Shown piece by piece: positions 1 to 64,000 of a DNA stretch of 64,000 nucleotides. The notes beneath the pieces were generated by a model. The model ran no database searches and was not told the origin of the DNA. It worked only from the letters and a program-made list of their open reading frames with translations. Source of the DNA: an uncultured Nitrospiraceae bacterium (GTDB lineage Bacteria > Nitrospirota > Thermodesulfovibrionia > Thermodesulfovibrionales > Dissulfurispiraceae); the NCBI GenBank assembly GCA_963705105.1, contig CAVPIW010000004.1, positions 1-64,000 on the forward strand. Direction: 5' to 3'. The position numbers were made by a program, and so were the translations under genes. Position 1 is the first letter of the stretch, and the number at the start of each line of letters is the position of its first letter.

Positions 1-1094
1 CCACGGGCTTCTGTGGAGCGTGCGAGCTTGTTAGCTCAGCAACGCGGCCAGTTTGGCGACGCGAAAAAAGTCGGCTTGAATCGCACGCAGGCTTTTGTTC
101 GCGGCAGTTTGCACTGATTGGCCTCGTCTTGCCGGCGCCCTCTCGCCCTCTTCCGGCCGCTCCCTAGCTGCGACAACTCGCCAGCGCGATAGTTGAGCGC
201 ATCAACCATTCCGCTAGCTTGTCTTCGAGGCGCGAAAGAGGGCGGACCGGCGGACGCGGGAAACTTGGGAAAAGGCGAAAGGCGTTCGTCTTGTCCGAGA
301 GGCGTTTGCGAGTGAGAGATTCCCCGCCGCGCCTGCTTTTGCGCGCCTCGTATAGCGCGCCCTCTTCCTTGCCAGCTTCTTCTATACCTGAGTAGTAGTT
401 TGCTGGAGCGTATCACACACCGCGCTAGCGCGAAAGGGGGCGGAACGGCGGACGCGAGGGGAGGGGGCGCGCGAAAAGGCTTTTCGGTTTTGCCACTTTT
501 CTGATTGCCGAGAGGCAAGCGTTTGCGAGCGAGCGGGCGCTGACCTCCGCCGCGCCTTCCTACATAGCGCCCTCTTCCTCCGCTTTTTCTCGCTTGTTCT
601 CCGCTTCTGTGGCGAGATCGAGCCGCGAGCTGATCCCTCGCTCAATGAAAAAGCTAGTTGAGCGGCGACGGGGTCCGCGAGGAGGACGCGGGATAATTTC
701 CCCCCTTTTTCGGCCTCGAAGGATTGAAGGAGAGCGAGCGGCGCTTGCTTGTCTTTTCGCCGCCGCTTGTCTTTTCAGCTTGTCCCGCTCATCATAGACC
801 CGCTCGCCTCCACGGGCACAGGCGAGACGTCCGCGGAAGAGTTGAGCAAGGCGTCGAAAGGCGCGATTCGGAAAGAGTTCTGGTTGCTTGCACAACAGCA
901 GAAACTTTGGGAGGGGGAGGAGAGAGGAGGCAGCAAGCGGAAAAAAGCCTCTCGTGTTTTCTTTTTTTCTTCCCCTTCTTCTTTTTTTCTTCCGCTCATC
1001 ATCACCTCCTCTTCTCTCCTCTCTCGACTCCCTCGACAGTCGACCCCACAGCAACCCACCACCACTACCAGCACCCTTCTAGAAACTTTCTACA

Positions 1095-3266
1095 ATGGTG
1101 TCTACCAAGTCTGTCGCTCTCTTCGCGCTGGTCGCCATGGCCGGCGCCAGCTCCGTGTTCGCGGACAAGGCCGGCGAGGCCTCCGAGTCGGGCAAGATGA
1201 TGAAGAGCCCCAAACTGAAGCTTGACAAGCACGCCGCGAAGGCCGACGAGGCCGGCGAGGCGTTCAAGGTGAAGCCCGCCAAGGTGAGAAGATTAGAAGA
1301 GAGCAGCGCGCGCGAGAGAAGAGACGTGTTTTTTTTCTTCCCGGTATTTTTCGTCGCTCGTCACACAAGTTTTTCTAACCTGTTTCTTTTTCTTCATCGT
1401 CACTCCGCCTCCGATCAAAAACAGGTCCACGTCAAGAAGGCCGGCAAGGCCGACGAGGCTGGCGAGGCGCTCAAGGCGAAGCCCGCCAAGGTGAGAAGAT
1501 TGAAAAAGAGCGGCGCGCGCGCGAGAGAGGAGTGTTTTTCTTCCCGGTACCTTTCGGCGTAATTTTTCCTCACCTCTTTCTTTTCTTTTCTCTCCTCCCT
1601 CCTCCTCCTCCTCTTTCCCACCTCACAAACAGGTCCACGTTAAGGCCGCAGGCGAGGCCCTGAAGCCGATCAAGGGCCTCAAGAAGGCCGGCAAGGCCGA
1701 CGAGGCCGGCGAGGCGCTCAAGGCGAAGCCCGCCAAGGTGAGAAGATTGGAAAGAGAGCAGCGCGCGCGCGAGAGAGAAGAGACGTGTTTTCTTCTTCCC
1801 AGTTTTTCGCCGTTCGCCACACAAGTTTTTCCTCACCTCTTTTTCTTTTCTTTTCTCCCACCTCACAAACAGGTCCACGTTAAGGGCAGGAGAGGCCCTC
1901 AAGATCGTCAAGGTCCCCAAGGCCCCCAAGAAGGCTGGCAAGGCCGACGAGGCCGGCGAGGCGTTCAAGGTGAAGGGTGTCAAGATCCACGCGAAGAAGT
2001 CGAAGGGCGACGGCGAGGCCGTCGCGGGCGAAGCTGCGGCCGTCAAGCACACCCCCAAGAAGACGGCGAAATTCGCCGAGAAGGTGGCCAAGCTTGACGC
2101 GAAGAAGAAGGTCAAGGGCGGAGTGAGTACATGTTTTGCGTTTTTTTGTTTGCTGATGGGGGAGGAGGCGCTCTCGCACGCGAGAGAGAGCGAAGAGAAG
2201 AGGGGGGTGGGCGATATTTTCACCCCGAAAACGTTGCGCCGCTGTCCGCGCTCTTTTCTGAAGAAGAAAAAAATTCTTCTTCTTTTTTCCTCACCCCGAC
2301 CCCTCCCCCCCCCCTCCTCCCACCACCCTCAACCCATTTTTCATCAAACAGGAGGCTGACGAGGCTGGCGAGGCCACGAAGTCCAAAAAAGACAAGGCGG
2401 ACGCCATCTCGGCGAAGCTCGACGCCAAGAAGGCCTCCAAGGCCAAAGTGTCGGGAGCCGACGCGCTGGCCGCGGCCGCGGCCGCGGGCGAGAGCGGCAA
2501 GAAGATGAAGGCCCCCAAGGACTACGCCAAGAAGGCCGACGAGGCTGGCGAGGCGCTCAAGGCGAAGCCCGCCAAGGTGAGAAGATTGAAAAAGAGCGGC
2601 GCGCGCGCAGAGAGAGGAGTGTTTTTCTTCCCGGTACCTTTCGGCGAAATTTTTCCTCACCTCTTTCTTTTCTTTTCTCTCTCCCCTCCTCCTCCTCCTC
2701 TTTCCCACCTCACAAACAGGTCCACGTTAAGGCCGCAGGGAGGCCCTGAAGCCGATCGGCCTCAGAAGGCCGGCAAGGCCGACGAGGCCCGCGAGGCGCT
2801 CAAGGCGAAACCCGCCAAGGTGAGAAGATTGAAAGAGCAGCAGCGCGCGCGCGAGAGAGAAGAGACGTGTTTTCTTCTTCCCAGTATTTTTCGCCGCTCG
2901 CCACACAAGTTTTTCCTCACCTCTTTTTCTTTTCTTTTCTCCCATCTCTCAACACAGGTCCACGAGGCAGGCGAGGCCCTCAAGGTCGTCAAGGTCCCCA
3001 AGGCCCCCAAGGTGAGTTGGCAGTTTCGATAAGAGAAGAGTTGTTTTTCCTGCTCCCTCTTGGCCCTCTCTCTCTCGCACCTCTCACTTCTTTTCTCTCT
3101 CTCTCTCTCTCTCCACCCCATTTTCTCAACACAGGTCCACGAGGCAGGCGAGGCCCTCAAGGTCGTCAAGGTCCCCAAGGCCCCTAAGAAGGCTGGCAAG
3201 GCCGACGAGGCCGGCGAGGCGCTCAAGGCGCCCAAGGCCAAGAAGGCCCACGGTGAAGCTTTTTAG
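1095..3266 (+). CDS. Eukaryotic secreted Lys/Ala/Glu-rich repeat protein, 8 exons (1095-1283, 1425-1490, 1633-1737, 1873-2122, 2352-2576, 2720-2819, 2958-3011, 3135-3266)
   Basis: Signal-peptide-like start MVSTKSVALFALVAMAGASSVFA; repeated KKAGKADEAGEALKAKPAK units; GTGAG...ACAG phase-0 introns; stop TAG at 3264-3266. Small indels in exons 4 and 6 break the frame, probably read errors. Confidence 0.75.
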
Positions 3267-3721
3267 TCGGTGCGAAGAGTTAAAACAAGAGTTCCACTTT
3301 TTTCTGATGATATATAAAACAATTCAAAACTTTTTTCGTGTGTTTTGCGAAGCGTTACCTTATTCCTATCGGGGAGAGAGGGTGAGAGCGGCGGGTTTTA
3401 TTGTTTGTGTGGCTTGCGCGCGGCGGGGCGGGGGTTCCTTTCTGCCTTTTGACTCCGCGCGCTCGCTCTCATTCCCCCCTCGCCTGCCTTTTTCCTTTTT
3501 TCAACCCCCCTTTAAAAAAAACGCGCGCTGCTCTGTCCAATCTGTGTGTTATCATATCAAACAATGTTAAAAAAGAAAAAATGAATCCATCATAAGTTTT
3601 TTTGCGTCTGCTGCAGAAGTCCTGATGTGTGTGTGTGGAAGCGGGGCGGGAAGCGGGAAGGTGGGGGCTCTCTCGCCGTTTCTTAGCGGCCCAGGTCGAC
3701 AACACACCCGCTGCTTTGCTG

Positions 3722-3909
<188 letters not shown>

Positions 3910-4318
3910 GGCGGCGTCGCTTTTTCTTCTTCTGACATTTTTTGGCGACTGCCGCCGTCGTCGGCCGTCGTCGCCGCCGCCCCTATCGTTTCTGCCCTCG
4001 GAACCCGAACATTGGGTTTTTTGCATTACGAATTCAGAAGCGGCGGAAGGCGGGGGGGGGGCTCTTGCCGTTTCATCTCGCTCGCAGTCGGGGTCGGGAA
4101 CGCCCGCAGCTCTCTTTTTTGCTGCTCTCTCTCTCCTCTCTCTCTTTCTCTCTCTTCCACTTTCCGTTTTTCCCCCTCCCATCTCTCCTTGCTCAAAGAG
4201 GGGCAGCAAGAGCCCCCCCTCCTTCTCTCGTCCTTTCTCTCTCTTCCCGCGCATTTCGAGAGCTCTCCCTCTCCTTCCATCTCTGTCGTCAAAAGGGGGG
4301 GTGCGACAGAGAGCCACG

Positions 4319-8906
<4,588 letters not shown>

Positions 8907-8957
8907 GTGAGTTTTTTTTGATTTTTTCCTCGAGTTTTTTCTTCCCCCCGGGGCCGA

Positions 8958-9951
<994 letters not shown>

Positions 9952-10043
9952 TTTTTAAAAAGTTGAAAACTCAAGCGGTGTTTTCGGGTTCCCTTTAAAT
10001 TTGTAGATTCAGTTTTCAGAGAACAACGTTCTCTTGAAAAATG

Positions 10044-10158
10044 TGCGGTGACGATGGCAAGAAGGTCACACCTGTTCCCATCTCGAACACAGAAGTTAAG
10101 CTTCTTAGCGCCGATTGTAGTGAAGGGTTTCCCTTTGTGAGAGTAGGACGTTGCCGCG
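10044..10158 (+). rRNA. rrf: 5S rRNA
   Basis: CACACCTGTTCCCATCTCGAACACAGAAGTTAAGC...GAGAGTAGGACG with paired ends, directly after 23S. Confidence 0.96.
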
Positions 10159-10181
10159 CTTTTTTTTGTATACAGAATTAT

Positions 10182-10255
10182 TCCGCAATAGCTCAGTTGG
10201 TAGTAGCGCATGACTGTTAATCATGATGTCGTAGGTTCGAGTCCTACTTGCGGAG
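10182..10255 (+). tRNA. tRNA-Asn(GTT)
   Basis: Cloverleaf; anticodon loop CTGTTAA. Confidence 0.93.
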
Positions 10256-10269
10256 TTTTTTCTTAAGAT

Positions 10270-10342
10270 GAGTTATTAGCTCAGTTGGTAGAGCATCTGA
10301 CTTTTAATCAGAGGGTCGCAGGTTCGAGCCCTGCATAACTCA
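10270..10342 (+). tRNA. tRNA-Lys(TTT)
   Basis: Anticodon loop CTTTTAA. Confidence 0.93.
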
Positions 10343-10345
10343 TTT

Positions 10346-10427
10346 GCGGGTGTGGCGGAATTGGCAGACGCACTAGATTTAGGGTCTAGCGCCGCAAGGC
10401 GTGGGGGTTCGAGTCCCTTCACCCGCA
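10346..10427 (+). tRNA. tRNA-Leu(TAG)
   Basis: Loop TTTAGGG, long variable arm. Confidence 0.93.
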
Positions 10428-10438
10428 TAATTTAATAC

Positions 10439-10514
10439 GCCGGCTTAGCTCAGTTGGTAGAGCATCTGATTTGTAATCAGAGGGTCGAGGGTTCGAATCC
10501 TTTAGCCGGCACCA
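10439..10514 (+). tRNA. tRNA-Thr(TGT)
   Basis: Loop TTTGTAA, encoded CCA. Confidence 0.93.
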
Positions 10515-10517
10515 TTC

Positions 10518-10589
10518 GCGGAAGTAGTTCAGTGGTAGAACATCACCTTGCCAAGGTGGGGGTCGCGGGTTCGAACCCCGTCTTCCGCT
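10518..10589 (+). tRNA. tRNA-Gly(GCC)
   Basis: Loop TTGCCAA. Confidence 0.93.
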
Positions 10590-10636
10590 TTCATAAGGAC
10601 TATGCCAGACCTTATGATTGCAACAAACAGTAACAT

Positions 10637-10722
10637 GCCGGGGTGGCGGAACTGGCAGACGCACAGGACTTAAAATCCTGCGGTGAGTGATCACCGTATC
10701 GGTTCGATTCCGATTCTCGGCA
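10637..10722 (+). tRNA. tRNA-Leu(TAA)
   Basis: Loop CTTAAAA, long variable arm. Confidence 0.93.
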
Positions 10723-10727
10723 TTTAG

Positions 10728-10801
10728 GCACCCATAGCTCAATTGGATAGAGTACTTGACTACGAATCAAGCGGTTACAGGTTCGACTCCTGTTGGGTGC
10801 A
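10728..10801 (+). tRNA. tRNA-Arg(ACG)
   Basis: Loop CTACGAA. Confidence 0.93.
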
Positions 10802-10818
10802 TTTTTTAATATTTTCAA

Positions 10819-10892
10819 CGGGAAGTAGCTCAGCTTGGTAGAGCACTTGGTTTGGGACCAAGGGGTCGCAGGTTCGAATCCTGTCTTCCCGA
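10819..10892 (+). tRNA. tRNA-Pro(TGG)
   Basis: Loop TTTGGGA. Confidence 0.93.
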
Positions 10893-10907
10893 TTAAACAA
10901 TTTTCAC

Positions 10908-10980
10908 GGGGCCTTAGCTCAGCTGGGAGAGCGCCTGCCTTGCACGCAGGAGGTCAGCGGTTCGATCCCGCTAGGCTCCA
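10908..10980 (+). tRNA. tRNA-Ala(TGC)
   Basis: Loop CTTGCAC; G3:U70 pair. Confidence 0.93.
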
Positions 10981-10990
10981 TTTTCATTTT

Positions 10991-11064
10991 GGCGGTGTAG
11001 CTCAGATGGCTAGAGCATCCGGTTCATACCCGGAAGGTCATGGGTTCGACCCCCTTCGCCGCTA
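10991..11064 (+). tRNA. tRNA-Met(CAT), elongator
   Basis: Loop TTCATAC; GGCGGTG acceptor typical of Bacilli elongator Met. Confidence 0.88.
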
Positions 11065-11078
11065 TTATACCTTGCTTT

Positions 11079-11152
11079 GGACCTTTAGCTCAGTTGGTTA
11101 GAGCAGACGGCTCATAACCGTCCGGTCGCAGGTTCGAGTCCTGCAAGGTCCA
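11079..11152 (+). tRNA. tRNA-Ile2(CAT, lysidine type)
   Basis: Loop CTCATAA; GGACCTT acceptor typical of Bacilli Ile2. Confidence 0.85.
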
Positions 11153-11172
11153 TGAAAAATTTATCAGCTTAT

Positions 11173-11262
11173 GGAGGATTACCCAAGTCCGGCTGAAGGG
11201 AACGGTCTTGAAAACCGTCAGGCGTGTAAAAGCGCGCAAGGGTTCGAATCCCTTATCCTCCT
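11173..11262 (+). tRNA. tRNA-Ser(TGA)
   Basis: Loop CTTGAAA, long variable arm. Confidence 0.93.
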
Positions 11263-11291
11263 TTAGTGGCCTCAGGCCATTGTACTATTAT

Positions 11292-11364
<73 letters not shown>

Positions 11365-11451
11365 TTATCATGATTGTCGCTGCTTCAGCAGCTTACAAGC
11401 ATGATACACTTGGGCGCAAGCCCACAGTGTTACCAATTTTTTTTTGCGCAT

Positions 11452-11527
11452 GGTTCCGTGGTGTAGGGGTCAACATGCCTGCCTGTCACGCAGGAGATCG
11501 CGGGTTCAAATCCCGTCGGAGCCGCCA
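11452..11527 (+). tRNA. tRNA-Asp(GTC)
   Basis: Loop CTGTCAC, encoded CCA. Confidence 0.93.
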
Positions 11528-11528
11528 T

Positions 11529-11599
11529 GCGGGTGTAGTTTAGTGGTAAAACCCCAGCCTTCCAAGCTGATGTCGGGAGTTCGATTCTCCTCACCCGCT
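11529..11599 (+). tRNA. tRNA-Gly(TCC)
   Basis: Loop CTTCCAA. Confidence 0.93.
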
Positions 11600-11610
11600 T
11601 TTTTTAAGAA

Positions 11611-11684
<74 letters not shown>

Positions 11685-11719
11685 TTGATAAAGCAACAGA
11701 TAGTGGAGTTCTCTTTTAA

Positions 11720-11807
11720 GGGGAAGTACTCAAGTGGCTGAAGAGGCGCCCCTGCTAAGGGTGTAGGTCGTTAACGCGGCGCGAGGGTTCAAATCCCTCC
11801 TTCTCCG
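11720..11807 (+). tRNA. tRNA-Ser(GCT)
   Basis: Loop CTGCTAA, long variable arm. Confidence 0.93.
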
Positions 11808-11834
11808 TAGCTTTATCGAAAAGAATAAAAGATT

Positions 11835-11906
11835 GGTCCGTTGGTCAAGCGGTTAAGACACCGCCCTTTCACGGCGGTATCACGGGTTCGATTCCCGTAC
11901 GGATCA
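11835..11906 (+). tRNA. tRNA-Glu(TTC)
   Basis: Loop CTTTCAC. Confidence 0.93.
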
Positions 11907-11922
11907 TTATTTCCAGTATTAT

Positions 11923-11995
11923 GGAGGTTTAGCTCAGCTGGGAGAGCGTCTGCCTTACAAGCAGAATGTCGGCGGTTCGATCCCGTCAACCTCCA
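11923..11995 (+). tRNA. tRNA-Val(TAC)
   Basis: Loop CTTACAA. Confidence 0.93.
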
Positions 11996-11997
11996 TT

Positions 11998-12070
11998 GGT
12001 TCCGTGGTGTAGGGGTCAACATGCCTGCCTGTCACGCAGGAGATCGCGGGTTCAAATCCCGTCGGAGCCG
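11998..12070 (+). tRNA. tRNA-Asp(GTC), second identical copy
   Basis: Same sequence as 11452-11524. Confidence 0.93.
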
Positions 12071-12088
12071 TTTTTAAATTTTTATTTT

Positions 12089-12161
12089 GGTCTGATAGCT
12101 CAGTTGGTAGAGCACTTGATTGAAGCTCAAGGTGTCGGCGGTTCGAATCCGTCTCGGACCA
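12089..12161 (+). tRNA. tRNA-Phe(GAA)
   Basis: Loop TTGAAGC. Confidence 0.93.
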
Positions 12162-12174
12162 TTTTTTATATGAT

Positions 12175-12255
12175 GGAGGGATAGCGAAGTGGCTAAACGC
12201 GGCGGACTGTAAATCCGCTCTTTCGGGTTCGGCAGTTCGAATCTGCCTCCCTCCA
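12175..12255 (+). tRNA. tRNA-Tyr(GTA)
   Basis: Loop CTGTAAA, variable arm. Confidence 0.93.
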
Positions 12256-12265
12256 TTCTTATTAT

Positions 12266-12339
12266 GGCGATCGTGGCGAAGTGGTTAACGCACCGGTTTG
12301 TGGATCCGGCATTCGTGGGTTCAATTCCCATCGGTCGCC
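12266..12339 (+). tRNA. tRNA-His(GTG)
   Basis: Loop TTGTGGA, G-1. Confidence 0.92.
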
Positions 12340-12347
12340 CTCTTTAT

Positions 12348-12387
12348 TGGGCTATCGCCAAGCGGTAAGGCAACAGACTTTGATTCT
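12348..12387 (+). tRNA. tRNA-Gln(TTG), 5' half only, cut at the segment junction
   Basis: TGGGCTATCGCCAAGCGGTAAGGCAACAGACTTTGATTC, then unrelated sequence with no T-arm. Confidence 0.85.
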
Positions 12388-12439
12388 TGTGCAGCCGCTC
12401 ATGGTAAAATACAAGTGATTCCGCAAAAAGGGGGCAAAA

Positions 12440-12952
12440 ATGAAAACAAAAGCAGCGATCGTATTCCTTCTGATCACGTGCGTCACCCTCTTCGCGTCAC
12501 CCTGCCGGGCGTGGCTCGAGACGCTCATGATCCAGGAACCGAACAGGACCATTGTGGTCCAGGGTCATTTCAGGGATGAACCCTGGGGCGCCTTCCCCGG
12601 AGAGCAGTTCTTCTCCTATGAAGAGCAGTCTCCGCAGAGCAGCAACCATGAGAAGTACTATTTTCACGGAGTGAAGGAGGAAGGCTCCTTCGAGATCAGG
12701 CATACCTGGGCCAAGTTCGGGGGATTCAGGGCCGGCAAACCCAATCAGGAGATCCTGAAGGTCACCTTCAAAGCGGACGGTGAATATCCGCTGCCCATGT
12801 CCATCCTCACCTTCCCGAACTGCACAAAGAAAGACCTGGCGGTCCTCAAGATGATCTCGCTGAAGGACAACCGGCTCGGCTACAGGATCATCCTCCCTGC
12901 ATGCCTCAAAGAGGCGCTGAAAAGGGAGCAGGAAAAAGACGCTCAGCGCTGA
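12440..12952 (+). CDS. Exported hypothetical protein
   Basis: 170-aa ORF, signal-peptide-like N-terminus, purine-rich RBS, GC3-rich codons. Confidence 0.75.
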   Translation: MKTKAAIVFLLITCVTLFASPCRAWLETLMIQEPNRTIVVQGHFRDEPWGAFPGEQFFSYEEQSPQSSNHEKYYFHGVKEEGSFEIRHTWAKFGGFRAGKPNQEILKVTFKADGEYPLPMSILTFPNCTKKDLAVLKMISLKDNRLGYRIILPACLKEALKREQEKDAQR

Positions 12953-12961
12953 GGCGCTGTT

Positions 12962-14965
12962 TTACTTTTTCTTTTCGATGTCCGACCTGCGCGGCATCTT
13001 CTTCCCGTCACCCACGGCATAGATCTGCGCGGGTGTCCTGTCCTTTGCACTGAGATTCAGCGACGGCGACGAGATCAGCACGTAATACATGCCGTCGCGA
13101 GGCACCGTGAGGACGTCCTCATATACCCCGTCACCCACATACTTCACGTTGCGGGTGAAGGAGGGGAACCCCGACGAGTGAATAAGCTGCACATACACGT
13201 CCTTTGCCTCGGCCACGGGCGTCCCGTCTTTCGGACTGACCAGCTTAAAGGAAAATTTCAGTTCTCCCGGCGCTTTCGTCTGCCAGACCGTGTTCAGATA
13301 GACGATGTCCGGGTACGGGGGCGTCTTGTCGACGCCGGGGTCCGGCTTCGCCGTAAAGGTGAAGCAATGGATTATCTTGGGAGAGTCGATGAGCATGGCG
13401 ACCTCAAACTCGCCGCTCGCCGGGACTTTGATCCTCGTCCCGTACACGCCCGGCTGGAGCTGGCGGAGGTTCCTGTTGACGACCTTGGGCGCCCTCGCAA
13501 GCCGGCTGCCGTACATGCGGTAGCTGCCCATAGGCACCGAATGCCCCTCCATGTAAAAGAACACGACCCCGTCGGCCGGGTTGACCACTAACATGTGGCC
13601 TTCCATGGAGGACTCGATGATGTTGTCGGCGATGGACTCGAACTCCGCCTCCTTGGGCGGCTTCTGCCCCCCCGTGACCTCGATGGGGCTCAGCTTTTCG
13701 ACGGCGCCCAGGTTGTCGAGCTGTATCAGGCGGACGTAGTTCGTCGCCCTCGTCCGGATATAGGCATAGTTCTTTGTGAACATGATTTGGTCCGGCTCTT
13801 TGTCGATCTCCGTGGTGTACCGCACCTTGTTGTCGGAGGCGTCGAAGACGTACAGGAGGTTCTCCCTGGCGTTCAGGACGAAGCCCCAGCGGTCACCCGG
13901 CGCAAAACGGACGGCCCAGAGCCCCGGCTTCAGCTCTATCTTCTCGCGCACCCCCTGGGACTTCCCGTCCACGATGGCCACATACCCCGCATCTCCGACG
14001 GAGACATAGGCCGCCTTGGAGAGCTTCGAATAGGCGACACTCACCGGCAATCCCTTCAGCTCGATGTCCTTCACCTTCTTCAGCGTCTGCATGTCCACGA
14101 CCGAGAGGGTCCCGCTCTTGGCGTTCGTGACATAGGCGAACAGGCTGTCGTCGGAGAAGGCGATCTCGTGGTGCCCCGCGCCCGTCGCGATGAAGGCGAC
14201 CTTCTCCTTCTTGCTGCTGTCGATCACCGCCACGCCCGACTCGTCCTTGTTGTCGGCGTCAAGGCCCACGAGCAGGTATTTCATATCCGGCTGCAGCACA
14301 ACGCGCACGGGGTTACTGCCCACGGCGATGTTCTTGTCCACCTTGAAGGTCTCCGTGTTGACCACCGCAACCTCTCCTGCCTTCGGCATCGTCACGAAGA
14401 GGTCCTTCTGCTCTCTGCCGTAGGTCCAGTCCTCGCCGGGTCTCTTCATGTGAATCATGGCGTAGAGGTGCGTGATGTTCTGCATGCCGATGATGGGATC
14501 GATGACGGATATCGTCGCGTCGTGGTTCATGGCGAGGATGTAATAGCTGTTCAGGTCCAGCAGGGGCCGGAAAGTCATGATGCCCTTGAAGTAGAGCTGC
14601 ACCTTCTGGTCGCAGGTGTAGGTCTGGGCCTCTTTGCCGGTGGCCCCGCCGGTCTTGAGGTCGATCCACGCGCCGGGGTAGATGGGGGTGATGGGATTGC
14701 CCGTCGTCGCGTCGGTGACAGTGAAGGCGAGATCGGCAAACTGGCCCTCCGTGAGCTCCGCCCCCGCCACAGGTTTGACGGTGAACTCGATCTTCGTGCC
14801 CTTCGTAACGAGCTCCTCCTTCACCGGTTTGCCCAGATCGGAACCCTTTGCGGCAGGGGCCGGCTCTTCCTTCAGCCGCTCGAGGGCCAAGGCGTGGCTT
14901 GCCGGCATTAAGCCGACGGCAACGCCCAGGATGATGCTGAATAAAACGCTTATGTTCTTTCTCAC
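12962..14965 (-). CDS. Periplasmic YncE/cytochrome-cd1-like beta-propeller protein with a C-terminal YtkA/FixH-like Ig domain
   Basis: GTG start after AAGGAG; signal peptide; YVTN-like repeats (AYVTNAKSGTLSVVD, LFVTMPKAGEVAVVNT); C-terminal VGDGVYE..DGMYYVLISSPSL. Confidence 0.8.
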   Translation of the reverse strand: MRKNISVLFSIILGVAVGLMPASHALALERLKEEPAPAAKGSDLGKPVKEELVTKGTKIEFTVKPVAGAELTEGQFADLAFTVTDATTGNPITPIYPGAWIDLKTGGATGKEAQTYTCDQKVQLYFKGIMTFRPLLDLNSYYILAMNHDATISVIDPIIGMQNITHLYAMIHMKRPGEDWTYGREQKDLFVTMPKAGEVAVVNTETFKVDKNIAVGSNPVRVVLQPDMKYLLVGLDADNKDESGVAVIDSSKKEKVAFIATGAGHHEIAFSDDSLFAYVTNAKSGTLSVVDMQTLKKVKDIELKGLPVSVAYSKLSKAAYVSVGDAGYVAIVDGKSQGVREKIELKPGLWAVRFAPGDRWGFVLNARENLLYVFDASDNKVRYTTEIDKEPDQIMFTKNYAYIRTRATNYVRLIQLDNLGAVEKLSPIEVTGGQKPPKEAEFESIADNIIESSMEGHMLVVNPADGVVFFYMEGHSVPMGSYRMYGSRLARAPKVVNRNLRQLQPGVYGTRIKVPASGEFEVAMLIDSPKIIHCFTFTAKPDPGVDKTPPYPDIVYLNTVWQTKAPGELKFSFKLVSPKDGTPVAEAKDVYVQLIHSSGFPSFTRNVKYVGDGVYEDVLTVPRDGMYYVLISSPSLNLSAKDRTPAQIYAVGDGKKMPRRSDIEKKK

Positions 14966-15042
14966 TGCTTTGACTCCTTGCTCTGTGAATTTTTCATGCC
15001 GGTAAAGGCAGATGATCATCTTTAATTATATAACATCACGCT

Positions 15043-15057
15043 GCATTACCAATGCCT
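15043..15057 (-). promoter_or_regulatory. Possible sigma54 -24/-12 element upstream of the propeller gene
   Basis: Minus strand AGGCAT-TGGTA-ATGC has GG-N10-GC spacing; imperfect match to TGGCAC-N5-TTGC. Confidence 0.3.
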
Positions 15058-15355
15058 GCGATTACAATCTGCAAACGACAGGACCGCCTCACGCAGGGCC
15101 GCCAGGCGCGCAAAGAACGACACAAGACCTGAAGCTGCATTCAAGACATATGTCCCGCACAGTCCGTCATGCCGGCTCGTCCGGCATCTTTCTCTGAAGA
15201 GAAGAAGGATTCCCGACAAGCGGGAATGACAAATGGTGAGAAGACAGGACAGTAAGAATTCCTTTCACTGACACTCACACTGACACTGACACTTTCTTGC
15301 TTTTCTTTGCGATCTTTGCGTCTTTGCGCGAGAATAGGTCTGTGGGGAAATCCCC

Positions 15356-15387
15356 AAAAAGGAGGGTGCGGCGGGGCCGCACCCTCC
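15356..15387 (-). terminator. Intrinsic terminator after the multicopper oxidase gene
   Basis: GGAGGGTGCGG...CCGCACCCTCC hairpin followed by T5 on the minus strand. Confidence 0.8.
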
Positions 15388-15410
15388 TCAAGGCTTAGAG
15401 GTTTATACGC

Positions 15411-18400
15411 TTACTCGACCCTGAAGAGGCCCATGAAACCATGGAAGCCGCCCTGCGGGTTCTGCATCCGGTACAGGTAGTCGCCCGCCACTCCGAAAGG
15501 TCCTCCGGCAGGGAACTCAGGAATGAAGTTCCAGTGCCCTGCAGGGCCGTAACCCTCCTGGGCGCCGACGACCTGGGACTGCGGGTTGAGCGCGATCTTT
15601 GCGGACTCGACGCCGCTCACCGTCTCGTGCGGGGTGCGCTGCCACGCGTGGCCGTGGATGACCGGCACGTGGGAGCGCTGATTGCCGGCCGGCATGGTGA
15701 GATAGAACCGGAACTGCTCACCATTATTGGCCGTGAAGATCGGCGTCTCAGGGTCAAGTCCGCCCACCTGGGCGTTGCTGTACAGCTTCGCGGTTGCAAA
15801 AGTCTGCTGGCCGTTCGGGCCGTTCAGCGGGGTGCCAGGCGCCATCTTCAGCCTGAACCAGTAGGGCTCGGACTTGTAGTTGAAGGCCTTGAGGCCGGAG
15901 TCCTCGGCGTCGTCGGCAACGCCGATCTGCGGGTCCTCCGTCGGGAAGCCGGGGATCGGCTGGAAGCCGAAGCCGTTATTCGCAAATATCCCTTGCGGGG
16001 CCGATGCGAAGTAACCGTTCGTCGCGCCTGTTGTCACCGCCACGAACTCGCGGTAGGCCCCTGCAGGGCCCGTGCAGCTCGCCTGGGCCTTTGTCCCGGC
16101 GTCGGGCTTGCAGGTCTGGCCTTTCGGTTCGATCACCAGAGCGCCCACCATGCCCTTCTGCACCTGCTTGATTTTGTCGGCCGGGGAAAGTCCAACCACG
16201 CCGAACTCGATCGGCCGCGGGTTCAGCATCACCAGGGGAATGCCCAGGATGTTCCCGACCTTTGCGATCGTGAAGTCGCCGGCGTACCAGACGTACCTCG
16301 CCGTGCGGCCGGGGCCCACGGTGTTCGTCAGGTTCTTCCCGACATTGACACCGTCGTCCCTCTCGGGGTCGAAGGCGAGGAGCTGCGTGTGAATGCCGAC
16401 GTGGCTCGACGGCCTGATGTCGTTGTTGTTGAAGGTCGGCTTGAACGGTGCGCCCGCTGCATCAACAATGCCCCTGCAGTCATAGTTCGGGCACTTGTCG
16501 ATGATCGGCTCGAGAGTCTGCGTGATGCCGTTCAGGTCAGGCACGTTGTTCGGCAGCCGGTTCGTCAGGCTGACGTGGACGCAATCGCCCGCGTTGGCCC
16601 TCAGGATCAGCGGCTCGGGGGCGATCGTCCCGGCCCTGAGGCCGGCGATGTCGGCGTTGTTTACATAGAGAATGGCCGTCGGGTCGTGCAGAGGTCCCGC
16701 GCCACCGGGGACGGTGAAAGCAGGCTCACCGATGGCCGGGTCGGCAGGTATTACGTTGTCCGGAACGACGTCGTCCCTCGAGTTGTAGACCAGCGTGCCG
16801 CCCGTGGCGCCGCCCAGCGGGTTCACGATGCCGGGCACCGCGGGCAGGATGTCCCGTGCCATGATGGCCGTGATGTTGAACCTCTTGACCGGCGCATTTT
16901 TCGGACAGACGCCGTTCAGGAAGTCGAAGTCGAGCCTGTTGGCCACTATGGCGGGCTTGTTGCCCACAATGCTGTTGGGCAGCGGCTTGAGGTCAGCCCT
17001 CAACTGGTTGTACGACCGCATAAGGCCCCACTCGCCGGTCCAGAGCCCGCTCATCGACATGTTCGAGGCGTACATGTAGTCGGTCGAGGGCTGGAAGCCC
17101 GGCAGTACCGAGAGCAGGTCGCCCAGGACCGCGGAGTCGAACTGGAACTGCTCGGAGATGCCCATGGACTGGTGGTTCTTCCAGCCCGAGTTCGGGTCGG
17201 CGTAGTTCATGAGCCACTTGGCGCCGTGCATGCTGAAGTGGTGAGACTCCTCCGTGGCGCCCACCTGCATCCTGATCTTCACCCGGTCGCCCTCGTAGAC
17301 CCTCATCATCGGCGTGGCGGGGTCGAAGGCCCCCACGTCCTTGCTGAGCGCCGTGGCAGCGACGTTGATGATCGGGGCCCCGATGCCGGCAGCAGTCGGG
17401 GTCGGCAGCGGCGCCGCCAGACCGTTCAGACAGAACGGGTCGCCAAGCGGGTTGCCAACGTCGCCGCAGGTCCCAACACCCGGGGTGGCGAGACAGGACG
17501 GGCACTGTTTCGTGTTTCTTACGTAATACTGCATCACGTTGTTCAGGTCGGGGTCGGCCCTCCGGATAGACGCAAAGGCGAAGGAGAGGTCTCCGGCCTG
17601 GCCCGCGGCCTGTTTGGTGGCAACAGGATCGAAGACGCGGGCGCCCACAGACTCGTTCCGGTAGTTCACGATCTCGAAGCCCTGGTCAGAGCCGCCGATG
17701 GCCTCGGGGCAGGGGCTGATCGGGAGAGCGCCGCCGGGCAGTGCGGGACCCGGGCAATCCTGCGCAAACACATAGATCGCCAAGGGGTCTCCGTCCCTCG
17801 AAGGCCTCGCGATGGCCTCGAGGAAGCTGACATCAGAGATGAAGCCGTCCCAGGTCTTCTTGTAGGCCTGCTGGAAGTCGGAGTTCTCGAAGTAGAACTC
17901 GCGGTACGGCGTCGGGTTGTAGCTGCTCGAACCTGCCGGCGGGATAATCTGGGCCTGCCACGAAGTGGGGCCGCCATCGGCAGTGAGGGTCTGAGGCGAG
18001 CCGAGACGGTTTGCCAGAGGCGCGCCGGTCTCGTTGTGAATCCACTTCGACCCTGCAGGCTCGGCGAGAATGGTCGCGTAGAGGCCGATCTGCTGGAAGG
18101 TGGAAGGACCGAAGTGGTCATGGGTGAAGACGTTGCCGATGCCTCGGTCCTTCCCGGTGCTGTCGAGCACGGGGTCGGCCAGCCAGCGCTGGACCGTCGT
18201 CCGGGAGCCGCAGGTGGCGCCGCCACAGCCCAACGCGGCCGCTTGAGGTGACCCCGCAAACTGGGGAATCCCGTCAAGGGTGGGGTGCGGCTTCGGTATC
18301 AGCTGGGCCACTGTCGGACCCGTTGCAGTCGGTTTCCATGCGCCCGCCTTGATCGCCTTGATCCTCTCGACGATCTCGCCGGGGCTCATGGTGCCGTCCT

Positions 18401-21400
18401 CGTAGTTCCAGAGGTTCGCCGCGCCGTCAGAGGAGGCCACGTCGAACTTGGTCATGTGCGAGTGCTGGGCGATGATGTCGGTGGGTGTCCTGACCTGGAA
18501 GTCATCCAGCTCGTAGAAGTTCGGCACCAAGTTGCTGTGCCAGACCTCTGCGCAGTCAAGGGTGTTCAGCCTGAAGACCATCGGCGCAGGGGCCAGTTTG
18601 CCCGCGTACATGTCGGGGATGTCTCCCCAGAGGGCGATGATCCTCTGCTGCGGGAAGTGCCAGCCCTTCTTGTTCAGCACCAGGTCGATCTGGATGTTGC
18701 TGATCTTGTAAGGCCTGAGACTGTCGACCCCGAACTGGACGGCCTCGGGAAGTACAAACCCGTTGCAGTTGTCCCCGTCAGGGTTGTCGGCCCGCGCCAG
18801 TGAGCAGTTCGGGCTGTTCCACGTGGGCGTGAAGCCCTTCACCAGCATGTCGCCCTTGCTGTCCACGCAGGGGTCGCTGTGGGGCGCGCCGGGGACTGCC
18901 TTCGCTGCGCCGTTGGTGATATAGCCGCCCCTGAAGGGCTTGCCCTGTTTATTACTTCCTTGGCAGATTGCCTCGACTGCAGCGTTGCCGGTCTGGGTCC
19001 ACGTGTTGTGGCACCTCTTCTGCTGGAAGGCAAAGGAGTCCTTCTCGACGGCAGTTCCGGCCTCAGGCACCTGCTCGGCCTCGACTGCCAGGAGCTCCTT
19101 GCTGATGTCGAAGCGGTTCACGACGAACTCCGCCTCGCCGCCCGTGATGATGTGCCTCGGCAGGCCGCCGTCAAGCGAGTTTTTCAACGGGTTGGGGCAT
19201 TCGTTGTTCGCGTCAAGAGGCACAAGGCACGCGATGTCCAATGGCGGAGAGGGCGGACGGTGTCCGGCGATTGCCCCCCGATCGGCATTCGCCGCCATGA
19301 TGTAGAACGGGAAGCCGGGGTTCTTCTCTTTCGTGATCGGGTTCGGCTCGACGATGATCCTGCGCGGGTCTGCCGGGTTGATCGCCACTGCGGCAGGGGC
19401 CGGCGCCATCGGGTAGAGCGGCAGGGGAACCACCGCCGGGACCGGCGAGCCGTTGCACATGCCGACGCAGACCTTCTTCAGCGTGGTCCCTTGCCCACAG
19501 GGAGGTACGCTCTGTGTGCCGTCGGTAGCTACACATGCATCAACCATCGCCAACTCGCCGTCGGGGTATGCGCGTGAGCCCGGTGCGGGAGGCGCGTCAC
19601 GTTGCGCCCAGACTGCCCTCGTGCCGTCAGCAGCAAGGAGCGGGTCCAGCAGCGTGCCCTCGGAAAAGGTGTCGAGCATCCTGAGAGACGACCACATGCC
19701 CTGGGCGAAATGAGGATAGAAGTGGCAGTGGTAGATCGCGTCGCCGGGGTTGGCGTTCCTGTTACCCGCACCCTCGTTCGTCAGGTCCATGGTGTAGGCG
19801 CCGCCGGGGCCTATCTGCTGCATGTCCTGGTAGTTGGCCTTGTCGCTCTTGGGCGAGAAGACCCACTGGTTGTTGTGCAGGTGGAAGATGTGGTGCTCGA
19901 AGGCACCTGCATGGATGTTCCTGAACTTGAAGTGGTCCCTGATGTAACTGTGGTGCACGTTGGACGGGTTGTCCGGGTAGAGCGCCACAGTCGCCTTGGG
20001 GCCGGGACCGGGAAGGTCCTGGGGCCCGCCGCAGAAGACGGGGTTCACGCCATCGGGTATCAGACCTGCAAAAGGCCTCACAAAGGGAGTGACCGCCGGG
20101 TCTGCGGAGATGTTGTTGACGAGCGGGTTGTTGAGGTCCTGGACGCAGCCGTTGGCAGGCACGTCGACCCACATGCCGGGGTCGCCCACCGCGTAGGAGG
20201 TGAGGAAGAACTCCTCGGCCTTGCACTCGGGGCAGTCCCACATGGGGCCCACGGCAAGCCTGTTGGCCACAATCTCGGGGCCGATGGCGCCGCCGCCGTA
20301 GTTGATGACGAAGCCGTCCTTCGTGATCGCGAAGGTGTGCTTCAGCACGGGGTTCACGAAGAAGAACGGGAAGGCCTGGACGTTGAACTGCTCGTCACCG
20401 AAGACCGAGGCGGCCTCGCGGAAGGGCAGGTCCTGCCGGGGGTTCGTCGAGGTCGACGGGTAGGTCGAGCCGATACCGAACGTGCCCTTTTTCGGGCCGG
20501 TGATGACGGCGTGGATGTCGCTGTGCACGAGCTTCGTGCCCTGCAGCATCGCCAGGATCGGCCGCCCTGCCTTGCCCTCATCCTTGAAAGGCTGGACATC
20601 GGGGTAGAGCGCGTCATAGTTGATGACCGGCTGGTCAGCCGCCGTCCTGTTCTGGTTGGCCTTGTCAAGGCAGGAAATCGAGGGGTTCGGGCCGGCAAGG
20701 ACGGCAGGCTTGCACGCCGCCAGGGCCATGTCCTCGTTGGTCACGTGGCCGCGGTAGTACTCGGCCGCCGCCGACGGCATCCCGGGGATGCCGGGCTCCA
20801 CGATCACCACACCGTAGAGTCCGAAGGCCAGGCTTCCGCCCGCGCCCTCCGAGCCGGTCGTGTTGGCCATGTTGGTGATCATGTAGACGTTCTCGTCCTG
20901 GGCGTAGTAGGTGTATATCTTCTGTTTGCCCGGCGCGGCAAGGCTGCTCGCGTTTTTACCGACCCAGGAGCCGTCGCTATCGATGCTACCCACGAGCGGC
21001 AGGCCCGTCACGTGCGCCGAGGCGTCACGGGTGACGTTCTGCTCGTTCGGGTCGATCGGAACGGGGTTTAAGAGGTTTGTGAAGTTGATCTGCAGGCAGT
21101 CGCCCTTGCTCACGCGCAGGGCGATGGGCTGCGGCCTCTTGTCGGGGCGCAGCACAACCTGGCCTGCCTGGCAGCCGCCACCTACGCATGGTGTCTTGCC
21201 GATGACACCGCCAGTGATCGGAAAAACGTCCTCGGCCAGGGCATAAATCATGCCCAGGTTGTTCAGCGAGCCGAGTCTGTTCAGGAAGTAATTCTGGTCG
21301 AGGGCGATCACGTCGGCAACGATTGTCCGGTTGCAAGCCGCTTGATTCGCAGCCGCCTTGTCGGGCGTCGCGAAGCCGACGATGAGCCCCAGGACCAGAA

Positions 21401-21443
21401 TCAGCACAGTGAGTGCCGTCCATCGTGGTATCTGGTCTTTCAT
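15411..21443 (-). CDS. Giant secreted multicopper oxidase, MnxG-like (2010 aa)
   Basis: Signal peptide; copper motifs HHIFHLHNNQW, YHCHFYPHFAQGM (type-1 site), QHSHMTKFD, FTHDHFGP, SHHFSMHG, SHVPVIHGH across multiple cupredoxin domains. Confidence 0.88.
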   Translation of the reverse strand: MKDQIPRWTALTVLILVLGLIVGFATPDKAAANQAACNRTIVADVIALDQNYFLNRLGSLNNLGMIYALAEDVFPITGGVIGKTPCVGGGCQAGQVVLRPDKRPQPIALRVSKGDCLQINFTNLLNPVPIDPNEQNVTRDASAHVTGLPLVGSIDSDGSWVGKNASSLAAPGKQKIYTYYAQDENVYMITNMANTTGSEGAGGSLAFGLYGVVIVEPGIPGMPSAAAEYYRGHVTNEDMALAACKPAVLAGPNPSISCLDKANQNRTAADQPVINYDALYPDVQPFKDEGKAGRPILAMLQGTKLVHSDIHAVITGPKKGTFGIGSTYPSTSTNPRQDLPFREAASVFGDEQFNVQAFPFFFVNPVLKHTFAITKDGFVINYGGGAIGPEIVANRLAVGPMWDCPECKAEEFFLTSYAVGDPGMWVDVPANGCVQDLNNPLVNNISADPAVTPFVRPFAGLIPDGVNPVFCGGPQDLPGPGPKATVALYPDNPSNVHHSYIRDHFKFRNIHAGAFEHHIFHLHNNQWVFSPKSDKANYQDMQQIGPGGAYTMDLTNEGAGNRNANPGDAIYHCHFYPHFAQGMWSSLRMLDTFSEGTLLDPLLAADGTRAVWAQRDAPPAPGSRAYPDGELAMVDACVATDGTQSVPPCGQGTTLKKVCVGMCNGSPVPAVVPLPLYPMAPAPAAVAINPADPRRIIVEPNPITKEKNPGFPFYIMAANADRGAIAGHRPPSPPLDIACLVPLDANNECPNPLKNSLDGGLPRHIITGGEAEFVVNRFDISKELLAVEAEQVPEAGTAVEKDSFAFQQKRCHNTWTQTGNAAVEAICQGSNKQGKPFRGGYITNGAAKAVPGAPHSDPCVDSKGDMLVKGFTPTWNSPNCSLARADNPDGDNCNGFVLPEAVQFGVDSLRPYKISNIQIDLVLNKKGWHFPQQRIIALWGDIPDMYAGKLAPAPMVFRLNTLDCAEVWHSNLVPNFYELDDFQVRTPTDIIAQHSHMTKFDVASSDGAANLWNYEDGTMSPGEIVERIKAIKAGAWKPTATGPTVAQLIPKPHPTLDGIPQFAGSPQAAALGCGGATCGSRTTVQRWLADPVLDSTGKDRGIGNVFTHDHFGPSTFQQIGLYATILAEPAGSKWIHNETGAPLANRLGSPQTLTADGGPTSWQAQIIPPAGSSSYNPTPYREFYFENSDFQQAYKKTWDGFISDVSFLEAIARPSRDGDPLAIYVFAQDCPGPALPGGALPISPCPEAIGGSDQGFEIVNYRNESVGARVFDPVATKQAAGQAGDLSFAFASIRRADPDLNNVMQYYVRNTKQCPSCLATPGVGTCGDVGNPLGDPFCLNGLAAPLPTPTAAGIGAPIINVAATALSKDVGAFDPATPMMRVYEGDRVKIRMQVGATEESHHFSMHGAKWLMNYADPNSGWKNHQSMGISEQFQFDSAVLGDLLSVLPGFQPSTDYMYASNMSMSGLWTGEWGLMRSYNQLRADLKPLPNSIVGNKPAIVANRLDFDFLNGVCPKNAPVKRFNITAIMARDILPAVPGIVNPLGGATGGTLVYNSRDDVVPDNVIPADPAIGEPAFTVPGGAGPLHDPTAILYVNNADIAGLRAGTIAPEPLILRANAGDCVHVSLTNRLPNNVPDLNGITQTLEPIIDKCPNYDCRGIVDAAGAPFKPTFNNNDIRPSSHVGIHTQLLAFDPERDDGVNVGKNLTNTVGPGRTARYVWYAGDFTIAKVGNILGIPLVMLNPRPIEFGVVGLSPADKIKQVQKGMVGALVIEPKGQTCKPDAGTKAQASCTGPAGAYREFVAVTTGATNGYFASAPQGIFANNGFGFQPIPGFPTEDPQIGVADDAEDSGLKAFNYKSEPYWFRLKMAPGTPLNGPNGQQTFATAKLYSNAQVGGLDPETPIFTANNGEQFRFYLTMPAGNQRSHVPVIHGHAWQRTPHETVSGVESAKIALNPQSQVVGAQEGYGPAGHWNFIPEFPAGGPFGVAGDYLYRMQNPQGGFHGFMGLFRVE

Positions 21444-21562
21444 GATTTGTTCTCCTCTCTCATGTTAGACATGTTCATACTTGTTCCCTCCCCTCGTGGG
21501 AGCCGCCTGAAATGCGTTTTCCCCTTTAACAGGGAATCCCTTGTGCTCTCACCTCCCTTTTG

Positions 21563-21961
21563 TTATGGCAGTGGTACACTGTCGAGCCATTCCTTTGTCT
21601 GGCCCCTGTTGTTTTCCTGTATCCTGCGGGCGAAGTCCTCGAAGTCGAGCGGCTTTTCGAGAAAAGCGACGACGCCGAGCGCCGCAAGCCTCTGCTCCGT
21701 GTCATTGTTCAGAAAGGCCGACATGACCATGACGGGGATGTCGGGGTGTCTCCTGTTCATCTCGCCGATGAGCTCGAACCCGTCCATGACAGGCATGAAG
21801 AGGTCGGTGACGACGAGGTCGATGGGCTTCCTGTCAAGGATTTCCAGCGCCTCTTTCCCGTTGAGGGCCGTGAAGACCGCCAGGCGCTTCGAGGAGCACA
21901 GGCCGTCGCAGAGGCTCTGCAGAAAACCCGCTTCATCGTCCACGACGAGCACCTTTTTCAT
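21563..21961 (-). CDS. Single-domain response regulator (CheY-like receiver)
   Basis: VLVVDDE..DLVVTDLFMPVMDG..MSA..FLEKP; no output domain. Confidence 0.92.
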   Translation of the reverse strand: MKKVLVVDDEAGFLQSLCDGLCSSKRLAVFTALNGKEALEILDRKPIDLVVTDLFMPVMDGFELIGEMNRRHPDIPVMVMSAFLNNDTEQRLAALGVVAFLEKPLDFEDFARRIQENNRGQTKEWLDSVPLP

Positions 21962-22057
21962 ATCCCTCTTTCCTCTTGCGGAGGGCAATTACGAACCTGC
22001 CAACCGTTTCGCGCCTTTTTTTTCAATATCATTATGCGCTATGGACGAGGGGATGTC

Positions 22058-22124
22058 TATGGAAAGAACTACCTATTTAACGGTCCGCAGAAATACCTAT
22101 TTGGGGGTAGGTAGAAATACCTAC
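22058..22124. promoter_or_regulatory. Triple operator-like array, TACCTA(T/C) at 22070, 22094, 22118
   Basis: Exact 24-bp period; third unit is a perfect GTAGGTA-GAAA-TACCTAC palindrome. Confidence 0.7.
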
Positions 22125-22297
22125 CGACCCTTCCTTTTCAGGACACGGGTCAATCGGGAGGTCGACGATCTTGTAAGGCCTGAGGTTGGGTTTACCGAGC
22201 GGGGAGCTCAGGGGGTCGTCGTCGCCATGAACTGGATTTTCACGACACTTCGTCTTCGTCTTGCCTTTCCATGCAACGACAGGGTGTAAAAAATGAA

Positions 22298-22325
22298 GAA
22301 GCCGCAGGCTTCAGCCTGCGGCTTC
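22298..22325 (-). terminator. Hairpin (terminator or REP-like) after the ELWxxDGT gene
   Basis: GAAGCCGCAGGC-TTCA-GCCTGCGGCTTC, T-rich downstream on the minus strand; related palindromes at ~32500 and ~58200. Confidence 0.65.
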
Positions 22326-22350
22326 GGGCTCTGCGATTGAGAAGCCCTCT

Positions 22351-24192
22351 CTACGGCCCGGGCACGACCAATATCGTCTGCCACACGTAAAAGGTGCCTA
22401 TGTCCCCCGCCTTTGTTATCGCCACAAAGAAATTGTAATCGGCCGGCGGAAACAGACTGAGCGGGATGGCGTTAAACAGCCCGGCGCTCACCTGAGTCGT
22501 CACATCCTCCCGCCAGGGCACGAAACCCTCGGAGAGCGGACGCAGGGTGAAGTCCGGATGGAGTATGAAAATCTCCGGAGTCAGCTTCGGCGCTGTTATC
22601 GCCACGTAGATATCGATTGGACCGGCATAGGGTCCCGTAGCAAGGCTCACGCGCACTGCGTCCCCGCCTGAGGCTGCGCTGCCGAGGCCGAGCGGCTTGG
22701 CGTCGGCAGGCGCGGCGCCAACCACGGGGTCGTCGACAGCCTGATAGAGGAACACCTCCTTGCCGGCAGGCAGGGGCAGCAGAACGGCGTCGGGCCTGAG
22801 GACCCACAGTTCAGAGCCGTCAACGCCGTCATCGGCTGCAAAGAAGAGCGTGCCGCTCACGTTTGCGAGAAAAGCGGGAGATGACGGGCTGGCGCCGGGG
22901 TTGATGTCCTTGACCAGGACGGTACCGGCCGCCGTGCCGTCGCTCTTCCACAGCTCGAGGCCGTTCGTCCCGTTTTCCGCCGCGAAGTACAGCGTGCCGT
23001 TCACGTTTGTCAGGGAATCCAGGAACGAGCTTGTCGCCCCGGGTGCGATGTCCCTGACAAGCACCGTGCCGGCCGCCGTGCCGTCGCTCTTCCACAGCTC
23101 GAAACCGGTGGTCCCGTTGTCGGCGACGAAAAAGAGCGTACCGCCCACGTCCGTAAGAGATGCCGGCAAAGAGGGAAGCGCACCGGGATTGATGTCCTTG
23201 ACGAGGACCGTGCCCGCCGCTGTGCCGTCACTCTTCCACAGCTCGAGGCCGTCGGTCACGTTTTCGGCGGCAAAGAACAACGTGCCGTTGACATTCGTCA
23301 GAGATCCCGAAAAAATCGATGAGGAATTCCCTGCGAAGATGTCCCTGACCAGGACGGTCCCGGCCGCCGTCCCGTCGCTTTTCCACAGCTCGAAACCGTT
23401 CGTCCCGTTGTCCGCCGCAAAGTACAGCGTGCCGTTCACGTTTGTCAGGGAATCCGGGAACGAGCTTGTCGCCCCGGGTGCGATGTCCTTGACGAGGACC
23501 GTGCCCGCCGCCGTCCCGTCGCTCTTCCACAGCTCGAAACCGGTGGTCCCGTTGTCGGCGACGAAGAAAAGCGTGCCGTTCACGTTCGTCAGGAGGTCCG
23601 GGGAAGAAGGGGCGATACCGGGGTTGATGTCCTTGACGAGGACGGTCCCGGCCGCCGTCCCGTCGCTTTTCCACAGCTCGAAACCGCTAACGCCGTCGTC
23701 GGCCACGAAAAAAAGCGTGCCGTTGACGTTCGTCAGGAGACCCGGGGAAGAGGAGGCGACACCGGGGCTGATGTCCCTGACAAGGACGGTCCCCGCAGCC
23801 GTCCCGTCGCTCTTCCACAGCTCGACGCCGCTGACGACGGCATCAGCCACGAAAAAAAGCGTGCCGTTCACGCTCGTCAGGAGGTCCGGGGAAGAGGAGG
23901 TGATACCGGGGTTGATGTCCCTGACAAGGACGGTCCCCGCAGCCGTCCCGTCGCTTTTCCACAGCTCGACGCCGCTGACACCGTCGTCGGCTGCGAAATA
24001 TGCCACTCCGCCCACGTCCGTTATGTTCGCAGGGTTGGAGCCGAATATGCCGGGCTGTATGGTTATTGAGACGGGATCCGCCCCGAAGGTCAGCCCCGGA
24101 AACACCGGCACTATAAACAGCAACGCAAAAAAGATCGCCCTCCTGAGAAAAACTTCTATCATCGTCCCTCTTGTTAACCGATTGCGCCCCAT
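22351..24192 (-). CDS. Secreted ELWxxDGT-repeat protein with an unnamed C-terminal domain
   Basis: Eight ~48-aa repeats containing ELWKSDGTAAGTVLV plus a partial ninth; signal peptide; GGAGG RBS. Confidence 0.92.
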   Translation of the reverse strand: MGRNRLTRGTMIEVFLRRAIFFALLFIVPVFPGLTFGADPVSITIQPGIFGSNPANITDVGGVAYFAADDGVSGVELWKSDGTAAGTVLVRDINPGITSSSPDLLTSVNGTLFFVADAVVSGVELWKSDGTAAGTVLVRDISPGVASSSPGLLTNVNGTLFFVADDGVSGFELWKSDGTAAGTVLVKDINPGIAPSSPDLLTNVNGTLFFVADNGTTGFELWKSDGTAAGTVLVKDIAPGATSSFPDSLTNVNGTLYFAADNGTNGFELWKSDGTAAGTVLVRDIFAGNSSSIFSGSLTNVNGTLFFAAENVTDGLELWKSDGTAAGTVLVKDINPGALPSLPASLTDVGGTLFFVADNGTTGFELWKSDGTAAGTVLVRDIAPGATSSFLDSLTNVNGTLYFAAENGTNGLELWKSDGTAAGTVLVKDINPGASPSSPAFLANVSGTLFFAADDGVDGSELWVLRPDAVLLPLPAGKEVFLYQAVDDPVVGAAPADAKPLGLGSAASGGDAVRVSLATGPYAGPIDIYVAITAPKLTPEIFILHPDFTLRPLSEGFVPWREDVTTQVSAGLFNAIPLSLFPPADYNFFVAITKAGDIGTFYVWQTILVVPGP

Positions 24193-24514
24193 GTCTTCCT
24201 CCCTGTTGTGCCGTTCTCAGCATTATTACTCACGACCCTGATTTTCAAATGCCTCATATTGCCTCATATTTTAACAAGCCTCACCTGCTATCCTTAAATT
24301 ATCATCCACCGGGCTGAACATGTCAAGAGCGTGCAACAATGCGCATTTGGCCCTCCCTGCATGCAGCTTAGAACTATCATTACTCCGACTGTCACCCTGT
24401 GCTTGCCCGCTAATCCGGCATTCGGCTGTCGTATTCCCACCGTCGCGGGAATGACGATTTCAAAATGATAAAAAGATTCACTCTTCTATTATAGGCCATG
24501 AAATGAGTGGCATC

Positions 24515-24581
24515 CATGGGAGAAACTACCTAATATGGGGTCTGCAGAACTACCTATTTTAGGATGGGCAAAACTACCTAT
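24515..24581. promoter_or_regulatory. Second triple operator-like array, TACCTA(A/T) at 24527, 24551, 24575
   Basis: Exact 24-bp period; alignable with 22058-22124. Confidence 0.7.
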
Positions 24582-24593
24582 AAGAATAGTAAC

Positions 24594-24899
24594 GAGGAAT
24601 CAGGACTGAGGACTGAGGAACAAATTACGGCACAAAAAACAGTAAAAAAGGACTCAGTTAGGGTTTGTGAGATAAGACAGTCGCGAGGACTGAGGACTCA
24701 GTTGCAGGGTACGGGTTGCGCCTAAAGCAGACGGTACAAGGTGCACGGTATACGGTCCACGGGAAATTGAATACAGAATGCAGAATATAGAATTCAGAAT
24801 TCGGGAGATCCAGTCTCCAATCTCCAGCCTCTAACCTCTCCGTCTCTGACCCTGAACCCTGGACCTCGTACCTTGAACCGATCTTTCTGATCTCCAATC
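24594..24899. repeat. Mosaic of short imperfect ~7-nt tandem repeats
   Basis: Consecutive blocks of AGGACTG, CGGGTTG, GGTRCAC, CAGAATT, TCTCCAR and GAACCCT-like units. Confidence 0.75.
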
Positions 24900-25550
24900 T
24901 CAGATGTAACCTTTTTTGATTGCATATTTGATGAGGTCGGCCGTCATCCTGACGTTGAGCTTCTTCTTGATGTTGGCGCGGTGGTGCTCGGTGGTCCTGA
25001 CGCTGATGAAAAGCAATTTTGCGATCTCCCTGCTGGACCTGCCCTCGGCGATGAGCTTGAGGATCTGCCGCTCCCGCGCCGTCAGGAGTTCGGGTTCGCC
25101 TGCAGGCTCGGTGGGTGTCCGAAACGCCCGTGCCCAGTCGGCGATGACGTCCTCCCCGAGGCTGGGCGACACATAGACCCGGCCTTCCCGGACCCTCCCG
25201 ATGGCGGAGAACAGCTCCGAGTCGGCGTCCTCTTTGAGGAGATACCCGTCGGCGCCGGCGGCCATGGCCTCTGAAAGGTACTTTCTCTCGCTGTGCATGG
25301 TGAGGATAAGGACCTTGATGCCGGGCCGGATCGTCCTGATCTCCCCGATCGCCTCCAGTCCCCGGAGCCTCGGCATGGAGAGGTCAAGGATGACCATGTC
25401 GGAGGGCGTCTTCTTCAAAAGGTCTATGAGATCGAGGCCGTCGCCCGCCTCACCGACCACCCGCATCCAGTCCGCACTTTCGATGAGCATCCTCAGCCCC
25501 TGCCTGAGGAGAGTGTGATCGTCGGCGAGCACGATGCGATACGCGTTCAT
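24900..25550 (-). CDS. NarL/FixJ-family response regulator (REC + LuxR HTH)
   Basis: IVLADDHTLLRQGL..ILDLSMP..LTARERQILKLIAEG..EIAKLLFISVRT..HRANIKKKL. Confidence 0.96.
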   Translation of the reverse strand: MNAYRIVLADDHTLLRQGLRMLIESADWMRVVGEAGDGLDLIDLLKKTPSDMVILDLSMPRLRGLEAIGEIRTIRPGIKVLILTMHSERKYLSEAMAAGADGYLLKEDADSELFSAIGRVREGRVYVSPSLGEDVIADWARAFRTPTEPAGEPELLTARERQILKLIAEGRSSREIAKLLFISVRTTEHHRANIKKKLNVRMTADLIKYAIKKGYI

Positions 25551-28306
25551 TCTTTATTCTCGGGGATCAGGATGTCCACGATAGTCCCTTCACCGTAGTG
25601 ACTGACGACATTGATGGCGCCGTTCATCTTGGCTGTCATCTTCCTGGCGATCACGAGGCCGAGACCGGTGCCCCGTTCCTTTGTCGTCCGGAAGGGCTTG
25701 AAGAGGTCTCTCTGCTGCTGCTCCGACATGCCCCGGCCGTTGTCGACGACCCGTATTTTGATCATGTCTTCCATTTTCGTCACGGCGAGCTCGATGACCG
25801 GGTCGTCCCTTCCGTCGACGGCGTCCATGGCGTTGCTCACGATGTTGAGCAGTACCTGCTGGAGGGCCCGCGGGTCGGCATAGGCCCGGGGGGCGTCAGG
25901 GGCCACGCTGCTTTTCACCCCTATGCCCCTGCTCCCGCAATCGTCCGATACGAGGGCGATGAAACGCTCCATGAAGGCGTTCATCCCGATCTCCCGGATC
26001 TCCGGCACTTCATACATGTTGAAGTTCCTGAGCGCCTTAAGGAGATACTCGACACGTGATATCTCACTCATGCAGCGGTTGATGTACTCGGTGATGTCCT
26101 CTTTCGTAAAACTGTCGATCCTGTTTCTCAGGACACCGAGGGTGATCTTGAGGGAATTGACGGGGTTGCCGATCTCGTGACGGATGCCCGAAAAGACGTA
26201 GCCGATATTTTCCATGGTGTTGACGGCCTCGGCGATGGACTCGAGACGCATCCTCTCGGTGACGTCCCAGATCATGCCGAGGAGGCCCCTGATCGTCCCC
26301 GCTTCGTCCCTGATGGGTGTCTTGAAGACGCGGATGATCATCTCCTTGCTGTCTTTCCAGTATCGCTCCACAACCTCAACGGGTTTTCCCGATGCTATAA
26401 TCGCCCTGTCCTCGGCGATATGTTTTTCCGCTGAAGACGGCGGATAAAGGTCCCTGTCCGTCTTTCCGACGATCCGCTCCGGTGTCAGGCCCAGATCACT
26501 CGCGTAGCTGTTGTTACAGTAGACATAAACAGAGCGGCAGTCTTTCAGGAATATCTTCTGGGGAAGGTTTTCGACGAGCATCCTGAACCTGTTTTCGCTC
26601 TCCCTGAGGGCTTCCTCGGCCAGCATCCTGTCGGTGATGTCGCGGTTGTTCCCGCGGGTCCCGAGAAAAGAGCCGCCGTGGTCGAAAACAGGCTGGCAGA
26701 CATGGCCGATCCGGCGGATCGCTCCGTCCGGCTTTACAATGCGGAACACCGTTTCGTCAAAGGTCATCCGCAACTCGGCGCTCTGACGGTGGTGCTCGAA
26801 CGCTTCCCTGTCATCAGGGTGTATGATGCTCGTGAGCAGACCGGGGTCGCCCATGAATGCGTCGGCGTCATGACCGGTGATGCGTTTGCACGAGGGTGAC
26901 GAGTAGATGAAACGGCCGTCGGTCCCGATCCAGAACTCCCAGTCGTACGTGTTGTCCGCAACGATCTGGTATCGTTCTGCGACGATCCTGTATCTTGCCT
27001 CCGATTCCCGGAGGTCCCTCTCGACACCCTGCCGCTCTTCGACGTCGGCCGCGAGACGCTCATTCAGGTCCTCCAGCTCCATCGTCCGCTCCCTGACTCG
27101 TTTTTCCAGCTCTTCCTTGACAGCGATTAGGTCATCCGTAGACGTTTTTAACTCCTTTGTCATGATGGTAAAAGAGCGGGCCAGGTCACCCACCTCGTCC
27201 CGCGAGGAGGCGTCGACGGCAATGTCGAAGTTCCCCTTGCCGACGTCCGCCACGGCGTCCCGGAGTCTCACGAGGGGCGCAGAGATCGTCCGTGCGATGC
27301 GATAACCGAGAACGACGGAAATAAAGACGGCGGCAATAAAGAAAATAAGTGCCGTGCGCTGGAGCGACAGGGCGTTCATCACTGAGGTTTCACGAACGCG
27401 GTCGGCCAGAACCAGGTAACGGTCCACGATTTCGCCTGCCACCAGCCCGATCACGTGCCGGGTGCCGATCAGTTTTTGGATGTCATCGCCGTGTTTTTCG
27501 ATTATTTCTCTTTTTCCCTTTCTCGTTTCTCCGTCATACAGACGGAGGATCGATGCCCCCTCATCCATCAGTGACGCCGATCCGGCTTGCAGCGATGCAA
27601 TGCCCTCCCTGTCTTCGGCAGCGGTCGCCCACTCGTCGAGATAGACGATCCGGCTGTCCAGTGAAGCCCGTTCCCCGAAAAAATGTCCCCGGTCAACCGG
27701 ATCGTGCAGCACAAGATAAAAGATCATGTGACTCACAGCATGCTTTGCGTGGCTGTTCGCTTCCGCTGCCGTCATGATCGCCGCCTGCCTGTCATGGGCG
27801 CTCGTCTCGATCCGGATGAGTCTGAGTGTTTCGGCGCGGACGGCGTTCGTCGATTCCTGCAGGCGCCGCACCGGTTCCCTGTTTCGCTCGAAAAAGAACG
27901 CCCTGTCACCTATCATCTCCCTGTCATGGATATCGAGAAGCTCCCGCTGGACGGCAAACACTTTCTCCGTATCGGCCATAATCCTGTCAAGGATCTTTCT
28001 TGCCTCAGGCAGTTTCACTCTCTCCTCCAGCAGGGAAATCTCTCCGCCGGCGGACTGCTGGAGTTTCACCACCTCGGCGCGGTCGGCCGGGTCCTGGCGG
28101 GCAAGGAAGAGCATGAGGTGGATCTCCGCCTCTGTGACGTCATCGAAGAGGGCCATCGCCGCGGCACAGATGGCCTTGAAGTGCTCCTCTCTGCCCTCGA
28201 AAGACCGGATGATTTCTTTGCCGGCAATGAGGGCGAAGATGCCCGCAAGTCCGACGAGCAGAGCGATGGCAAGGAATCCGGCGATGATCTTGTGGTGGAT
28301 CTTTAT
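25547..28306 (-). CDS. Membrane sensor histidine kinase (periplasmic sensor-HAMP-PAS-PAS-HisKA-HATPase); probable ATA start
   Basis: HAMP DEVGDLARSF; PAS YSSPSCKRITG; H-box RHEIGNP; N box NIVSNA; DNGRG and GTGLGL. The frame extends 50 codons above the annotated ATG through a TM helix to an ATA preceded by AGGAG. Confidence 0.9.
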   Translation of the reverse strand: MKIHHKIIAGFLAIALLVGLAGIFALIAGKEIIRSFEGREEHFKAICAAAMALFDDVTEAEIHLMLFLARQDPADRAEVVKLQQSAGGEISLLEERVKLPEARKILDRIMADTEKVFAVQRELLDIHDREMIGDRAFFFERNREPVRRLQESTNAVRAETLRLIRIETSAHDRQAAIMTAAEANSHAKHAVSHMIFYLVLHDPVDRGHFFGERASLDSRIVYLDEWATAAEDREGIASLQAGSASLMDEGASILRLYDGETRKGKREIIEKHGDDIQKLIGTRHVIGLVAGEIVDRYLVLADRVRETSVMNALSLQRTALIFFIAAVFISVVLGYRIARTISAPLVRLRDAVADVGKGNFDIAVDASSRDEVGDLARSFTIMTKELKTSTDDLIAVKEELEKRVRERTMELEDLNERLAADVEERQGVERDLRESEARYRIVAERYQIVADNTYDWEFWIGTDGRFIYSSPSCKRITGHDADAFMGDPGLLTSIIHPDDREAFEHHRQSAELRMTFDETVFRIVKPDGAIRRIGHVCQPVFDHGGSFLGTRGNNRDITDRMLAEEALRESENRFRMLVENLPQKIFLKDCRSVYVYCNNSYASDLGLTPERIVGKTDRDLYPPSSAEKHIAEDRAIIASGKPVEVVERYWKDSKEMIIRVFKTPIRDEAGTIRGLLGMIWDVTERMRLESIAEAVNTMENIGYVFSGIRHEIGNPVNSLKITLGVLRNRIDSFTKEDITEYINRCMSEISRVEYLLKALRNFNMYEVPEIREIGMNAFMERFIALVSDDCGSRGIGVKSSVAPDAPRAYADPRALQQVLLNIVSNAMDAVDGRDDPVIELAVTKMEDMIKIRVVDNGRGMSEQQQRDLFKPFRTTKERGTGLGLVIARKMTAKMNGAINVVSHYGEGTIVDILIPENKE

Positions 28307-28476
28307 AAAAAAGCTCCTGCTGGATTGAATTGGAACATATTAATTATAATTATATTCATATTATTTCTTCAACGCGACGGCCGATTCTTTTTTCTTATCT
28401 TTTCGGCGGGGCGAGGGAAGACAGGAGGGACGCGACATGCCTGCCTGTGTTAGATTATCAGTGAAAGGAGCTGACG

Positions 28477-28752
28477 ATGACGAACTCCACTCTGCGCGGG
28501 GGCCTGATCGGCACGATAATGGACTATGCCTCGACGCTGCGGTTCCCGAGGCTTGTCGCCGTCACGGCGGCAATCTTTCTCATCGACCTCATCATCCCGG
28601 ACTTCATCCCCTTCGCTGACGAGATCCTCCTCGGCCTGTTGACACTGATCCTCGCGTCGTTCAAGAAGCGGAAAGAAGAGCGGAAAGAGGACGCCGGCGG
28701 GCCGGTCATCGACATCCGTCCCGAACCGCCCCGGAAGGGGCAGGGACAGTAA
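28477..28752 (+). CDS. Small membrane protein (DUF6116-like)
   Basis: LRFPRL..FLIDLIIPDFIPFADEILLGLLTL motif; AAGGAG RBS. Confidence 0.7.
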   Translation: MTNSTLRGGLIGTIMDYASTLRFPRLVAVTAAIFLIDLIIPDFIPFADEILLGLLTLILASFKKRKEERKEDAGGPVIDIRPEPPRKGQGQ

Positions 28753-28976
28753 GTTATTAAGTCATTGAGTCATTAAGGGCATTAAGTCATTAATTGAGTG
28801 CGTTGATCACAGAATAGGCCAATAGGGATAAAGACGTCTGGTGTCGGAGGACACGCCTGCGTCTGTCATTCCCGCAAGCCCGCAATTGATGCGGGGCGCC
28901 GGAAATCCTTCCCGGTGTAATGACACCCCCCTATCTCCCTTTCTATTAGGGGTACAAAGCAAAAAAGGAGAAAAAC

Positions 28977-29333
28977 ATGAAACAGGCACTTGCAGGTCTT
29001 CTGGTCCTTATAGTTCTGACTTTTGCCGGCATGGCGGCAGAAGCGGCTGTTTATGACGCCTTCGATCCCGTCAATGCGGTGAATCCCGATACGCTCACCG
29101 TTCTCGACCGATTCAGCTGGGACGGAACGAACCACTTCGTGTACTTTTTCAACGGCGCCGACTTTACGGCCTTCGGCGTAAACCTGAACAGCAACGGCGA
29201 GCCGGTGCCGGACTTCGCCATCGATCCCCGCGGGTTCACCTATTTCTGGGCCCAGTTCTTCGATGACGGCACCACCGATCTGTTTGGCTCGAACAACGGA
29301 CTGGCGTGGATATTCATCGGGACGTTCCGTTAA
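28977..29333 (+). CDS. Small secreted aromatic/Asp-rich hypothetical protein
   Basis: AAGGAG RBS, signal peptide ending AEA, GC3-rich codons. Confidence 0.8.
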   Translation: MKQALAGLLVLIVLTFAGMAAEAAVYDAFDPVNAVNPDTLTVLDRFSWDGTNHFVYFFNGADFTAFGVNLNSNGEPVPDFAIDPRGFTYFWAQFFDDGTTDLFGSNNGLAWIFIGTFR

Positions 29334-29375
29334 GCTTCACCAACTCGCAAGGAAGGGCGAACAAAGGAAAATCCA

Positions 29376-29735
29376 TTCTCGCGCAAAGTCGCCAAGAACG
29401 CAAAGAAAAGCAAGAAACGGCTATTTTGCCACAGAGGTCTCAGAGAGCACAGAGAACGGCTGAGAAACACCTCTGATTTTTTATAACAGGACAATTACTA
29501 AGGAGTACGTAAGTATGAGGACATCAGTGTCATTCCCGCAAGCGCAGCGCGTCGGGAATCCTTCCGAAAGAAAGATCCCGGACAAGCCGGGATGACAGAT
29601 TCGGACTGACTCATGTCACCTTACCAACGAACTCCTCAGTAATTCCTGAGCCAAGTTGGGTTTTCTCTATGCCCTCTGTGGCAAAACTGAATTGTCGTCT
29701 GTGTTGTTCTTTGCGCTCTTTGAGGCTTTGCGTGA
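29376..29735. repeat. Nested inverted arrangement of 9-nt repeat blocks around a REP-like palindrome
   Basis: (CGCAAAG..)x3, (CACAGAG..)x3, GTCATTCCCG...CGGGATGAC, then CTCTGTGGC and (CTTTGCG..) blocks in mirror order. Confidence 0.7.
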
Positions 29736-29764
29736 AACTTAGTTCCTAAGGAGGAGCGGGAAAG

Positions 29765-31282
29765 GTGATGATGAAGAAAGGGACGACAAAACTTGCAGCG
29801 GCCGGTATGGTCATCGTGGCCTCCGTTTCCGTGCTGCTTCTTGCCGGTGGGGCGGCGGCCGCGCCGGAGCCGATGAATGCCTATTTCGGCAATCTCCACA
29901 GCCATACAGGATACTCCGACGGTCGGGGTACGCCGCGGGAGGCCTTCCTGTTCGCCCGCGACACGGCGCGGTATGATTTTTACGCCATCACCGACCACGG
30001 CGAGCTGACCACCCCGGCGGAGTGGTCAAGCGTCGGGACGGAGGCGGACGCATTCAACAGGGACGGGGTCTTCGTGGCGATCCGGGGCTTCGAGTGGTCC
30101 AACCCTCTTCACGGCCATGCGACGGTCTGGGGGACGGAGGATTACACGAACGCGATCCTCGATTTTACCTTCCGCGCCTTTTACTCCTGGCTCGATGAAA
30201 GCGGCGGCATGGCGCAGTTCAACCACCCCGGGAGGGAGCTGGCGGACTTCCAGGCCCTGGAGGCCGACGCCCGGGTCCTGGACAATATGGTCGCCATCGA
30301 AACAGGCAACGGGGGGACCGGAAACAGCACTCCCTCACCGGCTCACCATGACTGGTATCTCTTTGCCCTCGACAGGGGATGGCGGGTGGCGCCCACCTTC
30401 GGGCAGGACAATCACGAGCTCGCCGTCGGCAACGGCGGACGGACGGCGGTCCTCGCCCCTTCCCTGACCCGGACAGCCGTCATGGACGCACTCAGGGAAA
30501 GGCGGGTCTATTCCACGGACGATCCCAACATGCAGGTTTTTTTCAGCTCAGGCGACCAATGGATGGGATCTGTGATCGGCGCCGTATCAGGGAGCACTCT
30601 CGTGTTCGACATCGCCGTCCGCGATGACGAGCCTCTCATCAAACTCGAGCTGCTCGGAGACGGCGGCGCCGTCATCGCCGAGCGCGCTGCAGACCCGGGG
30701 CAGACGGATGTGGCATGGACGCCCGAGGTCGTGCTCACCAACCAGAGATATGTCCTGCTGCGCGTTACCGCAGGTGACACAAACGGTGATATGCCCGGCC
30801 GTCTGATCAATGTCGCATACACCGCGCCCATCTGGATCTCCTATCTCGATCCCCTGCCTCTGCCTGAAAGCGGGCTCTGGTTCACCTATGCGCCCGTTGC
30901 CGAGGCTGTGCCGTCCTCTAACCCGTCGCAGGCAAAACCGATCGGCGTCGGTCCCATCGCGTCCGGCGGCGGCACGGTCGCGATAACGATAAAAACGAGA
31001 CACTTCACGGGACCGGTGGACATGTACATTGGCCTGTCGGCGCCGGAGATCACCGGCAGCGGGATCTTCCTGGTCGACTCGTCAGGCGGCATCGTGCCGG
31101 CCTCAGTGGGGATTGCAGCCTGGAAAAACGGGGTGACGGGACCGGTGGACACGTCCCTCTTCGGCGCCATACCTGCCGCCATATTGCCGGCAGCGACGTA
31201 CCATCTTTTTCTGGTCGTCACCCCGGCGGGGAGGACGGACGCATATTACCTGTGGGAAACGGAATTCACCGTCCGAAGATAG
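29765..31282 (+). CDS. Secreted PHP-fold metallohydrolase (CehA/McbA-like) with an unnamed C-terminal domain
   Basis: YFGNLHSHTGYSDG, AITDH, GFEWS, FNHPG, GQDNH motifs; signal peptide. Confidence 0.88.
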   Translation: MMMKKGTTKLAAAGMVIVASVSVLLLAGGAAAAPEPMNAYFGNLHSHTGYSDGRGTPREAFLFARDTARYDFYAITDHGELTTPAEWSSVGTEADAFNRDGVFVAIRGFEWSNPLHGHATVWGTEDYTNAILDFTFRAFYSWLDESGGMAQFNHPGRELADFQALEADARVLDNMVAIETGNGGTGNSTPSPAHHDWYLFALDRGWRVAPTFGQDNHELAVGNGGRTAVLAPSLTRTAVMDALRERRVYSTDDPNMQVFFSSGDQWMGSVIGAVSGSTLVFDIAVRDDEPLIKLELLGDGGAVIAERAADPGQTDVAWTPEVVLTNQRYVLLRVTAGDTNGDMPGRLINVAYTAPIWISYLDPLPLPESGLWFTYAPVAEAVPSSNPSQAKPIGVGPIASGGGTVAITIKTRHFTGPVDMYIGLSAPEITGSGIFLVDSSGGIVPASVGIAAWKNGVTGPVDTSLFGAIPAAILPAATYHLFLVVTPAGRTDAYYLWETEFTVRR

Positions 31283-31284
31283 TA

Positions 31285-31482
31285 CGGTTTACGGGTTACA
31301 AGTCTAAGTAATTGAGTTGACCAAGTTAATTAAGTTAATTAAGTTAATTCAGTTGATCAAGGTGGACGACTTGTTCAGCCCACTCAACCAGTCAACTTAT
31401 TCAACTTATTCAACTCAATTTCTAATCTCTAATCTCTCTCTCTCTCTTAATTTCTCTGTGCTCTCTGTGACCTCTGTGGCAA
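31285..31482. repeat. Short-repeat mosaic
   Basis: AAGTTAATT x3, TCAACTTAT x3, CTCTGTG 9-mer block. Confidence 0.7.
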
Positions 31483-31489
31483 AAGGTAG

Positions 31490-32284
31490 TCATCCCATCC
31501 CCAGAAGCCGTACGGCGTTGTCCCCCATTATCATCCGCTCCCTGTCCCTGCCGAGTCCGCAGGCCCGGAGGCGCGACAGGGTCTCGCCCTGGTCCGACCA
31601 CGGTGAGTCGCTTCCGAAAAGGACATACCCGGGCAGGTACTTCTCAAGGATCGACTTAACCCGTGAGCCCTCCATGTACTCGAAGGCGAAGGAGATCTCC
31701 ATCCATATCCGCCGGCCGGCCATCACCTCCTCGACCTCCTCCCATTGATCCCAGGAGCCGAAGTGCGTCGTCACGAGCCTGAGGTCCGGGAATGCCTTCG
31801 TGACGGCAAGGATGCTCCGGGGACCTGCCTTCTCGATGCGGGGGAACCCGATGTCGTACCCGGTATGCACGACGAGGAGGAGGTCCTCCTCGCAGAGTCT
31901 TTCGTAGAGAGGGAACATCGCTTCCTCATCGAGACAAAAATCCTGGTAATAAGGGTGGAGCTTAATACCGCGGAACCCCTCGCCCCTGACCTTGCGGAGC
32001 CTGTCATGACAGAGGGGATCGCGGGGATGGACGGACGGCAGGGGAACGATCCGTTCCGACCTGATGCCCTTACTCCAGGTTATGATGGGGTCGAACTGTT
32101 CCGGTCTCGTGGCGATGGAGCAGACGACGCTCTTATCGATGCCGTTCCGGTCCATGGAGCGCAGGAGCGACGAGATCTTTCCGTCATGGTGGGCCTTCAC
32201 TGTGGCCTTCTTCTGCAGGACTTTGATGGCCCTCTCGGCAACGTCATCGGGAAATGCATGGGTGTGAAAATCAATGATCGGCAT
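31490..32284 (-). CDS. Amidohydrolase family protein (Amidohydro_2)
   Basis: IIDFHTH, GIKLHP, VHTG, HFG, LFGSDSPW. Confidence 0.9.
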   Translation of the reverse strand: MPIIDFHTHAFPDDVAERAIKVLQKKATVKAHHDGKISSLLRSMDRNGIDKSVVCSIATRPEQFDPIITWSKGIRSERIVPLPSVHPRDPLCHDRLRKVRGEGFRGIKLHPYYQDFCLDEEAMFPLYERLCEEDLLLVVHTGYDIGFPRIEKAGPRSILAVTKAFPDLRLVTTHFGSWDQWEEVEEVMAGRRIWMEISFAFEYMEGSRVKSILEKYLPGYVLFGSDSPWSDQGETLSRLRACGLGRDRERMIMGDNAVRLLGMG

Positions 32285-32616
32285 GTTCTCAGTCTTCCTT
32301 TTCCTCTTACTCCGGCAATTGAACACCTCCAACACTGTCATTGCCGCAACCCCGCACTTGATGCGGGGGCGTCGGCAATCCTTCTGGAAATCAAAGAAGG
32401 ATTCCGGTCAAGCCGGAATGACGGACGAGCGATCTGTCGTGCTTTTTACGAGGTCATCAGTCTTTAGCGCTGCAATCCTTAACCACACTGAGACTATAGG
32501 CGCAGGCTGAAGCCTGCGGATACAAAGACGGTACTTTTGCAAAAACCTCCCCATAGTATAAAATAACGGGCACATTTTTATGAGATATACGTGACGACGG
32601 AGGTCGGCGCAGAACG

Positions 32617-33048
32617 ATGAAACTTGAGCAGATATCGATTTTTCTCGAGAACAAGTCGGGACGGCTTGCGGACGTGACGTCCGTCCTCTCGGAAGCGGAC
32701 ATCAACATCAGGGCCCTCTTCCTGGCGGACACGGCCGATTTCGGGATCCTGAGGCTCCTCGTCAACGATACGGAGAAGGCGAAGGAGATCCTGAAACAGC
32801 ACGGGTTCACCGTCGGCAAGACCGAAGTCGTGGCGATCGAGGTGCCGGACCGCCCGGGTGGTCTCGCCGGGATATTAAACGTCCTGAAGCAGGAGGGCAT
32901 CAACGTCGAGTACATGTACGCCTTTGTCCAGAAGAGCGGCGAGCATGCGATCATCGTTTTCCGGTTCGATGAGACCGAGAAGGCGATCTCCCTGCTCCAG
33001 AAAGAGGGGGCGCGGATTTTAAGCGGAGAAGAGATTTACGGACTGTAA
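32617..33048 (+). CDS. Tandem ACT-domain protein
   Basis: [36 protein letters not shown]. Confidence 0.92.
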
Positions 33049-33095
33049 TCGTTCGTCGCCCGTCATCCGGGGCGATACAAAAAAGGAGGGAATCT

Positions 33096-34238
33096 ATGAA
33101 GAGATGGGGTTTGTTTCTGAGCATCCTGTTCATCCTGGCCGCAGCCGTACCGCAGGCCCTTGCCGATGACGTCATCCGGATCGGCGCGATCTTCTCGGCG
33201 ACGGGACCTGCGTCTTTCCTCGGCGAGCCCGAGAAGAACACGGCCCAAATGCTCCTGGACAAAATCAACGGCCAGGGCGGGGTGCTCGGCAAGAAGGTCG
33301 AGCTTATCATCTACGATGACGAGACGGACGTGAACAAGAGCGTCCTCGCCGCGGACAAGCTGATCAAAAAAGACAATGTCATCGCCGTCATCGGCCCCAC
33401 CACGTCGGGCAACACGCTGGCCATCGAGGACAAGTTCGACAAGGCGAAGATCCCCCTTGTCTCCTGCGCCGCGGCGGAGAAGATCGTCAAACCCGTCAAG
33501 CCCTGGGTCTTCAACGTTGCGCCCCTGGACCGCTATGCGGTGACGAAGATTTACAAGCACCTCAAGGCGAAGAAGATCAGCAAGATCGCCATCATCACCG
33601 TATCCGACGGCTTCGGTCAGGCAGGCAGGGAAGTGCTCAAGGAGCTCGCCCCGTCTATGGGGATCGATATTGTGGCCGATGAAGTATACGGACCGAAAGA
33701 CACGGACATGACGGCGCAGCTCACCAAGATCAAGGGGACGGGCGCCGGCGCCATCGTCTGCTGGGGCACCAACCCCGGTCCTGCCGTTGTCGCCAAGAAC
33801 AGGGCCCAGCTCGGGATCAAGACGCCGCTGTACATGAGCCACGGCGTCGCCTCGAAGAAGTTCATCGAGCTTGCCGGGCCCGCTGCTGAAGGCCTCTTCC
33901 TGCCGGCCGGGAGGCTCGTCATCGCCGACCAGGTGCCCAATGACCACCCCCAGAAGGACATCCTCATGAAATACAAGAAGGAGTATGAGGGCAAGTTCAA
34001 GTCCGCCGTGTCAACCTTCGGCGGCCATGCCTGGGATTCCCTCTCGCTGATCGTCAAGGCGATCGAGACGGGCAAATCGACGAAGCCGGCGGACATCAGG
34101 AACAATCTGGAAAAGATCACCGGGTTCGTGGGGACAGCAGGCATCTTCAACTACTCGCCCACAAACCACAACGGTCTCGACGAGAACGCCTTCGAGATGG
34201 TCCTCATTGAGAAAGGCGACTGGAAGCGCATAAAATAG
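33096..34238 (+). CDS. LIV-type ABC transporter substrate-binding protein, copy 1
   Basis: Signal peptide; IGAIFSATGPASFLG; INGQGGVLGKK; IGPTTSG. Confidence 0.93.
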   Translation: MKRWGLFLSILFILAAAVPQALADDVIRIGAIFSATGPASFLGEPEKNTAQMLLDKINGQGGVLGKKVELIIYDDETDVNKSVLAADKLIKKDNVIAVIGPTTSGNTLAIEDKFDKAKIPLVSCAAAEKIVKPVKPWVFNVAPLDRYAVTKIYKHLKAKKISKIAIITVSDGFGQAGREVLKELAPSMGIDIVADEVYGPKDTDMTAQLTKIKGTGAGAIVCWGTNPGPAVVAKNRAQLGIKTPLYMSHGVASKKFIELAGPAAEGLFLPAGRLVIADQVPNDHPQKDILMKYKKEYEGKFKSAVSTFGGHAWDSLSLIVKAIETGKSTKPADIRNNLEKITGFVGTAGIFNYSPTNHNGLDENAFEMVLIEKGDWKRIK

Positions 34239-34269
34239 CAGCACATGACTCACTGAGGAGGAAGAATCC

Positions 34270-35412
34270 ATGATACGGAGTAAAATACTCATCTGCATAG
34301 CCATTGTTCTGGGCCTTGCCGTCTCATCAGCTTTCGCCCAGGACACGATCAAGATCGGCGCGATTTTTTCGGCGACAGGGCCAGCGTCGTTCCTCGGAGA
34401 GCCCGAGAAGAATACGGCCCTCATGCTCCAGGACAAGATCAACGGCCAGGGCGGAGTGCTCGGCAAGAAGATCGAGATCATCATCTACGATGACGAGACG
34501 GACGTGAACAAGAGCGTCCTCGCGGCGGACAAGCTGTTAAAGAAGGACAACGTCATCGCCGTTATCGGTCCCACCACGTCGGGCAACACGCTGGCCATCG
34601 AGGACAAGTTCGAGAAGGCGAAGATCCCCCTCGTCTCCTGTGCTGCAGCGGAGAAGATCGTCAAACCCGTGAAACCCTGGGTCTTCAACACGCCCCAACT
34701 CGACAAGCACGCCGTGGCGAAGATCTACAAGCACATCAAGGCAAAAAAGATCGGCAAGATCGCCATCATCACCGTGTCCGACGGCTACGGACAGGCAGGC
34801 AGGGAAGTGCTCAAGGAGCTCGCCCCGTCGGCGGGACTGGAGATCGTGGCCGATGAAGTGTACGGACCGAAAGACACGGACATGACGGCGCAGCTCACCA
34901 AGATCAAGGGGACGGGCGCCGGCGCCATCGTCTGCTGGGGCACGAACCCCGGACCCGCCGTGGTCGCAAAGAACCGTGCCCAGCTCGGGATCAAGACGCC
35001 GCTGTACATGAGCCACGGCGTCGCCTCGAAGAAATTCATCGAGCTTGCCGGTCAGGCCGCCGAGGGCCTCTTCCTGCCTGCGGGGAGGCTTGCCATCATC
35101 GATCAGGTCCCCAACGACCATCCCCAGAAGGGCGTCCTCGCGAATTACAGGAAGGAATACGAGGCGCGGTTCAAAATCCCCGTGTCGAGCTTCGGCGGGT
35201 ATGCCCACGATGCGATCATGATGATCGTCAAGGCCATTGAGACGGGCAAGTCGGCGAAACCGGCGGACATCAGGAACAACCTCGAGAAGATCACCGGCTT
35301 CGTCGGCACGTCGGGCATCTATAATTACTCCGCCACCAACCACAACGGGCTCGACGAGAGCGCCTTCGAGATGGTCGTGATCGAAAAGGGAGACTGGAAG
35401 AGAGTCAAATAA
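34270..35412 (+). CDS. LIV-type ABC transporter substrate-binding protein, copy 2
   Basis: Close paralogue of copy 1. Confidence 0.93.
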   Translation: MIRSKILICIAIVLGLAVSSAFAQDTIKIGAIFSATGPASFLGEPEKNTALMLQDKINGQGGVLGKKIEIIIYDDETDVNKSVLAADKLLKKDNVIAVIGPTTSGNTLAIEDKFEKAKIPLVSCAAAEKIVKPVKPWVFNTPQLDKHAVAKIYKHIKAKKIGKIAIITVSDGYGQAGREVLKELAPSAGLEIVADEVYGPKDTDMTAQLTKIKGTGAGAIVCWGTNPGPAVVAKNRAQLGIKTPLYMSHGVASKKFIELAGQAAEGLFLPAGRLAIIDQVPNDHPQKGVLANYRKEYEARFKIPVSSFGGYAHDAIMMIVKAIETGKSAKPADIRNNLEKITGFVGTSGIYNYSATNHNGLDESAFEMVVIEKGDWKRVK

Positions 35413-35414
35413 CA

Positions 35415-36296
35415 TTGGGCATCTCGAGCTATCTCCAGTTTCTCATATCCGGTTTGACCGTGGGCAGTACCTACGGGCTCACTGCCCTCGGTTTCACCAT
35501 CATCTTCAACACGACGGGTATCATCAACTTTGCGCAGGGCGAGTTCGTCATGCTCGGCGGCATGCTGAGCGTCTTCTTCCTCACCGTTCTCGACGCAGGC
35601 GTGTTCGTCTCCGTCCTTTTGTCCATCGCGGCGACGACCCTCGTCGGCGTCGCCATCGAGCGTTTCACGATCAGGCCGATCAGGGAGTCATCGGTTATCA
35701 ACTACATCATCGTCACCATCGGCGTCTCCATCCTCATCCGCGGCATCACCATGATCCTCCTCGGCAAGGACACCTTTGCGCTCCCCCACTTTTCAGGGAG
35801 CGAGCCCATCGCCGTGCTCGGCGCGTCCGTGTCTCCCCAGAGCCTCTGGATATTCGTCATCACGATTCTTCTCCTTCTGCTCCTGCGGTTCTTCTTTACG
35901 AAAACACTGTACGGCAAGGGCATGCTCGCCTGTTCCTACGACCGTAAGGCGGCGTACCTGGTGGGCATCGACGTCAGGAGAATGGTGCTCCTGTCTTTCA
36001 TGATATCGGGCCTCGTGGGCGCCATCGGCGGCGCCATCCTCGCCCCTCTCACCATGACGTCCTTCGACGTGGGCATCATGCTCGGCCTCAAGGGTTTTGC
36101 GGCCTGCATTCTCGGCGGCCTCGGCAACCCCTTCGGCGCCGCGGCAGGGGGGCTCATCCTCGGCGTGCTCGAATCCTTCGGGGCCGGCGTCATTTCGTCG
36201 GCCTACAAGGACGCCATCGCTTTCCTGATCATCCTGCTGCTGCTGTTCCTGAAACCGACGGGCCTCTTCGGCCAGGCAAAGATCGAGAGGGTCTGA
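35415..36296 (+). CDS. livH: LIV-type ABC permease (LivH-like)
   Basis: GFTIIFNTTGIINFAQGEFVM; KGFAACILGGLG; KPTGLFG. Confidence 0.9.
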   Translation: MGISSYLQFLISGLTVGSTYGLTALGFTIIFNTTGIINFAQGEFVMLGGMLSVFFLTVLDAGVFVSVLLSIAATTLVGVAIERFTIRPIRESSVINYIIVTIGVSILIRGITMILLGKDTFALPHFSGSEPIAVLGASVSPQSLWIFVITILLLLLLRFFFTKTLYGKGMLACSYDRKAAYLVGIDVRRMVLLSFMISGLVGAIGGAILAPLTMTSFDVGIMLGLKGFAACILGGLGNPFGAAAGGLILGVLESFGAGVISSAYKDAIAFLIILLLLFLKPTGLFGQAKIERV

Positions 36297-36297
36297 G

Positions 36298-37248
36298 ATG
36301 GAGACCTTCAGAAGGGACCTCATCGCCGCGTCGGCGTTCTATGCCGTCCTCCTCGCCCTGCCTCTGCTTCTGACGAACGATTATTATCTCAACACGCTGA
36401 CGCTCTCCTGCATCCACGCGATCATCACCGTGGGGCTCAATCTCCTCATGGGGTATGCGGGGCAGGTGTCGCTCGGACACGGGGCGTTCTACGGGCTCGG
36501 CGCCTACACGACGGCGATCATGACGACGACCTACGGCCTGCCCATCCCCGCCGGGATGCTCATAGCCCTGGGGCTCGTGGCGGTCGTCGCCTACCTCATC
36601 GGCATCCCGACGCTGAAGCTCAAGGGGCATTACCTGGCCATGGCGACGCTCGGATTCGGCATCATCGTCTATATCATATTCAACGAAACCATCGATCTCT
36701 CCGGCGGGCCCTCGGGATTCGTGGGCATTCCGCGCCTCTCCCTCGCGGGATACACCTTCGAGTCCGACAGCTCCTATTACTACCTCGTCTCATCGGTCCT
36801 CGCCGTGGTCATCCTCCTTTCGCTGAACCTGATCCATTCCCGTTTCGGCAGGGCCCTCAGGGCCATCCACACAAGCGAGAGCGCCTCCCAGGTCGTCGGC
36901 ATCAACCTGCACAAGTACAAGGGTTTCATCTTCGTCCTCTCCGCGGTCTATGCGGCAGTGGCGGGCGTGCTCTACGCGCACTTCCTGACCTTCGTCGCCC
37001 CGGCGTCCTTCGGGTTCAACTTCTCCGTGGAGCTCCTGACGATGGTCGTCCTCGGGGGAATGGCGAACATCTGGGGCTCCGTGATCGGCGCCTTCTTCCT
37101 TACCATCCTGCCCGAGTTCCTCCGCCTCTTCGAGAACGTCGAGATCGTCCTGTACGGCGCCATCCTCGTCGTCTGCATGATGTTCCTGCCCTCCGGTCTT
37201 GCCGGCGGGGTGACGCGAGTCCTGAAGGCGCTGAAAGTGCCGCTGTGA
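36298..37248 (+). CDS. livM: LIV-type ABC permease (LivM-like)
   Basis: GLNLLMGYAGQVSLGHGAFYGLGAY; GHYLAMATLGFG. Confidence 0.9.
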   Translation: METFRRDLIAASAFYAVLLALPLLLTNDYYLNTLTLSCIHAIITVGLNLLMGYAGQVSLGHGAFYGLGAYTTAIMTTTYGLPIPAGMLIALGLVAVVAYLIGIPTLKLKGHYLAMATLGFGIIVYIIFNETIDLSGGPSGFVGIPRLSLAGYTFESDSSYYYLVSSVLAVVILLSLNLIHSRFGRALRAIHTSESASQVVGINLHKYKGFIFVLSAVYAAVAGVLYAHFLTFVAPASFGFNFSVELLTMVVLGGMANIWGSVIGAFFLTILPEFLRLFENVEIVLYGAILVVCMMFLPSGLAGGVTRVLKALKVPL

Positions 37249-38072
37249 CCATGAACAGGGAATCAGGGGCCGTCTCAGGGGCGATCGCAGGCGCCTCACC
37301 CTCCGTCGCCGTCCTGGAGTGCGGCGGCATCGGGGTCCGGTTCGGCGGCGTCACGGCCCTGAACAACGTCACCTTCCGGGCGCTGAAAGGGGAGATCACG
37401 GCGATCATCGGTCCCAACGGCGCGGGCAAGACGACGCTTCTGAACGTTATCAGCGGTCTCATCTCCCAGGACGAAGGACGCATCACCTTTCACGGCGCAG
37501 ACATCACCGCGATCAGGCCCCATGAGCGCGGCAGGCGCGGTATCGTCCGCACCTTCCAGAACCTCGAGATCTTCTCCAACATGACCGTCCTCGAGAATGT
37601 GATGACGGGGTGTCACCGCCGCGTCGATTATTCCGTCATCGACTCCCTCCTGAAGACACCGCGGTTCTGGAGGAATGAGCGGCTGTGCAGGGAATATGCC
37701 GAGAACAGGCTGGAGTTCGTCGGCCTCACGGACAAGAAGGACATGCCCGCGGAGGAACTGCCCTTCGGTAACCAGAGGCTCCTCGAGCTGGCCAGGGCCC
37801 TCGGCGCCGACCCCGAGCTGATCCTCCTCGACGAGCCCGCGGCTGGTCTGAACATCAGGGAGACGAGGAGCCTCGGCGCCATCATCGAGCGCATCCGGGG
37901 TGAACTGGGGATTTCGATCATCCTCGTCGAGCACGACATGGACCTCGTCATGCGGATCAGTGACCGGATCACGGTGCTCAATTTCGGAGAGGTCATCGCC
38001 GAGGGGACTCCGATGACGATCCAGAAAAATCCCGACGTCATCGCCGCATATCTCGGGGAAGAGGAAGAGTGA
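37245..38072 (+). CDS. livG: LIV-type ABC ATPase (LivG-like)
   Basis: GPNGAGKTT, RTFQN, LLDEPAAG, VEHDM. Confidence 0.92.
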   Translation: MTMNRESGAVSGAIAGASPSVAVLECGGIGVRFGGVTALNNVTFRALKGEITAIIGPNGAGKTTLLNVISGLISQDEGRITFHGADITAIRPHERGRRGIVRTFQNLEIFSNMTVLENVMTGCHRRVDYSVIDSLLKTPRFWRNERLCREYAENRLEFVGLTDKKDMPAEELPFGNQRLLELARALGADPELILLDEPAAGLNIRETRSLGAIIERIRGELGISIILVEHDMDLVMRISDRITVLNFGEVIAEGTPMTIQKNPDVIAAYLGEEEE

Positions 38073-38082
38073 GGGGGCTGCC

Positions 38083-38817
38083 ATGCTGGTCCTGAAGAAC
38101 GTCGACGTCCATTACGGCAAGATCCACGCCATCAAGCGTGTCTCCCTCCACGTCAACAGCGGCGAGATCGTCGCCCTCATCGGCGGCAACGGGGCCGGCA
38201 AGACGACGCTTCTCTGCACCATTTCGGGCATTACGCGGCCCTCGGGCGGCCAGATCCTCTTCGAGGAAGCGGACATCTCCCGCAACAGCCCCGATGCCAT
38301 CGTCCGCAGGGGCATCTCCCATGTGCCCGAGGGAAGACTCGTCTTCAAGCCCATGAGCGTCGAGGACAACCTGCTCCTTGGGTCATTCCACCGTTATTCC
38401 ATGAAGCAGGGCGCCGTCATCAGGGAAGACATGGAGAGGATCTACTCCATATTTCCCGTGCTGAAGGAGCGGAGAACGCAGCACGCAGGCACCCTTTCGG
38501 GAGGGGAGCAACAGATGCTCGCCATCGGGCGCGCCCTCATGGCGAAGCCGAGGCTCCTGCTGCTCGACGAGCCGAGCATGGGGCTTGCGCCGACGATCAT
38601 CAGGGAGATCTTCAGGTACATCGCTGAACTGAGGGATTCCTACGGGCTGACGGTCCTGCTCGTCGAGCAGAATGCACGCAGCGCCCTCAGGATCGCCAAT
38701 ACGGGCTATGTGCTCGAGATCGGCAGGATCATCCTCCAGGGCCCGGCTGAGGACCTGCTGCAGAACAGGGATGTCCAGCGGGCCTACCTGGGGAGGGACC
38801 TGGAGGCGAGGGTGTGA
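38083..38817 (+). CDS. livF: LIV-type ABC ATPase (LivF-like)
   Basis: GGNGAGKTT, VPEGR, LSGGEQQMLA, LLDEPSMG, VEQN. Confidence 0.92.
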   Translation: MLVLKNVDVHYGKIHAIKRVSLHVNSGEIVALIGGNGAGKTTLLCTISGITRPSGGQILFEEADISRNSPDAIVRRGISHVPEGRLVFKPMSVEDNLLLGSFHRYSMKQGAVIREDMERIYSIFPVLKERRTQHAGTLSGGEQQMLAIGRALMAKPRLLLLDEPSMGLAPTIIREIFRYIAELRDSYGLTVLLVEQNARSALRIANTGYVLEIGRIILQGPAEDLLQNRDVQRAYLGRDLEARV

Positions 38818-38819
38818 AA

Positions 38820-39040
38820 GGCAGTAGACAGTAGTCAGTAGACAGTAGACAAAAAAAGTTACGGGTTGCGAGTTGCGGGTAAGACAGTAGCGAGGACTCA
38901 GGGTCAAAGAATAGTTCCGAGGACTCAGGACTGAGGACTCAGTTGAGGGTGCGGGTTGCGGGAAAGACAGTAACGAAGACTCAGGGTCAAAGAATAGTTC
39001 CGAGGACTCAGGACTGAGGACTCAGTTACGGGTTGCGGGA
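38820..39040. repeat. Heptamer-repeat mosaic containing an ~82-bp tandem duplication
   Basis: CAGTAGA, CGGGTTG, AGGACTC units; AAGACAGTA..CAAAGAATAGTTCCGAGGACTCAGGACTGAGGACTCAGTT at 38881 and 38963. Confidence 0.8.
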
Positions 39041-39111
39041 TGAGACCAGCAGGACCTTGAAAACGAGGACAGGGTGTGGTTTCTGAAGCATAATTCACTA
39101 TTGTCATGCAC

Positions 39112-39284
39112 GAAAAGACGGGGCAAAACGCCTCAAAGCCTCGCTGATAGCGAGCATGATTGTTTATTATTGGTGTATCAGAAATTCATTCGACCTGTCA
39201 TCGATCGTTGGTCTGCAATGGTCTGTACGGGAAGGCAGAGGTTTCGCAGCACCGATGCTTTTCGGCGCATTCGCCCCGTCTTTC
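39112..39284 (-). mobile_element. MITE-like element, divergent subfamily
   Basis: Imperfect terminal inverted repeats AAAGACGGGGCAAAACGCCTCAAAG / TTTTCGGCGCATTCGCCCCGTCTTT. Confidence 0.6.
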
Positions 39285-39369
39285 CTGAGATCTCATCGCG
39301 GTGATAAAGGTTTATTTTGCGAAGAAAGTATGCCCTGTCCTCGTGTCGGATTATGTTGAACCGTATCAG

Positions 39370-39548
39370 GAAAGGCGGGGTGTATGCGCCGAAAACCTTG
39401 CTGCGGCGACACCTGTATCAAAAGGGCAGACGAACTATACGCCAATGGTCGATGACACAAAGAGTGGAAGCCTGAAACACGAAGCTGACAATGCGTATCG
39501 TCGCCTTCAGCAAGGCTTTGAGGCGCTTCGCCCCGCCTTTTTATACAA
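39370..39548 (+). mobile_element. MITE-like element (~180 bp)
   Basis: ~40-bp imperfect TIRs; homologous to 52815-52995 and 56563-56743. Confidence 0.65.
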
Positions 39549-39582
39549 TTAAGGGTTGAACACTGACATAACGGAGGGATCC

Positions 39583-40881
39583 ATGTATTGGGAAGCTGAC
39601 AAGGAGTGCATGAAGCGGGACGAGATCGGGCAGCTTCAGCTCGAGCGCCTGCAGTCGACGCTGTACCGGGTGTACATGAATGTCCCCTTCTATCGGAAAA
39701 AATTCGACGAACTCTCCATCGATCCGGACGGCGTCCACTCACTCGATGACCTCCGCAAGCTGCCCTTCACGACAAAGGACGACCTGAGGGACAACTATCC
39801 CTACGACCTCTTTGCCGTCCCCCTCAGGGAAGTCGTCCGGCTCCAGGCGTCGTCGGGCACGACGGGGATGCCGACCGTCGTCGGATACACGAAGAACGAC
39901 GTTAAGAACTGGTCGAACCTCGCCGCCCGGGTCCTCATGGCCGGGGGTATCACCCAGACCGACATCGTGCAGATCGCCTTCGACTACGGCCTCTTCACGG
40001 GCGCCCTCGGACTCCACTACGGCGCAGAGCGCATCGGGGCGTCGGTCATCCCCACGTCAAGGGGAAACACGAAGCGCCAGGTGAAGATCATGAAGGACTT
40101 CAGAACGACGGCCCTCGTCTGCACGCCCAGCTACGCCCTGCTGATCGCCGACACGATCAGCGAGATGGGCCTAAGCATCAGTTCACTCTCCCTGAAATAC
40201 GGCCTCTTCGGGTCCGAGCCCTGGTCCGAGGCGATTCGGCAGGACATCCAGGACAAGCTTAAAATCATCGCGACGGACAATTACGGACTCAGCGAGGTCA
40301 TGGGACCGGGCGTCGCCGGCGAATGCATGGAGCGCAACGGCCTGCACATCAACGAGGACCACTTTCTCGTCGAGGTCGTCGACCCCACCACGCTCGAGCC
40401 GGTGAAACCCGGCGAAGAGGGCGAGCTCGTCATCACGACGCTGACGAAAGAGGCCTTTCCGGTCGTCCGGTTTCGTACGAGGGACCTGACGAGAATCCTG
40501 CCGGACCCATGCCCCTGTGGCCGCACCTTCCGCAGGATGAACAGGATCGTCGGCCGGACGGACGACATGCTCATCATCTCCGGGGTGAATGTCTTCCCCT
40601 CGCAGATCGAGTCGGTCCTCTGCGAATTCGAGGGCACGGAGCCCCATTACCAGATCGTCATCGAACGGAAGGGCGGCGTCGACGAAATGACAGTGCTCGT
40701 CGAGGTCTCGGAATCGATCTTCTTCGACGCGATGAAAAAACAGCGCGACTTCGTCGAGAGGATCAGGAAGAGGCTGGCCCAGGAGCTGGGCATCACCGTC
40801 GAGGTGAAACCGGTTGAACAGAAGAGCCTGGAGCGCTTCGAGGGGAAAGCGAAAAGGGTGATCGACAGGAGGACGTTCTGA
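39583..40881 (+). CDS. paaK: Phenylacetate-CoA ligase
   Basis: [62 protein letters not shown]. Confidence 0.93.
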
Positions 40882-42671
40882 AAAAGAGAGCATATCAACA
40901 GACGGGGTGGGCACTGGAAGACCTGCTGGCCGGGTCTGCCGGAGAATTGCTGGAAGGTGCGCTCGAGGACCTGGAGGCGGCGGTCCGTTCAATCGAGGAC
41001 TTCCGTCCCTCTCTCTCGCCCGATATGTCAGGAGAGGCTTTCAGCGCCGTCGTGAGGGCGATCGAGACCTTCGCGGAGAAGGCCCACCGGCTCGGCGGCT
41101 ACGCCCAGTTGTGGTTCTCCGAGGACACCCGCAACCAGGACGCCCTCGCCTTCCTCGGCAGGGTCGAGCAGGCGCTCATGGAGGCACAGAACAGGATCCT
41201 CTATTTCAGCCTCTGGTGGAAAGGCATCGACGACGGACCCGCCGAACGGCTCGAACCCTATGCCGGCGACGGCGCCTATTATCTGCGGCAGGCGAGGCTC
41301 TTCCGCAAGCATACCCTTTCGGAACCTGAAGAGCGGGTGATCAATCTCAAGGATGTCAACGGCATCAACGCCCTCGTAAAGATATACGACATGATCACCA
41401 ACGCCTTTACGTTCGAGATCACCGATGAGGGAGAGACGAAGAAGCTCAGCAGGGACGGGCTGATGGTCTATGCGCGCCACCCCTCGCCGGACATGCGCGA
41501 GGCGGCGTACAGGGAGCTCTACCGCGTCTACGGCGGAGAAGCCCCCGTGCTGTCGCAGATCTACACGCACCGCGTCCTGGACTGGATGAGCGAGAACATC
41601 AACCTCCGCCATATCTCTTCTCCCATCGCGGTGAGGAACCTGTCGAACGACATCCCCGATGCGGTGACGGACACGCTGCTCGATGTCTGCATCGAGCGGG
41701 CGCCCGTCTTCCACCGCTTTTTCCGGCTCAAGGCTGACATGCTCGGCATGGCCGGCGGCAGGCTGCGCCGATACGACCTCTACGCCCCCCTCCGGCGCCG
41801 TCAGGAAAGGACGATCCCCTTCACCGACGCGGCGGACCTGGTGCTCGGGAGTTTTCATGACTTCTCGCCCGTCATGGCGGACCTTGCACGGAAAATTTTT
41901 GACGACCGCCACATCGATTCTGAGATACGGCCGAACAAGAGGGGCGGCGCCTTCTGTTTCGGTGTCCTGCCGGGCCTGTCTCCGTGGGTGCTCATGAACT
42001 ACACCGGCGAGCCCCGGCAGGTGGCGACGCTTGCGCATGAACTGGGCCACGGCATCCACGCCCTGCTTGCGGCTGACCACTCGATCCTCACCTTCCACTC
42101 GACGCTCCCCCTGGCAGAGACCGCGTCGGTCTTTTCGGAAATGCTCCTGACGGACCGGATCCTGACGCAGGAAGGTGATCCCGCCGTCCGCCGCGCTCTC
42201 CTGGCCGAGGCGATCGACGACATCTACGCCACGGTGCTCCGCCAGGCCTTTTTCGTCATCTTCGAACGGGAGGCCCATCGCATCATCCCGTCAGGCACGA
42301 CGACGGACGATCTCAGCAACGCCTATCTCGCCAATCTGCGCCTCCAGTTCGGGGACTCCGTGGAGGTGAGCGACGATTTTCAGCACGAATGGCTCTCGAT
42401 TCCCCATATCTATCACACGCCGTTCTACTGCTATGCATACAGCTTCGGCCAGCTCCTCTCCCTTTCCCTCTACCAGAGATACAGGGACCAGGGGAAAGAT
42501 TTCGTCCCCGCCTTCCTCACCATCCTCGCCCACGGCGGCTCGGCAAGCCCCGACAGTATCCTCCGGGAGGCAGGCATCGACATGGCCGACCCTGAGTTCT
42601 GGCGCGGCGGATTCAGGGTCATCGGGGGGATGATCGACGAACTGGAGAGGTCGCAGACGGCAAGCGGATAA
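40878..42671 (+). CDS. pepF: Oligoendopeptidase F (M3B); probable CTG start overlapping the paaK stop
   Basis: [17 protein letters not shown] (HExxH), [24 protein letters not shown]; the frame extends to a CTGA overlap after AGGAGG. Confidence 0.9.
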
Positions 42672-42757
42672 CGGATAGCGGCGGCAAGGCGTCCTTGTAA
42701 TCTTTTTCCTCAACCAGATATCATATTGCTATCACTTATGGCTCAAGGAGACATGCG

Positions 42758-42991
42758 ATGGCTCAGTTACTTGTGAGGGGCCTTGAACCCGGAACGATCG
42801 ACCGTCTTAAAGAGCGGGCAAAACAGCATAACCGTTCGCTGCAGGGTGAAGTGAAACGCATTCTCGAAGAAGCGGCGCACCAAATGACGATGGAGGAATT
42901 CAAGACCAGGGCAAGAACCATACGGAAAAGCTTCGGAGACAGAACATTGTCGGACAGCACGGGGCTTATCCGTGAGGACAGAGACCGTTGA
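42758..42991 (+). CDS. FitA/Arc-like ribbon-helix-helix antitoxin
   Basis: MAQLLVRGLE..RLKERAKQHNRSLQGEVKRILE..DSTGLIREDRDR; overlaps the toxin start. Confidence 0.88.
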   Translation: MAQLLVRGLEPGTIDRLKERAKQHNRSLQGEVKRILEEAAHQMTMEEFKTRARTIRKSFGDRTLSDSTGLIREDRDR

Positions 42992-43410
42992 AGAGATATG
43001 TTGTCGACGCAAGCGTCGTCATACAGTGGTATTTACCCGAACAGTACAGTGAACACTCGGAACGTTTGCTCTCTCCTTCAATAGAACTCCTCTGTCCGGA
43101 CCTGCTAATCTCGGAAATCGGAAACACGCTATGGAAACACGTCAGAAGGTCTGAATGTTCCTACGACGAGGCGCTTGCCATTCTGGACGAGATAGAGTCC
43201 CCCTTTTTGCGCGTGTGGAGTGCGGCTTTGCTTGCAGGGGAAGCGCTCGATATAGCATGCAGAATGAACCGTACATTTTACGACAGTGTTTACATCGCCC
43301 TCGCTGTAAAGACTGATTGCCCGATGGTCACCGCGGATCTCAAGCTCTATAATGCGATGAAAGTAACCCCTCTGGGGAATCATGTCGCATGGGTAGGGGA
43401 TATTCCGTGA
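42988..43410 (+). CDS. vapC: VapC-family PIN toxin
   Basis: YVVDASV, EIGN, TFYDSVYIALA, VTAD. Confidence 0.9.
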   Translation: MKRYVVDASVVIQWYLPEQYSEHSERLLSPSIELLCPDLLISEIGNTLWKHVRRSECSYDEALAILDEIESPFLRVWSAALLAGEALDIACRMNRTFYDSVYIALAVKTDCPMVTADLKLYNAMKVTPLGNHVAWVGDIP

Positions 43411-44914
43411 CCGCTCGCGACAAGCTCTATCAGCTCATCATTTCGCGCCTCGACGGGGACCGGATCGTCTTTCCGGAATACAGGAACGAGTATCCTGGAT
43501 CTCGTCCGCAAAGGGATCGGCGGGTTTCATCGTTTTCGGGGGTGAGAGGACAGAGGTGAGGGATTTCATCGGCGCCCTCCAGGAAATGTCCGCCCATCCC
43601 CTCTTCATCGCCTCCGACGTCGAGCGCGGCGTCGGGCAGCAGATAGCGGGAACGACGGTCTTTCCCTCCCAGATGGCCCTTGCTGCTGCCGTTGACAGAG
43701 ACCGGCAGGACCGGGTCTCACTTCTCCGCGATACCTTCCGGGTAATCGCCGCCGAGGCGGTCGACATGGGGATCACGATGCCCTTCATCCCCGTCCTCGA
43801 CGTCAACAGCAACGCCGACAACCCCATCATCTGCAACCGCGCCTTCTCCGACCGCCCCGACGTGGTATCATGGTTCGGAGCCGAATGCATCAGGGTCCTC
43901 GAAGAGGCGGGGCTCATGAGCTGCGCCAAACATTTCCCGGGACACGGCGACACGGCCGTCGACTCCCACATCGACCTCCCCGTCATCACGAGGTCAAGGG
44001 ACGACCTTCACCGTTGTGATCTCCTTCCTTTCGCTGAGGCAATCCGGGCGGGAGTCAGCTCCGTCATGATGGGGCATCTCTGCGTAAGGGCATACGACGA
44101 CATGCCGGCGACCCTCTCACGGACGGTCGTCACAGGCTTGCTCAGGGAGGAGCTGGGCTTCGGCGGCCTGATCCTCACCGATGCCCTCAACATGGCCGCC
44201 CTGAAAACCTTTGGAAACGTTGCGGCGGCATCTGTCAACGCCGGCTGCGACATCCTCCTCCACCCCGCTGATGCCGATCAGACCGTCGATGAGCTCGTCG
44301 GGTCATTAAAGTCCGGTGCGCTGAGCAGCGAGTGCCTTGCCGAAGCGATCGGGAGAGTCGGGAAGTTCAGGGTTAAGAACAGGCCGCCGGGGGATGGGAT
44401 GGTCTCTTTCGACGAGCACCGCCGCCTCGCCGCTGTCCTGTCGGAACGCTCCGTCACCCTCGTCAAGGCAAAAGAGGGCATGCTGCCGCTGAGAAACGCC
44501 GACGGAATTCGCCTCTTTCGCGGAGGAGACGACTCTGTCGAACTGCATCCCCTGTTCAGGGAACGCTTCGGGGTTGTGTCGGCGGTGACGGACCCTGTTA
44601 GGGAGCGAGCCGGCCTGTCCGTTGTCCTGATCTTCGCCACCGCGGCGGCATGGAGGGGAACGTCAGGCATCGCCGGCCCCGAGCTTCAGGTGATACGGAA
44701 CATTGTCGCCCGCTCGGACAGGTCCGTCGTCGTCTCCCTCGGCTGCCCCTATGTCCTGCGCTACTTCCCCGAAGCCGACGCCCTTATCGCCGTCTACGAC
44801 AGCTCCGCCATGACCCAGGAGGCCCTGTTCCGCTGCCTCACCGGTGAGATACCCTTTGCCGGAAGACTGCCGGTAAGGATCAATGGTGTCCAAAATAACG
44901 TGACACGAAGATAG
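43407..44914 (+). CDS. Glycoside hydrolase family 3 (NagZ-like beta-N-acetylhexosaminidase); two +1 frameshifts near the 5' end
   Basis: ASDVERG, CAKHFPGHGDTAVDSH, VMMGH, LTDALNM. N-terminus MTARDKLYQLIISRLDG..ILDLVRKGIGGFIVFGG is recovered only by removing bases near 43491 and 43523. Confidence 0.82.
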
Positions 44915-45303
44915 GGCATGATTTCTTCGCATAATAAACCCTTCTCACCGCAAATTCCTGACCATACAAACAAGAAAAGGCCCATCCTCGCGCCAAGACG
45001 CCAAGGTCGCCAAGAACGGCAAATGCACAATTGCATAAAATCTTTTTTTAGGATGAAGGTTTGTATCTTTCTTTGCGCTCTTTGCGGCTTTGCGTGAGAA
45101 TACACAATCATGCTCGCTATCAGCGAGGCTTTGAGGCGTTTTGTACCGTCTTTTCGTTCAAGGCAACCGTGAATTTTGCTTCAGAAACCACACCCCATCC
45201 TCGTTTTCCAGGTCTCGCTGCAAAATATTTTGGACAGGGGTGGGTAAGGATAATCAATTAACCCTGCAGTTGTATAAAAAGGGGGGGCGCCTTGTTGGCA
45301 GCC

Positions 45304-45639
45304 CTACAGCTTTTGGTTTATGAGTCTTCGCAACAGGACGTCCTCAACGCTTCGCCTTGAATCAATGACGGAGAGCACGTACACGTCTCTATTCGAGACC
45401 CGGTAGATGATTCTCCAGGGCCCCGCTATGAGTTCATGATACTGAGTGATCCCCTGTTCCTGAAGTTCGGAAACAACCCGGCCTCTTTCGGGAAATGAGC
45501 GAAGGCTTGCGGCCTTTTTCTTGATCTCCTTGAAAACCTCGTAAGCGCGCGAAGGGCTATCGTCAGCGATGTATTGCACGATAGCGAGAAGATCCTTTTC
45601 GGCCGTTTCCGACCATTTGACAGAGTGGCGTTGCGTCAT
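45304..45639 (-). CDS. RelE/ParE-family toxin
   Basis: VKWSETAEKDL..YIADDSP..FPERGRVV..PWRIIYRV..VIDSRR. Confidence 0.88.
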   Translation of the reverse strand: MTQRHSVKWSETAEKDLLAIVQYIADDSPSRAYEVFKEIKKKAASLRSFPERGRVVSELQEQGITQYHELIAGPWRIIYRVSNRDVYVLSVIDSRRSVEDVLLRRLINQKL

Positions 45640-45917
45640 TTCACTCTTTCTTTCAGCAGCTTTTCGATGTTTGCGAAAACCTCTTCCTGGGGTTTTAGAT
45701 TTCCCTCTCTAATGTCTTGTTCTCCCTGCGAGATCATTTTTAGTATGCCAATAGCATTTCGCATGTTCTGATAACTTTCGGGGTCCTGGAGTACTGCTCT
45801 GGGTTCTCCGTTCTGTGTGATGATGACCGGACGATGAGTCTCATTAATCTGCTTCAGCAAGTCGGGCGCCTTTGACTTCAAATATGTAATAGGTTTAATG
45901 TCCTTCGAGATATTCAT
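45636..45917 (-). CDS. Phd/YefM-family antitoxin
   Basis: DIKPITYLK..RPVIITQNGEPRAVLQD. Confidence 0.9.
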   Translation of the reverse strand: MNISKDIKPITYLKSKAPDLLKQINETHRPVIITQNGEPRAVLQDPESYQNMRNAIGILKMISQGEQDIREGNLKPQEEVFANIEKLLKERVK

Positions 45918-45929
45918 TCTTCACCTCCG

Positions 45930-45965
45930 GTCTTATTATGGCACCATATAAAGACTGCTTGTCAA
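45930..45965 (-). promoter_or_regulatory. TA promoter with an overlapping operator palindrome
   Basis: TTGACA, extended -10 TGcCATAAT, imperfect inverted repeat GTCTTTATATGG/CCATAATAAGAC. Confidence 0.55.
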
Positions 45966-46230
45966 GCCCGACATTCTTCTTGCACTGCCAATCGCGGCGG
46001 TAAGAGGCCATAGCTCACGGTTCCCAAGGGTCGCCTCAAATCTGCGGCTCGCCGATTCCCCGATGCCGAAATGCCCGCCAATTTCACGCAAAGACATCTC
46101 CCCACATTCAGGTAAATTAAATACAGACTTTCTTCGCCTGATCAGGTTGCCTCTGAAACTCCCACCCGACCTCCCCCATGATGCCTTCCGGCGGATACCC
46201 CATGGTGCCTTTCACGGAGACCTCCCTGGT

Positions 46231-46288
46231 GTCTATCCCAATAGTTCAGCGGCGGCAGCATGCTTCCCGCTGAAACGATTTATTCGAA
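46231..46288 (-). mobile_element. Degenerate attC-like site (58 bp)
   Basis: TTCGAAT-AAATC-GTTTCAGCGG...CCGCTGAAC-TATTGG-GATAGAC, 5 nt after the toxin stop. Confidence 0.55.
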
Positions 46289-46293
46289 GCGCT

Positions 46294-46590
46294 TTAAATT
46301 CTTTGTTGCCAGCTTTGGGGATTACGCTTGGCATGGAATAATGCGAGAATAACCACGGTGTCTGATTCAACCAAGAAAAAAGCTTCATAGGGGAACCTTC
46401 GCGTGAGCCCGCGACGGACAGTCTTATGAACGACGGGATACATGAGTGGATTACGAAGAATCGAATTAAAAAGACCATCCACCGCCCGGATGAAATCTAA
46501 TCCAAGCCCCGCGGTGCGGGATTCGTACCAATCGAACGCCTGGGCTAAGTCAGCTTGCGCCTCCGGACGAACGACAAGCTCTCGACTCAT
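46294..46590 (-). CDS. RelE/ParE-family toxin
   Basis: VRPEAQADLAQAFDWYE..GLGLDF..RRFPY..ALFHAKRNP..W. Confidence 0.88.
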   Translation of the reverse strand: MSRELVVRPEAQADLAQAFDWYESRTAGLGLDFIRAVDGLFNSILRNPLMYPVVHKTVRRGLTRRFPYEAFFLVESDTVVILALFHAKRNPQSWQQRI

Positions 46591-46802
46591 GCTCGGCTCT
46601 TAAACCGCTCACGCACAACAGACCATGGCGAACCGGCATTCGGATCCCTGTGATAAGCATCGAGTCGTCGGTCAAGTTCGGCTCTCTGCTCATCCGTCAG
46701 AGGGACAGAGTCGGGCACTTCCGCAATGCTGTCCCAAATATCCTGAACAAGTTGAATCCGCTCAGAAACGCTAAGATTAAGGATATCTGCCTTTCCTATC
46801 AT
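46587..46802 (-). CDS. Addiction-module antitoxin component
   Basis: LSVSERIQLVQDIWDSI..QRAELDRRL..PWSVV. Confidence 0.88.
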   Translation of the reverse strand: MIGKADILNLSVSERIQLVQDIWDSIAEVPDSVPLTDEQRAELDRRLDAYHRDPNAGSPWSVVRERFKSRA

Positions 46803-46969
46803 GTTTCGCCTTCCTCCCATAATAACCAGGATACATTAGATATTGGCTGTTTTCAATCGCCTCTGAGTCGATCGTGTTATATGGTAGATCGGAGATCAGA
46901 GACTTGAGGAGTTGACTGAGATCAACGTTGAACCCGAAACCCGTAACTCGCAACTCGTACCCGTACCCC

Positions 46970-49534
46970 TCACTGCTCTTCCGCCATTTTGCGCAGCTCC
47001 TGGAGCTTCTTCAGGGCCTTCTTTGGCGTCAGCGACGCCACGTCGATTCTGAGCAGCTCCTGCGAGATCGGGTCGACGGTGACAAAAAGGTCCATCTGCG
47101 TGTACCGGGGCCGCAACGTCTTCGATCCCCTTTTTTCGAGCGTCTCAAGCACACCTTTTGCCCGGTCGATCACCTCTTCCGGAAGACCTGCAAGCCTCGC
47201 CACCTGGATGCCGTAGCTCTTATCCGCAGGACCCCGCTCGATCTTCCTCAGGAAGATGACCTCGTCGCCCCACTCCTTCACGACGACATTGTAATTCTTA
47301 ATGCCCTCAATCACGCCGCTGAGATCGGTCAGCTCGTGGTAGTGCGTTGCGAAGAGCGTGCGCGCCAACAGCTTCGTCGACAGATACTCGGCGACGGACC
47401 AGGCGATGCTGATCCCGTCATAGGTGCTCGTTCCCCTGCCGACCTCGTCCAGGAGGATGAGGCTCCGCTCCGTGGCGTTGTTGAGAATGTTGGCCGTCTC
47501 GATCATCTCGACCATAAAGGTGCTCTGCCCCTTGCCGATGTAATCAGCGGCGCCGATACGGGTGAAGATGCGGTCCGTGACGCCGATGGTCGCTGTCGCG
47601 GCGGGGATGAAGGACCCGATCTGGGCCATGAGAACGATGACCGCGATCTGACGCATGTATGTCGATTTGCCTGCCATGTTCGGCCCTGTAATCATGAGGA
47701 GCCTGTTGTCGCCGCCGTCAAGGAGGGCGCTGTTCGGAATGAACCGCTCGTCCATCGTGGCAATGCGACGGGTGCTGAGGAGACGTTCGACAACGGGATG
47801 CCTGCCGTCGGTTATCTCGATGAGAGAGCTGTCCGTAACGGCAGGTCTTCCGTAGTCATACCTCCTGGCAACGACGGCAAGGGCCGTCAGGAAGTCGATC
47901 GTCGCCACCTGAGCGGAGGCGTTCAGGAGCGCTTCGGCATGCTTCTGGACCGATTCGAGGATGCCCACAAAGAGCTGGTATTCCAGCTCTTTCAGCCTGT
48001 CCTCGGCGCCGAGGACCTTCGCCTCGTACTCCTTGAGGTCCTGCGTCATGAACCGCTCGCAGTTCGCAAGGGTCTGCTTGCGGATGTAGTCATCGGGGAC
48101 GAGGTGGAGGTTCGGCTTCGTGATCTCGATGTAGTACCCGAAGACCTTGTTGAACCCGACTTTAAGCGACGCGATGCCCGTCCTCTGCTTCTCGTCGGCC
48201 TCCATCCTCGCGATCACATCCTTGCCGCTCGTCGAGACCAGCCTGAGCTCGTCGACGTCCCTGTTGTATCCCTTCCTGATGAGCCCCCCGTCCCGCGCGC
48301 TGAGAGGCGGGTTTTCGACGATGGCGAACGCGATGAGGTCCTCCGCATCGGTGAGGTCCCCGATTGCCGAGCCGATCTCCTGGATGTAGGTATCCCTCGA
48401 CGCAGTCAGCAGCTTCCTGACCTTCGGCAGGTGCAGGATCGACTGCCTGAGGGCGACGACGTCCCGGGGGCTCGCCGTTTTGCTCACGATGCGCGACGTC
48501 AGCCGCTCGATGTCCTGGATCTTCCGCAGCGTTGTCCGCAGCTCCTCCATGAGCTCGTAATCGTCTATGATGACCGCAACGGCGGACTGCCTCTTCAGGA
48601 TGTCCGGCACCGAGACGAGGGGCCGTGAAAGGGCGTTTCTCATCATCCGTCCCCCCATGGGGGTCTGTGTCTCGTCGAGGACCCAGAGCAGAGACCCTTC
48701 GGCCGAGCCGTCCTTCAGGTTGTGAAGGAGCTCCAGGTTTTTCTTCGTTGACGCGTCGAGGAACATGCTCGCCGCCTCGTTAAGCACCGACATCTTCTTG
48801 AAGGTGAGGACCTTCTGCGTCTCCTTCAGGTAGCTCACGAGTGCGCCTGCCGCGGAAACGGCGGCATTCATGCCGCTGCAGCCGTACCCTTCCAGTGACG
48901 ACACCCGGAAGTGGTTCAGGAGCAGCCGGTACGCCTCCGCATAATCGAAATTCCAGTCATCGTAATATGTCACGAACTGACCCCGGAACACCTGCTGGTA
49001 GTGGAGGTTCTCCCGGAGGCTCGCGGGACAGAGGATCTCCCGCGGTTCGAACCTCCCGATCTCGTCATCGAGGGGCCTGCCCGTTTCGTAGACCGTGAAC
49101 TCACCCGTCGACAGGTCCGCCACGGTGATGCCGCAGATGTCCCTCTCAGGGAATATGCCCATGATATATGCGTTTTCCTTGGGCTGATCGGGTGTGTGCG
49201 TCCCCGGCGTGATGACCCTGACGACCTCGCGCTGCACGATCCCCTTGGCAAGCTTGGGATCTTCGGTCTGCTCACAGAGGGCAACTTTGTATCCCGCACG
49301 GATGAGCTTCGTGATGTATCCGTCAACGGAGAAATAGGGCACACCGCACATCGGGACAGGATCGTCCTTGCCCCTGTCTCTCGTCGTGAGGGCGATCTGG
49401 AGCACCTGCGAGGCCTTTTTCGCGTCGTCACCGAACATCTCGTAAAAATCGCCGAGCCTGAAGAGCAGGATCGCATCGCTGTGCTCCTCTTTGATGCTCT
49501 GGTACTGCTTCATCAGGGGTGTCAGTTCAGACAT
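46970..49534 (-). CDS. mutS: DNA mismatch repair protein MutS
   Basis: TPLMKQY, FRLGDFYEMF, TGPNMAGKSTYMRQ, STFMVEM, DEVGRGTST, SYGIQVARLAG. Confidence 0.98.
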   Translation of the reverse strand: MSELTPLMKQYQSIKEEHSDAILLFRLGDFYEMFGDDAKKASQVLQIALTTRDRGKDDPVPMCGVPYFSVDGYITKLIRAGYKVALCEQTEDPKLAKGIVQREVVRVITPGTHTPDQPKENAYIMGIFPERDICGITVADLSTGEFTVYETGRPLDDEIGRFEPREILCPASLRENLHYQQVFRGQFVTYYDDWNFDYAEAYRLLLNHFRVSSLEGYGCSGMNAAVSAAGALVSYLKETQKVLTFKKMSVLNEAASMFLDASTKKNLELLHNLKDGSAEGSLLWVLDETQTPMGGRMMRNALSRPLVSVPDILKRQSAVAVIIDDYELMEELRTTLRKIQDIERLTSRIVSKTASPRDVVALRQSILHLPKVRKLLTASRDTYIQEIGSAIGDLTDAEDLIAFAIVENPPLSARDGGLIRKGYNRDVDELRLVSTSGKDVIARMEADEKQRTGIASLKVGFNKVFGYYIEITKPNLHLVPDDYIRKQTLANCERFMTQDLKEYEAKVLGAEDRLKELEYQLFVGILESVQKHAEALLNASAQVATIDFLTALAVVARRYDYGRPAVTDSSLIEITDGRHPVVERLLSTRRIATMDERFIPNSALLDGGDNRLLMITGPNMAGKSTYMRQIAVIVLMAQIGSFIPAATATIGVTDRIFTRIGAADYIGKGQSTFMVEMIETANILNNATERSLILLDEVGRGTSTYDGISIAWSVAEYLSTKLLARTLFATHYHELTDLSGVIEGIKNYNVVVKEWGDEVIFLRKIERGPADKSYGIQVARLAGLPEEVIDRAKGVLETLEKRGSKTLRPRYTQMDLFVTVDPISQELLRIDVASLTPKKALKKLQELRKMAEEQ

Positions 49535-49664
49535 GAAGACCTCGCACACTGTTTTCTGACGTCACAGGAATCACCATGCAATTATACCTCAATCGCATTT
49601 GCCGGGGAAACGAGCCCTTATAACAAGGCAATTTTCTCACACAAAAATACGACAAATTCAGATT

Positions 49665-49878
49665 AGCCACAGAGAGCACAGAGGTCACAGAGATTCGTTT
49701 CACTGACACTCACACAAACACTTCTTTACGCTCTTTGCGTCTTTGCGCGAGAATAGTCTTTTGCCGTGTTTTGCCGTTCAAAATTCTATGATTTTTTCTC
49801 TGTGCTCTCTGTGTTCTCTGTGGCAGAATGGCCGTTTCTCGCCTTTCTTTACGCTCTTTGCGTCTTTGCGCGAGAATC
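49665..49878. repeat. 9-nt repeat cassette with inverted outer blocks
   Basis: GCCACAGAGAGCACAGAGGTCACAGAG; CTTTACGCTCTTTGCGTCTTTGCGCGAGAAT x2; CTCTGTG block; same layout at 63338-63612. Confidence 0.8.
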
Positions 49879-49967
49879 AGCTTTTTGCATGGTATGATAT
49901 ACTGTTGTGATCCAATGATATCCGAATCGTACAAACCATTCCGAGAACGAGCGGGCAGGAATAATTC

Positions 49968-51386
49968 ATGAACATTCGCGATGAGATCTTCAGGACCTAT
50001 GACATCAGGGGCATCGTCGGTGAGAGCCTCGACCGTGACGCAGCGTACGCCATCGGGGGCGCCTTTGCCGTCTCCGTGAAGCGGGCAAGGCCCAAGGCGC
50101 GCTGCGTGAGCGTCGGGAGGGACGTGAGGCTCAGCTCCGACGAGCTTGCCGGGGCGCTCACAGAGGGCATTCTGTCTCAGGGCCTGGACGCTGTCGACAT
50201 CGGGCGCTGTCCCACGCCGCTCCAGTATTTCTCCCTCTACCGCCTGAACCTCGACGGGGGCGTCATGGTGACAGGCAGCCACAATCCGGCGGAATACAAC
50301 GGGTTCAAGCTCAGCGTCGGCAAGGAGACCCTCTTCGGCGAGGGAATTCAGGATATTCTCCGGACCATCCGGACAGGCATCCCCGCTCCGAGAGGTGCCA
50401 GGGGAAGGCTCCTGACCTACGACATCGTGAGCGCATACAAGGAGGCCCTGCTCAGCGAATTCTCGTCCCTCTGCGGCGGTGACTTCCCGAGGCTGAAGGT
50501 CGTCGTCGACGCGGGCAACGGGACGGCCGGAGAGATCGTCCCTCCCCTCCTGGAGGCCCTGAACTGCGACGTCATCCCCCTCTACTGCGAGCCCGACGGA
50601 CGTTTCCCGAACCATCACCCCGATCCGACGGTCATCGCGAACATACAGGAGCTCATCAGGACAACAAAGGAGCAAAATGCCGATTTCGGTGTCGGCTACG
50701 ACGGCGATGCCGACAGGATCGGCGTCGTCGACCCCAACGGAGACGTCATCTGGGGAGACCAGATCATGGTGATCCTCGCACGGGAGATCCTGAAGGAGAG
50801 GACCGGATGCGTCGTCATCGGCGACGTGAAGTGCTCCCAGTCCATGTTCGACGACATCGGGCGCCAGGGCGGGCGGGCGATCATGTGGAAAACCGGCCAT
50901 TCCCTGGTCAAGCAAAAGATGCGGGAAGAGGCCGCGGTGCTGGCCGGCGAGTTCAGCGGCCACATCTTTATCGCGGACCGGTATTTCGGGTACGACGACG
51001 CCATCTACACGACGCTGCGGATCGTCGAAATCCTCAAGAAAACGGGGTTGTCAATCAATGAACTCCTGAAGGGGCTGCCGAAGATGGTTTTCACGCCGGA
51101 GATCCGCATCGACTGCGAAGAGAGACTAAAGAGGGCCGTCGTCGATCGTGTGGTCAGGCGCATCGGGACGTACCGGGACAGCGGAGAATCGCCCCTGCCC
51201 ATCAGGGACGTGAACACGATCGACGGCATCCGTGTCGTCTTCGAGAAGGGCTGGGGACTGGTGAGGGTAAGCAACACCCAGCCCGTCATCGTCATGAGGG
51301 TGGAGGCTGAGGACGGAGAAAATCTCGACCTGTACCGGTCTTTCCTGGAAAACACACTGAAGGCTGAAATGGAGGCCGCGCAATGA
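49968..51386 (+). CDS. Phosphomannomutase/phosphoglucomutase
   Basis: IFRTYDIRG, TGSHNP, YDGDADR, WKTGHS, GEFSGH, VRVSNT. Confidence 0.95.
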   Translation: MNIRDEIFRTYDIRGIVGESLDRDAAYAIGGAFAVSVKRARPKARCVSVGRDVRLSSDELAGALTEGILSQGLDAVDIGRCPTPLQYFSLYRLNLDGGVMVTGSHNPAEYNGFKLSVGKETLFGEGIQDILRTIRTGIPAPRGARGRLLTYDIVSAYKEALLSEFSSLCGGDFPRLKVVVDAGNGTAGEIVPPLLEALNCDVIPLYCEPDGRFPNHHPDPTVIANIQELIRTTKEQNADFGVGYDGDADRIGVVDPNGDVIWGDQIMVILAREILKERTGCVVIGDVKCSQSMFDDIGRQGGRAIMWKTGHSLVKQKMREEAAVLAGEFSGHIFIADRYFGYDDAIYTTLRIVEILKKTGLSINELLKGLPKMVFTPEIRIDCEERLKRAVVDRVVRRIGTYRDSGESPLPIRDVNTIDGIRVVFEKGWGLVRVSNTQPVIVMRVEAEDGENLDLYRSFLENTLKAEMEAAQ

Positions 51387-52807
51387 AGGCGATCATTCTC
51401 GCCGGGGGAAGCGGGACCCGGCTCTGGCCGCTCTCGAGGAAGAACTACCCGAAACAGTTCCTGAAGCTCAACCCTTGTGCCGATGCAGCCACCTGCGCCT
51501 TCGACAGGGGGTCCCTGATCCAGCAGACCGTGAAGCGGCTCCTGAGGGCGCTCGTTGCCGAGGATATCGTCATCATGACGAACAACGATTACAAGTTTCA
51601 TGTCCTCTCAGATCTCGACGAGGTCTCCGACGTTGTCGCCGGCAACATCATCCTCGAACCATGCCGGCGGAACACGGCCCCTGCCATCGCTCTCGCTCTC
51701 CGCTCCTGCCTCGAGAAATTCCAGTGTCCCGGGAACGAGGTCTTTTTCATCTCTCCCTCGGACCACATCATCGAGCCCGAGGGCTCCTTCGTACAGTATC
51801 TTCGACTGGCCGAAACAGTGGCGCAGGCGGGACATATCGTCACGTTCGGCATCCGGCCGGCCGGTCCCGAGACGGGGTACGGGTATATCAGGACGAGGGA
51901 AGCGGAATCTGAGGGTGCAGGGGAATTCCTCGGCGTCGAGGCCTTCACGGAAAAGCCCGACATCGAAAAGGCCCGGGAATACGTCGCCAGCGGGCGGTAT
52001 TACTGGAATTCGGGCATGTTCGCCTTTACCCTCGACACCTTCGTGGAAGAATTGAAGAAGTATATGCCCTCCATCATGGCGATCTATGACAGGGGATACG
52101 ACGGGATGCTCTCCTCTTTCAGCGAAATGCCCGACATATCGATCGATTACGCGATCATGGAGAAGTCGGACCGCGTCGTCACCATCCCGATGGACATCAC
52201 ATGGAACGACGTCGGCTCCTGGGATTCCATCTACCAGGTGCTGCCGAGGGATGACGCCGGGAACGTCAAGATCGGCGACATCATCGACGTTGACACGAAG
52301 GACTCTCTCATCATGAGCGGCAAGAGGCTCGTCGCCACCATCGGCCTCGAAAACCTCCTCATCGTCGAGACCGACGACGCGCTGCTCATCACGAAACGGG
52401 GCGACGCGCAGAAGGTGAAGCACGTCGTCGACAGGCTCAACGAGAAGAAGAGGTCCGAGGCGAACGAGCACACGACGACCTTCCGGCCCTGGGGAAGCTA
52501 CACGGTGCTCGAAGAGGGGACACGGTACAAGATCAAACGCATCGTCGTCAACAGGGGCGCCAAGCTGAGCCTCCAGTTGCATCATCACCGGAGCGAGCAC
52601 TGGGTCGTCATTAAGGGGACTGCGAAGGTGACCATCGGCGACAAGGAGATCTTCGTCCACGAGAACGAAAGCGTCTACGTGCCCAAGAGCACGCGCCACA
52701 GGCTCGAAAACCCTGGAAAGGTGCCCCTCGAGATCATCGAGGTCCAGAACGGCGAATACGTCGAAGAGGACGACATCGTGCGCGAGGAAGACATCTACGG
52801 ACGATGA
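51383..52807 (+). CDS. manC: Mannose-1-phosphate guanylyltransferase/mannose-6-phosphate isomerase
   Basis: ILAGGSGTRLWPLSR..PKQF, PETGYGYI, WNSG, SIDYAIME, RPWG, HHHRSEHWVV. Confidence 0.96.
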   Translation: MKAIILAGGSGTRLWPLSRKNYPKQFLKLNPCADAATCAFDRGSLIQQTVKRLLRALVAEDIVIMTNNDYKFHVLSDLDEVSDVVAGNIILEPCRRNTAPAIALALRSCLEKFQCPGNEVFFISPSDHIIEPEGSFVQYLRLAETVAQAGHIVTFGIRPAGPETGYGYIRTREAESEGAGEFLGVEAFTEKPDIEKAREYVASGRYYWNSGMFAFTLDTFVEELKKYMPSIMAIYDRGYDGMLSSFSEMPDISIDYAIMEKSDRVVTIPMDITWNDVGSWDSIYQVLPRDDAGNVKIGDIIDVDTKDSLIMSGKRLVATIGLENLLIVETDDALLITKRGDAQKVKHVVDRLNEKKRSEANEHTTTFRPWGSYTVLEEGTRYKIKRIVVNRGAKLSLQLHHHRSEHWVVIKGTAKVTIGDKEIFVHENESVYVPKSTRHRLENPGKVPLEIIEVQNGEYVEEDDIVREEDIYGR

Positions 52808-52814
52808 ACCTCGT

Positions 52815-52995
52815 AGTTGTGGAAAAGGCAGGGTGAAGCGCCTCAAAGCCTTGCTGAAGGCGACGATACTCCTCGTCAGGTTTGTGTTTCAGGATTCCAC
52901 TCTCTGTGTGATCGACCATTGGCTTGAAAGGTTGTCTTCGGTGAAGTTTAAGGTGTCGCCGCATCAAGGTTTTCGGCGCATACACCCTGCCTTTC
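52815..52995 (-). mobile_element. MITE-like element copy
   Basis: Reverse-complement homologue of 39370-39548 and 56563-56743. Confidence 0.65.
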
Positions 52996-53030
52996 GGTTG
53001 GGCGTATTGCAATGATAAGGTCAATATAGC

Positions 53031-54161
53031 GTGATGCGCGTCATCCTCAACAACAGGCCCCTCCTCTTCACAAAGACCGGTGTCGGATACTACGTGTACA
53101 ATCTCTATCACCACCTCCTCCTGTCACCTGACATCGAAATCTCCACCACCATTGACGTCCCGTCATCCCGTGTCATCAGCGCAATGAGCAAGGGCGCCCA
53201 GCACGTCAGAAGGGTCCTCGGCGACGGCCTTCTGAAGATCACCGTCCCCATAGGAGATTTGCTCGTGTCGAGCCGCAGGAAGGATCACGGGCACCTGCCG
53301 CCGGCCGACATTTATCATGAAACGTTCTACGAGGCGATCCCCCCCGTTGCGCGGAAGACCGTCGCGAACATCTACGACCTGTCATTTCTCCTCGTTCCTC
53401 ACCTGCTGCCCGACAGGATCGTCCGGGACTGCCGGGCAAGCCTCGGCGACATCGTCAATGCGCACAGGATCATCGTCAACAGCCGTGCCGTCAGGGACGA
53501 AGTGGTCTCCCTTCTCCGGGTCCCGGAGGACAGGATCGCCGTGATCCCCCTCGCTCCGGCGGCCGGGTACGTACCGGTACAGGATCTGGATAGCATCAGA
53601 AAGACAGCCCGGAGGTTCGTCGACGGCGACTATCTCCTCTTCGTCGGCACCGTCGAGCCGAGAAAGAACCTTGCCGTCCTCCTCAGGGCCTTCAGGGTAT
53701 TGCGGGAGAGGCGGGACGTGAAACTGGTCATCGCCGGCGGAAAGGGGTGGATGTATGCCGACATCCTGAAAATGCCCCGCGAGCTCGGCATTGAACGGGA
53801 CATTGCATTTGCCGGATATGTGAATGAGAAGACCATGCTCCATCTCTATAACGGCGCCATAGCCGTCGTCTACCCCTCGCTTTACGAGGGGTTCGGCCTG
53901 CCCGTCGTCGAAGCGATGGCCTGCGGCAGGCCCCTCGTCGTCTCCGACATCCCACCGCTGCGGGAGGTGGCGGGAGAGGCGGCCCTCTATGTAAGACCCG
54001 ACGATGATGCAGGACTGGCCGATGCCCTCTCAAGGGTCCTCAACTCCGATTCGCTCAGGCGCAGCCTGGGCGAGCAGGGACTGGTCCGTTCGCGCGAATA
54101 CTCCTGGGACAGGGTGGCGGCATTGACAATCGAGGCGTACAGGACTGCCCTGGCGTCATGA
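53031..54161 (+). CDS. Glycosyltransferase family 4
   Basis: VGTVEPRKN, YPSLYEGFGLPVVEAMACG. Confidence 0.93.
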   Translation: MMRVILNNRPLLFTKTGVGYYVYNLYHHLLLSPDIEISTTIDVPSSRVISAMSKGAQHVRRVLGDGLLKITVPIGDLLVSSRRKDHGHLPPADIYHETFYEAIPPVARKTVANIYDLSFLLVPHLLPDRIVRDCRASLGDIVNAHRIIVNSRAVRDEVVSLLRVPEDRIAVIPLAPAAGYVPVQDLDSIRKTARRFVDGDYLLFVGTVEPRKNLAVLLRAFRVLRERRDVKLVIAGGKGWMYADILKMPRELGIERDIAFAGYVNEKTMLHLYNGAIAVVYPSLYEGFGLPVVEAMACGRPLVVSDIPPLREVAGEAALYVRPDDDAGLADALSRVLNSDSLRRSLGEQGLVRSREYSWDRVAALTIEAYRTALAS

Positions 54162-55261
54162 GGGTCGGCATCAACGCCACGTTTCTCAGCGAAAAACCCA
54201 CCGGTGCAGGCATGTTCACCCTCTCGGTGTCGGAGGCCCTAACGCGGAAGAACAGGGATACGGTCATATTCTCTCCCTATCCCTTCGGGTCTTTGCCCGG
54301 CGAGGTCTTCCGCATCGTTCCTCAGTCGGTCCGCGGCTCTCTCCGCCTGTACAGGAACGCCCTGCGTGCCTGTTACATCAACACCGCCCTCCCCCTGCTC
54401 TGCCGCCGCCGGCACAGGGATGTCCTGTACTGCCCCATCGCCGAATTTCCCTTCCTCCCCCTCGTTCCCCTTGTCGTGCACGTCCACGATCTGCACCCCC
54501 TCCGTTTCCCTCAGCAGTTCGGACTTGCATCGACCTATTTCAGGCTCTCCCTGCTCTTCATGCCGCACTGCGCATCGAGGATCACCGTTTCCTCCTCCTT
54601 CGTGAAGCAGGAACTCATGGACGTGACGGGCCTGTCCGGGGACCTCATCGACGTCGCACCCCTCGCCTATGACAGGGATGTATACTTCCCCCGCGGCGGC
54701 GATGAAAGGAGCGGCTTCCTGATGAAATACGGTCTGCCCGAAAAGTACATCCTCTGCGCCGGGAACCTCTTTCCCTACAAAAATGTGCCGACACTCATCG
54801 ATGCATTCCTGAGAATCCGGCATCTGATCGACCACCATCTCGTCGTCGTCGGCAGGCGGGAGTATGCCCGGGACCCGCTGCCCGCGGACGAGCGGATTCA
54901 CTACACGGACTACGTGCCGATCGGGGACATGCCCATGTTTTATTCCTTCGCAGACCTGTTCGTCCACCCGTCAACGAGCGAAGGGTTCGGCATCACCCCC
55001 CTCGAGGCGATGGCCTGCGGTACGCCCGTCGTCTCGTCCAATGCGGCATCCCTGCCGGAGGTGATCGGCGACGGGGGATTGTTGTTCGATCCGGGTGACG
55101 GCGATGCCCTGTCCCGGATCATCGTGAATATCCTGCAGGACAGGGCGTTGCAGCGGGACCTCCGGCAGCGGGGGCTGAAACAGGCCGAAAAGTTTTCGTG
55201 GGAGAAAACGGCGGAACTGATTCTTCAATCTTGTGAGCGGGCGGCCGGGGGGAAAGTGTGA
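54158..55261 (+). CDS. Glycosyltransferase family 4
   Basis: PYKN, EGFGITPLEAMACG, SLPEV. Confidence 0.93.
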   Translation: MRVGINATFLSEKPTGAGMFTLSVSEALTRKNRDTVIFSPYPFGSLPGEVFRIVPQSVRGSLRLYRNALRACYINTALPLLCRRRHRDVLYCPIAEFPFLPLVPLVVHVHDLHPLRFPQQFGLASTYFRLSLLFMPHCASRITVSSSFVKQELMDVTGLSGDLIDVAPLAYDRDVYFPRGGDERSGFLMKYGLPEKYILCAGNLFPYKNVPTLIDAFLRIRHLIDHHLVVVGRREYARDPLPADERIHYTDYVPIGDMPMFYSFADLFVHPSTSEGFGITPLEAMACGTPVVSSNAASLPEVIGDGGLLFDPGDGDALSRIIVNILQDRALQRDLRQRGLKQAEKFSWEKTAELILQSCERAAGGKV

Positions 55262-56385
55262 AGATTCTCCACCTCCTGTACGAAAGCATGGGCGACCCCT
55301 TCGGTTTCGGCGGCGCCGGGGCCCGTGCCTATGAAATATATTCGAGGATCAGGGAACGCCACGACATCACCATTCTCTGCAGGCGCTATCCCGGCGCAAG
55401 GGACAGGGAAATCGCCGGGCTGAGTCACATCTTCGCCGGCAGGGAGAGCAATTCCTTCACCGTGACGCTCCTGTCCTTTGCCTTGGGAGCGAACCGCTTC
55501 GTGAAAGAGCGGGGGAAAACATTCGACGTCATCGTCCAGGAATTCTCACCGGCCGTGCCGACCTTTCTGCACGGCTTCACAGAGAGACCTGTCGTTTTGC
55601 AGATCCAGGGGTACACGGGCCGGCTCTATTTCAGAAAGTACAATCCCGTCTATGCATCGGTGCTCTCTTTTCTCGAATCCGTTATGCCCCGTTTCTACCG
55701 CACCATTATCTTCCTGTCCGGGGAGAACGCGGGGAACTACCGTGTGAGACACGACGCCCGCGTCGCCATCATCCCCAACGGGATCGACGGATCGCTCCTT
55801 GAGACGTCGCCCGTCGAGGACCCCTACATCCTCTACCTCGGCAGAATCGATGTCTATGGGAAAGGTCTCGATCTTCTCATCGACGCTTTCCGGGAGTACG
55901 GGCAATCCTTCCCCGGCACTGAACTGGTCATCGCGGGAGACGGCAGGGACCGCGGACGGTTCGAGGCCCTCGTGGAGCAATTACCCCAACCAATGCGAAC
56001 CAGCACCAGACTCCTCGGGTGGGTGACGGGAGAGGACAAAAGGGAGGCACTCAGGAAGGCGATGTTCGCCGTCTTTCCGTCCCGTCACGAGGTGCAGCCC
56101 CTGGCCCTGCTCGAAGCGATGGCATGCGGCAAGGCCGTCGTCGTGAGCGACATCGCGGGGCATCAGTGCGCAACGGAAAGCGGGGCGGGGACAGCTTTTC
56201 GATCCGGTGACGCCTCATCCCTGGCACGGGCGATGAAGGAGATGACGGAGAGGCAGGACCGGGCGGAGATGGGGAGGAAGGGGCGGGACTATGCCGGGCA
56301 GTTCACCTGGGACGCCATCGCGCGGCAGTACGAGGAATTTCTTCAGTCGGTTGTCAGGGACGCAGGGTCCAAAGGTCCATTCTGA
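55258..56385 (+). CDS. Glycosyltransferase family 4
   Basis: YLGRID..KGLDLLI, PSRHE..LEAMACG. Confidence 0.92.
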   Translation: MKILHLLYESMGDPFGFGGAGARAYEIYSRIRERHDITILCRRYPGARDREIAGLSHIFAGRESNSFTVTLLSFALGANRFVKERGKTFDVIVQEFSPAVPTFLHGFTERPVVLQIQGYTGRLYFRKYNPVYASVLSFLESVMPRFYRTIIFLSGENAGNYRVRHDARVAIIPNGIDGSLLETSPVEDPYILYLGRIDVYGKGLDLLIDAFREYGQSFPGTELVIAGDGRDRGRFEALVEQLPQPMRTSTRLLGWVTGEDKREALRKAMFAVFPSRHEVQPLALLEAMACGKAVVVSDIAGHQCATESGAGTAFRSGDASSLARAMKEMTERQDRAEMGRKGRDYAGQFTWDAIARQYEEFLQSVVRDAGSKGPF

Positions 56386-56395
56386 GCGGGGGTCC

Positions 56396-56517
56396 TCCGG
56401 GAAGGCTGATATGGTTCAAAGCCTTTCCAATGCGATGATGAGACATCTCAAGGTGTTCAGTGCCTGTTGCCTGGCGGGCATTTGCTATCCATAGACAGGG
56501 CAAAGGGTGGTCTGGTG
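56396..56517 (+). repeat. Dispersed repeat, near-identical to 62095-62215
   Basis: CTCCGGGAAGGC.GATATGGTTCAAAGCCTTTCCAATGCGATGATGAGACAT...GGCAAAGGGTGGTCTGGTG in both places. Confidence 0.8.
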
Positions 56518-56562
56518 TTCGTTGACCTCATGTTTTACCTTATCGTTGCAATACACTTCCGG

Positions 56563-56743
56563 GAAAGGCGGGGCGTATGCGCCGAAAACCTTGCTGCGGC
56601 GACACCATAACTCTCACAGAAGACAACCTTTCAAACCAATGGTCGACTACACAAAGAGTGGAATCCTGAAAGACAAACCTGACGAGGCTTATCGTCGCCT
56701 TCAGCAAGGCTTTGAGGCGTTTCGCCACGCCTTTCCATGCAAC
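56563..56743 (+). mobile_element. MITE-like element copy
   Basis: Homologous to 39370-39548; a ~25-bp flank is also shared with the 52815 copy. Confidence 0.65.
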
Positions 56744-56752
56744 TGTGAGGTT

Positions 56753-58120
56753 TTATTTTTCCGACTGCTGACTGACAATCGTTGCGGGTGATGGCATGCC
56801 TGAGGTCATGAGGTCCCTGATGGTTTTCTCCCCGAAAGTCGTGTCGAGGGCTTTCTCGAACTGATTAAAAAGCCCCTCTATCCCGGCAACGGAAAACGGT
56901 TCTCTTACAAACCGGTCGACCGCTTCTGAGGGCTCTGCCACAGCTCTGACAACCTCGAGCACGGTGATCGTCCCGATATCACGGGCCGGGATGAAACCGT
57001 CATCGTCACCGGCCTTCAGAATGAGGGAATGCCTTGCAAGGGCCGTCACAATGTCCTCGATGAGGCCTGCCGGGAGGCCCAGCCGCGCTTTCAGGGCATT
57101 GACAGTCCACCGCTCTTTGTTCAGGAAATAATGCGAGCCGATCAGGTACATGACAAGGACGGCCTGCTTCTGCCTGAGGGCATCGCTGTGGATCGCAGTT
57201 TCGTCCCTCAGCGCGAGCAATCCCGGGAACTGATGATAGAACGACACCTTTGCGCCGGTGAGCAGGATGAGCCAGTTGAAGTAGAGCCACATCATCAGCA
57301 GGATGACGATGGCGAAGCCCGAGTAGATCGCCGAATAGTGGACCGATGAAGCGACGAAGGAGGCGAAGGCCGCTCCGGCCGCCACCCAGAGGGTCCCTGC
57401 CGAAAGTCCCCCGGCAAGAGCCGAGACAAACCGCACCTTTGTGTTGGGCAGCAGGTAATAGATCATGGTGAAGGAAAGGCTGATCAAAATGAAGGGAGAT
57501 ATTTTCCCGATGAAAATGATCGTCGTTCCCACGATCTGCCTTGACATCAGCTCGTTGACAACGGTGTTGCTCATGAGCGAGGCGCCGACTCCGATTGCAG
57601 CGACAACCAGGACGGGACCGACAAGCAACACGCTCAGGTAATCGCGCATTTTCCTCACAAAGGTCCTCGACGTCCTTATGTGCCACAGATAGTTCAGTGC
57701 GTCCTCTATCTGTTGTACGGTGCTGATCACGGTGTACACGAGCATGAAGAGGCCGATGCTCCCCAGGAGACCCACATTCATCTTGTCCACGTACAGGATG
57801 ATGCTTGACGTTATCTCCGCACCTCTATCGCCGAGAGGCTCGAGGATGCCCGCCAGGACGGGCTCCATCATATTGTGAACGCCCAGTGATTTGAGCAGGG
57901 AGAAGGAGACCGCCAGAAAAGGCACGAGGGTGAGAAGAGTCGTGTAGACAAGTGCCGAGGCGCGCGTCGGGAGCTGGCCGTGCCGGAACTCCGCGGCCAG
58001 CTTATAAACGAATCGCGGGACCGGGACAAGGAAGCGCTTCCATCCGGGGGCATCACGGAGCGGGATCTCCCAGAGTCCCGTTGCCCAAAACTCCTGAACC
58101 TTTGTGACGATTTCCTTCAT
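56753..58120 (-). CDS. YihY/BrkB-family inner membrane protein with a C-terminal HTH-like domain
   Basis: RASALVYTTLLTLVP, IEDALNYLW, LPNTKV, YSAIYSGFA..WLYFNWLILLTGA. Confidence 0.9.
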   Translation of the reverse strand: MKEIVTKVQEFWATGLWEIPLRDAPGWKRFLVPVPRFVYKLAAEFRHGQLPTRASALVYTTLLTLVPFLAVSFSLLKSLGVHNMMEPVLAGILEPLGDRGAEITSSIILYVDKMNVGLLGSIGLFMLVYTVISTVQQIEDALNYLWHIRTSRTFVRKMRDYLSVLLVGPVLVVAAIGVGASLMSNTVVNELMSRQIVGTTIIFIGKISPFILISLSFTMIYYLLPNTKVRFVSALAGGLSAGTLWVAAGAAFASFVASSVHYSAIYSGFAIVILLMMWLYFNWLILLTGAKVSFYHQFPGLLALRDETAIHSDALRQKQAVLVMYLIGSHYFLNKERWTVNALKARLGLPAGLIEDIVTALARHSLILKAGDDDGFIPARDIGTITVLEVVRAVAEPSEAVDRFVREPFSVAGIEGLFNQFEKALDTTFGEKTIRDLMTSGMPSPATIVSQQSEK

Positions 58121-58275
58121 GGCTGTGAGCCTATTATACACCCGTGACTCAGTGTCAGTGTCTGTGTCTGTGTCAGCAAAAGGAGAGGATACATCTGCAG
58201 CCGCAGGCTTTTATCCTGCGTCTTACAAGCGGTTTCAAAAACGGGCAGGAAGGGTGCGCATCAACATCGGGAAAA

Positions 58276-58362
58276 CGGAGAGGGGGGGATTCGAACCCCC
58301 GGTAGAGTCACCCCTACAACGGTTTTCGAGACCGCCGCTTTCAACCGCTCAGCCACCTCTCC
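58276..58362 (-). tRNA. tRNA-Ser(CGA)
   Basis: GGAGAGGTGGCTGAGCGG..loop CTCGAAA..long variable arm..GGTTCGAATCC. Confidence 0.94.
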
Positions 58363-58519
58363 AATAAATCGCGGGTTAAAAAAGAGAGCTTGTTAATAAA
58401 GAGTTATTTTAGCAGAAGAAACCTCTTCTTTCATAGTTAACCTCAGTGTTGCATAGCCCCTCCAAATACGCCTTGACAACGCCGAATGATGAGATATACG
58501 TAGAAATAAAGGTTGATCG

Positions 58520-58692
58520 GGCATTTGGCGTCATGGAGAAGAACGCCGGGAAGTTCTCCGCCACCGGCGGTTGGGGATTCGAGGGGGTCAAAGGCGACAC
58601 GAAGGAACGGGCGGTCACAGATCCTGAGACGGCCTTCTTCGACTGCCATGCGGCGCAGAAGGATAAGGATTAAGTCTTCAGCAGCTATCGGA
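58520..58692 (+). pseudogene. Remnant of a cytochrome P460-family gene (C-terminal part)
   Basis: GVMEK..TGGWGFE..FFDCH (degraded CxxCH)..KDKD*VFSSYR; in-frame stop, no signal peptide. Confidence 0.55.
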
Positions 58693-58831
58693 GGCGAGAC
58701 GAAAAAAAGCAAAAAAGATCAAAAAAAAAGAGAAAATATGTCAAGACAAGGCGAGTTTTTTTTGTTATATTTTTAATTATAACCATTGACAGGAGGTTTT
58801 CATTTATCGAAAGAACACTCCAAAGGAGGGC

Positions 58832-59086
58832 ATGCCATTGGAAGAGATATGCTGGCAAGAAGGAAGTTGCGACAGTGGCATTCAGCTTTCAGACGTGCTC
58901 TACGGGATGTGCGACGGTCGGCGTCTTTTTGTGATAAATCAGATCAACGAGGACGAGTTCTCTCTCTGGAGTTTCCTGCCGGGGAAATGGGGAAAATGGT
59001 CCTGCAGAAGCATAGCTGAAGGCAAAAGCGCAGCTCTGACATTGTTCGCATTGCACAGTGCCAAAGGAGAAACGGTTCACGCGTGA
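58832..59086 (+). CDS. Small hypothetical protein, paralogue 1
   Basis: AAGGAGG RBS; alignable with 59202-59435. Confidence 0.7.
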   Translation: MPLEEICWQEGSCDSGIQLSDVLYGMCDGRRLFVINQINEDEFSLWSFLPGKWGKWSCRSIAEGKSAALTLFALHSAKGETVHA

Positions 59087-59201
59087 ACCCAGCGGTCGTA
59101 TGAATGGCTTCGGACTCTTAAGGAGACGTCTTTATCTCCTGAACCGCCGAGAATGACCTGATCAATCGATCAGCCTGAAAGTCTGGTCGGGGGAGGGCAC
59201 C

Positions 59202-59435
59202 ATGAAAGAGCTACGGTGGGAATATGGCACCTTCGACAGTGGTTTGAAAGAATGGGAAGTGCTGTACGGTGTGCTGGATGACGAGCATGTGTTCATAATC
59301 GACCAGGTAGGAACTCAGTCCTTCGCCCTCTCCTCCTTTCTTCCGAACGCACAAAAGAGGCTGCAATATGGCAGTATACAGGAATGCAAGCAAGCCGCAC
59401 AGGATTTGATAGGAGGGGCAGGAACCGCTTTCTGA
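59202..59435 (+). CDS. Small hypothetical protein, paralogue 2
   Basis: GGAGG RBS; shares W..G..DSG....VLYG..D....F.I.Q....F.L.SFLP with paralogue 1. Confidence 0.75.
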   Translation: MKELRWEYGTFDSGLKEWEVLYGVLDDEHVFIIDQVGTQSFALSSFLPNAQKRLQYGSIQECKQAAQDLIGGAGTAF

Positions 59436-59480
59436 TTCGTTGATTCTACACCGGCGTTCGATGACGCCGGCTTCCCGGAT

Positions 59481-60587
59481 TTAAGTCTTTTTCAGGACGA
59501 CGAGGTTGTCCCTGTGGATCACCTCGTCGGAGTACTTGAACCCGAGGACCGCCTCGATGTCGCCGGACTTCTTCCCCCTGACCTGCTCGACGTCCCGGGA
59601 CGAGTAGTTCACGATCCCCTTTGCGATGCGCTCACCGGCCTGATCGATGCAGTAGACGGCATCTCCGACATCGAAGTTTCCCTCCACACGGACGATGCCC
59701 GAGGGCAGGAGGCTTTTTCCTCCCTTTTCGAGGGCATGGACGGCCCCGGGGTCGATGATGATGTTCCCCTTCGCCTTGACGGCGTAGCTGATCCAGCCCT
59801 TTCTCGACGATATCCTGAGGGATTGGGGAATGAACTCCGTGCCTTCCCGGTTGCCGGCGAGGACCGATGCAAGAAGACCGCGCTCCTTGCCGCTGATGAT
59901 ATGGACCCGCGTCCCGTGCGACACGGCCTTTTTCGCAGCCAGCACCTTCGAGTACATCCCCCCCGTGCCAACAGCGCTGCCTGATCCGCCCGCCATGGCG
60001 ATGAATTCCGGCGTGATCTCCTGCACGACCCTGATCAGTTCCGCGCCGGGATCGGTGCGCGGATCGGCGGTGTACAGTCCCTCCACGTCGGAAAGAATGA
60101 CGAGCCTGTCCGCTTCGATCATCCCGGAGACGAGCGCCGCAAGCTGGTCGTTGTCGCCGAACTTGATCTCCTCCGTCGAGACGGTGTCGTTCTCGTTGAT
60201 GACGGGGATGACATCCCGTTCGATGAGCGTCATGAGCGTGTTCTTGGCGTTGAGATAGCGCATCCTGTCCGAAAAGGCGTCCCTCGTCAGGAGGATCTGG
60301 GCGACCTTCTCGTCCAGACGGCTGAAGCTCCTCTCGTAGGCCCACATGAGCGAGGATTGCCCCACGGCCGCCGCAGCCTGCTTGAGCCTGATCTCCTTCG
60401 GCTTTTCCCTGAGCCCGAGCTTCACCATCCCGGCGGCGACGGCCCCGGACGAGACGATGACGGTCTCGTTCCCCGCCTTCTTTACGTCTGCCACGTCCTG
60501 GGCGATGCCCGCGATGCGTTTTTGATTGAGCCCTCCCGTCCTGTCGGCGAGGATGTTGCTCCCGATTTTAATGACGATTCTGCTCAC
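59481..60587 (-). CDS. proB: Glutamate 5-kinase with PUA domain
   Basis: IVIKIGS, VSSGAVAAG, NENDTV, FGDND, GTGGMYSK, SLLPSG, VIHRDNL. Confidence 0.97.
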   Translation of the reverse strand: MSRIVIKIGSNILADRTGGLNQKRIAGIAQDVADVKKAGNETVIVSSGAVAAGMVKLGLREKPKEIRLKQAAAAVGQSSLMWAYERSFSRLDEKVAQILLTRDAFSDRMRYLNAKNTLMTLIERDVIPVINENDTVSTEEIKFGDNDQLAALVSGMIEADRLVILSDVEGLYTADPRTDPGAELIRVVQEITPEFIAMAGGSGSAVGTGGMYSKVLAAKKAVSHGTRVHIISGKERGLLASVLAGNREGTEFIPQSLRISSRKGWISYAVKAKGNIIIDPGAVHALEKGGKSLLPSGIVRVEGNFDVGDAVYCIDQAGERIAKGIVNYSSRDVEQVRGKKSGDIEAVLGFKYSDEVIHRDNLVVLKKT

Positions 60588-60776
60588 CGGATGTACGTGC
60601 TCCTCAATCAGCCCTTTGTAACATGGCAATTGCGCGGATATTTTACCTTGAGCACACCGGGTATACCACGGCTGCTCATTTACAAAAGTATCTTGTATTG
60701 TAGCACAGCAGGAGAAAGGGACAATCCACGATTGGACAAGGCGTAACAGAAGAAAATATAATTCAGTGAGTCAAAA

Positions 60777-60932
60777 ATGAGCCCAACCATATAGAGAGAG
60801 AAAGGTTATCGTTTCTTATTCTTTTCACGGGAGGAGCCCCATCTGGACCACTATTATTGGCCCGACCTCGATATTGATCTCACCCAGGAAATCATAGAGC
60901 ACCCGGAGAGGTTCCCGCTGAAAGCAAAATAA
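60777..60932 (+). pseudogene. Collapsed DUF4160/DUF2442-type toxin-antitoxin remnant
   Basis: MSPTI*REKGYRFLFFSREEPH fused in frame to HYYWPDLDIDLTQEIIEHPERFPLKAK; TAG at codon 6. Confidence 0.6.
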
Positions 60933-60951
60933 CCTGCGACGGGAGAAAGCG

Positions 60952-62034
60952 ATGACGGAAAACCCTTTATTTGACCCCTATCAGCTTGGGCCGCTCCGGC
61001 TCCCGAATCGGCTGGTCATGGCGCCGATGACGCGGGGCCGCGCGGAATCCGACAAAACGCCGAACAGCTTCATGGCCCTCTATTACAGGCAGCGGGCGAC
61101 GGCGGGTCTCATCGTGACGGAGGCGACGGCCATTTCGCCGCAGGGCTTCGGCTGGGTCGGCGCCCCGGGCATCTATACGGACTCTCATGTGAAGGGATGG
61201 AGAGGGATAACCGGCGAGGTGCATGAGGCGGGCGGCAGGATCTTCCTCCAGCTCTGGCACATGGGAAGGACCTCCCACCCGGACTTCCTCGGCGGAGAAC
61301 TCCCCGTGGGTCCCTCTGCCGTTGTCGCCCGGGGAGCGTCGCACACCCCGCTCGGGAAAAAGCCCTATGTCACACCCCGCGCCCTTGCCATCGATGAGAT
61401 ACGGGAAACGGTCGGGGATTATGCCAAGGCAGCGGCGAGGGCGAGAGATGCGGGCTTCGACGGCGTGGAGATCCATAGCGCAAACGGGTACCTCATCGAC
61501 CAGTTCCTGAGGGACGGGTCGAATCACCGCACCGACGATTACGGAGGCAGCATCCCGAACCGTGCCCGGTTCCTGCTGGAGGTGACGGAGGCGGTCTGTA
61601 ATGCCTGGTCGCCTGACCGCGTCGGCGTGCGGCTCTCACCGACGGGGCCTTACAACGACATGCAGGACAGCGATCCCACCGCAACATTCACCTATGCTGC
61701 AGACGGGCTGAACCGGTTCGGCCTTGCCTATCTGCACCTGATGGAGCCTCTGCCCGGTCACCCGCTGGCCGGGCCGGGCGAGCGCGTTGCGCCGGCGATA
61801 CGACGCGTGTTCAAGGGCACACTCATCATCAACGGCGGGTATAACGCGCAACTGGCCAATGAAGCCATTGTCAAAGACGAAGCTGATCTCGTGGCTTTCG
61901 GCGTTCCCTTCCTTGCCAATCCTGACCTCGTTCTTCGATACCGGAAAGGAGCGTCGCTGAACCCGCCCGATCTCGCCACCTTCTATACGGCCGGTCCGAA
62001 GGGTTACACGGACTACCCTGCGCTCGATAAATAG
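60952..62034 (+). CDS. Old yellow enzyme-family alkene reductase (NemA-like)
   Basis: NRLVMAPMTR, QLWHMGR, GFDGVEIHSANGYLIDQFL, GVRLSP, ANPDL, GYTDYP. Confidence 0.95.
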   Translation: MTENPLFDPYQLGPLRLPNRLVMAPMTRGRAESDKTPNSFMALYYRQRATAGLIVTEATAISPQGFGWVGAPGIYTDSHVKGWRGITGEVHEAGGRIFLQLWHMGRTSHPDFLGGELPVGPSAVVARGASHTPLGKKPYVTPRALAIDEIRETVGDYAKAAARARDAGFDGVEIHSANGYLIDQFLRDGSNHRTDDYGGSIPNRARFLLEVTEAVCNAWSPDRVGVRLSPTGPYNDMQDSDPTATFTYAADGLNRFGLAYLHLMEPLPGHPLAGPGERVAPAIRRVFKGTLIINGGYNAQLANEAIVKDEADLVAFGVPFLANPDLVLRYRKGASLNPPDLATFYTAGPKGYTDYPALDK

Positions 62035-62039
62035 TAACA

Positions 62040-62215
62040 TTGCATGAAAAGGCGAGGCGAATCGCCTCATATCCTTGCTGATAGCGACGCTGACTCCGGG
62101 AAGGCAGATATGGTTCAAAGCCTTTCCAATGCGATGATGAGACATATCATGGTGTTCAGTGCCTGTTGCCTGACGGGCACTTGGTATCGATCGACACGGC
62201 AAAGGGTGGTCTGGT
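62040..62215 (-). mobile_element. MITE-family terminus joined to a different internal repeat
   Basis: TTGCATGAAAAGGCGAGGCGAATCGCCTCATATCCTTGCTGATAGCGACG, then the 56396-type repeat. Confidence 0.55.
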
Positions 62216-62292
62216 GATAAACAAGGTATCTTAGCGGAAAAGCTTTTCACCACATCAGCCTTCCCGTCGTGCGTTTGTCGTCTAATTCCTGT

Positions 62293-63306
62293 CTATTGTC
62301 TACTATCCTTCCTCGTCACCCTGCCCGCAAGGTAGCGCAGGAGTTCCCTCACCCCCTTTTCGGTGACGGCGGAGATGGCGAAGAAATCGAGTCCTTTGTC
62401 CGCGCAGTGATCCCTCAGCATCTTCAGTCGCGCCCCGTCGGGGGCGATGTCCGTTTTTGTGCCGACGACGGCCATCGGTTTCAGCAGGAGCAGGGGGCTG
62501 TAACTCTCCAGCTCCCTGTTGATCGTCTCGAAATCATCGACAGGATTCGTTTCCGGGATATCCGAGACATCGACGAGATGGAGCAGGAGGGACGTCCGCT
62601 CCACGTGCCTGAGGAACCGGATCCCCAGTCCCGCACCGCGGTGGGCCCCCTCGATGAGACCGGGTATGTCGGCGACGACGAAACTCGTGTAGTCTTCAAA
62701 CTTGACGACGCCGAGATTGGGGATTAGTGTGGTAAAGGGGTAATCAGCAATCTTGGGTTTTGCCGTGGAGATGACGGAGATGAGAGTCGATTTGCCCGCG
62801 TTGGGGAGTCCGATCAGCCCCACATCCGCCAGGAGTTTGAGCTCCAGGATGAGCGCCTTCTCCTCTCCGGGCTCACCGGGTTGGGCAAACCGGGGCGCCT
62901 GGCGCGTGGCCGTTGCAAAGTGGGCATTCCCCAGGCCGCCTCTTCCGCCCCTGGCCAAAATGACCTCGGCGCCGTCGTGGTCGAGGTCGGCGACCATCGA
63001 ACCGTTCTCAGCATCCGTCGCGACGGTGCCGACCGGCACGGGGATGACAAGGTCCTCGCCGTTCCTGCCGTGCATGTTCTTGCCCATGCCGTGCTCTCCC
63101 CGTTCTGCCTTGTATTCCCGCTTGTAGCTGAAGTCGAGGAGCGTGTTTAAATCTCTCGTCGCTTTAAGGATGATGTGGCCTCCCCTGCCGCCGTCGCCCC
63201 CGTTGGGACCCCCCCGGGGCACGTACTTCTCCCTGCGGAAGCTCACGCAGCCCCTACCGCCGTCACCGGCCTTCAGCAGAATCTTTGCATAATCGACGAA
63301 TTTCAC
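62293..63306 (-). CDS. obgE: GTPase ObgE/CgtA
   Basis: [43 protein letters not shown]. Confidence 0.98.
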
Positions 63307-63337
63307 GGGATCACCCTCTCAATGACAGCTTCATATT

Positions 63338-63612
63338 AGCCACAGAGAGCACAGAGGTCACAGAGATACAAAGTTTCATTGTAGGGGCCGTTCCCCGAAC
63401 GGCCCGAAAGATTCCTTCACTGACACAGACACGGCCATGTTCATGTGTTTTCTTTTGCGAACTTTGCGTCTTTGCGCGAGAATAGCTTTTCGCCCTGCTG
63501 TCTTGCCCGCCCTCTGGATTCCCGCTCAACACACTGCGGGAATGGCGGCAATGTTTTGCCGTTCATAATCATGAGTTGTTCGTTCTCTGTGCTCTCTGTG
63601 TTCTCTGTGGCT
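63338..63612. repeat. 9-nt repeat cassette with an internal GTAG-type REP palindrome
   Basis: Same blocks as 49665-49878; GTAGGGGCCGTTCCCCGAACGGCCC at 63381. Confidence 0.78.
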
Positions 63613-63642
63613 GAATGGCCGTTTTCGCCTTTTTTGGAAAAC

Positions 63643-63682
63643 AAAAAAGGCAGTCTGCCGCACAGACCGCCTTTCTTTTTTT
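63643..63682. terminator. Bidirectional intrinsic terminator-like hairpin after rpmA
   Basis: A6-GGCAGTCTG...CAGACCGCC-T-rich. Confidence 0.7.
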
Positions 63683-63703
63683 CCTGCGCCCGGACTGAAC
63701 GAA

Positions 63704-63985
63704 TCAGGCGCTCGCCGTCGCGACGGGCTCCAGGGGCGGATAGACGCTGATCTTCATGCGCCGCCTGCCCTTTCTCTCGAAGGCGACGACGCCGTCGATG
63801 AGGGCGAATATGGTGTAATCCCGCCCGGTGCCGACATTGTTTCCGGGATGGAACTGCGTCCCCCGCTGCCTCACGAGAATGTTGCCGGCCTTAACGAACT
63901 GCCCGCCGTAGCGCTTGACGCCGAGCCGCTTCGACTCGCTGTCGCGACCGTTCCTCGAACTGCCGACGCCCTTTTTATGTGCCAT
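63704..63985 (-). CDS. rpmA: 50S ribosomal protein L27
   Basis: [33 protein letters not shown]. Confidence 0.99.
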
Positions 63986-64000
63986 CTCTATCCTCCGATG

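What the first reader, a model, noticed from the sequence alone, without database searches (positions are those of the whole stretch)
12962..28306. Candidate metal-oxidation system: giant MnxG-like oxidase, propeller partner, ELWxxDGT protein and a dedicated signalling module
Seen: six co-oriented genes over ~15 kb: sensor kinase, NarL-type regulator, ELWxxDGT protein, stand-alone receiver, 2010-aa secreted multicopper oxidase, and YncE-like propeller. A shared operator array links two of their upstream regions. Known: MnxG-type large multicopper oxidases oxidise Mn(II) in Bacillus and Pseudomonas putida, where control is by a sigma54-type activator. Inference: a differently wired extracellular Mn/Fe/Cu oxidation or O2-handling system, possibly with the ELWxxDGT protein as surface scaffold. 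No SCO gene is adjacent. The substrate cannot be read from the sequence.
Basis: partly seen in the sequence, partly recalled or inferred. Interest (0 to 1): 0.8.

Follow-up and report, generated by a model that had tools for sequence, protein, structure and literature searches.

The report
Split manganese-oxidase regulon in an anaerobe
This sulfate- and nitrate-reducing bacterium, in which the two usual oxygen-respiring enzymes were not found, carries a giant copper oxidase of the known manganese-oxidising MnxG type; a repeated DNA switch, likely read by the neighbouring regulator, ties it to helper genes elsewhere in the genome, and it likely removes oxygen outside the cell.

Summary
All six genes and both operator arrays are real. 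The 2010-aa protein is MnxG-type. It keeps all 12 copper ligands, its best solved match is Bacillus MnxG, and its clade is sister to Pseudomonas-type MnxG. It scores below the NCBIfam MnxG cut-off (1329 of 3100). The propeller is the known second gene of the P. putida mnxG operon. The ELWxxDGT gene is not a conserved partner (0 of 90 related loci).

The wiring is new. The operator occurs at one other place in the genome: contig C10, before an OmpB/MofA-like oxidase (frameshifted in this assembly), an SCO chaperone and a MofC-like cytochrome. So the 'missing' SCO is present, under the same switch. The same 24-nt-spaced pair follows the closest relatives of this NarL-type regulator in 10 of 17 loci from other genomes (0 of 8 other NarL genes). 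In 4 of those 16 genomes copper-oxidase genes come next. Two further MnxG paralogues on C9 keep sigma54 promoters.

The host has DsrAB and NapA; no heme-copper or bd oxidase was found. Best reading: an inducible, secreted Mn(II)/O2 oxidase acting as an oxygen sink. Substrate and binding are untested.

The parts
25547..28306 (-). Sensor histidine kinase (N-terminal sensor, HAMP, 2 PAS, HisKA, HATPase), 919 aa from an ATA start; whether it is the partner of the NarL-type regulator is uncertain
24900..25550 (-). NarL/LuxR-type response regulator, the likely binder of the operator
   Evidence: relatives at 49-61% identity carry the operator pair downstream in 10 of 17 loci
24517..24580 (-). Operator array 1: three 16-nt imperfect palindromes at 24-nt period; the last abuts a -35 box with TATAAT 39 nt from its start
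24298..24326 (-). Second, near-consensus sigma70 promoter-like site (11 of 12) before the ELWxxDGT gene
22351..24192 (-). ELWxxDGT repeat protein: signal-like N-terminus, 9 repeats, and a ~140-aa C-terminal domain found in 21 ORFs on 10 contigs of this genome
22298..22325 (-). Terminator-like stem after the ELWxxDGT gene
22031..22123 (-). Operator array 2 (three sites, 22123-22060) with abutting sigma70 promoter-like site (22059-22031) for the receiver and oxidase
21563..21961 (-). Stand-alone receiver domain, 132 aa; a lone receiver also precedes the oxidase in G037, G170 and 5 of 62 other loci
15411..21443 (-). MnxG-type multicopper oxidase, 2010 aa, signal-like N-terminus; ligands H518, H521, H523, H572, C573, H574, H578, M583, H994, H996, H1108, H1110
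12962..15019 (-). YVTN-type beta-propeller with flanking beta-rich domains; homologue of the second gene of the mnxG operon; likely start GTG at 14965

Best explanation
The locus encodes an MnxG-type multicopper oxidase with a complete copper-ligand set and its usual propeller neighbour; the NarL-type regulator likely switches it on through the operator arrays together with an SCO, cytochrome and second-oxidase cluster on contig C10, and the enzyme is predicted to be secreted and likely passes electrons from Mn(II) to O2, which would give this anaerobe an outside oxygen sink. Steps: (1) shown: ligands, gene order, three operator-promoter units of identical geometry; (2) inferred: the phosphorylated regulator binds the 16-nt palindromes next to -35 and activates sigma70 promoters; (3) inferred: export by Sec and type II secretion (GspC and GspD are present), copper loading by the C10 SCO protein; (4) inferred from family knowledge: Mn(II) is oxidised at the type 1 copper and O2 is reduced to water at the trinuclear site; (5) inferred: induction when O2 and Mn(II) meet at the sediment redox boundary. 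The ELWxxDGT gene is a co-regulated surface protein of this lineage, not a needed subunit.
For: Ligands conserved in 91-92 of 92 homologues. The only solved-structure sequence match is Bacillus MnxG 9bxa, E 5.5e-72; it is also the top fold match, E 9.6e-36. The clade is sister (0.989) to the clade holding a protein that passes the MnxG cut-off. A propeller gene lies in 49 of 62 loci with at least 3 kb downstream, SCO in 37 of 54 with at least 6 kb. A matrix built from the six window sites finds one further pair genome-wide, at C10:65157, before an oxidase, the genome's one strong SCO match and a cytochrome c/periplasmic-binding gene, with TATAAT at the same offset. The pair scores 6 or more downstream of 10 of 17 related regulators (best shuffle 5.5) and of 0 of 8 other NarL genes. 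Cu-oxidase genes follow the regulator in 4 of 16 genomes. Host: DsrA, DsrB, DsrM, DsrK, NapA, GspC, GspD above cut-off; no match for PF00115, PF01654 or PF02322 at 99% completeness. Mn(II) oxidation by MnxG is established in P. putida and Bacillus (PMC13689576).
Against: The score is far below the MnxG equivalog cut-off (1328.9 of 3100) and identity to the passing protein is 39%, so the substrate may differ. The fold match is partial (TM 0.47 on residues 34-1200). No MnxE/F-like genes were found with the two small Priestia queries. The C10 oxidase is split over two frames. The adjacent kinase is HisKA, not the HisKA_3 type seen beside relatives. In about 10 of the 16 genomes the regulator is not followed by copper-oxidase genes or the large protein that precedes them; one target is formate dehydrogenase, so the signal need not be O2 or Mn. 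The matrix found the pair in none of the 94 other oxidase loci. G037 and G170 have this oxidase together with heme-copper oxidases, so it does not simply replace them. G000 also has a flavodiiron-like protein, below cut-off, that could remove O2 inside the cell.
Confidence: 0.5

Rival explanations
1. The oxidases serve reduction of, or attachment to, Fe(III)/Mn(IV) oxides, as OmpB does in Geobacter sulfurreducens, and the regulon responds to solid electron acceptors.
For: The co-regulated C10 cluster has the ompB layout (oxidase with fibronectin-like tail, SCO, MofC-like cytochrome), and OmpB is required for Fe(III) oxide reduction (PMC5566968). The host has 26 ORFs with four or more CxxCH motifs. 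In G282 the same operator precedes a respiratory formate dehydrogenase.
Against: The window enzyme keeps a full trinuclear O2-reducing ligand set and groups with MnxG, not OmpB. No porin-cytochrome conduit was looked for.
Confidence: 0.2
2. It is a laccase-like enzyme that oxidises humic or phenolic compounds or cross-links an extracellular matrix built from the many secreted repeat proteins.
For: The C9 paralogues lie among at least eight predicted secreted proteins with FG-GAP, Ig-like or choice-of-anchor domains; the ELWxxDGT protein shares the operator; two-domain laccases are the next fold matches.
Against: The best sequence and fold match is MnxG by a wide margin, and the propeller-SCO-cytochrome set of the Mn-oxidation operon is kept.
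Confidence: 0.15
3. It is a copper(I) or iron(II) homeostasis oxidase.
For: A NosL-family gene with an ABC transporter lies beside the C9 copies; SCO is in the regulon.
Against: No copper efflux gene was seen beside the window, C9 or C10 oxidases; a separate small CopA-like oxidase exists on C5 (below cut-off).
Confidence: 0.1
4. The arrays are read by another LuxR-family factor, and the kinase, regulator and oxidase are neighbours by chance.
For: The genome has other NarL-type genes on C9 and C14; 7 of 17 related regulators lack a pair scoring 6 or more.
Against: 10 of 17 relatives of this regulator carry the pair just downstream against 0 of 8 other NarL genes, the two paralogues included.
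Confidence: 0.05

Closest known systems
Pseudomonas putida GB-1 mnxG operon (PputGB1_2447 onward) with MnxS1/S2/R
   Same: Giant MnxG-type oxidase followed by a YVTN propeller gene; signal-like N-terminus; type II secretion in the genome; SCO and cytochrome c/periplasmic-binding genes present (PMC11409713 passages, PMC13689576 sections 5 and 20).
   Different: SCO (one, not two) and the cytochrome gene are on another contig; this copy has a NarL-type operator and sigma70 promoter instead of a sigma54 site; three paralogues; below the NF041487 cut-off; host is a Dsr- and Nap-bearing anaerobe.
Bacillus sp. PL-12 Mnx complex (MnxG with MnxE3F3; PDB 9bxa)
   Same: Copper motifs align in the same order over the whole protein; top fold match.
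   Different: About 800 residues longer; no MnxE/F-like genes found; a propeller gene travels with it instead.
Geobacter ompB (GSU1394) and Leptothrix mofABC clusters
   Same: The C10 cluster under the same operator has an oxidase with fibronectin-like tail, SCO and a MofC-like cytochrome (PMC5566968 passages).
   Different: No direct sequence comparison with OmpB or MofA was made; the C10 oxidase is frameshifted in the assembly; shared control with an MnxG gene is not described in the papers seen.
GerE/LuxR-family binding sites (RWWTRGGYN2YY, PMC2695774 table)
   Same: 4 of the 8 sites match this consensus exactly.
   Different: Sites form 16-nt palindromes repeated every 24 nt and belong to a two-component regulator subfamily.

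Membership tests
MnxG (NF041487 equivalog) | Score above the curated cut-off of 3100 | tested here: not met
   1328.9 bits; paralogues 1363 and 1547; P0091 passes with 3155
MnxG-type multicopper oxidases | Type 1 and trinuclear copper ligands in the MnxG arrangement | tested here: met
   Ten His, Cys and Met align with 9bxa and are conserved in 91-92 of 92 homologues; role of each ligand is from general knowledge of the family
MnxG-type multicopper oxidases | Placement among MnxG proteins in a tree | tested here: met
   73 proteins, 1478 columns, rooted on a Bacillus-type MnxG: window clade sister (0.989) to the clade with P0091; P. putida MnxG, McoA, MofA and OmpB themselves were not in the tree
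MnxG-type multicopper oxidases | Fold like Bacillus MnxG | tested here: inconclusive
   Residues 34-1200, pLDDT 81.8: top hit 9bxa, E 9.6e-36, TM 0.47; the C-terminal 800 residues were not modelled
MnxG-type multicopper oxidases | Mn(II) oxidation with O2 | not testable with these tools
   Needs an assay; the Mn-site residues could not be mapped because the structure paper is not held
P. putida mnxG operon | Propeller gene directly after mnxG | tested here: met
   next gene in 33 of 62 loci
P. putida mnxG operon | Two SCO genes and a cytochrome c/binding-protein gene in the same operon | tested here: not met
   Not at this locus; one SCO and one cytochrome gene on C10 behind the same operator
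P. putida mnxG operon | SurA-domain gene | not tested
   No search was run
P. putida mnxG operon | sigma54 promoter and MnxR-type activator | tested here: not met
   No -24/-12 match in 450 nt before the window oxidase, receiver or ELWxxDGT gene; matches 76-77 nt before both C9 paralogues (consensus recalled)
P. putida mnxG operon | Type II secretion system for export | tested here: met
   GspC above cut-off and two GspD above cut-off; use by this enzyme is inferred
Bacillus Mnx complex | MnxE and MnxF genes | tested here: not met
   Two small genes upstream of the Priestia MnxG gave no hit better than E 0.11; their identity as MnxE/F is inferred from position
ELWxxDGT repeat proteins (TIGR04534) | Repeats above cut-off | tested here: met
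   9 repeats, 612.5 bits against 65

The most novel reading that the evidence does not exclude
A sulfate- and nitrate-reducing Nitrospirota lineage without heme-copper or bd oxidases uses secreted giant multicopper oxidases as its O2-reducing end point: cell electrons reach them through the MofC-like cytochrome or a Mn(II)/Mn(III) shuttle, the propeller ring takes the place of the Bacillus MnxE3F3 cap, and a previously undescribed NarL-type regulator with a 24-nt-period operator is a recurring switch for extracellular copper-oxidase clusters across the order.
Probability: 0.12. Interest if true: 0.85.

Novelty: new variant of a known kind. Interest (0 to 1): 0.52.

Why it matters
Mn-oxidase-like genes in sulfate reducers have been called enigmatic (PMC9224936), and whether Pseudomonas-type MnxG needs accessory proteins is an open question (PMC13689576). 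This genome sharpens both. The propeller stays with the oxidase at both MnxG loci while SCO and the cytochrome moved away, which makes it the first candidate for the accessory subunit. The operator gives a defined regulator, three defined promoters and a defined gene set, so the inducing signal can be tested directly. One genome also holds sigma54-type and NarL-type copies of the same enzyme.

Tried and rejected
ELWxxDGT as conserved partner: rejected. No ELWxxDGT protein in 90 loci (the one motif hit in L024 lies inside an SCO protein). In the phylum sample without G000, 13 of 350 genomes have the family, 17 of 350 an MnxG-like gene and 3 both, on different contigs. Fisher p 0.02 overstates this, since kin are not independent and two of the three are in one family.

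Operator as a general feature of mnxG loci: rejected (0 of 94 loci; 0 of 5 genomes by exact pattern; 0 in viral contigs). The exact paired pattern matched 3 of 300 other genomes of the order against 6 hits for the reversed control, so the pattern alone is not evidence; only G282 had the regulator beside it. A sigma54 scan of 85 oxidase loci found none; start positions were rough, so I draw nothing from it.

No RNA holder was listed. Public contigs did not cover the C10 frameshift, and none could be laid on the window, so the ATA start and the frameshift are unchecked against reads. The Atlas gave only unnamed hits under 0.9 for the 140-aa domain. NosZ was not found above cut-off. The kinase as proven partner: not accepted.

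Full report
Observation. The six minus-strand genes are present with the domains claimed. The kinase frame is open to 28306, where an ATA codon follows a ribosome-binding site. Two arrays of three TAGGTA[G/T]TT words at 24-nt spacing lie before the ELWxxDGT gene and before the receiver; with one mismatch allowed, no other such pair exists in the genome. A terminator-like stem after the ELWxxDGT gene and separate promoter-like sites show several transcription units.

The oxidase. Pfam finds nothing; NCBIfam finds only the MnxG model, at 1328.9 bits against a cut-off of 3100. The only solved sequence match is Bacillus MnxG, 9bxa (E 5.5e-72). Ten histidines, a cysteine and a methionine that form the type 1 and trinuclear sites (roles from family knowledge) are conserved in 91-92 of 92 full-length homologues. 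A model of residues 34-1200 (pLDDT 81.8) has 9bxa as top match, E 9.6e-36, TM 0.47. In a tree of 73 chosen proteins the window protein and its two C9 paralogues fall in a clade that is sister (0.989) to the clade holding P0091, which passes the MnxG cut-off. Copies from G001, G037 and G170 fall elsewhere, which suggests separate acquisition. The family is large (2578 hits among 8000 candidates) but rare in the host's order (4 of 301 genomes). It works like MnxG by ligands, fold and neighbours, but it is not a member of the curated equivalog.

Neighbours. In P. putida, mnxG is followed by a YVTN propeller, two SCO genes, a cytochrome c/binding-protein gene and a SurA gene (PMC11409713, passages; PMC8218464, passages). 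I examined 90 loci (80 best of 585 from genomes, 10 from metagenomes; some are near-duplicates). Of 62 with at least 3 kb downstream, 49 hold a propeller gene and in 33 it is next. Of 54 with at least 6 kb, 37 hold SCO and 34 the cytochrome gene. Of 62 with at least 3 kb upstream, 19 have a sigma54 activator, 5 a lone receiver and 4 a NarL-type gene close by. None of the 90 holds an ELWxxDGT protein. The propeller model (pLDDT 91.7) best matches a YVTN propeller. The ELWxxDGT protein ends in a 140-aa domain found in 21 ORFs on 10 contigs, so it looks like one of many surface proteins of this lineage. It also has a near-consensus promoter of its own.

The split regulon. A weight matrix from the six window sites found one more pair in the genome, at C10:65157, scoring 8.6 against 21.7-26.2 for the window pairs. 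It lies before a CotA-related oxidase with a fibronectin-like tail that is split over two frames, the genome's one strong SCO match, and a cytochrome c/periplasmic-binding gene. This is the layout described for ompB and mofA clusters (PMC5566968, passages); I did not compare sequences with OmpB or MofA directly. In all three places the last site abuts a -35 box and is followed by a [T/C]ATAAT hexamer 39 nt from its start; 3 of 52 core words in the genome have this, against 0.012 expected. Two of the three defined the motif and the core was loosened to include C10, so only C10 is an independent case. The two C9 paralogues have sigma54-like sites 76-77 nt upstream; the window copy has none in 450 nt. 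A kinase and a sigma54 activator lie just upstream of the C10 cluster.

Who reads the operator. Seventeen loci in 16 other genomes of the order (301 searched) hold close relatives of the regulator. In 10 of 17 the 800 nt downstream carry a pair spaced 23-24 nt scoring 6.7-19.0; the best of 20 shuffles per locus was 5.5. None of 8 other NarL-type genes does (best 1.5), and 4 of 180 random windows reach 6, with the scores of the true sites. These genomes are kin, so the count is not ten independent events. I extended 15 of the 17 loci. Pfam Cu-oxidase genes follow the regulator in G220, G238, G025 (opposite strand) and G037 (regulator with an internal stop, no pair). In G155 and G053 a large SdrD-like protein follows, like the one that precedes Cu-oxidase genes in G220 and G037, before the contig ends. 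Other targets differ, for example formate dehydrogenase in G282. Both kinases scanned beside close relatives (G220, G282), and the one at L079, are HisKA_3; the window kinase is HisKA. The sensor domain of the G220 kinase has one homologue in this genome, the C10 kinase (34%, E 1e-37). Four of eight sites match the GerE consensus (PMC2695774, one table passage).

Host. Source labels of relatives' proteins read Nitrospirota; the order Thermodesulfovibrionales is my inference. DsrA, DsrB, DsrM, DsrK, NapA, GspC and GspD pass their cut-offs. No heme-copper or bd oxidase was found with three families in a genome rated 99% complete. G001 likewise has the oxidase without PF00115, but G037 and G170 have both. 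The one public run holding most of the stretch is labelled freshwater sediment and may be the source sample.

Mechanism. Shown: genes, ligands, operator geometry, operator-regulator co-occurrence. Inferred: activation, export, copper loading, Mn(II) as donor, O2 as acceptor and the oxygen-sink role. I put this at 0.5; rivals are metal-oxide reduction as for OmpB (0.2), laccase-like chemistry (0.15), copper or iron homeostasis (0.1) and chance neighbourhood (0.05).

Print. Mn-oxidase-like genes in a Thermodesulfovibrionales genome were already noted as enigmatic (PMC9224936, passages; its Table S5, which names the gene type, was not read). The 2026 review (PMC13689576; abstract, passages, section 5 parts 1-2 of 3, section 20) describes sigma54 control and asks whether accessory proteins are needed. 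The Mnx structure paper was not held and is known here only through that review. Ten searches listed no paper whose title or opening points to NarL-type control of an MnxG gene or to this operator; none was aimed squarely at the operator, and most subscription papers are not searched. An earlier scan note (e1-5059399) called a canonical mnxG island a known system, which agrees.

Verdict. A known enzyme and partner with new wiring in an unexpected host: new variant of a known kind, interest 0.52.

Noticed in passing
window 1-12390: The left end of the contig looks foreign: low-complexity, eukaryote-like DNA to about 8880, then a 23S fragment only 81.4% identical to the two 23S matches on C5 and C10, 5S and 23 tRNAs, ending in a cut-off tRNA-like start near 12350-12390. 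Probably a chimeric assembly; the finding itself is tied to the host by paralogues on C9 and the operator on C10.
   Followed up: partly
window 22351-22780 and 29765-31282; 21 ORFs on 10 contigs of G000: An unnamed ~140-aa domain at the start, middle or end of many predicted secreted proteins; no Pfam match, Atlas hits under 0.9. Possibly a lineage-specific anchoring or sorting domain.
   Followed up: partly
G000:C9:284000-322500 (L016, L017, L130): Two more MnxG-type genes (62% and 47% identical) and a propeller among at least eight predicted secreted proteins, with a shared upstream word found only before these two genes, and a NosL gene with an ABC transporter upstream. One accessory family recurs beside the oxidase in G001, G170, L088, L089, L093 and is fused to it in L091.
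   Followed up: partly
G000:C10:65301-69960 (L129): OmpB/MofA-like oxidase split over two overlapping frames near C10:68000; full-length relatives of about 1700 aa exist at 71% identity. Assembly error or pseudogene, unresolved.
   Followed up: partly
L207, L209, L210, L021: Clusters of three small Cu-oxidase-domain genes, often behind an 1800-aa SdrD/beta-helix protein, recur next to this regulator or next to an MnxG-type gene; perhaps a multi-subunit copper oxidase.
   Followed up: no
L185 (G282:C60): The same regulator and operator pair precede a formate dehydrogenase operon.
   Followed up: partly
L033 and P0021: An MnxG-type gene with its propeller in Candidatus Methanoperedens, an anaerobic archaeon.
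   Followed up: no
window 15088-15335, 29375-29467, 29643-29735: Short repeated intergenic elements, one a 43-nt inverted pair at 93% between 15293 and 29417.
   Followed up: no
window 29765-31282: Predicted secreted CehA/McbA-family metallohydrolase above cut-off, ending in the 140-aa domain.
   Followed up: no
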